From Candidatus Micrarchaeaceae archaeon (GTDB lineage: Archaea > Micrarchaeota > Micrarchaeia > Micrarchaeales > CABMGC01): a stretch of DNA of 40,407 nt. Below the pieces are notes generated by a model. That model ran no database searches. It saw nothing but the letters and a program-made list of their open reading frames with translations, and was not told where the DNA came from. Below, piece after piece: positions 1 through 40,407 of the stretch; positions within the stretch are counted from its first letter, which is position 1; each line of letters starts with the position of its first letter. The stretch covers positions 1 to 40,407 of the forward strand of contig JAVYWZ010000008.1 of assembly GCA_038877255.1 (NCBI GenBank). Direction: 5' to 3'. A program made the translations under genes and the position numbers.

Positions 1-95
1 TTTGATGCTGTGAATTGCGAATAGGAGCCGGAAATTGCAATAGCCTGTGTGGCTATTAACATAATAGCTACCATTGCAAATTTGCCGATGTTCAT
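1..95 (-). CDS. N-terminus of a probable secreted/surface protein (runs off the window edge)
   Basis: ATG at 95 on minus strand gives MNIGKFAMVAIMLIATQAIAISGSYSQFTAS..., signal-peptide-like (basic residue, hydrophobic core, small residues). Confidence 0.55.
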   Translation of the reverse strand, partial: MNIGKFAMVAIMLIATQAIAISGSYSQFTAS

Positions 96-170
96 TGCCA
101 CACTGTCAAATATAGTAGGATGTTGAATTTTTAAATACCTATTCTTCCGAATACAAATTAAATCCCTACA

Positions 171-209
171 ACAGGGGTTTACCTTCTCTCTTCGACGACA
201 AACCCCTGT
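171..209. repeat. 10-bp perfect inverted repeat upstream of the transposase
   Basis: ACAGGGGTTT (171-180) ... AAACCCCTGT (200-209). Confidence 0.7.
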
Positions 210-232
210 GTATAGTAGGGAAAAGTGATAAC

Positions 233-948
233 ATGAATATGGCGACCAGCAAAAATAAAATAGTTGAGGTTCTGGCTGCGGCCAGAATTGTGGCAAAGAG
301 TCACGGGCATACAGGAAAGTATGCCAAACACTACGTTGCACTATCAATAAAACAGTCGAATGGCGGTATCTCTGACAGAGAACTTGCAGATTTCCTTATG
401 ACAGACAAAATAGGCAGAATTTTGGGATACAAACGCAAATTCAGTTATACAATATTCTCGAAAGTAAGGAGCAAACCTGACACTGACCAGATAATGAAAG
501 AGATTTACACGATATTGATCTCTGACGTTATGCGAGGCAAACAAGTAACATTGCTTGCACAGGACAGCACCGACATATCTGCGTATTCAAAGAAAGACAA
601 AGATGCAAGATATGGACATAGAACACCTTCGAAGAAGGAGCAAATCGCGACGAAATCTACAGAAAAATCATTTGTCTTTGGGTACAAACTCCATGCTAAC
701 GCAGATGCAGAAACAGAAATGCCTCTTGCAGTAGAGGTTGCACCTGCAAACAGGCACGATAAAGTTTTCTTCCACAGGTTGTATGATCGTGTAAAAGCTC
801 TTTTCCGCATAGGTTTCGATGCAAAATTCCTTGCAGATGCTGCATACGATGCAACTGATGTATACCAAGAGTTGCACTATATGCTGTAAAGGCGGTCATC
901 GCAGCAAATGGCAGAGGTTTCTACAAATCGAAGAAGCCCAGGTTCTAG
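233..948 (+). pseudogene. IS4/IS5-superfamily (DDE_Tnp_1-like) transposase, frameshifted near 880 and 3'-truncated
   Basis: Motifs QDSTD, FGYKLH, PANRHD, ADAAYD; after LHY the sequence continues in another frame as AVKAVIAANGRGFYKSKKPR and stops before the catalytic E region. Confidence 0.85.
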
Positions 949-1155
949 CTCTTGCCAGGTAGACATGTTTACACGGCCAGGCAATAACCCCCATACAGGC
1001 ACTTTGGGCTCTAGGTATATTCTATTTCAGTCTGCCATTTCTGTCTCTGTCAAATGAGTTGCGAGCAAACTTTTAGGCACTAGATTCAGCAGAGTGTTAT
1101 TCATACGCTCTAAAGAAGCCATTTTACCTATTGGCATAAGATAAGTTCTAGACAT
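940..1155 (-). pseudogene. Disrupted gene with PUA/EVE-like N-terminal motif (in-frame TGA, truncated at the IS)
   Basis: MSRTYLMPIGKMASLERMNNTLLNLVPKSLLATHLTETEMAD*NRIYLEPKVPVWGLLPGRVNMSTWQELEPG; WG..pG..N...W..L.PG resembles PUA/EVE-like domains of restriction/HNH proteins; starts 2 nt after the MazG stop. Confidence 0.5.
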
Positions 1156-1157
1156 AT

Positions 1158-1523
1158 TCACAACTCGTTGTATTTTTTATTTGAACCTCTTGCTTTCTTC
1201 ACCGGATATTTTTCATTATTCTTCTTTAACTTGTTCTGTAGTTCGGTTGATATGTCAAAGTTAAATCTTTGCGCGAACCTCACTACAAAATAAACCACAT
1301 CGGCAAGTTCTTCTCCAATCCTTTCGCGCTTTGTAGGATCTTGCATCATCTTGTCTATATCCTCTTGGGTTTTGAATCTAAACAAATCTAACAGTTCTGA
1401 AGCTTCTGTGGATATTCCTATTGCAAGGTCTTTAGCATTATGGAATTGATCCCAATCCCTATCATCGCAGAACTTTTGCACTTTGTCTTTCAATTCTTTA
1501 ATTGTGGTAGTTTTATCGGTCAT
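1158..1523 (-). CDS. MazG-like nucleotide pyrophosphohydrolase (dCTP pyrophosphatase-like)
   Basis: RDWDQFH..KDLAI.I..EASEL, EELADV..., K...N..KYP motifs; start moved to MTDK. Confidence 0.9.
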   Translation of the reverse strand: MTDKTTTIKELKDKVQKFCDDRDWDQFHNAKDLAIGISTEASELLDLFRFKTQEDIDKMMQDPTKRERIGEELADVVYFVVRFAQRFNFDISTELQNKLKKNNEKYPVKKARGSNKKYNEL

Positions 1524-1820
1524 TTGATACACCTAACTTTCCAACCTTTCCATAAACCTTAATCTTCTTTTCATCTTTTATATGCTTCTGCATATACCAC
1601 AAAGTTGACTTATTTATACCTAACCTTTTGCGGTCTGCTGGTGTTAGGCTAAGTACCATATTGCGGATATCTGTGTTATCTTCTCGCTTTATCCTGAACT
1701 CAGGTATATTGAACTGGGGCTTATTCGACTTCCCGATTATATAATTAGCTAACAACCTAACGTTTTCGTATAAAACGTTCTGGTAGCTGTAATACTTGCC
1801 ATTGTATAACGCCCTTGCTG
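1513..1820 (-). pseudogene. cas1: C-terminal remnant of a stand-alone (solo) Cas1 with HTH-like tail
   Basis: YNGKYYSYQNVLYENVRLLANYI.GK...F.IP....R.D...IR..VL.LT...RKRLGINKSTLWY..K..K..KKIKVY matches my recollection of the C-terminus of Thermoplasmatales/Methanosarcinales solo Cas1; no catalytic N-terminal part and no array seen. Confidence 0.7.
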
Positions 1821-2105
1821 GTGATTGCCTTTCTAGGGTTCTTGACTCTAATCTTGACAATCGTTATAGGTTCTAGCATTAAAGGTAGCACAGCTTCTCC
1901 ATTTCTATACTTATACCTGTAATAATTGGGTTTCTAGGTATATCGGTGCTATTGCAGTACCGCAGGATTTGCATCAGGTTTGCGAAGTGAATCTTGGAGA
2001 GATTTGCTATTGTATGCTAATGGGGACATAAAAAGAAGTGCTTGCAGCAAAGAAAAGCAGATGGAAAAATGCATAGCGGAACGTTGCCTTTTTTGGAAAT
2101 TTTGC

Positions 2106-3101
2106 TTATTGTTCGCGTATCTTGTCAAAGTCTATTACCCTGTTTTTCTTTGATTCTTCGTCTCTGCAAAGGAGCACAACTCTGCTTTCCTTGTGGTCTA
2201 CTGTTACTATATAGCCTGTTAGCTTTGCAATTGCCTCTGCAAACTGCTTTATTTCCTCGTGCATAGGCATGTCCTCATAATGCAGTCCCCTGGCTTCGGA
2301 CCTCGCGCCGCCTACAAACGAGAAGCCCTTTACCTCTACATAGTTGGGCATTGCAATCTTTACAAGCTCAGCGTAGCCTTCCGGGTTGTTCATATTTAGT
2401 CCCTTTACCAGTGTGAGCCTAAGCACTGTTCTTGTATTCATGTTGCGCATAAGCCTAAGGCTCTTAAGGAAACGCTCCCACGCATTCGGTACCTTTGGCC
2501 TTGTGACCTTTTCATAGGTCTCTTTATCTGGCGCCTGCAGCGATATATAGAACTGCGTAGGCATTACCCTGAGCTTCTCTATTGCCTCTGGCAGTGTGCC
2601 ATTATGCACCAAGAAGGTGCTCATGCCCCGCTTGTGGAATTCGCTAAGCAGCTCGCTCATCTTTGGGTAAAACATGGGCTCTCCGGTAAGGCTCAGCGTC
2701 GCGTGCCTTGGCTCGTTAGCTTCTTTGTATCTCTTTTTCCTTAGCTCGTTGTTTGCTATGGCCTTAAATCCGCTAACGAGCTTTCTTTGCTCCTCAATCA
2801 TCTTATCTACGATCTCGCTTGGCTCGTCCCACTCGCCCGCATTGAGTTCATTCCACCTGTAGCCTTCCTCATCAGGTATAATGCGCCAGCAGAACCGGCA
2901 TGCAAGGTCGCAGCCTATCGCAGGCGTTGACTGCAAGCACTGCCAGCTTCTTATACCGTAAAACTTGTTCTTGTAGCACAGGGTTTCTCCCTTTATGCCC
3001 TTTTTCGTATATTCGCATGTCTTTACTGCAGAATGCCTTCCTACAAAGTGGTAGCCCTGTTTCTGCATCTGCTCTTTGAGCTGCTGTGGCATCTCTTCCA
3101 T
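2106..3101 (-). CDS. taw1: 4-demethylwyosine synthase TYW1 (radical SAM)
   Basis: HSAVK.C..T, CYK.KFYGI.S..C.Q, CDLACRFCWR, SLTGEP, YVEVKG. Confidence 0.95.
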   Translation of the reverse strand: MEEMPQQLKEQMQKQGYHFVGRHSAVKTCEYTKKGIKGETLCYKNKFYGIRSWQCLQSTPAIGCDLACRFCWRIIPDEEGYRWNELNAGEWDEPSEIVDKMIEEQRKLVSGFKAIANNELRKKRYKEANEPRHATLSLTGEPMFYPKMSELLSEFHKRGMSTFLVHNGTLPEAIEKLRVMPTQFYISLQAPDKETYEKVTRPKVPNAWERFLKSLRLMRNMNTRTVLRLTLVKGLNMNNPEGYAELVKIAMPNYVEVKGFSFVGGARSEARGLHYEDMPMHEEIKQFAEAIAKLTGYIVTVDHKESRVVLLCRDEESKKNRVIDFDKIREQ

Positions 3102-3114
3102 TGCAAAACCTTTT

Positions 3115-3353
3115 AGTGGCGTGCCGTAGCCTCCCTTCTGTTCTAGGCGGCATTAGACTAAGCTGCCTTTTTGGCATTGCATGCTCATAGCACGCGCATC
3201 GGCACGTTTCAAGCATACCACAGCGCTCGTATTGTCATTGCATATGCCGTGAAATGCTTCGTTTCTGTTCCGAATTAGGCTGTTAGGCCATGCATGCTCT
3301 GCATGGGGAGAGCTTCCACAGTCACAAGGACCGTAAGCCGCCCGCACGCCACT
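3115..3353 (-). ncRNA. rnpB: RNase P RNA (compact, type M-like)
   Basis: 10-bp P1 AGTGGCGTGC/GCACGCCACT; conserved regions GGAAGCTCTCCC, AACAGAAAC, TGAAACG, TGCAA, GCTTAGTCTAATG, AACAGAAGGGAGGCTA; P4 complementarity CTCCC/GGGAG; TTATAAATA box about 25 nt upstream. Confidence 0.9.
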
Positions 3354-3440
3354 GGATTTATAACTAAGTTATTTTATTTATAACTATCCTTTCCTGTTTA
3401 TTGACTTTGCATCTGCTCTGCTTTGTTCTTCACTGTTCTG

Positions 3441-3860
3441 CTATACTTTTGAGATGTTGCTTATTGCATTAACTGCTTTGCCTGTGCTGTTTATCGTATT
3501 TGCAACTGTGTGCGATACGCTGACGATGTCTTTTATGAAACCCAGGATATCTGTTATGAGACCTGCTGCGCCTGCAAGCGTAAGCATTCCAGTTGTTAAG
3601 AAGCTGTACGCTACTGATGCGAGTATGAAGAGAAGTATGAGCAAAAGTATTGCTTTGATTATATTCTTGAGAAACTTGAAGCCCACGTATACCACTATCA
3701 CTATCAGGGCTATGCCTATGAGCACAGACAAATATCTGGGCGGCGTATAGCTTTGGGTTACTATTGAAGAAGCATTTGAAGCTGTTGCAGACGCCTCTGA
3801 AATAAGTAATGCAAATGTCAATAACAAAGAAAACAATTTCGTATTGCGGATTTTTAACAT
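3441..3860 (-). CDS. Hypothetical membrane protein (signal peptide plus 2 TM helices)
   Basis: Hydrophobic segments in ORF; start moved to MLKIR to avoid overlap with histone. Confidence 0.7.
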   Translation of the reverse strand: MLKIRNTKLFSLLLTFALLISEASATASNASSIVTQSYTPPRYLSVLIGIALIVIVVYVGFKFLKNIIKAILLLILLFILASVAYSFLTTGMLTLAGAAGLITDILGFIKDIVSVSHTVANTINSTGKAVNAISNISKV

Positions 3861-3891
3861 GTGATCATCGTGTTTTAGCAACGCTATCTGC

Positions 3892-4086
3892 TCAGCTCTT
3901 TGCAAGTTCGACGTCATCCTTCTCTACTGTCTTGCGCTTTGCGTGTTTTGCGAGTCTTACTGCCTTGCTTGCAATTGTATAAGAAACACGATTTAAATAG
4001 TTTGCAAATGCTTCTGCTGCTTCATTGCTTACCCTTTTGGCTCCAGAATCGAGCAGTATGCGTTTTGCAGCACTTTTAGAAATCAT
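3892..4086 (-). CDS. Archaeal histone (HMf-like)
   Basis: KRIL..SGAKRVS.EA....A..A..LAKHAKRKTV...DV.LA. Confidence 0.95.
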   Translation of the reverse strand: MISKSAAKRILLDSGAKRVSNEAAEAFANYLNRVSYTIASKAVRLAKHAKRKTVEKDDVELAKS

Positions 4087-4395
4087 ACTTAGAATATAAA
4101 AATGAAAGATTAATATTCATATGTAAACTGCCATCACATAATTGAGGTGGCTTTCATTGAGATGAGCATCATGCGGAACACAGTTCCATCAACACGTCTG
4201 TCATTTGACAGCCAGAGCCGGTTTACAATAGCTTCAATATTGGAAATTTGGAATGTTTCCGCTCCAACGAGTATTTGCATGACCTATCGCACTTTAGGAT
4301 TTTACGCTGGTCAGGCAACTTCATATTCTATATATATTACAAAATATTTTATTCGGTTTAGTGCTCACGCATGGGGTCTCTTGCGTGGTGATTAG

Positions 4396-4866
4396 ATGAA
4401 AATTCAGTTCAAAGATCTAAGTAGTGGCGATGAACGTGAATTCGTATCTTTAATAAAGAGCACATATTCTGATTCGCCTTTTGCGTTTACATTCGACAAA
4501 GCTCCAAGCGAAGAAAGCATGCGCGCGCTTTTCGCGCGCAAAATGGAGCTCATGCATAATGGCAAGCTCATCGATATTGTCGCCAAGTGCAACAGACGAA
4601 TTTTAGGCGAATGTGAGATGGCGCTCTCATACAGAAACAAGACAAAGACAGGCGTTGTTGGGATACTTGTCAAAAAAGAATTTAGAAGGAAGGCAATAGG
4701 TAGGGCTCTGCTTGCTAGTGCAGAGCTGAAGGCAAAGGGCTTTGGTATCAGTTGTTTTGTTGCAGAAATCAGCGAGGCAAATAGCGTAGCGGTAAAATTC
4801 TTCGAGAAGTGCGGCTTCAAACAAGCTGGAAGCAATTATGGAAAAATACTGCTGCTCAAGTGCTAG
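4396..4866 (+). CDS. GNAT family N-acetyltransferase
   Basis: GILVKKEFRRKAIGRALL (motif A), N..A.KFFEKCGF; GGTGA RBS. Confidence 0.9.
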   Translation: MKIQFKDLSSGDEREFVSLIKSTYSDSPFAFTFDKAPSEESMRALFARKMELMHNGKLIDIVAKCNRRILGECEMALSYRNKTKTGVVGILVKKEFRRKAIGRALLASAELKAKGFGISCFVAEISEANSVAVKFFEKCGFKQAGSNYGKILLLKC

Positions 4867-5476
4867 CGTTGAATACTTTGAGCACTGTTCCATTGAGCTC
4901 CGATAGCAGCACGTTTACCGATTGCTTAGCGGCGTTAGCTGTATAGTCTACAAGCCATACATTCGTGTATGTCGCGTTTGCAATCTTTGTCTCATTGTAG
5001 AAGTTTGCGCGCGCAGAAACGTTTGCGTAACCGTATTCATTTATAAAAGAGACTACGCTGCTAATGTTGCTGCTTGTAGCCCATGTTATTGCAACTGGCG
5101 AGGAAGTAATTAGATAGGGTTTGCCTGGCGAATAGCCGTTCACCTTGCATGAACCTGTGTAATTGTTGATGTTTGTCGGTACGAAGCCGAACTTCGGATA
5201 ATCATATGCATAAATATAATAGTCGGGGCATGGCGAACTGTAATTCTGTATGAGTGAAACTACTATATGCCAGCTGCCATGGTAAACCGATGGGGTTACG
5301 TTGCCAAGCAGAACCTCTGCCCCGGGATTGCTCTTCTGCAGGTCATTCATTACCAATTTTACTGCCTGAGATTCTGTTACTGTAGCAAATATTACATGAT
5401 AAAACAAGAAATATAGGAGCGCAATCACTACGATTATGACAATTGCTAAAATCAACGTGCCTTCTATTAAGTTCAT
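4856..5476 (-). CDS. Membrane-anchored extracellular hypothetical protein
   Basis: N-terminal TM, many N-x-S/T sequons, Cys pair. Confidence 0.75.
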   Translation of the reverse strand: MNLIEGTLILAIVIIVVIALLYFLFYHVIFATVTESQAVKLVMNDLQKSNPGAEVLLGNVTPSVYHGSWHIVVSLIQNYSSPCPDYYIYAYDYPKFGFVPTNINNYTGSCKVNGYSPGKPYLITSSPVAITWATSSNISSVVSFINEYGYANVSARANFYNETKIANATYTNVWLVDYTANAAKQSVNVLLSELNGTVLKVFNAST

Positions 5477-5517
5477 GATTGAAATATGCACACAACATTA
5501 TAAAAATTAATGCCTAA

Positions 5518-6687
5518 CTATTGCTGTTCAAGCGCAGACGCGGCCTTTAGCGCCTTTTCAACAAGCGTGCCCATTTTCATTTTTGAAGAAAGCGCTTTTA
5601 TCTCTTCTATTCTGCTTTTTGTCTTTGGGTTTTTAGCGTTTATGGTGCAAACATCTTTATAAGGCTTTATCGATTCCGGATATGTATGTATGCGCTTTGC
5701 AATGCTTATTGTCTCTTCTTTGTCGAAGCCGATCAAAGGCCTAATTATCGGCAGCCGTATGCCGTATGCCTCAGCGGTTAGGTTTTCAAGGCTTTGCGAG
5801 GCGACTTGGCCAAGGCTTTCGCCTGTTACTATAGCGCCTGCGCCTTCTTTTGCTGCAACACGCTGTGCTATCTTTAGCATGAAGTTTTTTAGCATGATAA
5901 GCGCATAGCGGTCAGCGCCTGCAGCAGCAACAGCAGCATCAAACGCATATGATGGCACAAAATAGGCTTTGTAGCCGTTGGAATAAGCGGCAAGCACATT
6001 GAGCAAACTTACGATTTTGCTGTTCATCGCTTCGTTGTTGTTCGAGAAAGCATGCACGTGCACATAAATTGGAGCAAGGCCGCGCTTCATTGCAAACCAA
6101 GCAGCGACTGGCGAGTCTATGCCGCCTGAAATAAGAATAACGCATCTGCCCTCGCTACCTACTGGCAGTCCTGTAGCGCCTTTATTTTTTTCCGTAAATA
6201 CATAGGCATTGTCACGCGTTACGTTTACAAAAATCGGCATTTCATAATCTGTCAGTTTCGGCTCTATCCCATTTGCCTCAGCAGCACTCGAAATTTTTTT
6301 TATTACCTCTTTGGAGTCAAATCCAAGGCGCTTATCGGATCTGTGCGAATCTATTTTGATGCTCTTCGCGCCTTGCTCTTTTGCAAGCGTTACAGCAAGC
6401 TCAGCAATGTTGCCAAGCCGTGGCTCTGTTGCATGCGCTATCTCATAGTTGCTTATGCCGAACACTGTGGAAAGCGCTGATTTTATGCGCTCAAGTTCTT
6501 CGTCATCAGCTTTTATAAGAAGCCTGTCATAGCTTCTGTGCATTTCGTAATGCATGCCGTTGAGCGCATGCCGTATGTTGTCAATAAGCGTGTTTATGTA
6601 AGCATTCCTATTCTTGCCGCGCAGCCAAAGCTCCCCAAAGTGCGCTATTATGAGCTTATTGTCGTTACTATGTGCCTTGAAAGCCAT
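5518..6687 (-). CDS. thiI: tRNA 4-thiouridine synthase ThiI (THUMP plus PP-loop, no rhodanese)
   Basis: FGELWLRGKNR, GLPVG..G, LISGGIDSPVA, TGESLGQVASQ, RPLIG.DKEE. Confidence 0.95.
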   Translation of the reverse strand: MAFKAHSNDNKLIIAHFGELWLRGKNRNAYINTLIDNIRHALNGMHYEMHRSYDRLLIKADDEELERIKSALSTVFGISNYEIAHATEPRLGNIAELAVTLAKEQGAKSIKIDSHRSDKRLGFDSKEVIKKISSAAEANGIEPKLTDYEMPIFVNVTRDNAYVFTEKNKGATGLPVGSEGRCVILISGGIDSPVAAWFAMKRGLAPIYVHVHAFSNNNEAMNSKIVSLLNVLAAYSNGYKAYFVPSYAFDAAVAAAGADRYALIMLKNFMLKIAQRVAAKEGAGAIVTGESLGQVASQSLENLTAEAYGIRLPIIRPLIGFDKEETISIAKRIHTYPESIKPYKDVCTINAKNPKTKSRIEEIKALSSKMKMGTLVEKALKAASALEQQ

Positions 6688-6698
6688 AAAAATATTTT

Positions 6699-6914
6699 TC
6701 AAGTCTTTGCCGGTATTGCAGCAGCATTAGAGCCCATTCCGATGCCTGTGCTTTTTGCATTATGTGCGTGTTTCTCGCTGCTTTGCCTTTTCTTGTAAAG
6801 CACTTCGAGTTTGTAGCACCGGTTAGAGCAGTAATATCTTATACTGCCATTCTTCCTGACGAACATTATGCCTGTTCCAGGTTCAATCTCTTCAGAGCAA
6901 TAAGAGCATTTCAT
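6699..6914 (-). CDS. rpl24e: 50S ribosomal protein L24e
   Basis: CSYC...IEPGTG.MFV..NG....CS.RC. Confidence 0.95.
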
Positions 6915-6918
6915 GCCA

Positions 6919-7146
6919 TTACCTTACATGTATGGGCTTGTCCTCTCTAGTAGTGTCAGAAAGTCTAATAATATCATTTTTCTTTACATAACCAACTATA
7001 TTTCGCCTTATTACCCTGCCTTTGTCATTGCCGTCAAGTATCTTGCACATGACCTGCTTTACCGAGCCGAACATGCCTGTAGTCTGGTCAAATACTTCCA
7101 CTACCTCTGCAAGGTAGCCATCAAACTTTCTCTGTTCTTCAGCCAC
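6919..7146 (-). CDS. rps28e: 30S ribosomal protein S28e
   Basis: AEVVEV...[24 protein letters not shown]. Confidence 0.95.
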
Positions 7147-7153
7147 TTAATCA

Positions 7154-7633
7154 TCACGCTTGCTGCTGTTTTGAATCTTTGGTCTGTGTTTGCTTTGCTT
7201 GTGTTTGTTTTGCTTGTGCAGGCTTTGTTTGTGCAGGCTTCGCCTGCGTCTGTGCTGGTTTTTCTTCTACTTGTGAAGCAGCACCTGCAGTTGAATTATA
7301 CCATGTCATTATTTCTTTTAGCACTGCGCTTGCTGAGCCAGCCTTCTCGATAGCCACAGAAGAGCACTGTACGTTAAGGCCTGCCGCCTTGCCTAAATCA
7401 ATCTTTGCAGGCACATACACTATTGGTGTTTTGTGCTGCTCGCAAAGCCCTGGCAGATGCATTACAACTTCCTTTGGGCTCACGTCGTTTGCCACTACAA
7501 CGAGAGTAGCAAGGCCGCGTTCAAGATCCTTGGTGACTTCATTTACCCCTTTTCTTATAATGCCGTCTTGTTTTGCCAGCTTTATCGCTGACAACACTTT
7601 ATCGACTATTTCTTTTGGTGTTTCCTCTGGCAT
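7154..7633 (-). CDS. rpl7ae: 50S ribosomal protein L7Ae with Q/T/A/K/P-rich repeat tail
   Basis: IRKGVNEVTK..ERG.A.LVVVA.DV.P.EVV.HLP.LC; start moved to MPEET (GAGG RBS). Confidence 0.95.
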   Translation of the reverse strand: MPEETPKEIVDKVLSAIKLAKQDGIIRKGVNEVTKDLERGLATLVVVANDVSPKEVVMHLPGLCEQHKTPIVYVPAKIDLGKAAGLNVQCSSVAIEKAGSASAVLKEIMTWYNSTAGAASQVEEKPAQTQAKPAQTKPAQAKQTQAKQTQTKDSKQQQA

Positions 7634-7777
7634 ACAAAAACCTCGTATCATTGGCAAAAAGCAGTACCAATAGTTATTATTTATAGGCAACGTATTTAAA
7701 AGTATGCTGCTCTTTATGCAGAATAAGAGCATGGCTAGCGTCTTGCTGCCTGACGCACCTTGACATTTGAGCATAGG

Positions 7778-8431
7778 CTATTCAAGCATAAATGTAAATG
7801 CTATTATATCTTCAAAAAATACGTGTTTTGCTATTTTCGCTTTGAGCACATAGCCGTAATTATTTGCCTGCTTCAAGAGCTTCTCTAAATTGCTAAACGA
7901 GCTTGCCGAAAGCACAACTGCGCCATTTGGCGTCAAATGGCTCTTTGCTTCTTTCAAAAACTCTAGCGAAAGCTCTACGCCTTCATCGCCGCCGCTAAGC
8001 ATCTCTGCCTCATGTACTGGTTCCTTTGGGTCGCGCCTCAGGTATGGCGCGTTGAACGCAATTATTTCAAAATAACCATTCACATTTTCGAACAAATCGC
8101 TCTTGATTACAGTGCATTTCTGTTTCAGCTTATTATTTAGTGCAGTGTTCTCTTTTGCAATGGCAACAGCGTCATCGCTTTTATCTACGAGCACTACCTT
8201 AGAAACAACGCTGCTCTTAGCGGCAAAGAGGCCGATAATGCCCGTGCCTGTGCCCATGTCAAGAACTCTTATTTCCTTAATGCCAGACTTTTCCATTTCG
8301 TTTAGGCATTTGTTGAGTGCTTCGATCACTAGGAACGTGTCGTCTTCCGGTTCGTATGCCTTGTCAATAGTATTTAGGATGATGCCATTGAATTTGTACA
8401 AATGCTTCTTATCTTTTTTATGCAAGTCCAT
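7778..8431 (-). CDS. prmC: HemK2/PrmC-type glutamine methyltransferase
   Basis: YEPEDDTFL, VLDMGTGTG, FNAPY (NPPY variant), GG..G, FFE. Confidence 0.85.
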   Translation of the reverse strand: MDLHKKDKKHLYKFNGIILNTIDKAYEPEDDTFLVIEALNKCLNEMEKSGIKEIRVLDMGTGTGIIGLFAAKSSVVSKVVLVDKSDDAVAIAKENTALNNKLKQKCTVIKSDLFENVNGYFEIIAFNAPYLRRDPKEPVHEAEMLSGGDEGVELSLEFLKEAKSHLTPNGAVVLSASSFSNLEKLLKQANNYGYVLKAKIAKHVFFEDIIAFTFMLE

Positions 8432-8514
8432 CACGCCTGCGCATAAATTATGCCACTTTTATTGTGCGCATTATCAGGCACATATCTTATCATATTTTAT
8501 ATAATAAGTATAAG

Positions 8515-8594
8515 TGTGCAATGCTGTAAATGTGAAACGCTGCAAATGTTAAACGCTGCAAATGTGCAATGTTTTAAGTGTGTGATGTCGTATG
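8515..8594. repeat. Degenerate 16-bp tandem repeat (4-5 units) in divergent intergenic region
   Basis: TGTGCAATGCTGTAAA / TGTGAAACGCTGCAAA / TGTTAAACGCTGCAAA / TGTGCAATGTTTTAAG / TGTGTGATGTCGTATG. Confidence 0.75.
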
Positions 8595-9164
8595 TCACTT
8601 GTGCTGTTGCTGTTGCGTGCGTCAAAAGAATACAGTTATGGAAGCAGGTCTTATGTGCCTGTCGAAAAGATTATAAAAAAAAGCACAGTACTTCGCATAA
8701 TTTCCCCTTACATCGATCCGTACTATGCTGAATTTTTGATTAGGCACGCAAAAGGCAAGCGCATTCGTATAATTTCTTCATCGATAAGCAAGAGTGCGAA
8801 GGCAAAACTGAAGAGGCGCTCATTTTCAAAATTTGTGGCATTTGTTGCATTTCTTTTAGTGCTAAACATGTTTTTGGCACACGGGCAGCCTGCGCTAGCG
8901 TTCATATCTCTAATCTGCTCGCTAATATACTTGCTTGTTTATCTAGAGGATTACGAGACTAAGAAGGGCATTCTGCTTAAAGTACCAAGGCGGTTCGTGC
9001 ATGCAAAAGTATACATAGGCGATTCTGCTGCTGTTGAAGGATCTGCTAATTTGACATTCATGGGCATGCACAAAAACATAGAACAAACCCGGTTTATACA
9101 AAACAGTGAAGAAGTTGCTATTCTAAAGAACGAGTTTGACAAGCTCTGGCACAGGCTCGGCTAA
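8592..9164 (+). CDS. Single-HKD phospholipase D-superfamily protein with internal TM hairpin
   Basis: IISPYID, HAKVYIGD (HxKxxxxD), GSANLT, N.E, F..LW; two hydrophobic helices in the middle; start codon uncertain. Confidence 0.8.
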   Translation: MSLVLLLLRASKEYSYGSRSYVPVEKIIKKSTVLRIISPYIDPYYAEFLIRHAKGKRIRIISSSISKSAKAKLKRRSFSKFVAFVAFLLVLNMFLAHGQPALAFISLICSLIYLLVYLEDYETKKGILLKVPRRFVHAKVYIGDSAAVEGSANLTFMGMHKNIEQTRFIQNSEEVAILKNEFDKLWHRLG

Positions 9165-9167
9165 CAC

Positions 9168-9836
9168 TTATTCAAACGTTATTTCCAATGGCCCGGAATA
9201 GTTTTGGTCTGGAGATTTAAGGTAAATTGATACCACAAAGCTATTGCTGCTCGCTACCTCGAACGGCGTCTGCGGTTCTGTTTTTATTACGCTGAAAGGT
9301 GCGCTTGCTCTTACTGTTTTTACTTTATCTCCTTCATGCAGTATTGTAAGCAACTGAACATCTTGTTTTATTGTATCGCCCTTATTTATGTACATGCTTC
9401 TTGCAGAATCCTCAACCGTAAAGCTCTTGCCTGCCGCTGAAAGCTTTACTCTGTTTATGCTTATGTGTACTGCATCTGGTGTCTTTGCCTGCATCTCCAA
9501 AAAAAGCGGTCCGGAATAAGCTACATCCGGAGCACGGAGTCTTAGCACAATTTCAGTGCTTTGCATATATGAAATTATTATTGGCAAAGAAGGGCTCACC
9601 GACACTAGCGTGAACGGCGCCTTTACCGAGATCGCATCAATTCTTAGATCTGGTCTTTTAATATTGTCAATATCGAGGTCGCTTGCCGTCTTGTTATGAA
9701 ACGGTATTCTGATCTCGAATTCCTTTTGCACCACTTTAAGCCCCTGAAGCTGGTGCACTTCATTCATGTATTTTATATTTATGCTTGTTATTTCTGCAAT
9801 TTTATTTTTTCTAAAAAACTTTCTTACACTGAACAC
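9168..9836 (-). CDS. Hypothetical protein with two internally repeated beta-rich (Ig-like) domains
   Basis: APFTLVSVSP.LP...LRAPDVAYSGPL versus APFSVIKTEP.TP...LKSPDQNYSGPL. Confidence 0.75.
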   Translation of the reverse strand: MFSVRKFFRKNKIAEITSINIKYMNEVHQLQGLKVVQKEFEIRIPFHNKTASDLDIDNIKRPDLRIDAISVKAPFTLVSVSPSLPIIISYMQSTEIVLRLRAPDVAYSGPLFLEMQAKTPDAVHISINRVKLSAAGKSFTVEDSARSMYINKGDTIKQDVQLLTILHEGDKVKTVRASAPFSVIKTEPQTPFEVASSNSFVVSIYLKSPDQNYSGPLEITFE

Positions 9837-9887
9837 GAAAACACCACTTTTATTTACTTATGTTTTAAAATATATTAATGTGGTTTT

Positions 9888-10349
9888 ATGGCCGAGGAAG
9901 GGGACAAGGCACCAGATTTTGAACTCGTGGGCAATGATAACAAGAAGCACACACTTTCGGAGTTCAAGGGAAAGCGCGTTGTTGTTTATTTTTACCCGAA
10001 GGATAATACGCCGGGCTGCACAGCCGAAGCCTGTTCATTCAGGGATTCCATAAAGGAAGTAAGAAGCCTAGGAGCAGAAGTGATAGGAATAAGCAAGGAT
10101 ACCATTGAATCGCACAGCAAGTTTTCAGGCAAATACTCGCTTAATTTCCTGCTGCTTTCCGACCCTAATAGCAAAACAATAAAAGCGTTTGGAGCATATG
10201 GTAGCAGAGGCATTTTCGGATTTGGCACGCTCCGCAAAACATATGTTATAGGAACTGATGGAAAGATAGAGCGCATATTCGAAAATATAAAACCGGAAGA
10301 ACACGCTAAAAAAGTCATAGAGTATTTGAAGGGCTTCAAAAAGGCGTGA
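9888..10349 (+). CDS. bcp: Peroxiredoxin BCP/PrxQ
   Basis: APDF, VYFYPKDNTPGCTAEAC. Confidence 0.95.
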   Translation: MAEEGDKAPDFELVGNDNKKHTLSEFKGKRVVVYFYPKDNTPGCTAEACSFRDSIKEVRSLGAEVIGISKDTIESHSKFSGKYSLNFLLLSDPNSKTIKAFGAYGSRGIFGFGTLRKTYVIGTDGKIERIFENIKPEEHAKKVIEYLKGFKKA

Positions 10350-10353
10350 TAAA

Positions 10354-12885
10354 TTGAAATCGCGAGAAACATTGGGCAAAAACATACTCCCAAAAGAATA
10401 CAAAATTACAATAGAGCCTGATTTCAAGCTATTCTCTTTTAAAGGCGAAGAAGAGATAAGCATGAGCATAGGCGCGCCAACCAGCGCAATAAAAATGAAT
10501 GTAAACGGCATCAGAATAAGCAAAGCTACTGTTATAGACTCGAAGGGCTCTGCACAGAGTGCGGGCATTTTATACAATTCAAAGAGACAGACAGTGTCGC
10601 TTAGTCTCAAAAACAAAATAGTTGGCAGTGCAAGAGTGCTTTTGTCATTCTCCGGCAAGATAAATGACTCTCTCGCAGGCATGTACAAAAGCAGCTACAC
10701 CTATTCCGGCAAGCAGCAATATGTGCTTACTACGCAGTTCGAGGCGCCTGATGCGCGCAGGGCATTTCCCTGCTTTGACGAACCAGAATTAAAGGCAGTT
10801 TTCAAAATATCCCTGCTGATTGATAACGACAAAGACGCTATCTCAAATATGCCTATAAAGAAAACGCAGCAGAAAGGCAGCAAGAAGCTCGTTATCTTTG
10901 AGCCTACCCCGAGAATGTCAACTTATCTTGTTTATATCGGCGTTGGCAAGTTTGAATATGTTAATGGCAGGCTTGGCAAACTCAGGATACGTGCAGTGAC
11001 AACACTCGGCAAGCGTTCAATGGCAAAGCTTCCTGTTGCATACGCCAAGAAATTCATACGTTTTTACGAAAACTACTTCAACGTTAAATATCCGTTGCCA
11101 AAGCTCGACCTTATTGCAGTGCCTGACTTTGCGATGGGTGCGATGGAAAACTGGGGTGCCATAACGTTCAGAGAGCTCGACATGCTGTGCGATGAAAACT
11201 CATCTGTTGCTGCAAAGCAAAAGGTTGCAATAACGGTAGCGCACGAGCTTGCTCATCAGTGGTTTGGCGACCTTGTTACAATGCAGTGGTGGAATGACCT
11301 CTGGCTTAATGAGAGCTTTGCAACTTTTATGAGCTACAAGGCAGTAAACGCTGCATTTCCTGAATGGGAGATGAACAAGAGATATGTTCTTGATACTATA
11401 GCTACTGCGCTGTCTGCAGACTCTTTGAAGAATACGCACCCAATAAGCGTAACTGTAAATACCCCAGGAGAGATCAGCAGTATCTTTGATAGGATAAGTT
11501 ACGAAAAAGGAGGCTCTGTGCTTAATATGCTTGAGGATTATGTAGGCAAAGAGTCATTTAGAAAAGGCCTCAATTACTACTTGAAAAAGCACGCATATGC
11601 AAATGCCACTGCCCATGACTTGTGGAATGCAATAAGCGTTGTTTCTAAAAATAAGGAATTTACAAGCGTGGCAAAGGCGTGGATAACAAAGAAGGGCTAT
11701 CCTGTGCTCAATTTAAGGCGCTCCAAAGGCATGCGCGGAGACGTTCTGGAAATAACACAGAAGAGATTTCTGATAAGCGGCGAATCATCAGGCACATGGC
11801 CTGTGCCCGTGCATTATCTTACCTCTGAAGGAAAAGACTATAGGGTGCTGCTCAACAGCTCTGCCTCAACTTTAAGCGCCAGAAGCGGCTTGTGGACAAA
11901 GCTCAACTACGGGCAAAACGGCCTTTACAGGTCACGCTATTATGGCGATTTATATTCAAGTGTTTTGAGCGCAGCAAGAGAGCACATGCTAAGCGACCTT
12001 GACGTATGGGGCTTAGAAGATGACATGTTTGCGCTTACAAGAAGCAGCGTGATTAGCGCCAAAGAGTATCTTGACAACGTCATGGAGTACTTCTTAGATG
12101 CTGGTTATCCTGCAAACATAAATACGATAGGCCATTTGAACTGGATCTACATGATGCTTTATGGCGCAGAAGGCGACCTGCCAATTCGTGCAACTCACGC
12201 GCTAGAAGACTACTGTTTGCACGTTATCAGGAAACTTGGGTTTAGACCAAAAGAAGGAGAAAAAACTACAGATAAAAATACAAGGAGCGCCGCGATACTT
12301 GGTCTTGGCATAGCCGGCAATAAGAAGGCGATAAACTTCGTGTCAAAAGAATTTTCAAAGCGCAAGGCGAATGGCACTATAGATTCCGATACCAGAAGCA
12401 CTGTGTACATGCTTTCGGCATGGAATGGCAATGCGAATACGTTCAAAGAGCTCAGAAAACTGTATGAACGAGCAGTGCAGCTTGATGAAAAATACGAGTT
12501 GCTTGCCGCACTTGCCGGATTCCAAAACAACGTTCTTATCAGAAAGGCGTTCTCGCTCGTCTTTTCCAAAAGCGTCAAGTTGCAAGATTCATTCATATTG
12601 CCAATGGCAGCAGCTACAAATCCAGCTGCAAGGCAGTACTTGCTTGATTGGACTCTTTCGAATTGGCGCAAGATGATGAATTTGTACCCCGAGAGCATCG
12701 GCATGCTGAGCCGCTTTGTCAATAATCTTGGCGTGCTGAACAGCGAATTCGCAGAGGCAAGGCTTGTCAAATTTTTTAAGAACAGGCAAAACATGCGCGA
12801 CGATATCGAAAAAGAGGTGCGCATAGCGCTTGAACGAATAGCTGCAAATGTAAAATTCGTAAAAAAGAATTTAGGCGCTACCTGA
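10354..12885 (+). CDS. M1 aminopeptidase (tricorn-interacting factor F2/F3-like)
   Basis: TQFE..DARRAFPCFDEP, GAMENWG, HELAHQWFG..V...WW..LWLNE, SYEKG. Confidence 0.95.
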   Translation: MKSRETLGKNILPKEYKITIEPDFKLFSFKGEEEISMSIGAPTSAIKMNVNGIRISKATVIDSKGSAQSAGILYNSKRQTVSLSLKNKIVGSARVLLSFSGKINDSLAGMYKSSYTYSGKQQYVLTTQFEAPDARRAFPCFDEPELKAVFKISLLIDNDKDAISNMPIKKTQQKGSKKLVIFEPTPRMSTYLVYIGVGKFEYVNGRLGKLRIRAVTTLGKRSMAKLPVAYAKKFIRFYENYFNVKYPLPKLDLIAVPDFAMGAMENWGAITFRELDMLCDENSSVAAKQKVAITVAHELAHQWFGDLVTMQWWNDLWLNESFATFMSYKAVNAAFPEWEMNKRYVLDTIATALSADSLKNTHPISVTVNTPGEISSIFDRISYEKGGSVLNMLEDYVGKESFRKGLNYYLKKHAYANATAHDLWNAISVVSKNKEFTSVAKAWITKKGYPVLNLRRSKGMRGDVLEITQKRFLISGESSGTWPVPVHYLTSEGKDYRVLLNSSASTLSARSGLWTKLNYGQNGLYRSRYYGDLYSSVLSAAREHMLSDLDVWGLEDDMFALTRSSVISAKEYLDNVMEYFLDAGYPANINTIGHLNWIYMMLYGAEGDLPIRATHALEDYCLHVIRKLGFRPKEGEKTTDKNTRSAAILGLGIAGNKKAINFVSKEFSKRKANGTIDSDTRSTVYMLSAWNGNANTFKELRKLYERAVQLDEKYELLAALAGFQNNVLIRKAFSLVFSKSVKLQDSFILPMAAATNPAARQYLLDWTLSNWRKMMNLYPESIGMLSRFVNNLGVLNSEFAEARLVKFFKNRQNMRDDIEKEVRIALERIAANVKFVKKNLGAT

Positions 12886-12919
12886 AAATGTTTTTAATCT
12901 TTCTATTAGAAAGGGTAAT

Positions 12920-13966
12920 ATGGCAATATACCATACCTTTATCACGCTCTTGGTTCCTGCTGTAGCTGCGTATGTAATTACCCTAATCTCTACAAAATTT
13001 CTTTCAGGCTATTTGTTCGAGTCAGGCGTATTCGAAGAAGACCAGAACAAGGGCAGGCTTGTAAGATTGCCAAGCAGCCTCGGCCTTGCAGTAGTGTTCG
13101 GCACAGTAGTTGGAATTCTTACTTATGCATTCGGAGTGAGCTTTCTTGTTAATTCTCAGCGCGCAGTGCTTGACGTAAGAGACCTTTTTGCAGTAAGCAT
13201 GTCGCTGCTACTTATTTCGCTTGTCGGCTTTCTTGATGATATAAATGTCAAGAAAAGGCGTGTGAACGCCACCGAAATAAAATCGTTCAAGAAGGGTCTT
13301 AAGCAGTGGCAGAAACCGTTACTTACAATATTAGGCGCGCTGCCATTAATGGCCATAAACGCGGGCGTGAACGTAGTCAGGGTGCCTTTCATTGGCAACA
13401 TATCTCTTGGGTTGTGGTATCCGTTGCTTGTTCTTCCGTTGGCAATAATTTTTGCATCTAACGCAGTAAACCTTCTTGGCGGCTTTGACGGCCTTCAGCC
13501 AGGCATGGGCGCAATAGCGCTAGCAGGTCTATTTGTTTATTCTGTGATTTATGGCACACACATGGGTGCGCTCATCTCAGCAGTAATGCTCGCATCGGTG
13601 CTTGCGTTTTTGCCGTTCAACCTTGGCAAGGTCATACCGGGCGATAGCTTTACCTACGCACTTGGAACCGGGCTTATAGCAGTAATGGTCTTAGGAAACG
13701 CAGAGGCGTTTGGCATAATAATATTCATTCCTTGGATTATAGAATTTTTGCTTCACCTTAGAAAAGGGTTTAAGGTCAGCGACCTCGGCATAAAGCAGAA
13801 GGATGGAACTTTTAAGGCGCCTTACGGCAAGCACATATACAGCCTTACCCACCTGATAATGAATATAAAAAAGGTGCGCGAAAGAGACGTTTCTGCCTAT
13901 TTATCGCTTATAGAATTCGCTTTCGTAGTACTTGCATTTCTTATGAAGCTTGGCGGCTTCCTGTGA
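12920..13966 (+). CDS. aglH: UDP-GlcNAc:dolichol-P GlcNAc-1-P transferase (MraY/GPT family, AglH-like)
   Basis: Multi-TM; GFLDD, NAVN.L.GFDGL, FN....PGDS, YSLTH. Confidence 0.8.
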   Translation: MAIYHTFITLLVPAVAAYVITLISTKFLSGYLFESGVFEEDQNKGRLVRLPSSLGLAVVFGTVVGILTYAFGVSFLVNSQRAVLDVRDLFAVSMSLLLISLVGFLDDINVKKRRVNATEIKSFKKGLKQWQKPLLTILGALPLMAINAGVNVVRVPFIGNISLGLWYPLLVLPLAIIFASNAVNLLGGFDGLQPGMGAIALAGLFVYSVIYGTHMGALISAVMLASVLAFLPFNLGKVIPGDSFTYALGTGLIAVMVLGNAEAFGIIIFIPWIIEFLLHLRKGFKVSDLGIKQKDGTFKAPYGKHIYSLTHLIMNIKKVRERDVSAYLSLIEFAFVVLAFLMKLGGFL

Positions 13967-14166
13967 TAGGCGGGCTTTGCAAGCATAACGTCTGCTTTTC
14001 TTATTAGCGTTCTTCTGCCAGCGTGCTTTGCGTATGCTTTAGCTCGCTCAGTGACAAGCTCTGTAAGCTGCTCGAGTTCCTTTTCAAGGTTCAATACTGC
14101 ATCTTCTGTTACCTTTTCAGCTCCTGCTTCTCTTATGAACTGCTCAATATCATACAGACTATACAC
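13897..14166 (-). CDS. Second histone-fold protein, acidic, with C-terminal tail
   Basis: IREAGAEKVTEDA....A..YAKHAGRRTLI..ADV.LA; GTG start at 14166 after G-rich RBS; overlaps convergent aglH by 70 nt. Confidence 0.85.
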   Translation of the reverse strand: MYSLYDIEQFIREAGAEKVTEDAVLNLEKELEQLTELVTERAKAYAKHAGRRTLIRKADVMLAKPAYHRKPPSFIRNASTTKANSISDK

Positions 14167-14262
14167 CCTTCCCCCCAAGCAACCACCAAACAAGAAGTAA
14201 GACTATTTCCAAAGAAAAGAATAAAAAGAAATTGACTAAGTTCCGAATAGTGGAATATCAAA

Positions 14263-15522
14263 CTACTTGTGCTTCAAGAGAGCACCTATGCCGCCGAACC
14301 CCATGAGGAACTCCTTTCCATAAGAGCTTTCATTTGAAACGAATATTGTTTCTGTGCCGTTTTTGTCAGCTATGCCTATCAGTTCCTCTATGCCATCTCT
14401 AAGCTCAACTGTATTGTAAACTCCTCCGCAGCCGGCATGGAGTCTGTCCTTGGCAGGATCTTCATTGTTTGCAATTTCCATTTTTCTTTTTTCAAATGCC
14501 TCTTCGCTTTCATCAGCGCTGCGCTTGATGGGCACTTCTATCTCATCATTGCACTTGTTGCATCTTCGCTTGGCAATATAATAATCGTATTCTATGTTTA
14601 TTATCAGCGTAGACGTATTGTTGGCGAGCAGCGCATTCTTTGTATTGTCATAGCCATATACTGCAAGCCCGTTGCTCGATACCTCCCTGATAAACTGCTC
14701 TAATATGCGCCTCTCCTGTGACGCCTCCTGCTCTTTCAGAATATCAGATGCCTTGTCCACGAGCTCGTTGAGCCCTGTTTCATCTGTGTAGCCCGTATCA
14801 AAAGAACCAAGGATCTTTATCTGATAATTAAGCTTTTTGGCCTTTTGGAAGTTTTCCTTTGCAGGACCAGGACCTCCTATGATAAGACCTTTTATCTTAA
14901 ACGATTTTTCTTGAAAAATTGAATTAATAAATTCGCTTATCTCTGTGTAATAATAGTCTATGTCCTCCTCTCTTGCTCTGGCGAATCTCCTTGCGCTTTG
15001 GCCTCCTTTTTTCATTTTTGCGTGAGCCATAGAGCGGAGCCGCTTTATGACCTGTATATGGGTGCCTTTGAGCGTTGCGATTGTCGCTTCGCGGCCATCC
15101 AGTACTAGCAACACAAAAGTATCGCTTGATTCAACCATTGTTTCTATCGGATCTAGCAAGAAAGTCGAATCACATCTGTAAATGTTAACGCGTATAGGCT
15201 CAGGCGGCTCCATAGAGAAAATTTCAATGTCTTCCCTGCCTGGATCTGGAGAGATATTGCCGCAGAATACTATGAGGCCATTTTTTGGCGTTTCGCGGTA
15301 CAGCTTTAAGTATTGGATTATCTTGTCTATTGCGCTTTGAACATTTGTGCGCGTGGTCTTAGACTTTATGTTGCCTGACTGATTGTATTCTTGTCTTAGC
15401 TTTGCAATCTCCTCACTCATTTGGAACCCGGCAGGCACATAAATGCTTATCAGCTCTGTTCCGTAGCCACGGATAGATTTAAGCCTCTTTATCTCTTTCA
15501 ACAAGTCATATGTTTCTTTCAT
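14263..15522 (-). CDS. prf1: Peptide chain release factor aRF1
   Basis: GTELISIY, NIKS, YRCD, GGQS, FGGIGA.L. Confidence 0.97.
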   Translation of the reverse strand: MKETYDLLKEIKRLKSIRGYGTELISIYVPAGFQMSEEIAKLRQEYNQSGNIKSKTTRTNVQSAIDKIIQYLKLYRETPKNGLIVFCGNISPDPGREDIEIFSMEPPEPIRVNIYRCDSTFLLDPIETMVESSDTFVLLVLDGREATIATLKGTHIQVIKRLRSMAHAKMKKGGQSARRFARAREEDIDYYYTEISEFINSIFQEKSFKIKGLIIGGPGPAKENFQKAKKLNYQIKILGSFDTGYTDETGLNELVDKASDILKEQEASQERRILEQFIREVSSNGLAVYGYDNTKNALLANNTSTLIINIEYDYYIAKRRCNKCNDEIEVPIKRSADESEEAFEKRKMEIANNEDPAKDRLHAGCGGVYNTVELRDGIEELIGIADKNGTETIFVSNESSYGKEFLMGFGGIGALLKHK

Positions 15523-15536
15523 AAAAATCGCTAGTG

Positions 15537-16835
15537 CTAACCTATCTTGTTCTTGTGCATGTAAGGAACAAGCACGTCTGGAACTGTTATAGTACCATCA
15601 TCGTTTGCATAATTTTCTATTATTGCGACCATCGTTCTTGTTGTAGCTATCGCAGTGCCGTTGAGCGTATGCACGTACTTTCTTTCGTTTCCTTCATCGT
15701 ATTTTATATCAAGCCTTAAAGACTGCCAATCGGTGCAGTTTGAGCAAGAAACAACCTCGCGGTATTGGCCTTGCGATGGCATGTACGCTTCTATGTCATA
15801 TTTCTTTGCTGCAACGCTACCTATATCCCCTGTGCATATGTTAACAACACGGTAAGGCAATCCAAGCTTCTGGTTTAACATCTCTGAGTTTTTGACTATT
15901 TCCTCAAGAATATCCCATGAATCCTCTTGCCTTGAAAAGACGAATTGCTCAACCTTATAGAATTGGTGCACGCGAAATATGCCCTTTGTATCTTTTCCAT
16001 GCGCGCCTGCTTCTCTCCTGAAGCATGGGCTCACCCCAACAAACTTCTTTGGCAGTTCCTTTGCCGATAGCACCTTGCCTGCATACATTGCTGCTAACGG
16101 ATGCTCAGAAGTAGCTATCATAAAAAGTTCATCATTAACATGCTCATAATCTGCCTTTTCTTTTGCCTCGCCAGGCTCCGCAACTTTATAAAGCATCTCC
16201 TCGAAATCGCCCATTGTAGTTACGCCACGGTAGTACTCGCGCTTTAGCATTAGGGGCGGAGCTATAAGCGTATACCCTTTGCCTGTAAGCTCGTCTATTG
16301 CAAAGCGTATGAGCGACTGCTCCAAAAGAGCAATATCACCCTTCAGGTAGTAAAATCTTGCGCCAGAAACCTTTGATGCTTGGTCCAAATCTACAAGACC
16401 GAGCTTGCCGAGCACGTCTACGTGATTTTTGGTAGTTTGCGTTTTTATAGTGCCCCACTTCCTTACTTCGACGTTATCGCTGCTATCTTTGCCATATGGT
16501 ACTGATTCATGAAGTACGTTTGGCAGATTCCAGAGAAGTGACTCAATCTTTTTTTGGTATTGCTCAAGCTGGCTCTCAAGTTCATCTATTTGCTCTTTAG
16601 TAGAAGCAAGCTTTTCCAGCTCTTCTTTGCTGGGCTCTTTGCCCTGCTTCTTTGCGTTAGAAACTGCTTCGCTACCTTTGTTGCGGTCAGACCTGAGCTT
16701 CTGCACCTGCACCATGAGCTTTCTTGATTTCTCGTCGTACTCCTGCAGCTCGTCGATTGGAAAGTCGCTCTTCCTTTTCTCAAGCGACTTTTTTATCGCG
16801 TCAAAATTATCCCTGACATATTTTGTTGTTATCAT
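15537..16835 (-). CDS. serS: Seryl-tRNA synthetase (class II, standard type)
   Basis: LPN....VP.G, TSEHP, FRREAG, RVHQF.KVEQF, EVVSCSNC, HTLNGT. Confidence 0.97.
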   Translation of the reverse strand: MITTKYVRDNFDAIKKSLEKRKSDFPIDELQEYDEKSRKLMVQVQKLRSDRNKGSEAVSNAKKQGKEPSKEELEKLASTKEQIDELESQLEQYQKKIESLLWNLPNVLHESVPYGKDSSDNVEVRKWGTIKTQTTKNHVDVLGKLGLVDLDQASKVSGARFYYLKGDIALLEQSLIRFAIDELTGKGYTLIAPPLMLKREYYRGVTTMGDFEEMLYKVAEPGEAKEKADYEHVNDELFMIATSEHPLAAMYAGKVLSAKELPKKFVGVSPCFRREAGAHGKDTKGIFRVHQFYKVEQFVFSRQEDSWDILEEIVKNSEMLNQKLGLPYRVVNICTGDIGSVAAKKYDIEAYMPSQGQYREVVSCSNCTDWQSLRLDIKYDEGNERKYVHTLNGTAIATTRTMVAIIENYANDDGTITVPDVLVPYMHKNKIG

Positions 16836-16905
16836 ACAAACACTTAGTTATTGCACAAGCACACTGTAATTGAAACACCTAGTATATTTTATTACTTACT
16901 TTTAT

Positions 16906-17447
16906 ATAATGTGGCGTAAAACCCACACCCTTCAGGGGTGGGATATAAGCCACTGCAGAAATGTGCAGAAATGCATATAAATTTTGAGATGCATAAGGCC
17001 ATAACCATGATCGTCATGAAAACTGCATATAAATACCGTGCATATCCTTCAAAGGAGCAAAAGGCAAAATTAGATAGTCAAATGTTCCTCGCAAAAAATC
17101 TCTACAATCTTCTTCTTGAAAAATCGAAAGCGTATTACAAAGAAACAGGGAAGACGCTCACTAAATGCGGAAACGTGCAGGAAATGACCCTGAATAAAAG
17201 AACATTCATATGCGAGAAATGCGGAAATAAGGAAGACAGGGACATAAATGCATCAATGAACATACTTGAGCGAGGAATACTCGCAAGAGCTACCGAAGGA
17301 CATTCGGGAAGTCAAGCCTGTGGAGACGATGTAAGACCTTCCGCAAGGGAGGCAGTTGCCGACGAAGCAGGAACTATACGGGTGGCATCATGACAGCAAA
17401 TAAAGCCACCCTGGAAGCCCACGAATTCATTCGTGGGAGGATGTCAC
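16906..17447 (+). mobile_element. Non-autonomous IS200/IS605 (IS1341-like) element with internally deleted tnpB and intact ends
   Basis: Left-end hairpin GTGGC..CCCACACCCTTCAGGGGTGGG..GCCAC (16911-16953); right-end hairpin CCCACGAAT/ATTCGTGGG ending GGATGTCAC; candidate TAM TTTAT at 16901-16905 (left boundary inferred). Confidence 0.85.
17007..17393 (+). pseudogene. tnpB: tnpB deletion derivative (N-terminal HTH fused in frame to Zn-ribbon/RuvC-III)
   Basis: KTAYKYRAYPSKEQ...LYN..L joined near 17163 to KCG...RTFICEKCG..EDRDINASMNI; RuvC-I/II absent. Confidence 0.9.
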
Positions 17448-17471
17448 AAATTATTGCGAGCACGTTGCAAG
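17290..17471 (+). ncRNA. Putative omegaRNA (reRNA) scaffold plus flank-derived guide
   Basis: ACCGAAGGACATTCGGGAAGTCAAGCCTGTGGAGA and right-end hairpin are typical of tnpB 3' ends; 5' boundary approximate. Confidence 0.55.
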
Positions 17472-17557
17472 GCAGGGGTGGCAGAGTTTGGCCAAATGCG
17501 GCGGGCTTAGGCCCCGTTCCCTTAGCGGGTGCGTGAGTTCAAATCTCACCCCCTGCA
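17472..17557 (+). tRNA. tRNA-Leu(TAG), no intron, CCA not encoded
   Basis: Acceptor GCAGGGG/CCCCTGC, anticodon stem GCGGG/CCCGT with CT-TAG-GC loop, long variable arm, GTGAG-TTCAAAT-CTCAC, discriminator A. Confidence 0.95.
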
Positions 17558-17640
17558 CTTATTAGGCACTAATGCCTCTAAGCCCACCTGCTGCGCAGTA
17601 TAGCGATACGAACCCGTAGGCCCATGATTCTGCATTCTGA

Positions 17641-18219
17641 TTATTGGCGCATAACGCTGCGCAGTGGCGCCGCAATTTCTGGTTTCTTTAAAATCGCATA
17701 GATAAATTCCAATACGTTGCCGTTGTATCTGTACAGCGCTTTTTCTACCGCAAGGCACTGTGCCCTTGCGCCATCTGCATTTTCTTGGTCTGCTGCGTAA
17801 TACGTTAGGTATTCAATTACGTCTTCTTTACTGGGTTTCTCATTGCCAGAAAGCTTGTTCGCGGTGTAAGAGCCCATAAGCTCTGCTATGCCTTCCTCAA
17901 AATTCATGTTGCTCAAATAGTCGTGCTGCACTATGTGGCTCAGTTCGTGGCCGAGCGTGCAGTCGATCTCAAAGATGTTCAAGTACATGCTTGAGAAATA
18001 TGGCAACACGATACCTACTGTTCTGTTTTTAAAGTCGGCAAATCCTCCTACGCGCCATTCGTTTTCCTCAAATTCAAGCTTTACGTCATTCACGTCTTCA
18101 AAGCCCATGCGCACAAATAGCGACTTGCACCTTTCGAACTCGCTTCTGCATAGCTGTTCCAGCGCTTCTTTGCCATCTAGCGTTTGTTTTTCTTTTTTAT
18201 CCTGCAAACGGCTGTGCAT
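17641..18219 (-). CDS. Putative zincin (HEXXH) metallopeptidase, orphan
   Basis: GGFA, TLGHELSH, downstream FEEGIAE. Confidence 0.7.
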   Translation of the reverse strand: MHSRLQDKKEKQTLDGKEALEQLCRSEFERCKSLFVRMGFEDVNDVKLEFEENEWRVGGFADFKNRTVGIVLPYFSSMYLNIFEIDCTLGHELSHIVQHDYLSNMNFEEGIAELMGSYTANKLSGNEKPSKEDVIEYLTYYAADQENADGARAQCLAVEKALYRYNGNVLEFIYAILKKPEIAAPLRSVMRQ

Positions 18220-18339
18220 GCAACCATATACATAATTGGCGTGAAAATATTAATCTGACGCGTTATTGTTATTGGGCTTGCCTCATCTAAATCAATATTT
18301 TTCTATTTTGCAGGATTTGCATCTTGATTTTGTTTTTAT

Positions 18340-19542
18340 TTATAATTGGCGTTCGATGCTTTCTATGCGAGCAAGCTCATTTATTTTGGCTATTCGCTCT
18401 CCCCCTACGATCCCGCATTTTATGTACTCTGAACCCAATGCTACCGCAAGATGCGACATGAATGCATCAATCGTTTCTCCGCTCCTGTGAGAAACTACTG
18501 TTTTTATGCCGTGTGAATGCGCAAGCTCGACCGTTTCAAGAACATCACTTAGCGTACCGACCTGATTAACCTTTATGAGTATCGCAGTAGTAGCACCTTT
18601 GCTTATGCCATTGTCGAGCCTCTTCTTGTTTGTAGCGTAAATATCATCGCCAACAATCAGTGCTTGATCTTTTAACGCCTTAGTGATCTCAGCAAATCCT
18701 TCAGCATCATTGGAATCCATCGGGTCTTCCACATATGCAATTTTGTTGCGTTGTGCCAAATCCAAAAGAAAAGAAATGTATTCTTGCCGATCAAGTATTC
18801 TTTTGCCATTGTCAAAAACATAATTTCCGTTTTTGTAAAACTCGCTTGCAGCACAATCAATGCCTATGTTTGTGCCATTGCTTGAAGCTTGATCGCTTGC
18901 CAGCGCAAGCGCAGAAGAGTCGTCAAGTTTAGTGTTCCAAGCGTTTTCAATGTTAAGCCCTGTCGCTAAGTCCTTCGATTGCAAATAAGCGCCTATTGCG
19001 CTGTGTATCACTATATTCTTTTTTGCGTTTTCCATAACGCTGCCGCTCGAGGTTGCAAGAAGAATCTCTTGTATGCTCATCTTATTGTGCGAATGCACTC
19101 CGCCGCCAATCACGTTTCCAAGCAATCCAGGAATTTTCTTCTTGATGCCGAGCTTCTTTGTGAAGTTTTCGTATATGTATTGGTATAGCTCCAGATTCGC
19201 TTCAGCGGCGGCGAGCTTAGCCGCAGCTATTGAGATTGCAGTAGCGGCGTTGCCGCCTATTTTTGAAAAGTTTTCAGTGCCGTCTATTTCGTGCAGCATG
19301 CTATCTATTCCTTTTTGTTCCGGCTCCATTCCTACAAGCTTGCTTTTGTATTGCTTGAACTCCTCTACGCTCTTTTCTGCAGAATTGCCTGCAAATGGCA
19401 CTGCTTCATATTCGCTTCTACTTGTGCCGCTTGGAGCCATCGCTTCTGCACTATTGCCATTATTATCAAAAAGCCTTGCAGCAAGCGTTTCTTTGCCGCG
19501 CGAATCAAGAATAACCCGCAGCTCTGCATTTGTTATGTTCAT
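18340..19542 (-). CDS. eno: Enolase
   Basis: ILDSRG, PSGTS, NVIGGG.H, IQE, IDCAAS, EDP, VGDD, IKVNQ.GT, SHRSGET, GER..K.NEL. Confidence 0.96.
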   Translation of the reverse strand: MNITNAELRVILDSRGKETLAARLFDNNGNSAEAMAPSGTSRSEYEAVPFAGNSAEKSVEEFKQYKSKLVGMEPEQKGIDSMLHEIDGTENFSKIGGNAATAISIAAAKLAAAEANLELYQYIYENFTKKLGIKKKIPGLLGNVIGGGVHSHNKMSIQEILLATSSGSVMENAKKNIVIHSAIGAYLQSKDLATGLNIENAWNTKLDDSSALALASDQASSNGTNIGIDCAASEFYKNGNYVFDNGKRILDRQEYISFLLDLAQRNKIAYVEDPMDSNDAEGFAEITKALKDQALIVGDDIYATNKKRLDNGISKGATTAILIKVNQVGTLSDVLETVELAHSHGIKTVVSHRSGETIDAFMSHLAVALGSEYIKCGIVGGERIAKINELARIESIERQL

Positions 19543-19578
19543 GAAATGCACACACAATCAATCTCAACATTTTCCTTT

Positions 19579-20850
19579 TCAGCATTTATATTCTATTATC
19601 TTGCTTATTAGCTTTTTGCCTTCGAAAACGCCAAGGCTGCCGCTGCTTCCTATCTTTTCATTGTACTGCATTCCGTCTCCATCTTTGCACGATTTGTTGT
19701 AAATCATCACAGGCACAGGATCTGAAGAATGTGCCTTTAGTGCGCATGGCGTCGAATGGTCTGCAGTGACGCAGAGGGTGACATTATCATTAAGTATCTT
19801 ATTCAGGTTTGCGAAGAAACCTGTGTCTATTTCGGCAAGCCTCCTGCTCTTCTCTATGGCATCACCATCATGACCTGGCTCATCTGGCCCTTTTATGTGC
19901 ACATACATGAACTCGCAAGCATTTGCATTTGCCAAAACAAGCCTTGCAAGTTCAGCGTACGCTTTGATGCTATTTTTGCCTTTGTTTTTTGCATGCGTTG
20001 AGCTAATCCTTTTCATGCCAAGCAGTCTCGCTATTCCCGTCTCAACAGGCATCTCTGTTATAAAGGCGAATTTCATGCCAAACTTCTTGCTTATTGGCTT
20101 TACATTGGGCAGGCCTACGCCCGCATCGCGTATAAGAAGCGCATTTGCCTCAAGCATATGCCTATTCCTTCTTTTTTCATTTACCTTATTGCTTGCAAGC
20201 TTCGTTATCACTTTTTCTATGAACTCATTGAGAAGATGCGCTGTGAATCTTGCGCTGATTGACTTGTCAAATGGCCTTATTACGGGCATCTTGTTTGAAG
20301 CATTGCTTACAGCTATGGAGATGCTTCCTTTTCTTACATAGCCTATGTCGCCATTTGAGACGTTTGCGGATAAGTTAATGCCTTTCGGGTAGAACGCCAC
20401 TACGCCCCTGTGGCCTACTGTTGCCTTGAACTTGAATTTCACATTTTCATTTAGCCTTATGCTGTTTATCGACTTTTCAAGCTCCTTCGCTTCGCTTTGC
20501 AGTACGTTGCGGCCTGCGCGTCTGTCTATTATGTTCCTGTTTCTGTCTATCGTAGCGAAGTTGGCGCGAAGCGCAAGAGTGTTAGAGTATATCTTCAGTC
20601 CGCTTCCAAGCGCCTCGAGAGGCCCCCTGCCAGTATAATGCTTTACATCATAGCTCAACAATGAAAACACCGCAGAATCGGATTCAGGCGCTATGCCTTT
20701 AGCAACAGTGTACATGCTGCCCATGCTTGCATATCTTGCAAGTTTGTTGAGGTTGTGCATTTTTGCATGTTCAAGCGGCGTTTCATTCCCAATTGTAGGA
20801 TTTGGTCTATCCGGTGCGCCATCGAGCACAACCAACAGATATTTTAGCAT
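19579..20850 (-). CDS. apgM: Archaeal 2,3-BPG-independent phosphoglycerate mutase
   Basis: LDG..DRP, TPLE.A, PESD, GRGPLEA, HIKGPDEPGHDG, TADHSTP, HS.DPVP. Confidence 0.95.
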   Translation of the reverse strand: MLKYLLVVLDGAPDRPNPTIGNETPLEHAKMHNLNKLARYASMGSMYTVAKGIAPESDSAVFSLLSYDVKHYTGRGPLEALGSGLKIYSNTLALRANFATIDRNRNIIDRRAGRNVLQSEAKELEKSINSIRLNENVKFKFKATVGHRGVVAFYPKGINLSANVSNGDIGYVRKGSISIAVSNASNKMPVIRPFDKSISARFTAHLLNEFIEKVITKLASNKVNEKRRNRHMLEANALLIRDAGVGLPNVKPISKKFGMKFAFITEMPVETGIARLLGMKRISSTHAKNKGKNSIKAYAELARLVLANANACEFMYVHIKGPDEPGHDGDAIEKSRRLAEIDTGFFANLNKILNDNVTLCVTADHSTPCALKAHSSDPVPVMIYNKSCKDGDGMQYNEKIGSSGSLGVFEGKKLISKIIEYKC

Positions 20851-20855
20851 CAGCA

Positions 20856-22385
20856 CTACCTCTCAAGAATAAACTGCTCTTGTATATTTTTTATTTTTAT
20901 ATGGCGTATTAGCATCTTATTCGTATTGCCGATTATTACCGGCTGATTTTCATGCACATATTTTATTGCGCTAGACAGCAGCGGCGCACTTTCAGAATAG
21001 AGAGTGAAAAGTAAATCGCCTTTTTTTACTTTATCAAATAGCTTTTTGGCAAGCACCAATGCTGCTTGCTTGTTGCTTGGCGCGCCAGCAAGCTTTACTG
21101 CATTCGCTATTGCTATGTTGTCAAAGCCTAGCACAGTGCCGTCGCGTTCTGCATAGATGCTTTCTTCATGTTCGCCTAATCTTATATCTCCAGCTTTCAC
21201 TTTGGGATCACCTCCCTGTTCTTCTATTATCTGTCTAAGCTTCTTTTCAGCCAGACCTTTTTCTATTATTGATTTTGCAAGCTGTTTGCCGTTTTTCTTG
21301 CCTGCCATGCCTAACAATATGCCTGCTATGCTTGTCGCTTTGTCTATAAGGTCAATGGCCTTCGTTCTTCCAGTTATTGCCTCAAGCACTTCCTTGGCTT
21401 CTGCTGCAGCACCTACGTTGTAGCCTATTGGCTGCGTTCCGTTTGTCAGTGCCCCTTCTATTTTTATGCCGAGCTTTTTGCCAATGACATTAAATTCCTT
21501 TATCAGCGTCATTCCCTCTTGGTTATTTTTAATCTTCATAGTGGCACCTACAGGCACATCTAGTACCATATCTGTCGCACCTACTGCTTTTTTCTTTGAA
21601 ATTATCGAAGGCAGCATAAGGGGATCTATCGAGAACGGGTATTCGATCTTGACAAATATATCATCTGCAGGAGCGAGATGCACAGCCCCACCCCAGACCA
21701 AACAGCCATTTGTCTTTTCAACAACGCGCTTCACCTCATTAACATCAAGTGCAACTGGCATAAGGACCTCAGCTCGGTCTGCAGTGCCTGCCGCAGAGGT
21801 TATCGCCCTTGATGAAGTCTTTGGGATTGTTAAGCCTGCTGCGGCAACTATTGGCACAACAAGCATCGATGTTTTATCTCCGGGCACGCCGCCAATCGAG
21901 TGCTTATCAAAAATTCTTTTCCTGTTAAGTTTCAGCGTTTCTCCAGTTTTTACCATCGCTTCAGAGATATACGCCGCTTCCTCCAAGTCTATAGGATATT
22001 CATGCAAGCTTATCACAAAAGCAGTTATTTCCTCTTTGTCTAGCCTTTTTGTTACGGTGTCTTTCACTATTTCATATGCGCTTTGTGCATCAAGTCGCAC
22101 ATTATTGAGTCTATTTCTTATACTGATAAGTGACTTTGGCATCGGCATTGTAATTAGTGTAACATCGGTTCCGTCTTTAACTATTAATTCGCTTCGCATG
22201 TCCTTTGTGAATCCTATTGTGCCTTTTTTCATCGCCTCGCTTATGTTTACTATAGCAATCCCTGTTTTGTTGCTTGATCTAACAATTACCCTGTCGCCTG
22301 CATGTATGCCTTGGCTCATTGCGTCTGCCGCGTTTATTAAAACAACGAGTGCCCCGGTTTCTATATCTACATTTTTTACGCGCAT
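20856..22385 (-). CDS. deoA: AMP phosphorylase
   Basis: DKHSIGGVPG.KT, PKTSSRAITSAAGTAD..E, LAPADD, IISKK, N-terminal extension typical of archaeal AMPpase. Confidence 0.95.
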   Translation of the reverse strand: MRVKNVDIETGALVVLINAADAMSQGIHAGDRVIVRSSNKTGIAIVNISEAMKKGTIGFTKDMRSELIVKDGTDVTLITMPMPKSLISIRNRLNNVRLDAQSAYEIVKDTVTKRLDKEEITAFVISLHEYPIDLEEAAYISEAMVKTGETLKLNRKRIFDKHSIGGVPGDKTSMLVVPIVAAAGLTIPKTSSRAITSAAGTADRAEVLMPVALDVNEVKRVVEKTNGCLVWGGAVHLAPADDIFVKIEYPFSIDPLMLPSIISKKKAVGATDMVLDVPVGATMKIKNNQEGMTLIKEFNVIGKKLGIKIEGALTNGTQPIGYNVGAAAEAKEVLEAITGRTKAIDLIDKATSIAGILLGMAGKKNGKQLAKSIIEKGLAEKKLRQIIEEQGGDPKVKAGDIRLGEHEESIYAERDGTVLGFDNIAIANAVKLAGAPSNKQAALVLAKKLFDKVKKGDLLFTLYSESAPLLSSAIKYVHENQPVIIGNTNKMLIRHIKIKNIQEQFILER

Positions 22386-22397
22386 AAAACTACCATA

Positions 22398-23690
22398 TTA
22401 CACAGGCTTGAAGCTACCCCAATATGCAACTGCTTCGCGCAGTTCTTTGTGCGTCTTTGCATATTCTTCAAGCTCTACTCCTTCAATTGTTGCATCTATG
22501 GCCTGCCTCATTGCCATTGCTCCAGACTTAACACCTTTAGGATGGCCATCAATGCCACCGCCTGCCTGTATTGCTATCTCTTTTCCTAGCAGCTTCATCA
22601 CATATGGCACAAGGCCAGGATGCAATCCGCCTGAAGAGACAGGCACAACTGCTTTTATGCCAGTCCACTCTTCAGTGAGCACATCTTTGTGCGCCTTTAC
22701 GTTTGTGAGCGTGATCTCATCATCGAGATCCACTACTTCTTTTTTAGATGCAGCAAGCTTGCCGACAACAGTGCCTATATGCAATTGATCAACACCTATC
22801 AGGCGCGCTAGCTTAGCCACTAAGAGCATTGACATACCGTGCCTTTGATTTCTAGTAAATGCCGCATGGAACGCTCTATGCGCATGCAATGCCAATCCAA
22901 GGTCTTCGCACTCGTCGCGCATTGTCTGCAAGGCTGACCATCCTGAAGTAAGTATGTCAATCATTATATACTCGCCGCCCAAGTCCTTGACAAGCTTTGC
23001 CCTACGTATCATCTCTTTTGTCTCTGCAGTTATGTTTGCGAGATAGCTTTTTTTCTCTCCAGTTACCTTTTCAGCGTAGTCGCGGTACTTGAACATAAGC
23101 CTCATGCGGTTATCAAATCTGTTGAAGCTTTGGCTCGTAAGGTTTTCGTCATCTTTGAGCAGGTCAACGCCGCCAAGCCATGCATTCTTGGCCACATCGC
23201 AGTGCTCTGCAGTGGTCATTCCCACTTTTGGCTTTGGCACGTGTGCGAGAATCGGCCTCCGCTTCTTAATCTTGAAGATTTTGTCGTATACTCCATCTAT
23301 GCCGAACTGTGGCCCTTTGAAATGCCTTGCATATTCTCTTGGAAATGAGATGTCTTCGAGCCTGAGATTTTTAATGGCTTTCATGCCAAAGATGTTGCCT
23401 GCAACTGAACTCATAAGCTGCGGGATGTTGCCCATCTCAAACAATTCGATTGGATATGCTACTTTGACGTAATTCCCTTTTATTGAATATGCGCGTGCGC
23501 GTATGCGCCTTATATGTTCTTTCAGGGTTGTGAGCTCGGCCCATGTACCATTGCTGCTTTCGCTCGCTATTCTACCTATTGCTTCCTTCATTGAAATGCC
23601 TTTTGCAGGCTCTACCCTGAAAAGGCAGACTAGGTCGCTCTCCGTTGGCTTATACCCAAAATCAATAAAATCCGCATATGGGTCTTGCAT
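22398..23690 (-). CDS. rbcL: RuBisCO large subunit, form III
   Basis: ESSNGTW, AGNIFGMK, PKPK, GGVDLLKDDE, HAHRAFH, HIGTVVGKL, SSGGLHPG, QAGGG. Confidence 0.97.
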   Translation of the reverse strand: MQDPYADFIDFGYKPTESDLVCLFRVEPAKGISMKEAIGRIASESSNGTWAELTTLKEHIRRIRARAYSIKGNYVKVAYPIELFEMGNIPQLMSSVAGNIFGMKAIKNLRLEDISFPREYARHFKGPQFGIDGVYDKIFKIKKRRPILAHVPKPKVGMTTAEHCDVAKNAWLGGVDLLKDDENLTSQSFNRFDNRMRLMFKYRDYAEKVTGEKKSYLANITAETKEMIRRAKLVKDLGGEYIMIDILTSGWSALQTMRDECEDLGLALHAHRAFHAAFTRNQRHGMSMLLVAKLARLIGVDQLHIGTVVGKLAASKKEVVDLDDEITLTNVKAHKDVLTEEWTGIKAVVPVSSGGLHPGLVPYVMKLLGKEIAIQAGGGIDGHPKGVKSGAMAMRQAIDATIEGVELEEYAKTHKELREAVAYWGSFKPV

Positions 23691-23712
23691 TGTATCACTC
23701 AACAAAATGTGA

Positions 23713-24543
23713 TTAGGTTCTCCGTAGCCACGGATAAGCGGCTACGATCTTATCAAGCAACTCAGAGTATGGCAGCACTCCGAGCTCAGTAATCATAGAG
23801 GCAATGTATTCGCTTGGCACAAAATCAAAAACGTTGTTGACAACCTTGACCCCTTTTGGCTTGTCAGGCCAAACCTCACTGGTGCTCCTTTCTTCTATTT
23901 TTTCTAGACGGCCCCATCTTGTAATCGGATCAAACTTCAATGAATGGCTTGCCACATATACTGGCACTTCGAGTTCACTTGCAAGTTTTGCGAACATGCG
24001 CGATCCTATCTTGTTTACTATGCCGCCATATACAGTAATGGCATCAGAGCCGATAAGCATAAGGTCTGCGTTTTTTATTGCGCTAAGCGCTGCAGAGTCT
24101 ACAAACAGCGTTACTTTTATGCCGTGAGATGCGAGGTTTCTAGCAGTAATTCTGCCCTGGTAATCTGGTCTTGTTTCGGTTGCATTGACCTCAAACTTTT
24201 TGCCAATGTTTTTCGCATGCTCAAGTATCGCTTCTACTGTAGATGAATGGCAATGAGTATAAACTATGCCATTGTTAGGTATCATTCCACTGCCATACGC
24301 GGCTATTTTGTCTGTTCCGTCATTTATCTGCTTTTTGATGCTGATCGGGTCGCCTCCATTATTTAGATAGTGAAGCACGTTCCTAAGCATCGGTTCGGTA
24401 GGCCTTGTGCGCCTTAATATGGCACTCGCTTTTGCCTTGTCCTTGGAAATCGACCATGCGTCTATTGCTGCTTTGGCCACATTTTCCGCACCTTGTATTT
24501 TCAAAGACTTTATATCCTTGACAATGCGCTCAAAAGGTTCCAT
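23713..24543 (-). CDS. Ribose-1,5-bisphosphate isomerase (eIF2B-like)
   Basis: IQGA, RPTEP, THCHS (catalytic Cys), TETRP..QG, GSDAI (catalytic Asp), NKIG, FD..P. Confidence 0.9.
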   Translation of the reverse strand: MEPFERIVKDIKSLKIQGAENVAKAAIDAWSISKDKAKASAILRRTRPTEPMLRNVLHYLNNGGDPISIKKQINDGTDKIAAYGSGMIPNNGIVYTHCHSSTVEAILEHAKNIGKKFEVNATETRPDYQGRITARNLASHGIKVTLFVDSAALSAIKNADLMLIGSDAITVYGGIVNKIGSRMFAKLASELEVPVYVASHSLKFDPITRWGRLEKIEERSTSEVWPDKPKGVKVVNNVFDFVPSEYIASMITELGVLPYSELLDKIVAAYPWLRRT

Positions 24544-24628
24544 GCAACGCCGTAGTATGCATTTAGATAGATAAAAATAAAAATGCGCGCAACATCTAAA
24601 AGAATCGCTTGCAGATCAAGTAAACAGC

Positions 24629-24651
24629 AAAATTAGTATTATGCTAATTTT
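24629..24651. promoter_or_regulatory. DtxR/MntR-type operator
   Basis: AAAATTAG-TATTATG-CTAATTTT (TTAG-N7-CTAA) just upstream of TATA TTAAATA (24663) of the DtxR gene. Confidence 0.75.
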
Positions 24652-24697
24652 ATTAGTAAATATTAAATATCTGAATGCTTATAATATAATGGATTGC

Positions 24698-25099
24698 ATG
24701 AAAATTACGGAAAAGGAGAGAGACTGTTTATTCGCTGCCGTAGGCCTGTCTTCTGATTTTCCTTCAAGGCTAAATCAGATAGCAAAAGAACTCAATATTA
24801 AACCTTCTACTGCACTTTCGCTGCTAAAGCGCATGGAGGTCAAAGGATTGGTAAAAGAGGCAAAGGGAAATGTTATACTAACCGATTACGGAAGAAAATC
24901 ATACAAAGGCATCATGCTTGCGCACAGGAGCCTAGAAACGCTATTCTGCAGAATGGGCATTCCTGTAAGTTATGCCTGCGGTGAGGCAAAGAAGATAGAT
25001 TATTTGATTGGTCCGACGTACGCAAGAAAATTATGGAATTTTCTTGGCAAGCCTAAAAACTGCCCGCACGGAAAACCTGTAATTGTTGGCATAGCTTGA
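24698..25099 (+). CDS. DtxR/MntR-family metal-dependent repressor (short, no FeoA domain)
   Basis: IAKELNIKPSTA..LLKRME.KGLV, LT..G, HR.LE, P..CPHG. Confidence 0.9.
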   Translation: MKITEKERDCLFAAVGLSSDFPSRLNQIAKELNIKPSTALSLLKRMEVKGLVKEAKGNVILTDYGRKSYKGIMLAHRSLETLFCRMGIPVSYACGEAKKIDYLIGPTYARKLWNFLGKPKNCPHGKPVIVGIA

Positions 25100-25103
25100 T
25101 TGC

Positions 25104-26069
25104 GTGATATTTTCATTTATAGAAATTAACTTGTGGAATCCAACCAATGTGCCGTTTTTGCTAGCCTTGCTTCTTTCGTTTCTGCTTGGTTTGGTTCACG
25201 GCATAACGCCTGACGAGCATACGTGGCCTATAACCTTCTCTTATGCTGTAGGCAGTTACAGTACAAAGAAAGGCATGAAAGCAGGTATGATCTTCTCCAG
25301 TGGCTTTACCCTGCAGCGTGCGGTAATCTCTGAATTGGCGTATCTTGCGCTTGCCGCGATTTTTACTACCTCTCTGGCATTTGGCCTTACTTACGTTGCT
25401 GTAGGCATAGCGATGGCAGCCGCAGGCTACTACCTTTCTAGAAAAAGTGTTTACTTTCATTGGCACTACATTGAAGAAAAACTGGGGCAGTGGCTAGGCA
25501 TCCACAAAAAGGGCAGTAAGCAACAGAAAGAAGAGTTTGAGCACAAGGTTAATCCGCTTTCTTCTAATGACGCAGCGCCGCAATTGCGCGATGTGCCACT
25601 AAGGCTTGCCTTTGTTCACGGTCTTATTGCAGGTTTCGGCTTTGGCGCATTTGCGCTGATACTTTATACAGTAATGTCACCAGCAATGCCAAACGCATAT
25701 CTCGGATGGCTTCCAGGTGCCTTGTTTGGTCTAGGAACTATGGCGATGCAGATACTATTTGGCGCTTTCTTCGGCACGTTTCTTACAAAAAGCAAAAAGC
25801 TTACGAGCGAAGGCGTTGCATTTGTGTCAAAATACATAAGCAAAAATGTGCTATACTATGGGGGCATCGCATTCGTGGTTGCTGGCCTTATAATACTCGC
25901 CTTTCCGAATATACTTAATCTTGGAATAAATACAGGTATCAAAATACACAATCTTGACAATTTAAACATAGGCTTCTTTTTAGTGATCCTAGTAGTCGGT
26001 GTAATAGGCATAGTTTCATACCTGCTTGGTATAAAGAAAGCGCAACGACTTTACACGAAAACTGGCTAA
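25104..26069 (+). CDS. NiCoT/RcnA/UreH-like metal transporter membrane protein
   Basis: LGLVHGITPDEH signature in TM1, second HG..AG motif, 7-8 TM; follows DtxR by 4 nt. Confidence 0.7.
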   Translation: MIFSFIEINLWNPTNVPFLLALLLSFLLGLVHGITPDEHTWPITFSYAVGSYSTKKGMKAGMIFSSGFTLQRAVISELAYLALAAIFTTSLAFGLTYVAVGIAMAAAGYYLSRKSVYFHWHYIEEKLGQWLGIHKKGSKQQKEEFEHKVNPLSSNDAAPQLRDVPLRLAFVHGLIAGFGFGAFALILYTVMSPAMPNAYLGWLPGALFGLGTMAMQILFGAFFGTFLTKSKKLTSEGVAFVSKYISKNVLYYGGIAFVVAGLIILAFPNILNLGINTGIKIHNLDNLNIGFFLVILVVGVIGIVSYLLGIKKAQRLYTKTG

Positions 26070-26225
26070 CAAATTGCAATATTGAATGTGCACTGCTGAT
26101 CCTGCTGCAATTAAAAAGCTCGGCTTGTTTACTATCTGCCTGCTTACATTTTAAGTGTAGTTTAGTGAGTTTACGTTCTCTTCGCATACCTTTTTATTTT
26201 GATTAACCAAATATTGCTTGTTTGT

Positions 26226-27392
26226 ATGTCTAGCATAAAAAGTGAACTTGAGTCAGAGGGTTTGCTGTTTCCAAATTTCAGAAACAGCAACATTGAATTG
26301 GCGAAGCAACTTGCAAAGGGTACTGGATCAATGATTGGCAGGCACAAGAAAAAGCGGTTCTTTCTAGTAATAGACGCCTTGGGCTATGATTTGCTATTGC
26401 GCGCACTGGATAAAAGCAAGGTGTTGCGCGATGCTTTTTCTTTGGCAAGCATAGAAAAGATAAGTACTGTTTTCCCTTCTTTTACGCCGACTGTGTTTAC
26501 CAGCATAGATTCGGGGTTAACACCAGCAGAGCATGGCATAGTTGGCAGCCCATTGCCAATAAAAGAGTACGGCACGTTTCAAGACGTTTTTTCATTAAGA
26601 TGGTGGCCTTCATCCGAAGAGTTTAAAGGCGAATCAAACGCGCCGCCAATATTTCCCAGCCCTAAAACTGTTTTACAAATGGCGCAAAACAGAGGCTTCT
26701 GTTATTTGCAAGATGAAGACATAATAAAGAAAAATAAAGACTCTGATGCATTCAAGCGCATAAAATCATTTGCTTATATTTCGCCAGACGATTTTATAAT
26801 TCAGGCGAAGAGCTTGCTAAAAGAATATAGCTTGGTATATGCATATCAGGGTTATGTAGATCATGCCCAGCATATTTACACAAAAGACACCGATCACGGC
26901 TTTGAGGTAATAGTCTGGGGCTTGGAGAGGCTCGCAGAGAAGCTTGTGCCATACCTAAAAGAGCAGGGCTGGGAGCTTGTAATAACATCAGACCATGGTC
27001 AAATCTCAACGTCGAAAAAGGATTTCACAGTACTGAATTCAAAGTCTAAGCTGATTAGGTATCTTAGTGCACCTCCTTGGGGTACTGAAAGCCTAAACTT
27101 CTTTCAAGTTAACGAGGCAGACAGTGCAAAGTTCGAGAAGCAATTTGAAAGCACATGCGGCAAGAAATTCTTATTGTATGATTCTGAAGAGGCGATAAAG
27201 TCTGGACTGTTCGGAAAGGCCAGAATAAAAGAAGGCTTAAGGTACAGGTTTGGTACACACGTAGCAGTTTCAAAAGGAAGATGGCAATTGAAATACCTTA
27301 AACCTGGCGTTCAGCTTCCAGAATTCAAAATACATGGTCATCATGGAGGTTTGACAAAAGAAGAAATGGAAATTCCACTTCTTATTCTATAA
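26226..27392 (+). CDS. Alkaline-phosphatase-superfamily nucleotide pyrophosphatase/phosphodiesterase
   Basis: VIDALG, STVFPS.T, G.TP.EHG, DH..H, TSDHGQ, GHHGG. Confidence 0.85.
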   Translation: MSSIKSELESEGLLFPNFRNSNIELAKQLAKGTGSMIGRHKKKRFFLVIDALGYDLLLRALDKSKVLRDAFSLASIEKISTVFPSFTPTVFTSIDSGLTPAEHGIVGSPLPIKEYGTFQDVFSLRWWPSSEEFKGESNAPPIFPSPKTVLQMAQNRGFCYLQDEDIIKKNKDSDAFKRIKSFAYISPDDFIIQAKSLLKEYSLVYAYQGYVDHAQHIYTKDTDHGFEVIVWGLERLAEKLVPYLKEQGWELVITSDHGQISTSKKDFTVLNSKSKLIRYLSAPPWGTESLNFFQVNEADSAKFEKQFESTCGKKFLLYDSEEAIKSGLFGKARIKEGLRYRFGTHVAVSKGRWQLKYLKPGVQLPEFKIHGHHGGLTKEEMEIPLLIL

Positions 27393-27409
27393 TGCCAGAC
27401 ATTGCTTAT

Positions 27410-27433
27410 AAAAGCGAAATAAAAAGCGAAATA
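27410..27433 (+). promoter_or_regulatory. 12-bp tandem direct repeat upstream of the TATA of the HTH-TM gene
   Basis: AAAAGCGAAATA twice, followed by TATAAATA at 27443-27450. Confidence 0.55.
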
Positions 27434-27472
27434 TACAAAACATATAAATAAGTTGTTCACTAATGATTATGC

Positions 27473-28936
27473 ATGGGAAAATATGGAATTACTAAAAGTA
27501 AGATAATAAAAATGATTTCGCAAGGAACAGACACGCTTAGCGAAATAAGTGCGCACCTAAATCTTGCTCCTTCTACAGTCAGTAAGCACCTTCACGACCT
27601 TGAAAGTGCAGGAATAATCAGATTAAATGAGAACGAGCACATCAAAAAGTGGAAGCATTATTCGCTAAATGAGGTCAAAACGCAGCAGCATGCCAAGTTT
27701 TATGAAAACGGCATGCCCGTTGAAGATAAAATACATAGTAGCGGCAGAGTATGGCTCCTTATTGGCCTGATTGCAGTTGCTATTGCAGGCATATCGTACG
27801 AAATTTATTCAAATCAAAAGATAAGTTTGCCTATATACTTGACTGATCCGCCACAGGTTCCAACTGGCACTCAGGCACTTAATGTGAAATACTCTTCAGT
27901 AAGCCTGCTAATAAATAAAAGCCCTACAAACAAGTATTGGCTTACTATTAACAGTTCAGGCGCTATAAATTTGATCAGCATAATTAATGCCACAGCAATA
28001 ATAGGAAAGGCAGAACTTGCAGCTAACGTAAAGATTTCTAAGGTGAGATTTAACATAAGTTCAGCAAATATAACTATAAACAATGTAACGTACCCCGTTT
28101 CACTAGCTAGCAACAGCCTTATTGCAAGTTTGAATAATTCAAAGGTAAACGCATCTTCTGAATTGGTCCTTGATTTTTCTCCAATAATTGTGCCAGCATT
28201 TTCATTCGGCACGTTGCAATTTGTCATGCTCCCTTCATTGAGTGCTGCGATGGGCGCAACGTATCGAGTAGGCAACAGCTTAAGGAAATTTCCAATTAAT
28301 ATAATAGATAAGCGCATGCTACATATGCCAGTTTTTCAGCAAAGATGGTTTTCTGGCGTAAATGCACTTGAAGCAAATAATATAACTATGAATTTTAGTA
28401 ATGGCACATTACTTTTTGGCATAAGCATTAGAAACATAGGCGGTAAGCCGCTCAATCTGCTCTATTTAGGCATTTTTGGTAATTCAAGCAAGAGTCAAAC
28501 GAATTGCACTATAGTTTCGCGCATAATCAATTCCAGCATTGTGCTCAACATGTCTGAAATAAACAACAGATTAATAGCATGCACCAACTCGATTCTTGTG
28601 TTGCCAAATACAACTGGTGCTACTGCGCATTCAGTGTACGTTGTTTTAAACAACAATGATAGAGATTTGCAAATGTTCTGGTATGAGCGTATGCCTATTT
28701 CATTAGGGTTTAAGATATTGCAAAACGCCACATTATGCAATATAATTAATGGCGAATGCTACTCCCCAGATCAAACTAAAACAGGCTATGATCTAGGAGC
28801 AGGGTCTACAGTAGTACTAGAATACAATGGCACACCGGCAATTCCTTCAAGCATGCTGCAAAGCCTGATTGACAGCAAGGGCTATACTGTGGTTGTTGTA
28901 ACAAACCAAGGAGTAGACAGAATAAGCAACGCATGA
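27473..28936 (+). CDS. Membrane-tethered transcription regulator: ArsR-like wHTH, TM, DUF4382-like extracellular region
   Basis: TLSEIS..LNLAPSTVSKHL.DL...G.I; TM VWLLIGLIAVAIAGISY; LTDPP.VP motif; many sequons. Confidence 0.8.
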   Translation: MGKYGITKSKIIKMISQGTDTLSEISAHLNLAPSTVSKHLHDLESAGIIRLNENEHIKKWKHYSLNEVKTQQHAKFYENGMPVEDKIHSSGRVWLLIGLIAVAIAGISYEIYSNQKISLPIYLTDPPQVPTGTQALNVKYSSVSLLINKSPTNKYWLTINSSGAINLISIINATAIIGKAELAANVKISKVRFNISSANITINNVTYPVSLASNSLIASLNNSKVNASSELVLDFSPIIVPAFSFGTLQFVMLPSLSAAMGATYRVGNSLRKFPINIIDKRMLHMPVFQQRWFSGVNALEANNITMNFSNGTLLFGISIRNIGGKPLNLLYLGIFGNSSKSQTNCTIVSRIINSSIVLNMSEINNRLIACTNSILVLPNTTGATAHSVYVVLNNNDRDLQMFWYERMPISLGFKILQNATLCNIINGECYSPDQTKTGYDLGAGSTVVLEYNGTPAIPSSMLQSLIDSKGYTVVVVTNQGVDRISNA

Positions 28937-29090
28937 TTTTTAGTTTCGAAGCGGCAAGCGCACGTTAACTAGCAAGTGTCCCTTGACAGAAGGAGCTTTC
29001 ATTTGTTTTTATTGGTTCTATGCAAGCCAATCAGTTTATTTGCAAACTTCCCGTTCGTTCTTTTCCGTAGGATTTTTATCTTTGAAGCAT

Positions 29091-29121
29091 AGGCAGAGCC
29101 TCTGCCTTTGGTTTTTTTTTT
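29091..29121 (+). terminator. Hairpin plus T-tract (terminator-like)
   Basis: AGGCAGA-GCC-TCTGCCT followed by TTGG and 10 T. Confidence 0.5.
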
Positions 29122-29165
29122 AAAAAGCGTAAGCATATTTGTTTTTATATTGCAATGTAATTTGG

Positions 29166-31604
29166 ATGCAAACTATGATCCAGAATGGCATTGATGCAGA
29201 AAAGGAATCGGTAAAAGAGACCTTGACAAGACTTAAGACGAGCAGGGGCGGACTTGCTGAAGCAGAGTCAGCAAAAAGGCTTAAGACATATGGATACAAT
29301 GAGATAATAGAAAAGAAACAGAGCAACGTGCTAAAATTCCTGAAAAAATTCTACGGGCCAATACCATTCATGCTGGAGTTGGTAATAGTAATAACTTTCG
29401 TAATACATGATCTTAAAGATTGCTACCTTATTCTTTCATTATTGTTGTTCAACGCTGTAGTAGGATTCTTAGAAGAAAGCAGGGCGGGAAACGCGATAGA
29501 ATTATTGAAGAAGCGACTTACGGTCAGCGCAAGAGTACTTAGAGAAAACAATTGGCGGGTAATTAACGCGCGCGAGCTTGTACCTGGAGATATAATAAGA
29601 ATACGCATAGGAGACATAGTTCCTGCAGATGCTAAAATAATAGAGGAGAGCCGGCTAGAAGTAGATCAATCTGCTCTCACTGGAGAGTCCCTGCCTGTCA
29701 AAAAAGGGCCTAACAAGATAGCATACGCAAGCTCTGTTGTTAAAGAAGGCGAAGCCACATGCGTAATAATAGCAACAGGATATGGTACATACTACGGACG
29801 CACTGCGAAGCTTGTTCAGATCGCAGGAGTAAAATCTCATCTTGAAACAATAATACTGAAGATAGCGCGCTATTTGATTGCATTCGATTCTATAATTGCT
29901 ATTCTGCTTTTTGCCATTGGCACGCTTATACTGCACGAGCCTTATGCAGTTATGATTCCATTCGTGCTTTTAATAGTAATGGCCTCTGTGCCAGTGGCGC
30001 TGCCTGCTGCTTTTACCGTGGCAATGGCCTTAGGTACTAAAAGGCTTACTGAGAAAAACACATTGATAACGAAGCTTGAATCAATAGAAGAACTGTCTAC
30101 GCTCGATACTGTATGCTTTGACAAGACTGGCACCCTCACGGAAAACAAGATGGAAGTAAAAGAAGTTTTTGCAGTAAATGGGCATACGGAAAAGGAGGTT
30201 ATTACCGCAGCGTTTTTGGCATCGAGGAAAGAAGATAACGATCCTATAGATTCTGCGATAATAAAATACGCTTCAGAAACAGGCATCAAAACAGAAACAT
30301 ATGCGGTTAAAGAATTCACGCCTTTCCAGCCTAAGAGCAAAATGTCCTCTGCTACTGTTATTTACAAAGGCAGACTGTTTAGAGCGATGAAAGGCGCGTT
30401 TGGCGTCATAGCCAAAGAAAGCAATGCTAATGAAAAGATCAAATCGCAAATAGGCAATAAAATTGACGAATATTCAAGGCTTAACTATAGGACAATAGCA
30501 GTTGCTGCTGGCAGTAAGAAGCTAAACATGATAGGGGTAATTGCTCTATATGACAAGCCAAGAAGTAGCGCAAAAGAGCTAGTAAAAGAGCTGCTTTCTC
30601 TTGGCATAGACATTAAGATGCTAACCGGGGACAATTTGCAGATAGCGCAAGAAATTGCCAAAGAGGTAGGCATAGACAAGAGCATTACCGACTTTTCAGA
30701 GCTTAAAAGCAGAAGCGCAGACATAATAAATAAAGAGATAGAAGAGCACGGCGGTTTTGCAGAAATATTTCCAGAAGACAAGTATATCATAGTAAAGGCT
30801 TTGCAAAAGAGTGGCCACAGAGTTGGCATGACCGGCGACGGAGTGAATGATGCGCCTGCGCTCAAGCAGGCAGAGGTAGGCATAGCAGTAAAAAATGCCA
30901 CTGATGTTGCCAAAAGCGTTGCAGGCGTGGTGCTGATAAAAAACGGGCTTAACGTTATAATTGATGCCATAAAAGAGAGCAGGCGCATTTTCGAGCGCAT
31001 GGTGACTTACGCAATGGCAAAGATAGTAAAGGTTATACAGATAATACTGTTTATTCTGGTTGCGTTTCTCCTGCTGAGGCAGATACCTATATTGCCATTC
31101 GAGCTTATACTTCTTATTTTCACAAACGACATAGCCAACATCTCTATATCAACAGATAATGCCGAATACTCAAAAAGGCCAGATACGTGGAATATAAAAA
31201 GCATGTCTTACTCATCGCTGGAGCTTGGAGGCATCTTGCTGCTGTTGAGCTTGCTTTTCATACCAGTAGGCAAGTACCTGGAGCCCGCGTTAGGCGCATT
31301 TCAGACATTTGTATTTTTTATGTTCGTCGTCACTGATCAGTTGCTCATCGAGAGCCTGCGAAACAGAAGATCAATATTCAGCACTAAACCCAGTAAATGG
31401 CTTGCTATCACTTCTGCGATAAGCGTGCTTGTAGGTGCCCTATTTTCGTATTTCGGCATTTTTATCACGCCAATTTCACTGGTTTCAATACTTGTAATTA
31501 TGGCAATGAGCTTTGCACTGATTCTAGTATTCGACTTTGCAAAAACTAGAATTTACAAGGGCATAGGAATAGGCAAGCACTACAGCATTTCGGCAGGAAA
31601 ATAA
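29166..31604 (+). CDS. P-type ATPase, P3A plasma-membrane H+-ATPase type
   Basis: LTGESLP, ASVPVALP, DKTGTLT, KGA, DKPR, MLTGD, GDGVNDAPALK, TM6 TND. Confidence 0.92.
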   Translation: MQTMIQNGIDAEKESVKETLTRLKTSRGGLAEAESAKRLKTYGYNEIIEKKQSNVLKFLKKFYGPIPFMLELVIVITFVIHDLKDCYLILSLLLFNAVVGFLEESRAGNAIELLKKRLTVSARVLRENNWRVINARELVPGDIIRIRIGDIVPADAKIIEESRLEVDQSALTGESLPVKKGPNKIAYASSVVKEGEATCVIIATGYGTYYGRTAKLVQIAGVKSHLETIILKIARYLIAFDSIIAILLFAIGTLILHEPYAVMIPFVLLIVMASVPVALPAAFTVAMALGTKRLTEKNTLITKLESIEELSTLDTVCFDKTGTLTENKMEVKEVFAVNGHTEKEVITAAFLASRKEDNDPIDSAIIKYASETGIKTETYAVKEFTPFQPKSKMSSATVIYKGRLFRAMKGAFGVIAKESNANEKIKSQIGNKIDEYSRLNYRTIAVAAGSKKLNMIGVIALYDKPRSSAKELVKELLSLGIDIKMLTGDNLQIAQEIAKEVGIDKSITDFSELKSRSADIINKEIEEHGGFAEIFPEDKYIIVKALQKSGHRVGMTGDGVNDAPALKQAEVGIAVKNATDVAKSVAGVVLIKNGLNVIIDAIKESRRIFERMVTYAMAKIVKVIQIILFILVAFLLLRQIPILPFELILLIFTNDIANISISTDNAEYSKRPDTWNIKSMSYSSLELGGILLLLSLLFIPVGKYLEPALGAFQTFVFFMFVVTDQLLIESLRNRRSIFSTKPSKWLAITSAISVLVGALFSYFGIFITPISLVSILVIMAMSFALILVFDFAKTRIYKGIGIGKHYSISAGK

Positions 31605-31701
31605 GCGAGAGCAAGCAATAAATTTCTATGGTTTGAAAGATTAATTGGCAACATTTTCTTGCGCAATTTTTCATTATATTGTTTTGAACATATGCAAAAG
31701 C

Positions 31702-32361
31702 ATGGGTTTTAGCGTGTCCATACGTGATATACTGCCATTCGAGAAAGGTATTGAAAAGGAGAAATTTGAGATACTTGCCAGTACATTTATTAAAGAAGAC
31801 TATTTTTGGTTGGTAAGCGATTTAAAACCTAACACTACCGCGATAGACATAGGCGCATATATCGGCGACACTGCACTTTATTTTGCCATGCAAAACATGA
31901 TAAAACAGGTGCTTGCATACGAGCCGTATCCCAAAACCTTTAAGGAACTAGCAGAGAATATAAAAAATAGCAAGAGAAAGGACAAGATAAAAATATTCAA
32001 TCAGGCAGTAGGCAAGCCTGGTTCAAATTACAAGATAGCTGTTAACGAGTCAACAGAAGAAGCATATGAGAGCTTGTCAGAAGGGGGCAAGCAGGAGATA
32101 ACGGTGCTTGGCCTTGATCGCATACTTGAAGAGGCGCACGCTGACAATTTAATAATAAAAATGAATTGCGAAGGTGGAGAGACGTTTATCATCGATTCGG
32201 GTTTAGATCTGAAAAACGTTTACAAAATGCAAATTTTGGTTTATACACAGTTTTCTAGCATGCGCACATTGCAGCAGATATTGAATGCATATGGCTTCCA
32301 AACGAGAATGGAGCCGAAGAAATTGCCAGACCTGGAATGGCTTTATGCTTGGCGCCCATAG
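31702..32361 (+). CDS. FkbM family methyltransferase
   Basis: IDIGAYIGDTALYF, VLAYEP, KMNCEGGE (usual D is N). Confidence 0.85.
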   Translation: MGFSVSIRDILPFEKGIEKEKFEILASTFIKEDYFWLVSDLKPNTTAIDIGAYIGDTALYFAMQNMIKQVLAYEPYPKTFKELAENIKNSKRKDKIKIFNQAVGKPGSNYKIAVNESTEEAYESLSEGGKQEITVLGLDRILEEAHADNLIIKMNCEGGETFIIDSGLDLKNVYKMQILVYTQFSSMRTLQQILNAYGFQTRMEPKKLPDLEWLYAWRP

Positions 32362-32392
32362 AGTATTGATCAGCACGTTTTACAAAAATTTT

Positions 32393-32834
32393 GTGACTAA
32401 ATTAGTATATCAATTGAGCCGAAACGAAGATGATGGCGGATATTTCCTCTCAGCAGAATGGGCTCAAGCCAATATGGGCAAATTAAAAGCCCCTGAATTG
32501 GTTTTAGGAGAATTCAGAGACATTGATATATAACGAGCTTATCATAAACGGAGGTCCTGAAATCAAAATCCAGGGAGTTGTTTATAAATCCGAAAAGTTA
32601 AAAGGAGCGGCAGAAAAGGTAGCGAAGTGCGCAGAAGAAATGTTAGGCCAAAAAATACCCATCGTATATATAAAAGAATCAGGGAACGAAGATAAAAAAC
32701 AGTCAGATGATGATGAGCAGACAAAATCATTGCGAGCCACAGTTAAGCGATTACAGAGGGATAGTGCTATAATGCAAAGTCATTATGAATTTAGAGAATG
32801 GCCACCTTCTAAACTCCATTATCCTTTATCCTAG
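32393..32834 (+). pseudogene. Hypothetical gene apparently split by a frameshift in an (AT)n run
   Basis: Two adjoining ORFs overlap at GATATATAAC (32525-32534): ...EFRDID then IYNELIING... Confidence 0.4.
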
Positions 32835-33801
32835 TGGCTCTATACACCTCGTAGAGCCCTAAGGCCTGTGGATCAATGTTTACAAGTTCTATATCGTTAT
32901 TGCCAAGCTTCCTTTCTCCTCTCATGAAATCATTCATGTACAATCCATGCATTGCACCAACGACGATCAAAAGCGTACTTTTTTCATCAATGTGATCAAG
33001 TATGTTATTGACATTGTCTTTCATTATTTTGTTTCTTATACCATCGGCTTCTTGAGGTGGTAGATTTGCGAGATTCACGGTATCAGGCATGTCTATCGGC
33101 TCTACTGTTACTCGCTTGCCGTACTGCTCCTCTAAGCCGGTTAATACGCGCAACATGCCTAAATACCACTCTGGAAACGGTGATTTGCTTGCAAGGAATC
33201 TGTAATCAAATTTATATAAATTATTAAAGAGTTCTCTGGTATCGCTATCTGAATAGCCTTCAAATGCAATAATCACCGAATGCCCTGTACTTTCTATTAT
33301 TTTCCTGGCAATCTTCTCAACCTTTTCAGGTTCTGAGGCGTCCGAATGGCGCGATAAAAACATTATTACTCTCTTGTACACATCTACATTAGAAACGTCT
33401 ATATTCGACAAATCTGTATTTTGGGTTACTTTCTTTGCATTTATATTTTCTTTACCAGCCTCTTTCTCTATATTTTTTCTGCCCTCATCGTATAACAAAA
33501 ATAGATCAGACCCTTGCGAATAGTTAGACCAATTTTTATCTAGAAAATTCTTTACTTTTTCTATATACTTTTGATCAAAAACAAATATACCACAAAAACT
33601 TTCTGCTGTAGCTGGCTTATTAGAAATGGCAATAATTTGTTTGTTGTCATTAAAGAACCTAAAGTATTTGTTTTCAGGATCATACACATATTCCATACCT
33701 AAATCCTCAGATAGTTTTTGGGAAATTGTTAATCTATCCTGCGATTCGGCTTTGTTTTCTTCCCAAGGCTCAGGTTTTTTAACTTTTTGCTTTTCGCTCA
33801 T
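32809..33801 (-). CDS. EreA/ChaN/TIKI-superfamily protein (putative metallopeptidase/hydrolase)
   Basis: Ordered motifs SRHSD..E, IAFEG, PID, RNKIM, LIVVGAMH; GGTGA RBS. Confidence 0.65.
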   Translation of the reverse strand: MSEKQKVKKPEPWEENKAESQDRLTISQKLSEDLGMEYVYDPENKYFRFFNDNKQIIAISNKPATAESFCGIFVFDQKYIEKVKNFLDKNWSNYSQGSDLFLLYDEGRKNIEKEAGKENINAKKVTQNTDLSNIDVSNVDVYKRVIMFLSRHSDASEPEKVEKIARKIIESTGHSVIIAFEGYSDSDTRELFNNLYKFDYRFLASKSPFPEWYLGMLRVLTGLEEQYGKRVTVEPIDMPDTVNLANLPPQEADGIRNKIMKDNVNNILDHIDEKSTLLIVVGAMHGLYMNDFMRGERKLGNNDIELVNIDPQALGLYEVYRATRIKDNGV

Positions 33802-33962
33802 ATTATCACCTTCGTAAATGTTTATGTTTTTGCTGATATTTAAATATTCTCAAAATTAAAATTTGTTAAATAAAGTTAACAATTTTGCAAACTGCTGTTT
33901 TGCATGACGACGAAAAATAGAAAGGTAGTCTTGAAACCTTATGCGACCCGCAATTACGATTC

Positions 33963-34070
33963 TGAGGTGATCTATCCGCAGGTTTCCCTACCGATACCTT
34001 GTTATGACTTAGGCCCCCTCATAGGACTCTAATTCAAAAACATCTTATGATGACTATAAAATACTTCACA
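33963..34070 (-). pseudogene. Degenerate fragment of the 16S rRNA 3' end (h44 tip to h45)
   Basis: Minus strand GAGGGGGCCTAAGTCATAACAAGGTATCGGTAGGGAAACCTGCGGATAGATCACCTC versus universal AAGTCGTAACAAGGTA.CCGTAGGGGAACCTGCGG.TGGATCACCTC; upstream hairpin TATTTTAT-N7-ATAAGATG fits the h44 tip. Confidence 0.85.
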
Positions 34071-34160
34071 CCTATATCTACGTATTAGAATGTTGACTTT
34101 TCTATTATAACATATCGCTACTTTTTATCATTTACCAATTACATTACTTCCACAATTTTC

Positions 34161-34530
34161 TCACGCATATCGCATCCAATACGCAATGAGGCATGCGAAC
34201 ACATACACAGCGACTTTCTTTATGCCGATAAATCGATTCTTCGCAATACCGAATAGTTCTTTCAGCCTCGAAAAATGCGCTCCACGGCCCACCTCTTGCC
34301 ATAGTTTGGATCTTTCGGCTCTATTGTCTTGAGATATTTATTTCCACTTCTTGAGATAACGGGCGTTATGCCGTCATATCACAGTTGTTTATATATCTTT
34401 GATGAATGGTATTGCGCATCTGCGAGAAACTTCGCACCATACTGCAGCACAAGCCATTCTTCACTTTGTTGTAAAATGGCGTGAACATCTTCTTGTCGTT
34501 AGTGTTTGCAGGGATCAACTCTGCAGCAAT
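34161..34530 (-). pseudogene. C-terminal remnant of an IS4/IS5-superfamily transposase
   Basis: AAELIPANTNDKKMF..., AKFLADAQY, internal TGA and frameshift, YGKRWAVERIFSRLKE; homologous to 233-948. Confidence 0.85.
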
Positions 34531-34634
34531 TGATGCGCTTAGTCAATTTACAAAATCTCAAATATCTTTAAACAAATTTCGATTTTTAGAAACACTTAAA
34601 TATCAGATATGGCGTTATTTCTTACGATGATGAA

Positions 34635-35144
34635 ATGAGCGAAAAGATGACAAATGGAGGGGTAAATGAAGACTCATCCGCCATAAAGAAGTTAGCCAGA
34701 AACAGTGACGAACGTTTGGAAGAGCAAATAGCCTCAGCTAAAAAAGAGCTTATAGACTGGTTTTCTAATAACGTGGATGCTTTTAACCTTTTTAGAACTA
34801 GTGTAGAAGAATGGGTAAAAGATTATATAGAAAGACGAAAGAGAGCTTATAAGGAAGAGGAATACAAGTATAAAATCTTCAAATTCTATGGAATTGAAAC
34901 CAAGCCTCCTGAAAATCAAACGGAAACGTCAGAAGATATGGTAAGAAACGCACTTCCTGATCACATTGTTTTATGGCTCTCTACTGACTACGACAGTAGT
35001 AAGGCGCCATTCATTCGTAACCTTGAGGACTTTGAGGCTAAATATGATAAACACATTATAAATGAGGCGCTTGTAGAAATAGCCCTTGAAATGGCCAAAG
35101 AAACAGGCTTAATCCAAAAAATACTCTACGGTGGTCTCACTTAA
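34635..35144 (+). CDS. Hypothetical acidic helical protein
   Basis: 169-aa ORF with TATA box and RBS-like leader; begins MSEK like 33801. Confidence 0.75.
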   Translation: MSEKMTNGGVNEDSSAIKKLARNSDERLEEQIASAKKELIDWFSNNVDAFNLFRTSVEEWVKDYIERRKRAYKEEEYKYKIFKFYGIETKPPENQTETSEDMVRNALPDHIVLWLSTDYDSSKAPFIRNLEDFEAKYDKHIINEALVEIALEMAKETGLIQKILYGGLT

Positions 35145-35229
35145 AGAAATGGCCTTTGATATGGCCCTTGAGATTATCCAAGGCCCCCTACAAATAATGC
35201 ACTTAAAGAAATAGCCGTTATGGCCTTTT
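35067..35229 (+). repeat. Three degenerate ~30-bp direct repeats spanning the end of the 34635 gene
   Basis: GCTTGTAGAAATAGCCCTTGAAATGGCC / CACTTAAAGAAATGGCCTTTGATATGGCC / CACTTAAAGAAATAGCCGTTATGGCC. Confidence 0.7.
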
Positions 35230-35551
35230 GAAGTTGCCATGTCTGAGGAAGCAAAAGAAGTGAATGACTAAGAACTGCGGAAGTATAATTACTATGTCTG
35301 AAGCTTAACCAGTAACTAATGATGCAGAGCTTATTAGCATGCATGTCATGTTGATAGTAGTACTGACTGCTTTCCAGCGTTAAATGCGGTGGCAAGGCTA
35401 ATTGAAGAAAAAAGAAGAGATTATTAGAATTTCTAGAAAACTGTTGGAATAAACTCTTGCTAGTAGCTTTACAAATTAGCGAGTACTAGCTCACATTTTG
35501 CAAGAAAAAAGTGTATTTAAATATCAGAAAAGACATATAAAATTTGATTAT

Positions 35552-36088
35552 ATGGAGGAGCATGTTATTCCTGGAGGTGCACGCTTGCTTATTGGTGACT
35601 ATGTTTACACTACTATAGAATCTGCAAGTCCTGTAGGGTATGGCCTTATCCTTCCATCGCCAAATAGTCCTTTATTTAGAGAATATTACAAAAAGGCAAC
35701 CGATTATGCTGGGTTGTCAACCGGCTTAGACCGTGTAGCACGGCTTTTAGGATTCGTACATGACAGCATAATGTACGACGAAAACTTCGGTAATGGAATG
35801 AAATATGTACCGCTTTACATGGCACTAAGGGACGGGAAAGGTGTTTGCAAGGAAAAGGCGGCGTTGCTTTACATGATTCTGACCTTGGAAGGCTTCGATG
35901 CCAAATATGTAAAAGGCACGCTTACTGATAGAGATGGAGCAGGAGGGCATGCATGGGTCAAGATTCGCATTGGAAAAGATGAGTATCTGGCGGATCCGAC
36001 AAACAAAAAGCTGTTTAGATATGAACTTGCACAAGAACAAGGTTATAAAGAAACATCAGTTAATTTTACCGTAAGACGCCTCAAATAA
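35552..36088 (+). CDS. Transglutaminase-like cysteine protease
   Basis: GVCKEKA, GHAW, ADPT (Cys-His-Asp triad); start moved to MEEH. Confidence 0.88.
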   Translation: MEEHVIPGGARLLIGDYVYTTIESASPVGYGLILPSPNSPLFREYYKKATDYAGLSTGLDRVARLLGFVHDSIMYDENFGNGMKYVPLYMALRDGKGVCKEKAALLYMILTLEGFDAKYVKGTLTDRDGAGGHAWVKIRIGKDEYLADPTNKKLFRYELAQEQGYKETSVNFTVRRLK

Positions 36089-36195
36089 GAATAGTTTCAA
36101 ATAATTGATATACGCTATTGTATTATCTTGTTTTCCTGAAATTTCACAATATTGAAACAAAAAGTGTTTTTGTTTAAAGCATCTTTTTCGAGTTT

Positions 36196-36348
36196 ATGGA
36201 AAACAGGCCTTATGGGTTAAGCAAGCATTATAAAGCGCCAAAAGACTTTCAAGAAACCTTCTCTTACTCGAGAGGCATATTTTATATTAATAATATGGAA
36301 TATGACATTGCATTTTTCAATTTACTGAAATTTTTCAGAGCGTACTAG
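36196..36348 (+). CDS. Possible 50-aa small protein
   Basis: MENRPYGLSKHYKAPKDFQETFSYSRGIFYINNMEYDIAFFNLLKFFRAY; preceded by perfect IR AAACAAAAA-GTG-TTTTTGTTT (36155-36175). Confidence 0.25.
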   Translation: MENRPYGLSKHYKAPKDFQETFSYSRGIFYINNMEYDIAFFNLLKFFRAY

Positions 36349-36578
36349 TTTTAGCCGTATGTAACGCGGTTTTCTGGCCTCCGACGATAAAACTATGCGT
36401 TTATTTGAGCTACGCTGCATGCTTTCATGCTGATGCAAGTAAATACGTGCGTAACAAGATCGCTTAATCTAGGGCAAATTCCAGCAATACTAAAATTAGA
36501 TTAGACATTCTAATATAGTTTTGTAATTAGTTGTCATATGACTTTTGCCACCTGGCATTTGCACTTTCTGCAAATTAT

Positions 36579-37298
36579 TTAGCGCTTAATTGATGACAAG
36601 TCTTTTATTCTGCTTAACTGCTCGTTTAGAAGATAGAAAACAGCGTCGCCAAGGCTTTCAAATTTTCCGTTACTGTAAAATTCAAGAATCTTTTCTGCTG
36701 CCTCGCGAGTTTCTTTAGGATGAGGTCCAATATATGTTCCTGTGAGATCTTCTAGCAACTGTCTTGTTTCTTTAAGAAGATCTATTAAATCACGCAGCCA
36801 ACTACTTATTTCTTCGGGGGTTTGCCCGTCTTTCATGCTACCATTGAGTTCTTTAATAGCCGCCTTAAGCTTTTCAACTACTTCACTTTTGCTAAATTCT
36901 TTACCTTCGCTCTTGGTTAAATATAATATTTCAAACAAAAAGCTAGCGCCTTCTGGGAAAAACGCCAGTGATTTATCATTAATGGTCAGTTTTCCTGGTC
37001 CTTTAACAGCATTTATATAATCTTGAAATATCTTGTGCAACAGTTCGTGAACGAGAAGAGACTGAATTTTGTTAGCATAGCTTTCATCAATGTAAATGTC
37101 CTTATCATAAGGCAGTCTTATAGAGTCGCTATGTGGGTTATAATGGAAATATTCAGTAGTCTCTGAAAAATAAAATTTTATGTCGCTTTTATCAGTATAT
37201 TTTATCAGTTCTACAGGAAGCGACTTACTCAAAAAATCATACGCTATGTTAAGATAATCGCCTACTCGTTCTTCTATTACCTCTTTCTCTCTTTGCAT
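36579..37298 (-). CDS. Putative zincin (HEXXH) metallopeptidase, orphan
   Basis: FHYNP....I.LP, LVHELLH, downstream PEGAS. Confidence 0.7.
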   Translation of the reverse strand: MQREKEVIEERVGDYLNIAYDFLSKSLPVELIKYTDKSDIKFYFSETTEYFHYNPHSDSIRLPYDKDIYIDESYANKIQSLLVHELLHKIFQDYINAVKGPGKLTINDKSLAFFPEGASFLFEILYLTKSEGKEFSKSEVVEKLKAAIKELNGSMKDGQTPEEISSWLRDLIDLLKETRQLLEDLTGTYIGPHPKETREAAEKILEFYSNGKFESLGDAVFYLLNEQLSRIKDLSSIKR

Positions 37299-37371
37299 AT
37301 AAATAATTATGTCTTACCCGATATAAAAACATTGGCATTGCCAATATGCAACCAGAGTGTGGAACCAACTT

Positions 37372-37713
37372 TCACTCGTGCTCGGCATAGAATTCCGGCT
37401 CCAAATCATCGACTATGTTTTTCTCATATTCTTTGTTCTTTAAGATCTCATCTAAAGTTTCGCTGTTTACCTTTGCGTACTCCAATGCGCCTTTCGACAT
37501 AGCGTAGGAGCCCGGACAAAGCATACCCGGCCTTATCGTTATCGCATCCGGATTCATACTCAGTATCTCTGCCATTGTTGCTTCTTTGCTTCCGAAGCCG
37601 CCGTTTTCATGCTCGTGCAGCACGCCAGTTTGGTCGTCGTAAAGATATACATACATCGCCGCATCAAGCGGAACTAGCCGCTTATCAAAATCAGTGGGTA
37701 TTGCGATTTTCAT
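37372..37713 (-). CDS. NifB/NifX-like (FeMo-co-binding fold) small protein
   Basis: MKIAIPTD, YLYD......HEN, CPGS. Confidence 0.6.
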   Translation of the reverse strand: MKIAIPTDFDKRLVPLDAAMYVYLYDDQTGVLHEHENGGFGSKEATMAEILSMNPDAITIRPGMLCPGSYAMSKGALEYAKVNSETLDEILKNKEYEKNIVDDLEPEFYAEHE

Positions 37714-37844
37714 AGTATCTTTTATAACTTAGTAATATTTGTTTTTATATGTTTGTTTTTTGCCGAAGAATGTACGCCTGTACAGACATGTTGCTATTAT
37801 TAATAAATAATGATTATAGACAGCAATTGTCAGTAGGCAAGTTT

Positions 37845-38690
37845 ATGCGTAATTCGCGCAAAGAACAAAAAGGAAATGGCAAAGCTGTTCATTTCTTGAA
37901 TCCCAGAGCAGCACAGAGACTGAAGAGGCGCAAAACCAGTTTTATGCTACTTCTTACACTTTTCAGCATAATAATTGTGGCCCTGATCTTGCTCTGTGCC
38001 ATTTACATACTGAATTCAGGCAACATAGGTTCATATTTCAATGGCTCCTCATACGTTCTTATCAACAACACAGTAAATGGCAATTTCAGTGCCTTACTCT
38101 GGGCCGATTATGCAAGCCAAAATTCGATAGGTGTTTTGCTTTCTAGCGGTGTAGGTGAGAATGAGCATTCTGCATGGTACATAGGTGATGGTGGAGAGCT
38201 TCTCAACAAAACTGCTTGTGGAATTTTCAGCAACCAAAAAACATATGGCAACTTTACCGCTGGCTGGAGATTTGCGGCAATTCCACAGCTTGAGCCAGGG
38301 CACTGGTACCAGATCGCATGCGTCTACAATAGCTCTTCAGTATCTTTGTTTGTCAATGGTACAATGGTTGCAAGGACAAATACAAATTACACTATAGAGC
38401 ATGCAAACATAATAGAGATAGGAAAAAGGACCTCTACATTTTATCTTAATGGCACAGTGCCAACATACGCTTATTACAAAGGGTATATTGAAAATATACA
38501 GGTATACGCGCGCGCACTAAGCCAAAAAGAGATAAGCAGATTATATAAAGAAGGGCCTGCAGGCAAACCGTTAGAAAATGTCAGCATCTACGTGCCACTT
38601 GCCGGTGTAAAAACAAATAAAGGAGCTTTGGTGCCTTATTTCCTTAGAGGCATAGAATTAGAAGGCAGTGTTGAATACGCAAAGCCATGA
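37845..38690 (+). CDS. Membrane-anchored LamG/concanavalin-like protein
   Basis: Basic N-terminus, TM, WYQIA.VY.....LFVNG, IG, YKG.IENIQVYARALS..EI..LY. Confidence 0.85.
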   Translation: MRNSRKEQKGNGKAVHFLNPRAAQRLKRRKTSFMLLLTLFSIIIVALILLCAIYILNSGNIGSYFNGSSYVLINNTVNGNFSALLWADYASQNSIGVLLSSGVGENEHSAWYIGDGGELLNKTACGIFSNQKTYGNFTAGWRFAAIPQLEPGHWYQIACVYNSSSVSLFVNGTMVARTNTNYTIEHANIIEIGKRTSTFYLNGTVPTYAYYKGYIENIQVYARALSQKEISRLYKEGPAGKPLENVSIYVPLAGVKTNKGALVPYFLRGIELEGSVEYAKP

Positions 38691-38742
38691 TTCATGTGCC
38701 TATGCAAAAGTAATATAAATTTTTATAACAGAGTAATAAAAT

Positions 38743-40286
38743 ATGGAATTTAAAATAAAAGAGCACAGCGATAAACGGTGTTGATCCTATTAATGATGGC
38801 TTTGTTAATAATTATGATAGAAAACTTCTAGAAGAATTTGACAAAAAGATATACTCCAAAGTGCCACATCTGCTTGATGGGCGCATAATCAACACGACGC
38901 CTCTTGCAAATATAACAAATACAATAACAGGTGCAGCAAGCGCTTGCGGCATTGTTATAAAGCCAGATTCTGATTATGCCATATTTGCAAAGCAGGAATG
39001 GTGCATGCCGAGCGGCTCAATAAAGATGCGGCCAGCTGCAGAAATTATAAGAAATGCGATAATAGAAGGCAAGCTCAAATCTGGCATGACTGTCTTTGAG
39101 GCAACTTCTGGCAATTTTGGTATTGCGCTATCACAGCTAGCGGAATTTGGAATAAAAATTGTGAGTATAGTATCGCGCAAGCTCGACTCTGGGGTAATTG
39201 AAATGCTCGATAGAAATGGCGTAAAGATAATTTACGCAAACACAGAAATATGCCCTGTGCCTGGGTTGCAAAACAGCAGCGTTCGCGACATATCAATAAT
39301 AAACAACGTATTAAGCCAGCTCGATTCTTTGGGCTTTGACACTTTTAAAATAAACCATGTTCGTAACAGGCTCTATGAAGCAATATATGAGCAAGATTCT
39401 ATCGCTATGGCTAAATTGCTTGCAGAAGCATATGGTGGCTTTTGCCCAAATCAGTACGCAAACAATGACAATTTACTTGCATACAGAGAGGTATTAGGAA
39501 AGGAACTAGATCAGCAATTGAAAGAGTTTGGTTATAACCCAGAGGATTTCAAGGTTGTATGCGCGTTTGGCACTGGAGGCACTTCTACAGGGCTTAGTCA
39601 ACACGCGCTGCAGCATTATGGAATCAAAAACGTAATAGTTGCATTCCCTCTACAAGGGCAGGACGTTGCAGGAATACGCACAAAGGAAAATGCAACCGCA
39701 TTGCCATTTTATAAGCCAGATATGTATTACAAAGAAGTTAGGATAGATTTCAGCAAGGCAAAAGAGTTGCAGAGTTATTTGCGCACAAAAGGCCTCGATA
39801 TAGGAGAAAGCAGTGCGCTTGTGCTTTATGCTGCTATGCAAGAGATTGCAAGAGGCGAAAAACGAATTGTAGCGATACTAGCAGATAGCAACAAAAAGTA
39901 TCAAAATTATGCACCTGGCAAGGAATTTTCTCTTGAAGAGATAAAAGAAAAAAGGCTGACCTTTGGCACAGTAATCTGGGCGCACCCTGCATATGCGCCA
40001 AATGCAGACGCAATATCAATAATCGCCAAGGCATTCAATAAAGAGATAGAAGAAATAAAAGTAATCAAGGCAGAAACAGTAGCAAGAGTAATAGACGGCA
40101 ACTATGATGGCTTAGATATTGGCAATGATAATGCGATAGCCGTTTGCGTCGGTGGCATTGCGTCAAAAAAAATTTGCAGAGGCACTGGCGAAGAGGGGCG
40201 TGCAGATAACGAGCCTGAAGGGCGGGCTCATTGCGCTGGCTTCTGAATTAAGCCCTGAAAGTCACATAGAGGACCTTATCGAATAG
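38743..40286 (+). pseudogene. PLP-dependent cysteine synthase-like enzyme fused to a rhodanese-like domain, with two single-base frameshifts
   Basis: GSIK.RPA, EATSGNFG, NQY.N..N, FGTGGT, GESS, ILADS; upstream MEFKIK is out of frame by one base; after the A8 run at 40165-40172 the alternative frame gives FAEALAKRGVQITSLKGGL to TAG 40286. Confidence 0.75.
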
Positions 40287-40308
40287 CGCGCTTGTCTTCT
40301 TTTGCTTT

Positions 40309-40407
40309 CTACAAATACAAAACCAGCATCAACAATGCTATTGCAATGAACAATACGCCAGTAACTAGATGCAGATACTGTTTTATTCTTGTACCTCTGC
40401 TCCTTAA
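40309..40407 (-). CDS. C-terminus of a membrane protein (partial)
   Basis: LRSRGTRIKQYLHLVTGVLFIAIALLMLVLYL* runs off the window edge. Confidence 0.6.
   Translation of the reverse strand, partial: LRSRGTRIKQYLHLVTGVLFIAIALLMLVLYL

Follow-up and report, generated by a model that had tools for sequence, protein, structure and literature searches.

In TnpB systems the guide is provided by the right flank of the element, and transcription has to cross the right end for a guide to be made. Two described groups of archaeal elements are closest to the insertion that is the subject of this study. According to the accessible part of their description, the PATEs and core-deleted IS605/IS1341-type elements of Haloquadratum walsbyi are, like our element, non-autonomous derivatives of tnpB-only elements from which the core has been deleted. 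They share with it subterminal palindromes and the lack of inverted terminal repeats and of a target duplication, and they include very short terminal-only versions (PMC3119063), comparable to a 30-nt fusion of left end and right end at C15:12454-12483 of the genome studied here. The solo-tnpB elements of Sulfolobus islandicus REY15A are likewise archaeal and tnpB-only, and TTTAT, the motif found at our element, has already been published as their transposon-adjacent motif (TAM) at the left-end cleavage site. As in our case, where the guide is a predicted one, a conserved right end with two hairpins forms the omegaRNA scaffold and the non-conserved 3' flank the guide; TATA boxes and tRNA genes are not discussed for these elements in the accessible part of that report (PMC10640517). 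In a paper on circular omegaRNAs, tRNAs appear only as separate circular RNAs (PMC12558985). We found no description of a tandem of TnpB or omegaRNA with a tRNA, or of a TnpB TAM inside a TATA box, in the open-access literature searched.

The window, i. e. the whole stretch of 40,407 nucleotides that was analysed, is contig C8 of a 713-kb archaeal genome in 30 contigs with an estimated completeness of 92%. A genome this small would fit an organism of the DPANN type. An insert at 16906-17447 lies between the gene for seryl-tRNA synthetase (SerRS) and that for tRNA-Leu(UAG) (Table 1). Its neighbours are archaeal housekeeping genes: aRF1, then SerRS on the minus strand. The initial annotation had put 24 nt between the right end of the insert and the tRNA; this distance is reproduced by the element end at 17447 and the tRNA start that ARAGORN places at 17472, where GCAGGGG begins the tRNA after the boundary between 17471 and 17472.

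Table 1. Features of the insertion locus (positions in the window)
Feature	Position	Strand	Basis and remarks
Archaeal RNase P RNA gene	3115-3353	-	RF00373, 95.7 bits; gathering score 84
Seryl-tRNA synthetase gene	15537-16835	-	Pfam PF00587 and PF02403; divergent left neighbour of the insert
TTTAT, TAM and target site	16901-16905	+	5' half of the TATA box that tRNA-Leu had before the insertion
Internally deleted, non-autonomous IS200/IS605-type (tnpB-only) mini-element, 542 nt	16906-17447	+	Sister copies, full-length relatives
Left-end subterminal hairpin	16911-16953	+	GTGGC...GCCAC around CCCAC...GTGGG; compensatory differences
Internal TATA-like box ATATAAAT	16975-16982	+	About 25 nt upstream of the ORF ATG; probable tnpB promoter (putative function)
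Truncated tnpB ORF, 128 aa	17007-17393	+	N-terminal HTH and C-terminal zinc-finger/RuvC-III segments kept; RuvC-I/II core deleted
omegaRNA-like structured scaffold	17288-17447	+	Overlaps 3' end of the ORF and right end; finishes in GTCAC; RNAalifold
24-nt spacer	17448-17471	+	Predicted guide (right flank); AAA was the 3' half of that TATA box; former TATA-to-tRNA interval
tRNA-Leu(UAG), intact	17472-17558	+	ARAGORN; Rfam tRNA 17472-17557, 53.7 bits

The reading frame 16938-17393 of the insert gave Pfam matches to PF12323 (HTH_OrfB_IS605) and PF07282 (Cas12f1-like TNB) only; PF01385 was not matched. In tblastn the ORF aligned to residues 1-52 and 322-413 of a full-length relative of 413 aa (G040), which has both ends in common with the window copy and contains PF12323, PF01385 and PF07282. 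The RuvC catalytic core is incomplete in our element, residues ~53-321 of the relative being missing. As the ORF aligns only to the two ends of a relative with the full domain set, the insert is, judged by these alignments, a deletion derivative of a full-length tnpB element that has lost the RuvC core, and not a complete member of the IS200/IS605 family. Three copies, on C8, C4 and C7, retain the truncated ORF intact, with a dN/dS of 0.19-0.30, and the TATA-like box at the ORF-proximal position recurs in all aligned copies and in the full-length relatives.

Subterminal hairpins are found at both ends of the element, and terminal inverted repeats are absent. The pairs of the right-end hairpin show compensatory changes in 4-7 sequences each. 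At the left end the window copy has a variant type of hairpin unlike that of the other copies in the genome, and compensatory differences separate the two types. The variant type also occurs as solo left ends (C7:16371-16431, C22:7672-7702 and C5:6714-6783).

In total, 21 stretches of the genome match the element, contig-end fragments included. Near-complete sister copies are present on C7, C4 and C2, with 93-97% identity over 16965-17447. At the left boundary of the window copy, between 16905 and 16906, CTTACTTTTAT is followed by ATAATGTGGCG; at the right boundary, between 17447 and 17448, GGAGGATGTCAC is followed by AAATTATTGCGAGCACGTTGCAAG and then, at 17472, by the tRNA. In the left-end junctions compared, TTAT precedes the element in 21 of 21 and TTTAT in 15 of 21; 4-5 variable bases and the conserved hairpin follow. 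Among the matches listed, GTCAC forms the right end at all 28 loci compared across 28 genomes of the order, with conservation running up to GGAGGATGTCAC and divergence thereafter. GTCAC was also found at 66 of 88 further right ends among the matches listed; the remaining 22 end in GTCAG (16), GTCAA (2) or some other variant and are probably those of sister families. None of the conclusions depends on the unpublished genome G038.

The target site could be read from an empty allele. In the congener G002 the sequence is AAAAGATTTAT, then TAAGT, then tRNA-Met, compared with AAAAGATTTAT, a 528-nt element, TAAACGAAT and tRNA-Met on C4 of the window genome. The empty and the filled site are nearly identical and show that the insertion took place seamlessly and exactly after TTTAT; on this comparison, the family inserts 3' of TTTAT without target duplication, in keeping with the IS200/IS605 type. 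The filled and the empty site at tRNA-Arg (G002 versus the window genome) likewise show seamless insertion. The ends proposed in the initial annotation, 16906 and 17447, are borne out by the family right end GTCAC, by the TTAT that precedes the left ends and by the empty site in G002. The sister copies, compared for a differing left boundary or TAM, showed the same boundary and the same TAM, in favour of its assignment.

Excision of 16906-17447 in silico joins TTTAT and AAA to TTTATAAA, which is followed by 21 nt and tRNA-Leu and thus lies at -29 to -22. The suggestion that the insertion had split this box agrees with the box position at the empty orthologous sites, which were located with the SerRS gene, a neighbour of tRNA-Leu(UAG) in the congeners too, as the synteny anchor. 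G001 has TTTATAAA and 20 nt (-28 to -21), and G003 and G005 both have TTTTTAAA and 23 nt (-31 to -24); in these empty alleles the TATA box is found in the same position as the rejoined one. G004 has the same TTTATAAA but ~55 extra bases ahead of the tRNA. Since the site is empty in the three short-spacer congeners G001, G003 and G005, the insertion at tRNA-Leu is, by synteny, lineage-specific. Hence the site of the insertion is the former TATA box of the tRNA-Leu(UAG) gene.

To see which promoter-like sequences are left, the plus strand from 16880 to 17620 was scanned for 8-mers with at most one mismatch to six consensus forms of the TATA box, so that the promoter calls are consensus matches only. 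Archaeal RNA polymerase may also start from weak AT-rich sites. TATA-like 8-mers were found only at 16901/16902, 16975, 17027/17028 and 17242. Those at 16901/16902 belong to the left junction, which after the insertion reads TTTATATAA (16901-16909), and here the initial annotation was right that a TATA-like box is recreated. It was also right that the tRNA no longer has a TATA box close by: from 17250 up to the tRNA (17471) the plus strand is free of TATA-like 8-mers (at most one mismatch). Two good TATA-like boxes, the junction box and the ORF-proximal box, point at the tRNA. On the plus strand no run of at least four T occurs between 16986 and 17620, and hence no T-run terminator lies between the putative element promoters and the tRNA.

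The likeliest mechanism of tRNA-Leu(UAG) expression, and one that we regard as probable, is therefore sought in read-through from the element. The insertion displaced the tRNA by 542 nt from the 5' part of its TATA box, and no usable TATA box remains within reach. The tRNA would then be the 3' part of transcripts that start from the junction TATA TTTATATAA and/or the internal ATATAAAT (16975); these would traverse the omegaRNA region and continue beyond the right end, as they must in every TnpB element for a guide, and RNase P would cut them at the 5' end of the tRNA. The promoters, the read-through and the processing are inferred. The gene for RNase P RNA is present in the window; without this RNA, a precursor of the tRNA made by read-through could not be matured at its 5' end. 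A search of the 92%-complete genome for Rpp29 (PF01868), a protein subunit of RNase P, gave no match, which we do not take as absence.

It could be argued that the tRNA keeps a promoter of its own, a cryptic or non-consensus start in the right end of the element or in the 24-nt spacer. A candidate is AAATTATT, an AT-only 8-mer that persists at 17448-17455, and it fits with this idea that tRNA leaders in the genome are short and that the TATA distance varies between genes. However, 16 nt separate the end of this AT stretch from the tRNA, and with the usual archaeal spacing of TATA box and start, transcription from AAATTATT would begin inside the tRNA. Nor does 17250-17471 contain any TATA-like 8-mer with at most one mismatch, and on C4 only 8 nt remain between the GC-rich right-end hairpin and tRNA-Met, where a private promoter is impossible. 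We therefore consider a promoter of its own unlikely.

A further explanation is that the insertion silenced tRNA-Leu(UAG) and that the gene is dispensable, its codons being decoded by a second copy of it or by a different tRNA encoded in the 8% of the genome that is missing from the assembly. Indeed, in the 92%-complete assembly 37 tRNAs were detected, and the Leu tRNAs among them are CAG and UAG only. Against this, the orthologues in the congeners G001 and G004 share 98% identity with the tRNA, and the relatives have one close copy each. Moreover, three different tRNAs in two species are in the same situation, as described below, and three dispensable genes are hard to credit. Silencing thus appears very unlikely. 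The intact state of the tRNA and its 98% identity, in surrounding intergenic DNA that has diverged beyond alignment, were counted for read-through.

In a metagenome-assembled genome, a repeat-induced misjoin could in principle have put the mini-element at this locus. Contigs C2, C24 and C29 do break inside copies of the element, and the left junction has no independent assembly cover. Yet an independently built contig spans 17413-17992, i. e. right end, spacer, tRNA and downstream sequence, with one mismatch; the left junction carries the TAM of the family; and when the flanks are joined, a TATA box appears where the orthologues have theirs, which would not result from a random misjoin. An assembly artefact is, in our view, extremely unlikely. 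One metagenome contig differs from the window for 1056 nt upstream of 17413, and thus the population may carry another variant of the element at the tRNA-Leu site. No empty allele of the window strain was found in four DNA sequencing runs. A joint of 16652 to 17472 in one contig of run X2 (31 nt on one side, at a likeness threshold of 90%) is most likely that of a different organism and was disregarded.

The initial annotation had assumed that the right flank of the element serves as the guide. This fits with a structured RNA in the last part of the element. RNAalifold of the last ~220 nt of 23 copies gave 33 consensus pairs over 17288-17447, 15 of them with compensatory changes, among them a terminal hairpin and a long-range GAC(A/G)/TGTC stem that closes the structure beside the right end. 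The last ~160 nt of the element thus make up an omegaRNA-like scaffold, with the covariation expected of an omegaRNA; in Rfam (16000-18500, E <=1) no family besides tRNA was matched. The spacer 17448-17471 would be the guide segment, a role predicted from its position. The minimum free energy fold of 17288-17558 (z = -1.75) did not reproduce the tRNA cloverleaf and was left unused.

Is the position of a tRNA directly behind the right end peculiar to this locus? On C4, tRNA-Met(CAU), which contains an intron, starts 8 nt after the right end, and the TATA box seen in the empty site is now 528 nt further off. In G002, 23 nt lie between the right end of a differently deleted copy and tRNA-Arg(UCG); the orthologue of this tRNA in the window genome has an intact box GGTTTATATTTGC and a spacer identical in 18 of 23 positions. 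In G044, tRNA-His follows at 49 nt and has kept its own TATA box. Among the matches listed, the order thus contains four tandems of right end and tRNA (Leu 24 nt, Met 8 nt, Arg 23 nt, His 49 nt). With two more tRNAs of the genus, Met-CAU and Arg-UCG, stripped of their promoters, such a position appears to be tolerated. That three tRNAs in two species have lasted without a TATA box of their own would be best explained by read-through and processing by RNase P.

The number of such tandems is about that expected by chance. Leaving out the tRNA-Leu locus itself, 123 right ends among the matches listed were compared, and 3 of them have a same-strand tRNA at most 50 nt downstream (1 of 8 in the window genome; in relatives, 0 of 27 for the best copies and 2 of the 88 additional ones). 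As a baseline, 29 of 2237 non-coding TTAT sites of the window genome (1.3%) lie at most 50 nt upstream of a same-strand tRNA, from which ~1.6 of 123 would be expected. The adjacency of right ends and tRNAs is not recurrent beyond chance. An apparent excess within the window genome (2 of 9 right ends, P ~0.006 versus non-coding TTAT sites) was rejected, as the tRNA-Leu locus had been picked for this very feature. Conditional on this case, the chance of at least one more tandem in the window genome is ~0.1, and the wider survey is without excess.

These counts bear on the idea of an adapted module, which the initial annotation had put forward as a natural design of guide RNA and tRNA: RNase P would set a 24-nt guide, a TnpB acting in trans would use it, and the element would be kept because the tRNA depends on it. 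An intact and covarying omegaRNA scaffold, the presence of RNase P RNA, the four tandems in the order (Leu, Met, Arg, His) and the intact truncated ORF in three copies with a dN/dS of 0.19-0.30 are all compatible with such a module. However, no cognate full-length TnpB is present in the assembled, 92%-complete genome, whose sole full-length TnpB (C7:40388-41281) is 23% identical to the element family, and no Y1 TnpA (PF01797) was found in it either. In relatives, PF01797 has three matches in G007, is broken in G040 and was not found in G002, G005 and G032. The 3 of 123 tandems at other right ends among the matches listed stand against the ~1.3% expected, a cut by RNase P on C4 would leave a spacer of 8 nt, not enough for a guide, and G001, G003 and G005 have no insertion at the tRNA-Leu site. 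Excision in the IS200/IS605-type family is seamless; it would restore the TATA box TTTATAAA, and therefore the tRNA does not need the element. Hence the design idea is not supported, on account of the chance-level tandems, the lack of a cognate TnpB or TnpA in the assembly, the 8-nt spacer on C4 and the lineage-specific insertion, and an adapted module of this kind is decidedly improbable. The initial annotation had left it undecided whether the element is retained because it is tolerated or because it is needed. Tolerance agrees with the other tRNAs found in the same position, and need does not agree with the restoration of the TATA box; the element may merely be hard to lose without TnpA.

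Taken together, the explanation that we regard as probable is as follows. A PATE-like, core-deleted tnpB-only (IS1341-like) element has inserted seamlessly 3' of the TTTAT in the tRNA-Leu TATA box TTTATAAA; the insertion of a TAM-in-TATA type would have been tolerated, with read-through and an RNase P cut supplying the tRNA, and no adapted device would be involved. The 24-nt spacing would merely be the TATA-to-tRNA distance of these promoters, and the arrangement a by-product, tolerated by the host, of the identity of the TAM with one half of an archaeal TATA box. To all appearances the insertion preference of the family has led here to an accident that is tolerated, and not to a device built for a purpose.

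A more far-reaching reading would join all of these features: in this reduced archaeal lineage, elements with a TTTAT TAM would home into the TATA boxes of tRNA genes, an omegaRNA-tRNA polycistron would be made, RNase P would set the guide and a TnpB would act in trans. If this were true, single-copy tRNAs (Leu-UAG, Met-CAU on C4 and Arg-UCG in the congener) would be the 3' cistron of an omegaRNA transcript. One cut by RNase P would mature the tRNA and at the same time define a guide of 23-24 nt corresponding to the stretch from TATA box to start in the empty promoter, and the TnpB in trans would police exactly the promoter that the element had disrupted. No earlier case of an omegaRNA-tRNA polycistron in nature would then precede it. 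We consider the combination quite unlikely.

The window locus shows no new mechanism. It is a clean and well-bounded case in which the target motif of a transposon, TTTAT, is half of a core promoter element of the host. A TAM of this kind would have several consequences, namely landing in promoters, rebuilding of a TATA box at the left junction, and dependence of the downstream gene on transcription through the element. Genes for tRNAs may tolerate such an insertion better than protein genes, since RNase P can rescue a long leader. At three loci in one genus the 3' end of the predicted guide segment abuts an RNase P site, which would offer, given transcript data or a culture, a way to test how the 3' ends of omegaRNAs are set.

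In engineered polycistronic tRNA-gRNA arrays a guide RNA stands beside a tRNA and is released by the tRNA-processing enzymes; these arrays are designed and proven. The tandem in the window resembles them in layout only: co-transcription and processing are putative here, the genome lacks the effector, and relatives do not share the tandem as a conserved feature. TldRs, nuclease-dead TnpB-like repressors, are also derived from TnpB, and as predicted for our locus their guide matches promoter-proximal sequence. In contrast to the 128-aa remnant found here, they are described as full-size, domesticated proteins that have conserved target genes (PMC10705468), whereas the link of guide and promoter at our locus follows from the insertion site alone. 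The likeness to the S. islandicus elements is one of described features (PMC10640517), and activity of the present family is putative. The PATEs remain the nearest relatives in kind. Unlike them, our element keeps an in-frame remnant ORF of 128 aa together with a complete omegaRNA scaffold, it resides in an archaeal genome of ~0.7 Mb that is not that of a haloarchaeon, and it splits the TATA box of a tRNA gene. By its structure, the element is a PATE-like member in a different archaeal lineage.

A second tRNA gene was found whose promoter is interrupted by the mini-element family. On comparison of sequences, the TATA box of tRNA-Arg(UCG) in the congener G002 is a further clean case of a TATA box split by a member of this family, here a differently deleted one. 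The orthologous tRNA-Arg(UCG) site in the studied genome (G000:C1:78062-78170) is empty and its TATA box, GGTTTATATTTGC, is intact.

A metagenome contig of 1636 nt (run X1) matches window 17413-17992 with a single difference (17468 C>T); upstream of 17413, its 1056 nt are unlike the window. In a related population, the same site may hold a variant of the element that is longer or otherwise different. In the congener G004 (contig C13, L048), the interval between SerRS and tRNA-Leu(UAG) has ~55 extra bases between TTTATAAA and the tRNA when compared with the congener G001. This would give a long tRNA-Leu(UAG) leader needing RNase P. The RNA gene of this enzyme lies in the window, while a search of the 92%-complete studied genome for Rpp29, a protein subunit, gave no match.

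Within the studied genome, other copies also lie beside tRNA genes. The sister copy on C4 is separated by only 8 nt at its right end from tRNA-Met(CAU), which contains an intron, and at its left junction a TATA-like box facing tRNA-His is re-formed. The left junction of the truncated copy on C13 adjoins the upstream region of a divergently oriented tRNA-Asn.

Features related to the mini-element in the studied genome (G000) and in congener G002
Feature	Location	Strand	Remarks
Differently deleted mini-element	G002:C1:~4930-5431 (L086, L185)		After TTTAT; right end 23 nt before tRNA-Arg(UCG)
Archaeal RNase P RNA gene	window 3115-3353	-	RF00373, 95.7 bits
Sister mini-element copy	G000:C4:8309-8836, within 8188-8970 (L003/L085)		Flanked by divergent tRNA-His and tRNA-Met(CAU)
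Truncated copy	G000:C13:15931-16213		Degenerate right end; left junction TTTTTAT/AAAAGTGAGC
Solo left end	C7:16371-16431		Same variant as window copy; preceded by TTAT
Solo left end	C22:7672-7702		Same variant as window copy; preceded by TTAT
Solo left end	C5:6714-6783		Same variant as window copy; preceded by TTAT
30-nt remnant	G000:C15:12454-12483		First left-end bases joined straight to last right-end bases; follows TTTAT

The 128-aa remnant tnpB ORF is intact in three copies (window 17007-17393, G000:C4:8396-8782 and G000:C7:5163-5549), and the in-frame deletion in the G002 copy differs from that of the studied-genome copies. Among the three intact ORFs the pairwise dN/dS is 0.19-0.30 (15-28 differences), which may reflect selection on a mini-protein or on the overlapping RNA, or simply the small numbers. 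The sole full-length TnpB of the assembled genome (G000:C7:40388-41281, close to a contig end) shares only 23% identity with the family.

The left end of the window copy (16906-16965) is of the GTGGCGTAAAACCCAC type, whereas the other copies in the same genome have the GTGAGCGGGAAAACC type. Despite this different left-end type, its interior is 93-97% identical to theirs; the window copy looks like a recombinant. Many genomes of the order share the terminal 35 nt (window 17413-17447), consisting of the right-end hairpin and AGGATGTCA, at 94-100% identity, including cases in which the remaining element has no match; 16 of these right ends finish in GTCAG instead of GTCAC. In being terminal-only, the 30-nt remnant on C15 is like the shortest palindrome-associated transposable elements (PATEs), which are non-autonomous derivatives of a tnpB-only IS605-type transposon.

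Follow-up and report, generated by a model that had tools for sequence, protein, structure and literature searches.

Predicted promoter blocks related to a 16S rRNA flank precede unrelated genes in the very small genome of an archaeon

The stretch of DNA analysed here, referred to as the window, is 40,407 nt long and comes from a Candidatus Micrarchaeaceae archaeon (GCA_038877255.1, JAVYWZ010000008.1:1-40407). The archaeal genome is very small (713,429 bp, in a 30-contig assembly) and includes 194 repeat regions totalling 41 kb. Four ORFs (A to D) were examined (Table 1); the island in which the orphan genes lie has a GC content of 35-39%, compared with 44% for the genome. The original prediction held that their upstream DNA was a single homologous promoter and leader cassette; the four ORFs exist and the strings quoted in its support are all present where it placed them.

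Table 1. Features of the A-D region (window positions)
Feature	Coordinates	Strand	Description	Basis
ORF A	32809..33801	-	330 aa; orphan; starts MSEK; ChaN/TIKI/EreA-like C-terminal domain, ~residues 118-329	ORF call, structure comparison
A leader	33802..33836	-	TATA box to ATG	sequence
TATA box, A copy	33837..33844	-	TTTAAATA	sequence, alignment
A-type block, upstream part	33845..33909	-	TTTGCAAAAT at 33882-33891	alignment, nhmmer, model R1 93.2 bits
16S rRNA 3' trailer remnant	33910..33963	-	..GCATAAGGTTTCAAGACTAC, then oligo-T run	like trailer after real 16S of G006
16S rRNA 3'-end pseudo-fragment	33964..34052	-	~89 nt, terminating in GATCACCTC	alignments
Divergent promoter remnant	34053..34085	+	TATAAAAT at 34055-34062; of small membrane-protein gene (MPNPRKKYEKDFYY...)	alignments
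Decayed transposase gene	34086..34542	-	DDE, IS4/IS5-like; three frames; dispersed repeat at 34086-34297	stop-to-stop frames
B/C4-type block	34528..34606	+	TTTACAAAAT at 34547-34556; TATA-like CTTAAATA at 34595-34602	BLASTN, R1 95.7 bits
B leader	34607..34634	+	resembles leader of B-like gene in G035:C5	alignments
ORF B	34635..35144	+	169 aa; orphan; predicted helical; starts MSEK	ORF call
C promoter	35468..35551	+	weak, possibly distant member; TTTACAAATT at 35468-35477; TATA at 35516-35523	R1 14.8 bits
ORF C	35552..36088	+	178 aa; transglutaminase-like core	PF01841
ORF D	36579..37330	-	239 aa; HELLH; own promoter TTTTATAT at 37321-37328; judged non-member	

The predicted nature of the cargo is borne out at the level of fold: A is TIKI/ChaN/EreA-like, C has a transglutaminase core and D carries HELLH. 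ORF A matches no Pfam or NCBIfam family, and a search of 1.84e9 representatives returned five proteins at E<=0.001, A itself included. Its structural model (four sequences; mean pLDDT 66.9, residues 140-320 mostly 80-95) has the fold of the TIKI/ChaN/EreA/TraB-like superfamily. The closest VIA-align match was ChaN (2g5g; Z 10.9, rmsd 4.0, 174 aligned), followed by 6a7h, 2ebh, 2ebf, 6a8j and 5t09 (Z 10.0-10.3) and 5w6l (8.8), while the next unrelated group of structures reached Z<=7.7. The Foldseek E-value was only 1.0e-3, and Atlas neighbours were clusters of ChaN, Tiki, TraB and EreA (TM 0.54-0.63). Residues H152, E157, R256, N263, G282 and H285 are invariant in the four sequences and may correspond to the His/Glu/Arg active-site motifs of the superfamily. 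ORF B was found in one of 121 genomes of the order, its own, and shows weak but collinear similarity to the ORF that follows the block in G035:C5 (E 7e-4 and 0.002). ORF C scores above the gathering cutoff of PF01841 (E 2.4e-10, 41.1 bits against 23), with candidate catalytic Cys, His and Asp residues, read by eye, in GVCKEKA, GGHAWV and LADP, and has homologs in 17 of the 121 genomes.

Several of the strings common to the leaders recur in the genome. AAGACATA, common to the C and D leaders, is present 56 times. The 83 sites for TTAAATAT are followed by C in 20 cases and by CAG in six; since this continuation is rare and one repeat family supplies four of the six, the extension past TTAAATAT is not a general promoter feature. 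For TTAAATATCAG, six occurrences were counted on both strands of the genome, against ~0.7-1.1 expected by an estimate from base composition. Three fall within a 1.7-kb stretch of the window (33833-, 34596+ and 35517+) and three elsewhere (C4:13249-, C5:25065+ and C17:1088+).

Upstream of the TATA box, A and B have in common a block of ~75 nt, to which are added part of the leader, ATGAGCGAAAAG and the first 12 coding nucleotides, so that similarity does extend past the TATA core, as had been claimed. Two further copies, here called C4 and C17, lie elsewhere in the genome. BLASTN gives 94.9% identity over 294 nt between A and C17, 87% over 79 nt between B and C4 (C4:13249-13327) and 84% over 50 nt between A and C4, whereas the A/B pair alone is only ~65% alike. 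As a single-sequence nhmmer query against the whole genome, A retrieves C17 at 4.3e-25, its best other match being B (0.0083), and B retrieves C4 at 3.5e-9 and A at 0.41. A profile built from the four copies returns just these four from the whole genome (E<=4e-16, next match E 1.5), as it must by construction. The B block is also 94% identical to G035:C13 over 51 nt, and further copies, the existence of which the original prediction left to be checked, are present in another genus. Of the coding sequence, only the first 10-12 nt are covered by the homology (10 nt for A/C17), and the B protein and the C4 ORF are not alike (BLASTP E 7.3). In C17, ATA replaces the expected ATG and the frame stays open into a different ORF, giving an in-frame fusion. 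In a census of upstream families preceding non-paralogous genes, which yielded 17 families and 47 of 785 crude ORFs, the A/C17 pair was recovered.

Among the four leaders, true homology is confined to A and B, and part of their likeness could reflect common function (upstream element plus TATA box) rather than descent. The C promoter carries the common 14-mer TATTTAAATATCAG and is the third-best match of the family model (R1) in the window, collinear over model positions 20-109, with E 0.0011; of 11 loci harbouring a C homolog, one has a model match (18.7 bits) just upstream. The D promoter was rejected as a member, its score of 7.8 bits (E 0.17) not being significant. Used as single nhmmer queries against the whole genome, neither C nor D gave a match below E 5. 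An ortholog of D in G005, of the same genus, has HELTH and its own similar promoter. The near match ahead of dtxR, cited by the prediction when it named frequent occurrence before housekeeping genes as its own refutation, scores 2.7 bits (E 6.6). Related upstream DNA is therefore upheld for A and B, weak for C and absent for D, and reuse of a promoter with its first codons before non-homologous ORFs holds for A, B, C4 and, in frame, C17.

A decayed transposase gene sits between the A and B blocks, abutting both, and truncates the upstream end of the B block. Its match to DDE_Tnp_1 is weak (E 0.11, last 34 profile positions); the region is 85% identical to G006:C4, and copies of its dispersed repeat are found on C1, C2, C3, C4, C6 and C28. 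The join between the A and B sides crosses this multi-copy repeat and could be a mis-assembly. Artefacts of assembly or binning in a repeat-rich, 30-contig genome, or chance likeness of ordinary TATA promoters, might in principle account for the resemblances: TTTAAATA corresponds to the common consensus for TATA boxes in archaea, and the likeness of D (E 0.17) is at that level. However, the copies differ by 5-13% and therefore are not one sequence assembled twice. The E-values of A/C17, of B/C4 and of matches in other genomes also argue against this explanation, as does the part of C17 past its first 1.6 kb, which is as far from g2 as is normal between genera. Contigs of run X1 that are almost identical to the window extend over the left flank and the D side; their depth is 2-4x, as in the flanks, and that of the B bin is just as low. 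For A and B, chance or artefact is already largely refuted, and as a general explanation it is barely credible.

The DNA beyond the A block derives from the 3' end of a 16S rRNA locus. A 143-nt segment, made up of a 16S fragment and a complete trailer, aligns end-to-end (93%) with one of 30 16S loci, that of G006, which belongs to another genus. The fragment matches the real 16S of G006 at 79 of 86 positions and that of its own genome at 69 of 86 (90% identity over only 72 nt), and the trailer is identical to that of G006 at 56 of 59 positions, compared with 22 of 78 for the genome's own. The motif CTCAAGACTAC follows 16S in most loci of the family. Next to the fragment is what remains of the promoter of a small membrane-protein gene which is intact beside the C17 copy but cut off at the A locus; this remnant is 97% identical to two sites in G035:C5. 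In G006 and G018, from related genera, the order is real 16S, trailer, block (68.7 and 39.1 bits, respectively), small membrane-protein ORF and tuf/EF-1alpha. A strong block follows the 16S 3' end in only two of 29 family loci, with two weak ones in addition. The flank of 16S may be the native place of the block, as suggested by two genera, and the direction of transfer is presumptive.

The partial 16S ends could alternatively be the footprint of a site-specific integrative element targeting the 16S 3' end, the fragment being a displaced att half and the island its cargo. Partial 16S 3' ends with nearly the same left boundary at A, C17 and G035:C5 fit such a history, as do the low GC of the island and the arrangement in G035:C5, where 84-nt direct repeats, 95% identical to each other, flank the fragment, block and gene. 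These repeats, however, correspond to the 5' end and promoter of the small membrane-protein gene and are not att-like; C8/C17 homology ends 2 nt ahead of the start codon of this gene. Moreover, the real 16S carries a family-typical trailer, and if C8 and C9 are joined through their 354-nt overlap, the fragment is inverted with respect to the real 16S, ~18.6 kb away. No integrase or recombinase domain was detected in the island ORFs scanned in this fragmented assembly. We consider an integrative element improbable.

Within the block is a bipartite element, CAAAAT-N-ACAAA followed ~32 nt later by TATA. The exact pattern CAAAATNACAAA-N{30,42}-TTWAWATA occurs 31 times, spread over 27 of 201 genomes of the order, and in 29 of the 31 occurrences the matched spacer length is 31-33 nt. 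The backward control gave one match, and a spacer of 70-82 gave one forward and two backward. A TATA box set at constant spacing from a conserved element upstream is thus commoner than in controls, as expected of an archaeal TBP/TFB core promoter. Seven of 30 loci examined, in seven genomes and five genera, precede one Lys-rich protein family. Within the genome studied here, only C4 matches exactly; B is off by one mismatch in each part, A departs at ~3 positions (by eye), and a relaxed scan of the genome revealed no enrichment at the right spacing (13 matches, against 2-10 at other spacings).

It may be asked whether the A, B and C promoters are alike simply because, in a regulon without recent duplication, each has been maintained by selection for a common activator site plus TATA box. 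Conservation of the fixed-spacing element across the order, ahead of orthologous Lys-rich protein genes, speaks for this possibility, and so does the single upstream match among the C-homolog loci. The columns conserved among 23 distant model matches coincide with CAAAAT.ACAAA, AA.AAATT and the TATA box, in an alignment fitted to the model. Nevertheless, selection on a binding site leaves unexplained the 95% identity of A and C17 over 294 nt including a pseudo-16S, as well as the B/C4 identity and the common leader and first 12 coding nucleotides. Such selection is an unlikely explanation on its own, although it can act together with copying.

The original prediction favoured a dedicated effector system, in which a promoter and N-terminal cassette would serve shuffled catalytic domains acting on the host of a symbiont. 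The cargo is enzyme-like and lacks an obvious hydrophobic N-terminus (by eye), A and B are orphans, and the nearest solved folds to A include, beside ChaN, domains from bacterial effectors and toxins that share its superfold (HopBA1, RRSP and PMT). Polymorphic toxins and effectors have common N-terminal domains of tens of residues or more, joined to variable C-terminal ones, whereas only the four residues MSEK are common here, far too few for a trafficking or targeting domain. C is marginal and D a non-member. PADLOC and PHROGs, covering defence and phage families, gave no match for A, B or D, and neither an immunity-like partner nor a secretion link was found among the neighbours scanned, small uncharacterised ORFs remaining among them. 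Nor is the setting specific to effectors: where it can be traced, the module adjoins 16S, with a small ORF and EF-1alpha after it, and a related promoter class precedes the Lys-rich protein. The polymorphic-effector design finds no support in these observations and is very improbable.

The homologies among the copies, the 143-nt 16S-derived piece and the 16S/tuf order in G006 and G018 instead make it fairly probable that the promoter module before A and B, and perhaps C, is of housekeeping type and was copied ectopically from the 16S rRNA flank. The module would comprise an upstream element, TTTRCAAAAT followed by ACAAA-like bases, and a second conserved stretch, TTAAACAAATTT; ~32 nt downstream of the former comes the TATA box TTTAAATA, and then a short leader, the start codon and two or three further codons. 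Copies of segments of the 16S-adjacent locus would have reached no fewer than four sites (A, B, C4 and C17), recombined with one another, and become fused in frame, shortly after the start of the coding sequence, with unrelated ORFs; this recombination route is conjectural. The orphan genes may have captured the module within an AT-rich island scarred by the transposase remnant. The copies were probably imported, most likely from a lineage resembling genus g2: a 229-nt C4 unit compared by BLASTN with 118 family genomes matches only G000 and both g2 genomes (none of five same-genus genomes), C17:3-474 is 92% identical to G006 whereas the remainder of C17 is at 68-71%, and the island is low in GC.

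TBP and TFB would bind the TATA box and a putative factor the upstream element, and A and B (perhaps C) would be expressed from the captured promoter, whose activity and strength are predictions. Transcripts may start ~10-15 nt before the ATG. For A, a start ~24 nt below the TATA box is suggested by the usual archaeal TATA-to-start spacing, and the A leader includes GGTGAT (33805-33810), complementary to the 16S 3' end.

Dispersed repeats can supply promoters in several ways. Correia elements, REPINs and IS-mediated capture are listed as suppliers of outward promoters by Nijveen, Matus-Garcia & van Passel (2012, PMC3575422). The present case resembles promoters carried by IS and miniature transposons in that the genome is rich in short dispersed repeats and an IS remnant abuts both blocks; this remnant, however, lies beside the repeated unit and outside it. 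There are four copies only, and neither the A nor the B block has terminal inverted repeats or target-site duplications of its own: within 33700-34750, the only inverted repeat is that of the A block with the B block, and none flanks a single block.

An archaeal parallel is provided by the intergenic repeats of halovirus HF2, for which Russ, Pfeiffer & Dyall-Smith (2021, PMC8707807) describe promoters demonstrated by reporter assay. These repeats are likewise AT-rich, located before different genes and conserved among related genomes, but they are 58 and 29 bp long, belong to a virus genome and are not rRNA-derived, whereas the blocks described here are chromosomal, longer, few and predicted as promoters.

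A further likeness is with the putative mobile promoters of PMC3575422, a survey of promoter capture in prokaryotes which used at least 80% identity over at least 50 nt upstream of non-homologous genes in one genome. Closely similar upstream DNA before non-homologous genes is found here too: A/C17 and B/C4 reach that identity, A/B does not, and the downstream genes are non-paralogous. Some mobile-promoter families span genera, no known mobile element is necessary, and rapid rewiring of expression has been proposed as their role. Their survey window (-150 to -50) left out the core promoter, whereas the unit copied in this very small archaeal genome spans the TATA box, leader and first codons, giving in-frame fusions. 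Moreover, because the pseudo-16S piece and trailer travelled along with the block, the source locus can here be named as the 16S flank.

Promoter reuse supplying orphan genes in the variable island of the window is real and traceable in the alignments. The original prediction placed one reusable promoter and N-terminal cassette before four unrelated ORFs; all four ORFs exist (listed below), and the four upstream strings quoted for them are present in the window. TTAAATATCAG occurs six times in the genome (G000), three of these inside a 1.7-kb stretch of the window; TTAAATAT, TTAAATATC and AAGACATA occur 83, 20 and 56 times, respectively. Comparison of the regions around the six TTAAATATCAG sites reveals about 60 nt above the TATA box that are common to A, B and two further copies of the cassette beyond the window, at C17:1088+ and C4:13249- (contigs C17 and C4 of the same assembly). 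BLASTN identity is 94.9% over 294 nt between A and C17, 87% over 79 nt between B and C4, and 84% over 50 nt between A and C4. An nhmmer profile of the four copies returns, by construction, the same four alone, with the next match at E 1.5. Used as single queries, A retrieves the C17 copy (4.3e-25) and then B (0.0083) as best other match in the genome, B retrieves the C4 copy (3.5e-9) and A (0.41), and the C and D promoters have no match in the genome below E 5. Scanning of the window, with filters off, by R1, a sequence-only covariance model of this promoter block, gives 95.7 bits for B, 93.2 for A, 14.8 for the C promoter (E 0.0011, collinear), 7.8 for the D promoter (E 0.17) and 2.7 for the near-match before dtxR (E 6.6). 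On the BLASTN, single-query nhmmer and R1 scores, the upstream regions of A and B share a common origin; that of C may be a distant relative, and D falls outside the family. The D ortholog of the same-genus genome G005 carries HELTH and has its own similar promoter.

Coordinates of the ORFs and of the 16S-related features
Feature	Position	Strand	Remark
ORF A	32809-33801	(-)	
ORF B	34635-35144	(+)	
ORF C	35552-36088	(+)	
ORF D	36579-37298	(-)	
16S rRNA 3'-end fragment, ~89 nt, ending GATCACCTC	33964-34052	A strand	A/C17 shared segment
16S trailer remnant	33910-33963	A strand	A/C17 shared segment
Real 16S rRNA gene of G000	C9:12577-14552		

The 294 nt common to A and C17 comprise, on the A strand, a 16S rRNA 3'-end piece, then 16S trailer, then the block. 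Compared with the real 16S of G006, a genome from the same family but a different genus, the 16S piece agrees at 79 of 86 positions, and with the gene of G000 itself at 69 of 86; for the trailer the figures are 56 of 59 and 22 of 78. Among 30 16S 3' loci (29 relatives and the own one), that of G006 alone aligns end to end (143 nt, 93%). The gene order in G006 and in G018, also of another genus, is real 16S, trailer, block, small membrane-protein ORF and EF-1alpha; strong R1 matches follow the 16S at 2 of 29 loci, these two, and weak ones at two more. No block is present at the own tuf (EF-1alpha) gene (C6:35356-), and no copy adjoins the own 5S and 23S genes. The final 354 nt of the window contig (C8) are shared, at 99%, with the beginning of C9, so that the real 16S would lie about 18.6 kb off in opposite orientation. 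That gene measures 1976 nt against a 1478-position model, which implies about 500 nt of insertions.

R1 matches occur in 22 of 61 related genomes, own included, and are strongest in genus g2. By BLASTN, the 229-nt C4 unit is found in 3 of 118 family genomes, namely G000 and both g2 genomes, and in 0 of 5 genomes of the same genus. Moreover, C17:3-474 is 92% identical to G006 versus 68-71% for the rest of C17, and the GC content is 35-39% in the island versus 44% genome-wide. These observations fit an import of g2-like DNA into G000, which probably took place from another genus before promoter reuse; the direction is inferred from these patterns.

On its left side, the A/C17 segment stops 2 nt short of the start codon of a divergently oriented gene for a small membrane protein (MPNPRKKYEKDFYY...). 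This gene is intact on C17; in the window a decayed DDE transposase gene (34086-34542) stands in its place. On the right, the segment reaches 10 nt into coding sequence. What was copied is thus an entire divergent intergenic region together with the first codons. The C17 copy has ATA at the start codon, yet its reading frame remains open and continues in phase into another ORF, the third and again unrelated. The upstream side of the B block is cut by the transposase remnant, and the complete B/C4-type unit measures about 190 nt. C4:13437-13249 shows 88% identity to locus L111 and 90% to a copy in another related genome (G035:C13) that adjoins a 5S gene. The block was considered as part of a 5S promoter and rejected, as this 5S gene has a TATA box of its own some 25 nt upstream and the unit begins at a distance of some 50 nt. 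The upstream part of B resembles C4 and G035:C13 (94% over 51 nt) and its leader that of a B-like gene in G035:C5, itself located after a 74-nt 16S fragment; since its parts resemble different sources, the block copies are, by these alignments, mosaics. Around the 16S piece and the transposase remnant, the A and B blocks are inverted repeats of each other (71-77%), and no repeats flank one single block. A second short promoter-like segment (GATTTTATATCGCAACRCACATTCGCCTTTT), the most upstream part of the ~190-nt C4-type unit, is common to G000:C19:6316-6350 and C4:13398-13432 (94%) and also occurs at G035:C13 and L111. A small CRISPR-like array (L062:1378-1553, G035:C5), in which a 36-nt repeat ending GATTGAAAC occurs three times with ~34-nt spacers, adjoins the small membrane-protein gene that has its promoter beside the block locus.

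Distant R1 matches tend to begin at a TTTGCAAAAT element and also carry, right after it, ACAAA, for which R1 itself has only a weak requirement. The exact pattern CAAAATNACAAA-N{30,42}-TTWAWATA is matched 31 times, in 27 of the 201 order genomes, with a spacer of 31-33 nt in 29 of the 31 (count of matched lengths). Controls yield one match for the backward pattern, and one forward and two backward for a spacer of 70-82. Downstream of 30 such loci are 7 members of a Lys-rich protein family (~230 aa, seven genomes, five genera), 2 of another family, 15 unrelated ORFs and 6 cases with no ORF; the own Lys-rich gene of G000 (C6:7211) has a degenerate version of the element. The unpublished genome G063 is included in the 16S-locus, bipartite-match and Lys-rich counts, which without it become 2 of 28 for the loci, 30 for the matches (26 of 200 genomes) and 6 for the Lys-rich cases; none of the conclusions depends on G063 by itself. 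As a sequence pattern, the bipartite element is real but infrequent within any one genome. It is not enriched in G000 when scanned for under relaxed settings (13 matches versus 2-10 at other spacings), and upstream CAAAAT shows no peak at G000 TATA sites beyond the family copies. At six loci (L134, L135, L137, L156 of genus g17, L146 and L155) the bipartite/TATA promoter is followed by a conserved C-rich stretch (..ATCTTCCCCACCA..) and no ORF. This stretch may be a small RNA; a search of the ORF-less loci against Rfam returned no family.

In a species-genome collection, the exact pattern has 37 matches, 6 of them in records titled Micrarchaeota or Micrarchaeaceae, two of which (L080 and L111) are also found by a 73-nt core profile at E<=1e-3; the matches outside these six are AT-rich bacteria lacking likeness past the pattern, bar the weak L100 (E 4.5e-4). 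A viral origin of the block was rejected, the three pattern matches in viral contigs having no likeness past the pattern. A metagenome scan gave three matches, one of them a real block-like promoter (L128), the single real copy added by both scans together.

The ORFs behind the promoters are diverse. ORF A has no family match; it has five relatives, itself included, among 1.84e9 representatives, is present in 2 of 121 order genomes, own included, and its family profile retrieves nothing meaningful from PDB sequences. The predicted TIKI/EreA-like nature of A holds at the level of the modelled fold: a model built from 4 sequences (pLDDT 66.9; a single-sequence model, at 44.7, was too poor) resembles ChaN with Z 10.9 and the PMT, RRSP and 6a7h toxin domains and HopBA1 with Z 8.8-10.3, the group after all of these reaching at most 7.7; Foldseek gives E 1e-3 and Atlas neighbours agree. 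ORF B is an orphan. Just past its stop, positions 35145-35260 hold a degenerate repeat of its C-terminus motif (CTTAAAGAAATGGCC / CTTAAAGAAATAGCC), which looks like a decayed tandem duplication. The transglutaminase core expected in C was found, with homologs in 17 of 121 order genomes, and the HEXXH motif of D is present as HELLH. The C-D spacer contains a 50-aa ORF (MENRPYGLSKHYKAPKDF..., 36196-36348, +), and positions 36153-36334 share 70% DNA identity with a site beside the D ortholog in G005. That ortholog lies among three consecutive HExxH-type or related proteins of 225, 250 and 334 aa (L060:11855-15236, G005:C11), which suggests a variable zincin-like cluster. PADLOC returned nothing for the cargo ORFs, PHROGs gave two weak matches, both to C, and A, B and D match no family of defence or phage proteins. 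The evidence does not bear out the dedicated effector system that had been proposed.

The assembly (713,429 bp, 30 contigs, 92% complete) is rich in repeats, with 194 dispersed regions totalling 41 kb in a 0.71-Mb genome (e.g. window 111-345 and 16902-17557). Members of one repeat family, ending GTAGTTCA, precede at least 8 unrelated genes at a distance of 20-90 nt. A census with criteria modelled on a published survey finds 17 families of upstream DNA common to non-related proteins (47 of 785 crude ORFs), the largest being a miniature-transposon-like repeat. Depth in the sequencing run X1, which sums over organisms, is about 2-4x for the flanks, B and D, 17-40x for A through variants 92-97% alike, 60-150x for the C region and 700-2100x for the blocks and transposase remnant; A-like and C-like DNA is carried by relatives and the repeats are common. 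The comparison covered three DNA runs and set aside two joints that had short sides or unknown inserts; a look for RNA runs containing the island returned none. The window also encodes an archaeal RNase P RNA (3115-3353, -, 95.7 bits) and a tRNA-Leu (17472-17558, +).

It is conceivable, if rather unlikely, that conserved intergenic promoter modules act as recombination anchors in Micrarchaeota-like archaea, in a scheme of promoter-anchored gene-cassette exchange in an ultra-small symbiont genome. The module would arise beside the 16S rRNA gene and spread from genus to genus; through homologous exchange at its copies, newly acquired orphan genes would come to lie in frame after a ready-made strong promoter with its leader and start codon; and a putative order-wide factor would bind CAAAAT-N-ACAAA exactly 32 nt above the TATA and control the whole set.

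The captured promoters are putative, as are their activity, strength and co-regulation. The case shows a way in which the orphan genes of a strongly reduced archaeal genome may gain their expression signals at once, by receiving an entire promoter, leader and start codon copied from a housekeeping locus. CAAAAT-N-ACAAA, 32 nt above the TATA box, is a cis-element that can be put to the test in this uncultivated group of archaea and could help to predict its highly expressed or co-regulated genes.

A literature search on promoters in DPANN or Micrarchaeota found nothing relevant; published work may still exist. These promoter copies do not reveal a new kind of system. Naming of the source by a co-travelling pseudo-16S piece is unusual among cases of promoter reuse; the same phenomenon is already known as putative mobile promoters (PMC3575422), and intergenic repeats of an archaeal virus have been shown to bear promoters (PMC8707807).

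Follow-up and report, generated by a model that had tools for sequence, protein, structure and literature searches.

Probable relic of a sister-genus rRNA-locus border, with a reused promoter region, in an accessory region of a Micrarchaeaceae genome

An accessory region of a Candidatus Micrarchaeaceae genome contains a short piece of a 16S rRNA gene, whose presence raises the question of where it came from, how it arrived and whether any part of it is still in use. The genome (G000; 713 kb in 30 contigs) has one full 16S gene, at C9:12577-14552. The window, that is, the whole stretch of 40,407 nt that was analysed, is contig C8. The core part of this contig carries an archaeal RNase P RNA at 3115-3353 (minus strand, 95.7 bits) and, at 17472-17557 (plus strand), an 86-nt tRNA with a long variable arm.

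The 16S-derived piece occupies 34052..33962 on the minus strand, is 91 nt long and reads CATCATAAGATG...AAGTCATAACAAGGTATCGGTAGGGAAACCTGCGGATAGATCACCTCAG. It comprises the 3' strand of the h44 tip, h45 and the 3' tail (SSU model positions 1386-1478), with AAGTCATAAC at 34010..34001, GGGAAACC at 33988..33981 and the 16S 3' tail GATCACCTC ending at 33964, all on the minus strand. In BLAST, the region aligned with the full 16S of the same genome over 72 nt at 90% identity (E 1e-22), C9:14479-14550 corresponding to window 34035..33964. The Rfam archaeal SSU model (RF01959) matched the stretch cut at the fragment with 47.7 bits (E 2.1e-12, positions 1386-1478, flagged as 5'-truncated), slightly lower than the gathering score of 50. 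The same model gave no match on 33700-34300 (601 nt with the piece embedded, E<=10), nor did the whole window yield an SSU match at gathering thresholds; the missing match with the embedded piece is a sensitivity limit for an internal piece of 91 nt. The 16S-like piece is real and lies far beyond chance. The initial annotation had recognised a 16S 3' end running from the h44 tip through h45, and both BLAST and the covariance model, which becomes significant once the stretch is cut at the fragment, bear it out. The match had been placed at 33963..34070, about 100 nt, but the last 18 nt of that span (34053-34070) are not 16S. The rest of the 16S is indeed absent at this locus, and the description of the piece as isolated fails, since a second copy lies at C17:848-1139.

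As a fragment, the piece belongs to RF01959 by both sequence and structure. As a functional gene it does not: it has the last 93 model positions only, a G>A change in the h45 loop (the intact form is GGGGAACC) and one non-standard h45 pair. The loop change (33985) and the broken pair (33992) occur in the orphan copies only. These two uphold part of the earlier view that near-invariant sites have decayed. AAGTCATAAC, which had been counted with them, is instead a lineage trait, because the real 16S of the relative G006 has the same letters; variants are found in G000, G018 and G041, the 16S of G000 itself carrying AAGCCATAAC where the orphan has AAGTCATAAC. Among the changes listed, decay is confined to GGGAAACC and one h45 mismatch, and supposedly invariant 16S positions are already changed in the real 16S of this lineage. 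The 1492R-type primer site, in what we take to be the primer sequence, has three mismatches in the orphan and four in the organism's own 16S.

BLAST of 33000-35500 against the whole genome revealed a 294-nt unit (34085..33792) that recurs at C17:848-1139 with 94.9% identity, and the 16S-like piece is the second quarter of it. The order within the unit is a 33-nt stub (34085..34053), the 16S end (34052..33962), an rRNA trailer (33961..33896) and a promoter/start module (33895..33790). The stub (34053..34085, plus strand) consists of the TATA region and the start of a small divergent gene, which has lost its start codon on C8 and is intact at C17:849..514; two further occurrences of the stub are found in the genome G035. 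Directly after one stub copy there, in L026 (G035:C5, about 1378-1552), are three 36-nt repeats with spacers of about 33 nt, resembling a mini CRISPR-like array.

Between the C8 and C17 copies there are 15 differences in 294 positions, distributed as 5/33 in the stub, 7/89 in the 16S part, 1/83 in the trailer and 2/89 in the module. Since their duplication the 16S part has changed significantly more than the trailer and module together (7/89 vs 3/172, Fisher p=0.034), and its changes fall on the h45 loop and stem. The 16S part, normally the most conserved, is here the fastest-changing segment, which is consistent with a passenger, although consensus errors of the metagenome-assembled genome in a 16S-like stretch could inflate the apparent decay. 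The trailer (33896-33960, equivalent to C17:968-1032) is identical at 65/65 nt, next to a 16S part that differs by 8% and a stub that differs by 15%. Either selection or gene conversion has held the trailer and module between the copies, and the 65-nt identity of the trailer could accordingly be read as an unrecognised function or as conversion.

The trailer (33896..33961, minus strand) is homologous to the sequence directly 3' of the real 16S in G006 and G018. It contains a 13-nt block, GTTTCAAGACTAC (33937..33925), complementary to the G006 16S leader, and a T-rich tract at 33924..33911. The 3' flank of the G006 16S is complementary to the leader immediately preceding that gene, perfectly over 13 nt (GTAGTCTTGAAAC) and in further blocks, and is therefore the 3' strand of the pre-16S processing helix, the leader/trailer helix described for archaea (PMC7038931, PMC10351888). 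The likeness of the orphan to this processing stem, with its bulge-helix-bulge motif, ends there: it comes without a complementary 5' leader strand, so no stem forms in cis. The leader and trailer of G000 pair through a different 12-nt block, AGTCTTGAGGAA, whereas the orphan trailers carry the G006-type block; the leader of G000 shares just 9 nt with the complement of that block, which is found in full only in the leader of G006. A blastn-short search for a trailer partner in the genome gave no match longer than 14 nt, and the genome appears to hold no leader-like partner. Predicted leader-trailer duplexes are bulged helices whose energies do not discriminate (-68.1 for the cognate G006 pair vs -64.3 for the G006 leader with the G000 trailer), and exact complementary blocks were used for the pairing in their place.

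The last part of the unit, the promoter/start module (33790..33895, minus strand), contains a TTTGCAAAAT motif, a TATA box TTTAAATA at 33844..33837, an SD sequence GGTGAT at 33810..33805, an ATG at 33801..33799 and about three codons; its consensus and spacing suggest a promoter. G000 has four copies (two on C8, one on C17 and one on C4), fused to unrelated ORFs and reaching about 10 nt into each, and nhmmer found no further copies in the genome below E 0.1. The start codon of the C17 copy has been lost (ATA). The motif likeness of the module to an EF-1alpha promoter with a MAEK start is short, and the spacing is different in G021.

On C8 the ATG of the unit is the start of a 330-aa ORF (32809..33801, minus strand) that is an ORFan: Pfam and NCBIfam returned nothing, and a search among 5.8 billion clusters found the ORF itself only. 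The structural leads, ChaN/TraB/erythromycin-esterase-like models in the Atlas, are weak (TM 0.32-0.48) and name no family. Because the consensus TATA box, 43 nt before the ATG, sits between the 16S piece and the SD and gene, the mRNA of the 330-aa gene would probably have a short SD-bearing leader that excludes the 16S piece. The only TATA box upstream of the piece points to the divergent gene. A second, inverted copy of the module (34544..34646, plus strand) runs into a 169-aa ORF (34635..35144). The two window copies (33790-33894 and 34544-34646) have 71% identity, bracket the IS remnant and the 16S piece, and would each drive an outward-facing ORF (330 aa and 169 aa), an arrangement that could allow inversion.

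The remnant so bracketed is of the IS4/IS5 type (34086..34540, minus strand) and lies directly 5' of the unit, from 34086 onward. Stops and frameshifts interrupt its C-terminal DDE transposase frame (about 34477..34143), and the window frames show a YGKRWAVERIF motif with stops. The frame ends near 34143, about 91 nt from 34052, in agreement with the distance of about 90 nt given earlier for a transposase remnant. Window 34183-34536 has 85% identity to G006:C4, where a 111-aa ORF matches PF01609 (DDE_Tnp_1) at 3.1e-10; this homology places the remnant among the IS4/IS5 transposases, with the matches of the ORF to PF01609 and to the IS5 NCBIfam models all below cut-offs. The terminal 58 nt or so of the remnant are also present as solo repeats on C1, C3, C4, C2, C28 and C6, and two direct pieces of the same IS end bracket the C17 copy of the unit. 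The copies of this element seen in G000, G006 and G035 are C-terminal remnants only.

The source of the unit was sought among relatives. Of 61 related genomes, 51 matched it, nearly always through the 16S 3' end alone; the match continues past that end in G006 (89%, unit positions 34-259), G035 (77%) and G018 (72%). The G006 match is G006:C6:9046-9272, and the real 16S ends within it (Rfam, L006 1-1591), as it does in G018; the same trailer and module stand behind the real 16S in both. With trailer and module as the query against 248 genomes of the order, the trailer part was found in four only (G000, G006, G035 and G018). The tally of the 61 relatives, like that for the 72-nt 16S piece below, includes G050 and G074, which are flagged as unpublished and support no conclusion drawn here. 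A word scan for the 16S-end/trailer sequence retrieved one genome record (L028, a Candidatus Micrarchaeaceae MAG) and 0 records from metagenome contigs.

The initial annotation had left open whether the piece derives from the organism itself, its host or another source. BLASTN against the organism's own 16S and against the relatives answers that it is other, and G006-like. The 16S part agrees with the real locus of G006 at 82/89 positions and with that of G000 at 70/89; for the trailer the figures are 77/84 and 38/104, and the variable h44 tip is of the G006 type. The real 16S genes of G000 and G006 are about 80-88% alike, so that a non-coding spacer 89-92% like the other genus exceeds the likeness of the 16S genes themselves, and horizontal acquisition is its best explanation. 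Genomes of genus g1 are collinear with window 1-20000 at 68-80%, and g2 matches it only in shorter pieces at 66-76%; the host contig thus belongs to g1, and the unit leans more towards g2 than the backbone does. These comparisons place the origin of the orphan, as far as sequence likeness can tell, in a sister genus of the same family. The likeness to G006 is, however, uneven: divergence is much greater from TTTGCAAAAT to the TATA box, and one recent transfer of the entire unit would be too simple an account. The five other g1 genomes have no assembled 16S 3' end and no unit.

An analogous orphan occurs in G035, a genome of the donor-like genus, where one contig holds the stub, 16S end, trailer, module, a weak homologue of the C8 169-aa gene and an IS end; the real 16S of that genome breaks at a contig end, at model position 1343. 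Being just 74-79% like the G000 copies, the G035 orphan points to no particular donor. The 72-nt 16S piece matched 179 of the 248 genomes, six of them more than once. After checking, true extra 16S-end copies are found in G000 and G041 only, and the single match in G035 is an orphan too. The second matches in G034, G040, G110 and G092 were rejected as orphans, being real 16S genes or contig-end overlaps.

We propose, with a probability of roughly 0.65, that the unit is a foreign relic, a DNA-level copy of an rRNA-locus 3' border whose source was a sister genus within the Micrarchaeaceae. Its parts would be the last 91 nt of the 16S, the whole trailer and, as found behind the trailer in that lineage, the region with promoter, SD and start codon. 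The copy would have entered the accessory region together with IS4/IS5-type elements, now dead, and then been duplicated onto C8 and C17; the direction of transfer and its vehicle are suggested by the greater likeness to G006 and by the adjoining remnant. Of the three origins put forward earlier (IS-mediated capture, an att-like scar and a retro-copy), IS-associated capture fits best, because the unit directly adjoins the DDE transposase remnant on C8 and is bracketed by related IS pieces on C17; a retro-copy is refuted, and an att-like scar finds no support in this genome. The 16S part would be a decaying passenger, with no folding partner and no promoter aimed at it, and hence presumably silent. 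The part still used would be the downstream module, giving a TATA box, an SD sequence and an ATG to the unrelated 330-aa ORFan. The relic is most likely harmless, and only its promoter part still seems to be in use.

Recombination at the 16S 3' border does occur in the order. After a complete 16S with its trailer, G041 (L044, G041:C36:66500-71500) has a 96-aa ORF, which brings its own upstream region, and then a second copy of the last 42 nt or so of the 16S plus trailer, about 90% identical; this tandem pair (L044 2405-2510 and 2862-2965) looks like attL/attR or a single-crossover insertion at the border. A relation of the 96-aa ORF to the 330-aa ORF was considered and rejected (5/8 N-terminal identities only, E 0.83). 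In G244 (L058, G244:C3:442400-445400) a 39-nt trailer piece is found again about 1 kb downstream (1143-1181 vs 2229-2351), with two genes between, an 84-aa ORF and a 156-aa GNAT acetyltransferase-like ORF; ORFs reading like a VapBC/PIN pair follow the repeat.

A wider reading, which we regard as speculative and on balance doubtful, would make the 16S 3' end/trailer border of Micrarchaeales a recurrent landing pad for recombination. Genes would be slotted in with duplication of the 16S end and trailer, as in G041 and G244, and the spacer and promoter would be exported between loci and genera as a portable cassette giving a TATA box, SD, ATG and first codons to ORFans. The trailer, kept at 65/65, would serve as a terminator or insulator of upstream transcription.

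A narrower use of the same cases is to regard the G000 orphans themselves as a displaced attR-like or Campbell-type scar: insertion of a gene at the 16S 3' end would have duplicated the 16S end and trailer, and the duplicates would later have moved. The insertions in G041 and G244 agree with this, as do the unconserved sequence downstream of the trailer among five g35 genomes and the spacer of 143 to 1142 nt between 16S and EF-1alpha in five f1 genomes. A likeness to the attL/attR duplications at tRNA and tmRNA 3' ends, which serve as integration sites of elements (10.1101/2020.11.02.365908), lies in the duplicated 3' end of a stable-RNA gene in an accessory region, and the G041 tandem is formally of that kind. 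The flanks of the intact 16S speak against it in this genome: the C9 gene is complete, its trailer co-varies with its leader, and core genes come next (DUF488-like, ribosomal proteins and a tRNA synthetase, read from translations), with no element at the target. The orphans match another genus better than the host target, and there is no common crossover point: the 5' breakpoint is at model position 1386 for G000, some 10 nt further on for G035 and only about 42 nt before the 16S end for G041. Neither the 11 neighbouring window ORFs scanned nor the ORF lists of the G041 and G244 inserts contain an integrase, and a search of the other 247 of 248 genomes for the G041 insert, as a possible circulating cassette, came back empty. 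An att-like or Campbell-type origin of the G000 orphans is thus unlikely.

The foreign relic would also be illusory if reads from the rRNA locus of an abundant relative had been joined to low-depth contigs at shared repeats, during assembly or binning. Stretches like 16S and IS are classic points of breakage and chimerism. In the sequencing run X1, contig depths sum to about 600-3000 over 33814-34627 and to 13-18 on the left flank, and because of this difference the unit and IS remnant, or close relatives of them, are abundant or multi-copy in the X1 community. One X1 contig that fits up to 34052 continues as real 16S-like sequence (a comparison by eye, with 2 differences). A word search of sequencing runs returned three DNA runs of one study and no RNA run, the best of them containing 0.16 of the words. 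Among the contigs from DNA runs, at 90-95% likeness, none bridges 34052/34053 or 33813/33827, and 34702-35071 is mostly uncovered; the word spanning the stub/16S junction had 0 matches in genome contigs and 0 in metagenome contigs. Support for the 34052/34053 junction therefore comes from two contigs of one assembly and from the analogous orphan in the separately assembled G035. Yet C8 and C17 share the truncated junction in copies of the unit with 15 differences in 294 positions and unlike flanks, and two such diverged copies make a chimera unlikely. The unit is just 89% like G006, so it does not simply represent reads of that organism. We consider an artefact quite improbable.

A function for the RNA itself is very improbable. 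A transcript of the piece could act as an anti-SD decoy, as a leader that sequesters the SD of the 330-aa gene in cis, or it could titrate factors that recognise the 16S 3' end or trailer. Were 34052..33790 a single RNA, its minimum-energy fold would pair AUCACCU with the AGGUGAU of the gene's SD (z -2.24; 4/200 shuffles as good), and the perfect conservation of the trailer between the two copies would fit such a role. The initial annotation had likewise seen a possible anti-SD or antisense RNA in this complementarity, but it is a given for any 16S 3' end, and the piece is separated from the SD by the consensus TATA box, while the sole one upstream of the piece belongs to the divergent gene. 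Shuffles fold as well as the 16S part and trailer alone (z -0.58), the 16S part is the segment that changes fastest, the G035 orphan is without the first 26 nt of the trailer, and the C17 copy no longer has a start codon. A retro-copy of mature 16S rRNA, for which nothing speaks beyond the presence of a 3'-terminal piece, is refuted because homology to real rRNA loci runs about 135 nt past the mature 3' end (in BLAST to 33827, through the trailer into the TATA region, with similarity at the SD and start codon seen in alignments only), and the scan of 11 ORFs yielded no reverse transcriptase.

The relic is an ordinary one of a known kind, an rRNA fragment beside a dead IS combined with promoter reuse, and what is informative in it is the sister-genus origin. 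Truncated rRNA-gene fragments are common in bacteria. Like those found beside insertion sequences or in genomic islands, the orphan is a short 3'-terminal piece with a dead transposase adjoining and changes at otherwise fixed positions; unlike them, it comes with a complete trailer and the promoter of the next gene, is nearer to the locus of another genus and is present twice. A broad literature search for orphan 16S fragments found no description of such a case in archaea. The module recalls the putative mobile promoters of prokaryotes (PMC3575422): a very similar promoter region stands away from its original gene, before unrelated genes, in four copies in G000 and also in G006 and G035. It differs in that the reused block includes the SD, the ATG and about three codons, and in that 2/4 of the G000 copies drag along the rRNA piece and trailer that reveal the source.

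The direct importance of the locus is small, since what it contains is the remains of a gene rather than a new RNA. It cleanly marks an exchange of DNA between genera of the Micrarchaeaceae, archaea with small genomes and poorly known gene flow, and the reuse of a promoter/SD/start block before unrelated ORFs is one route by which orphan genes may gain expression. In addition, rRNA contigs of metagenome bins can be broken or wrongly joined at orphan 16S 3' ends, for which the contig-end break in the G035 16S may be compared.

The real rRNA loci showed some further features. The 16S genes of G000 and G006, at 1976 and 1997 nt against 1478 model positions, are about 500 nt longer than the model, and non-homologous inserts of about 400 nt lie at the same place in both (G000:C9:13652-14047 and G006:C6:8211-8630); they are probably an rRNA intron or insertion, and a 200-aa ORF (13535-14137) overlaps the G000 insert. 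EF-1alpha follows the 16S on the same strand in 5/27 loci scanned (L006, L008, L014, L017 and L020, from G006, G018, G021, G011 and G010), with a spacer of 672 nt in G006, 636 in G018, 143 in G021, 422 in G011 and 1142 in G010, a variable slot. The 16S/EF-1alpha linkage is broken in G000, where EF-1alpha lies at C6:34085-35374, behind a 551-aa ORF reading like a tRNA synthetase.
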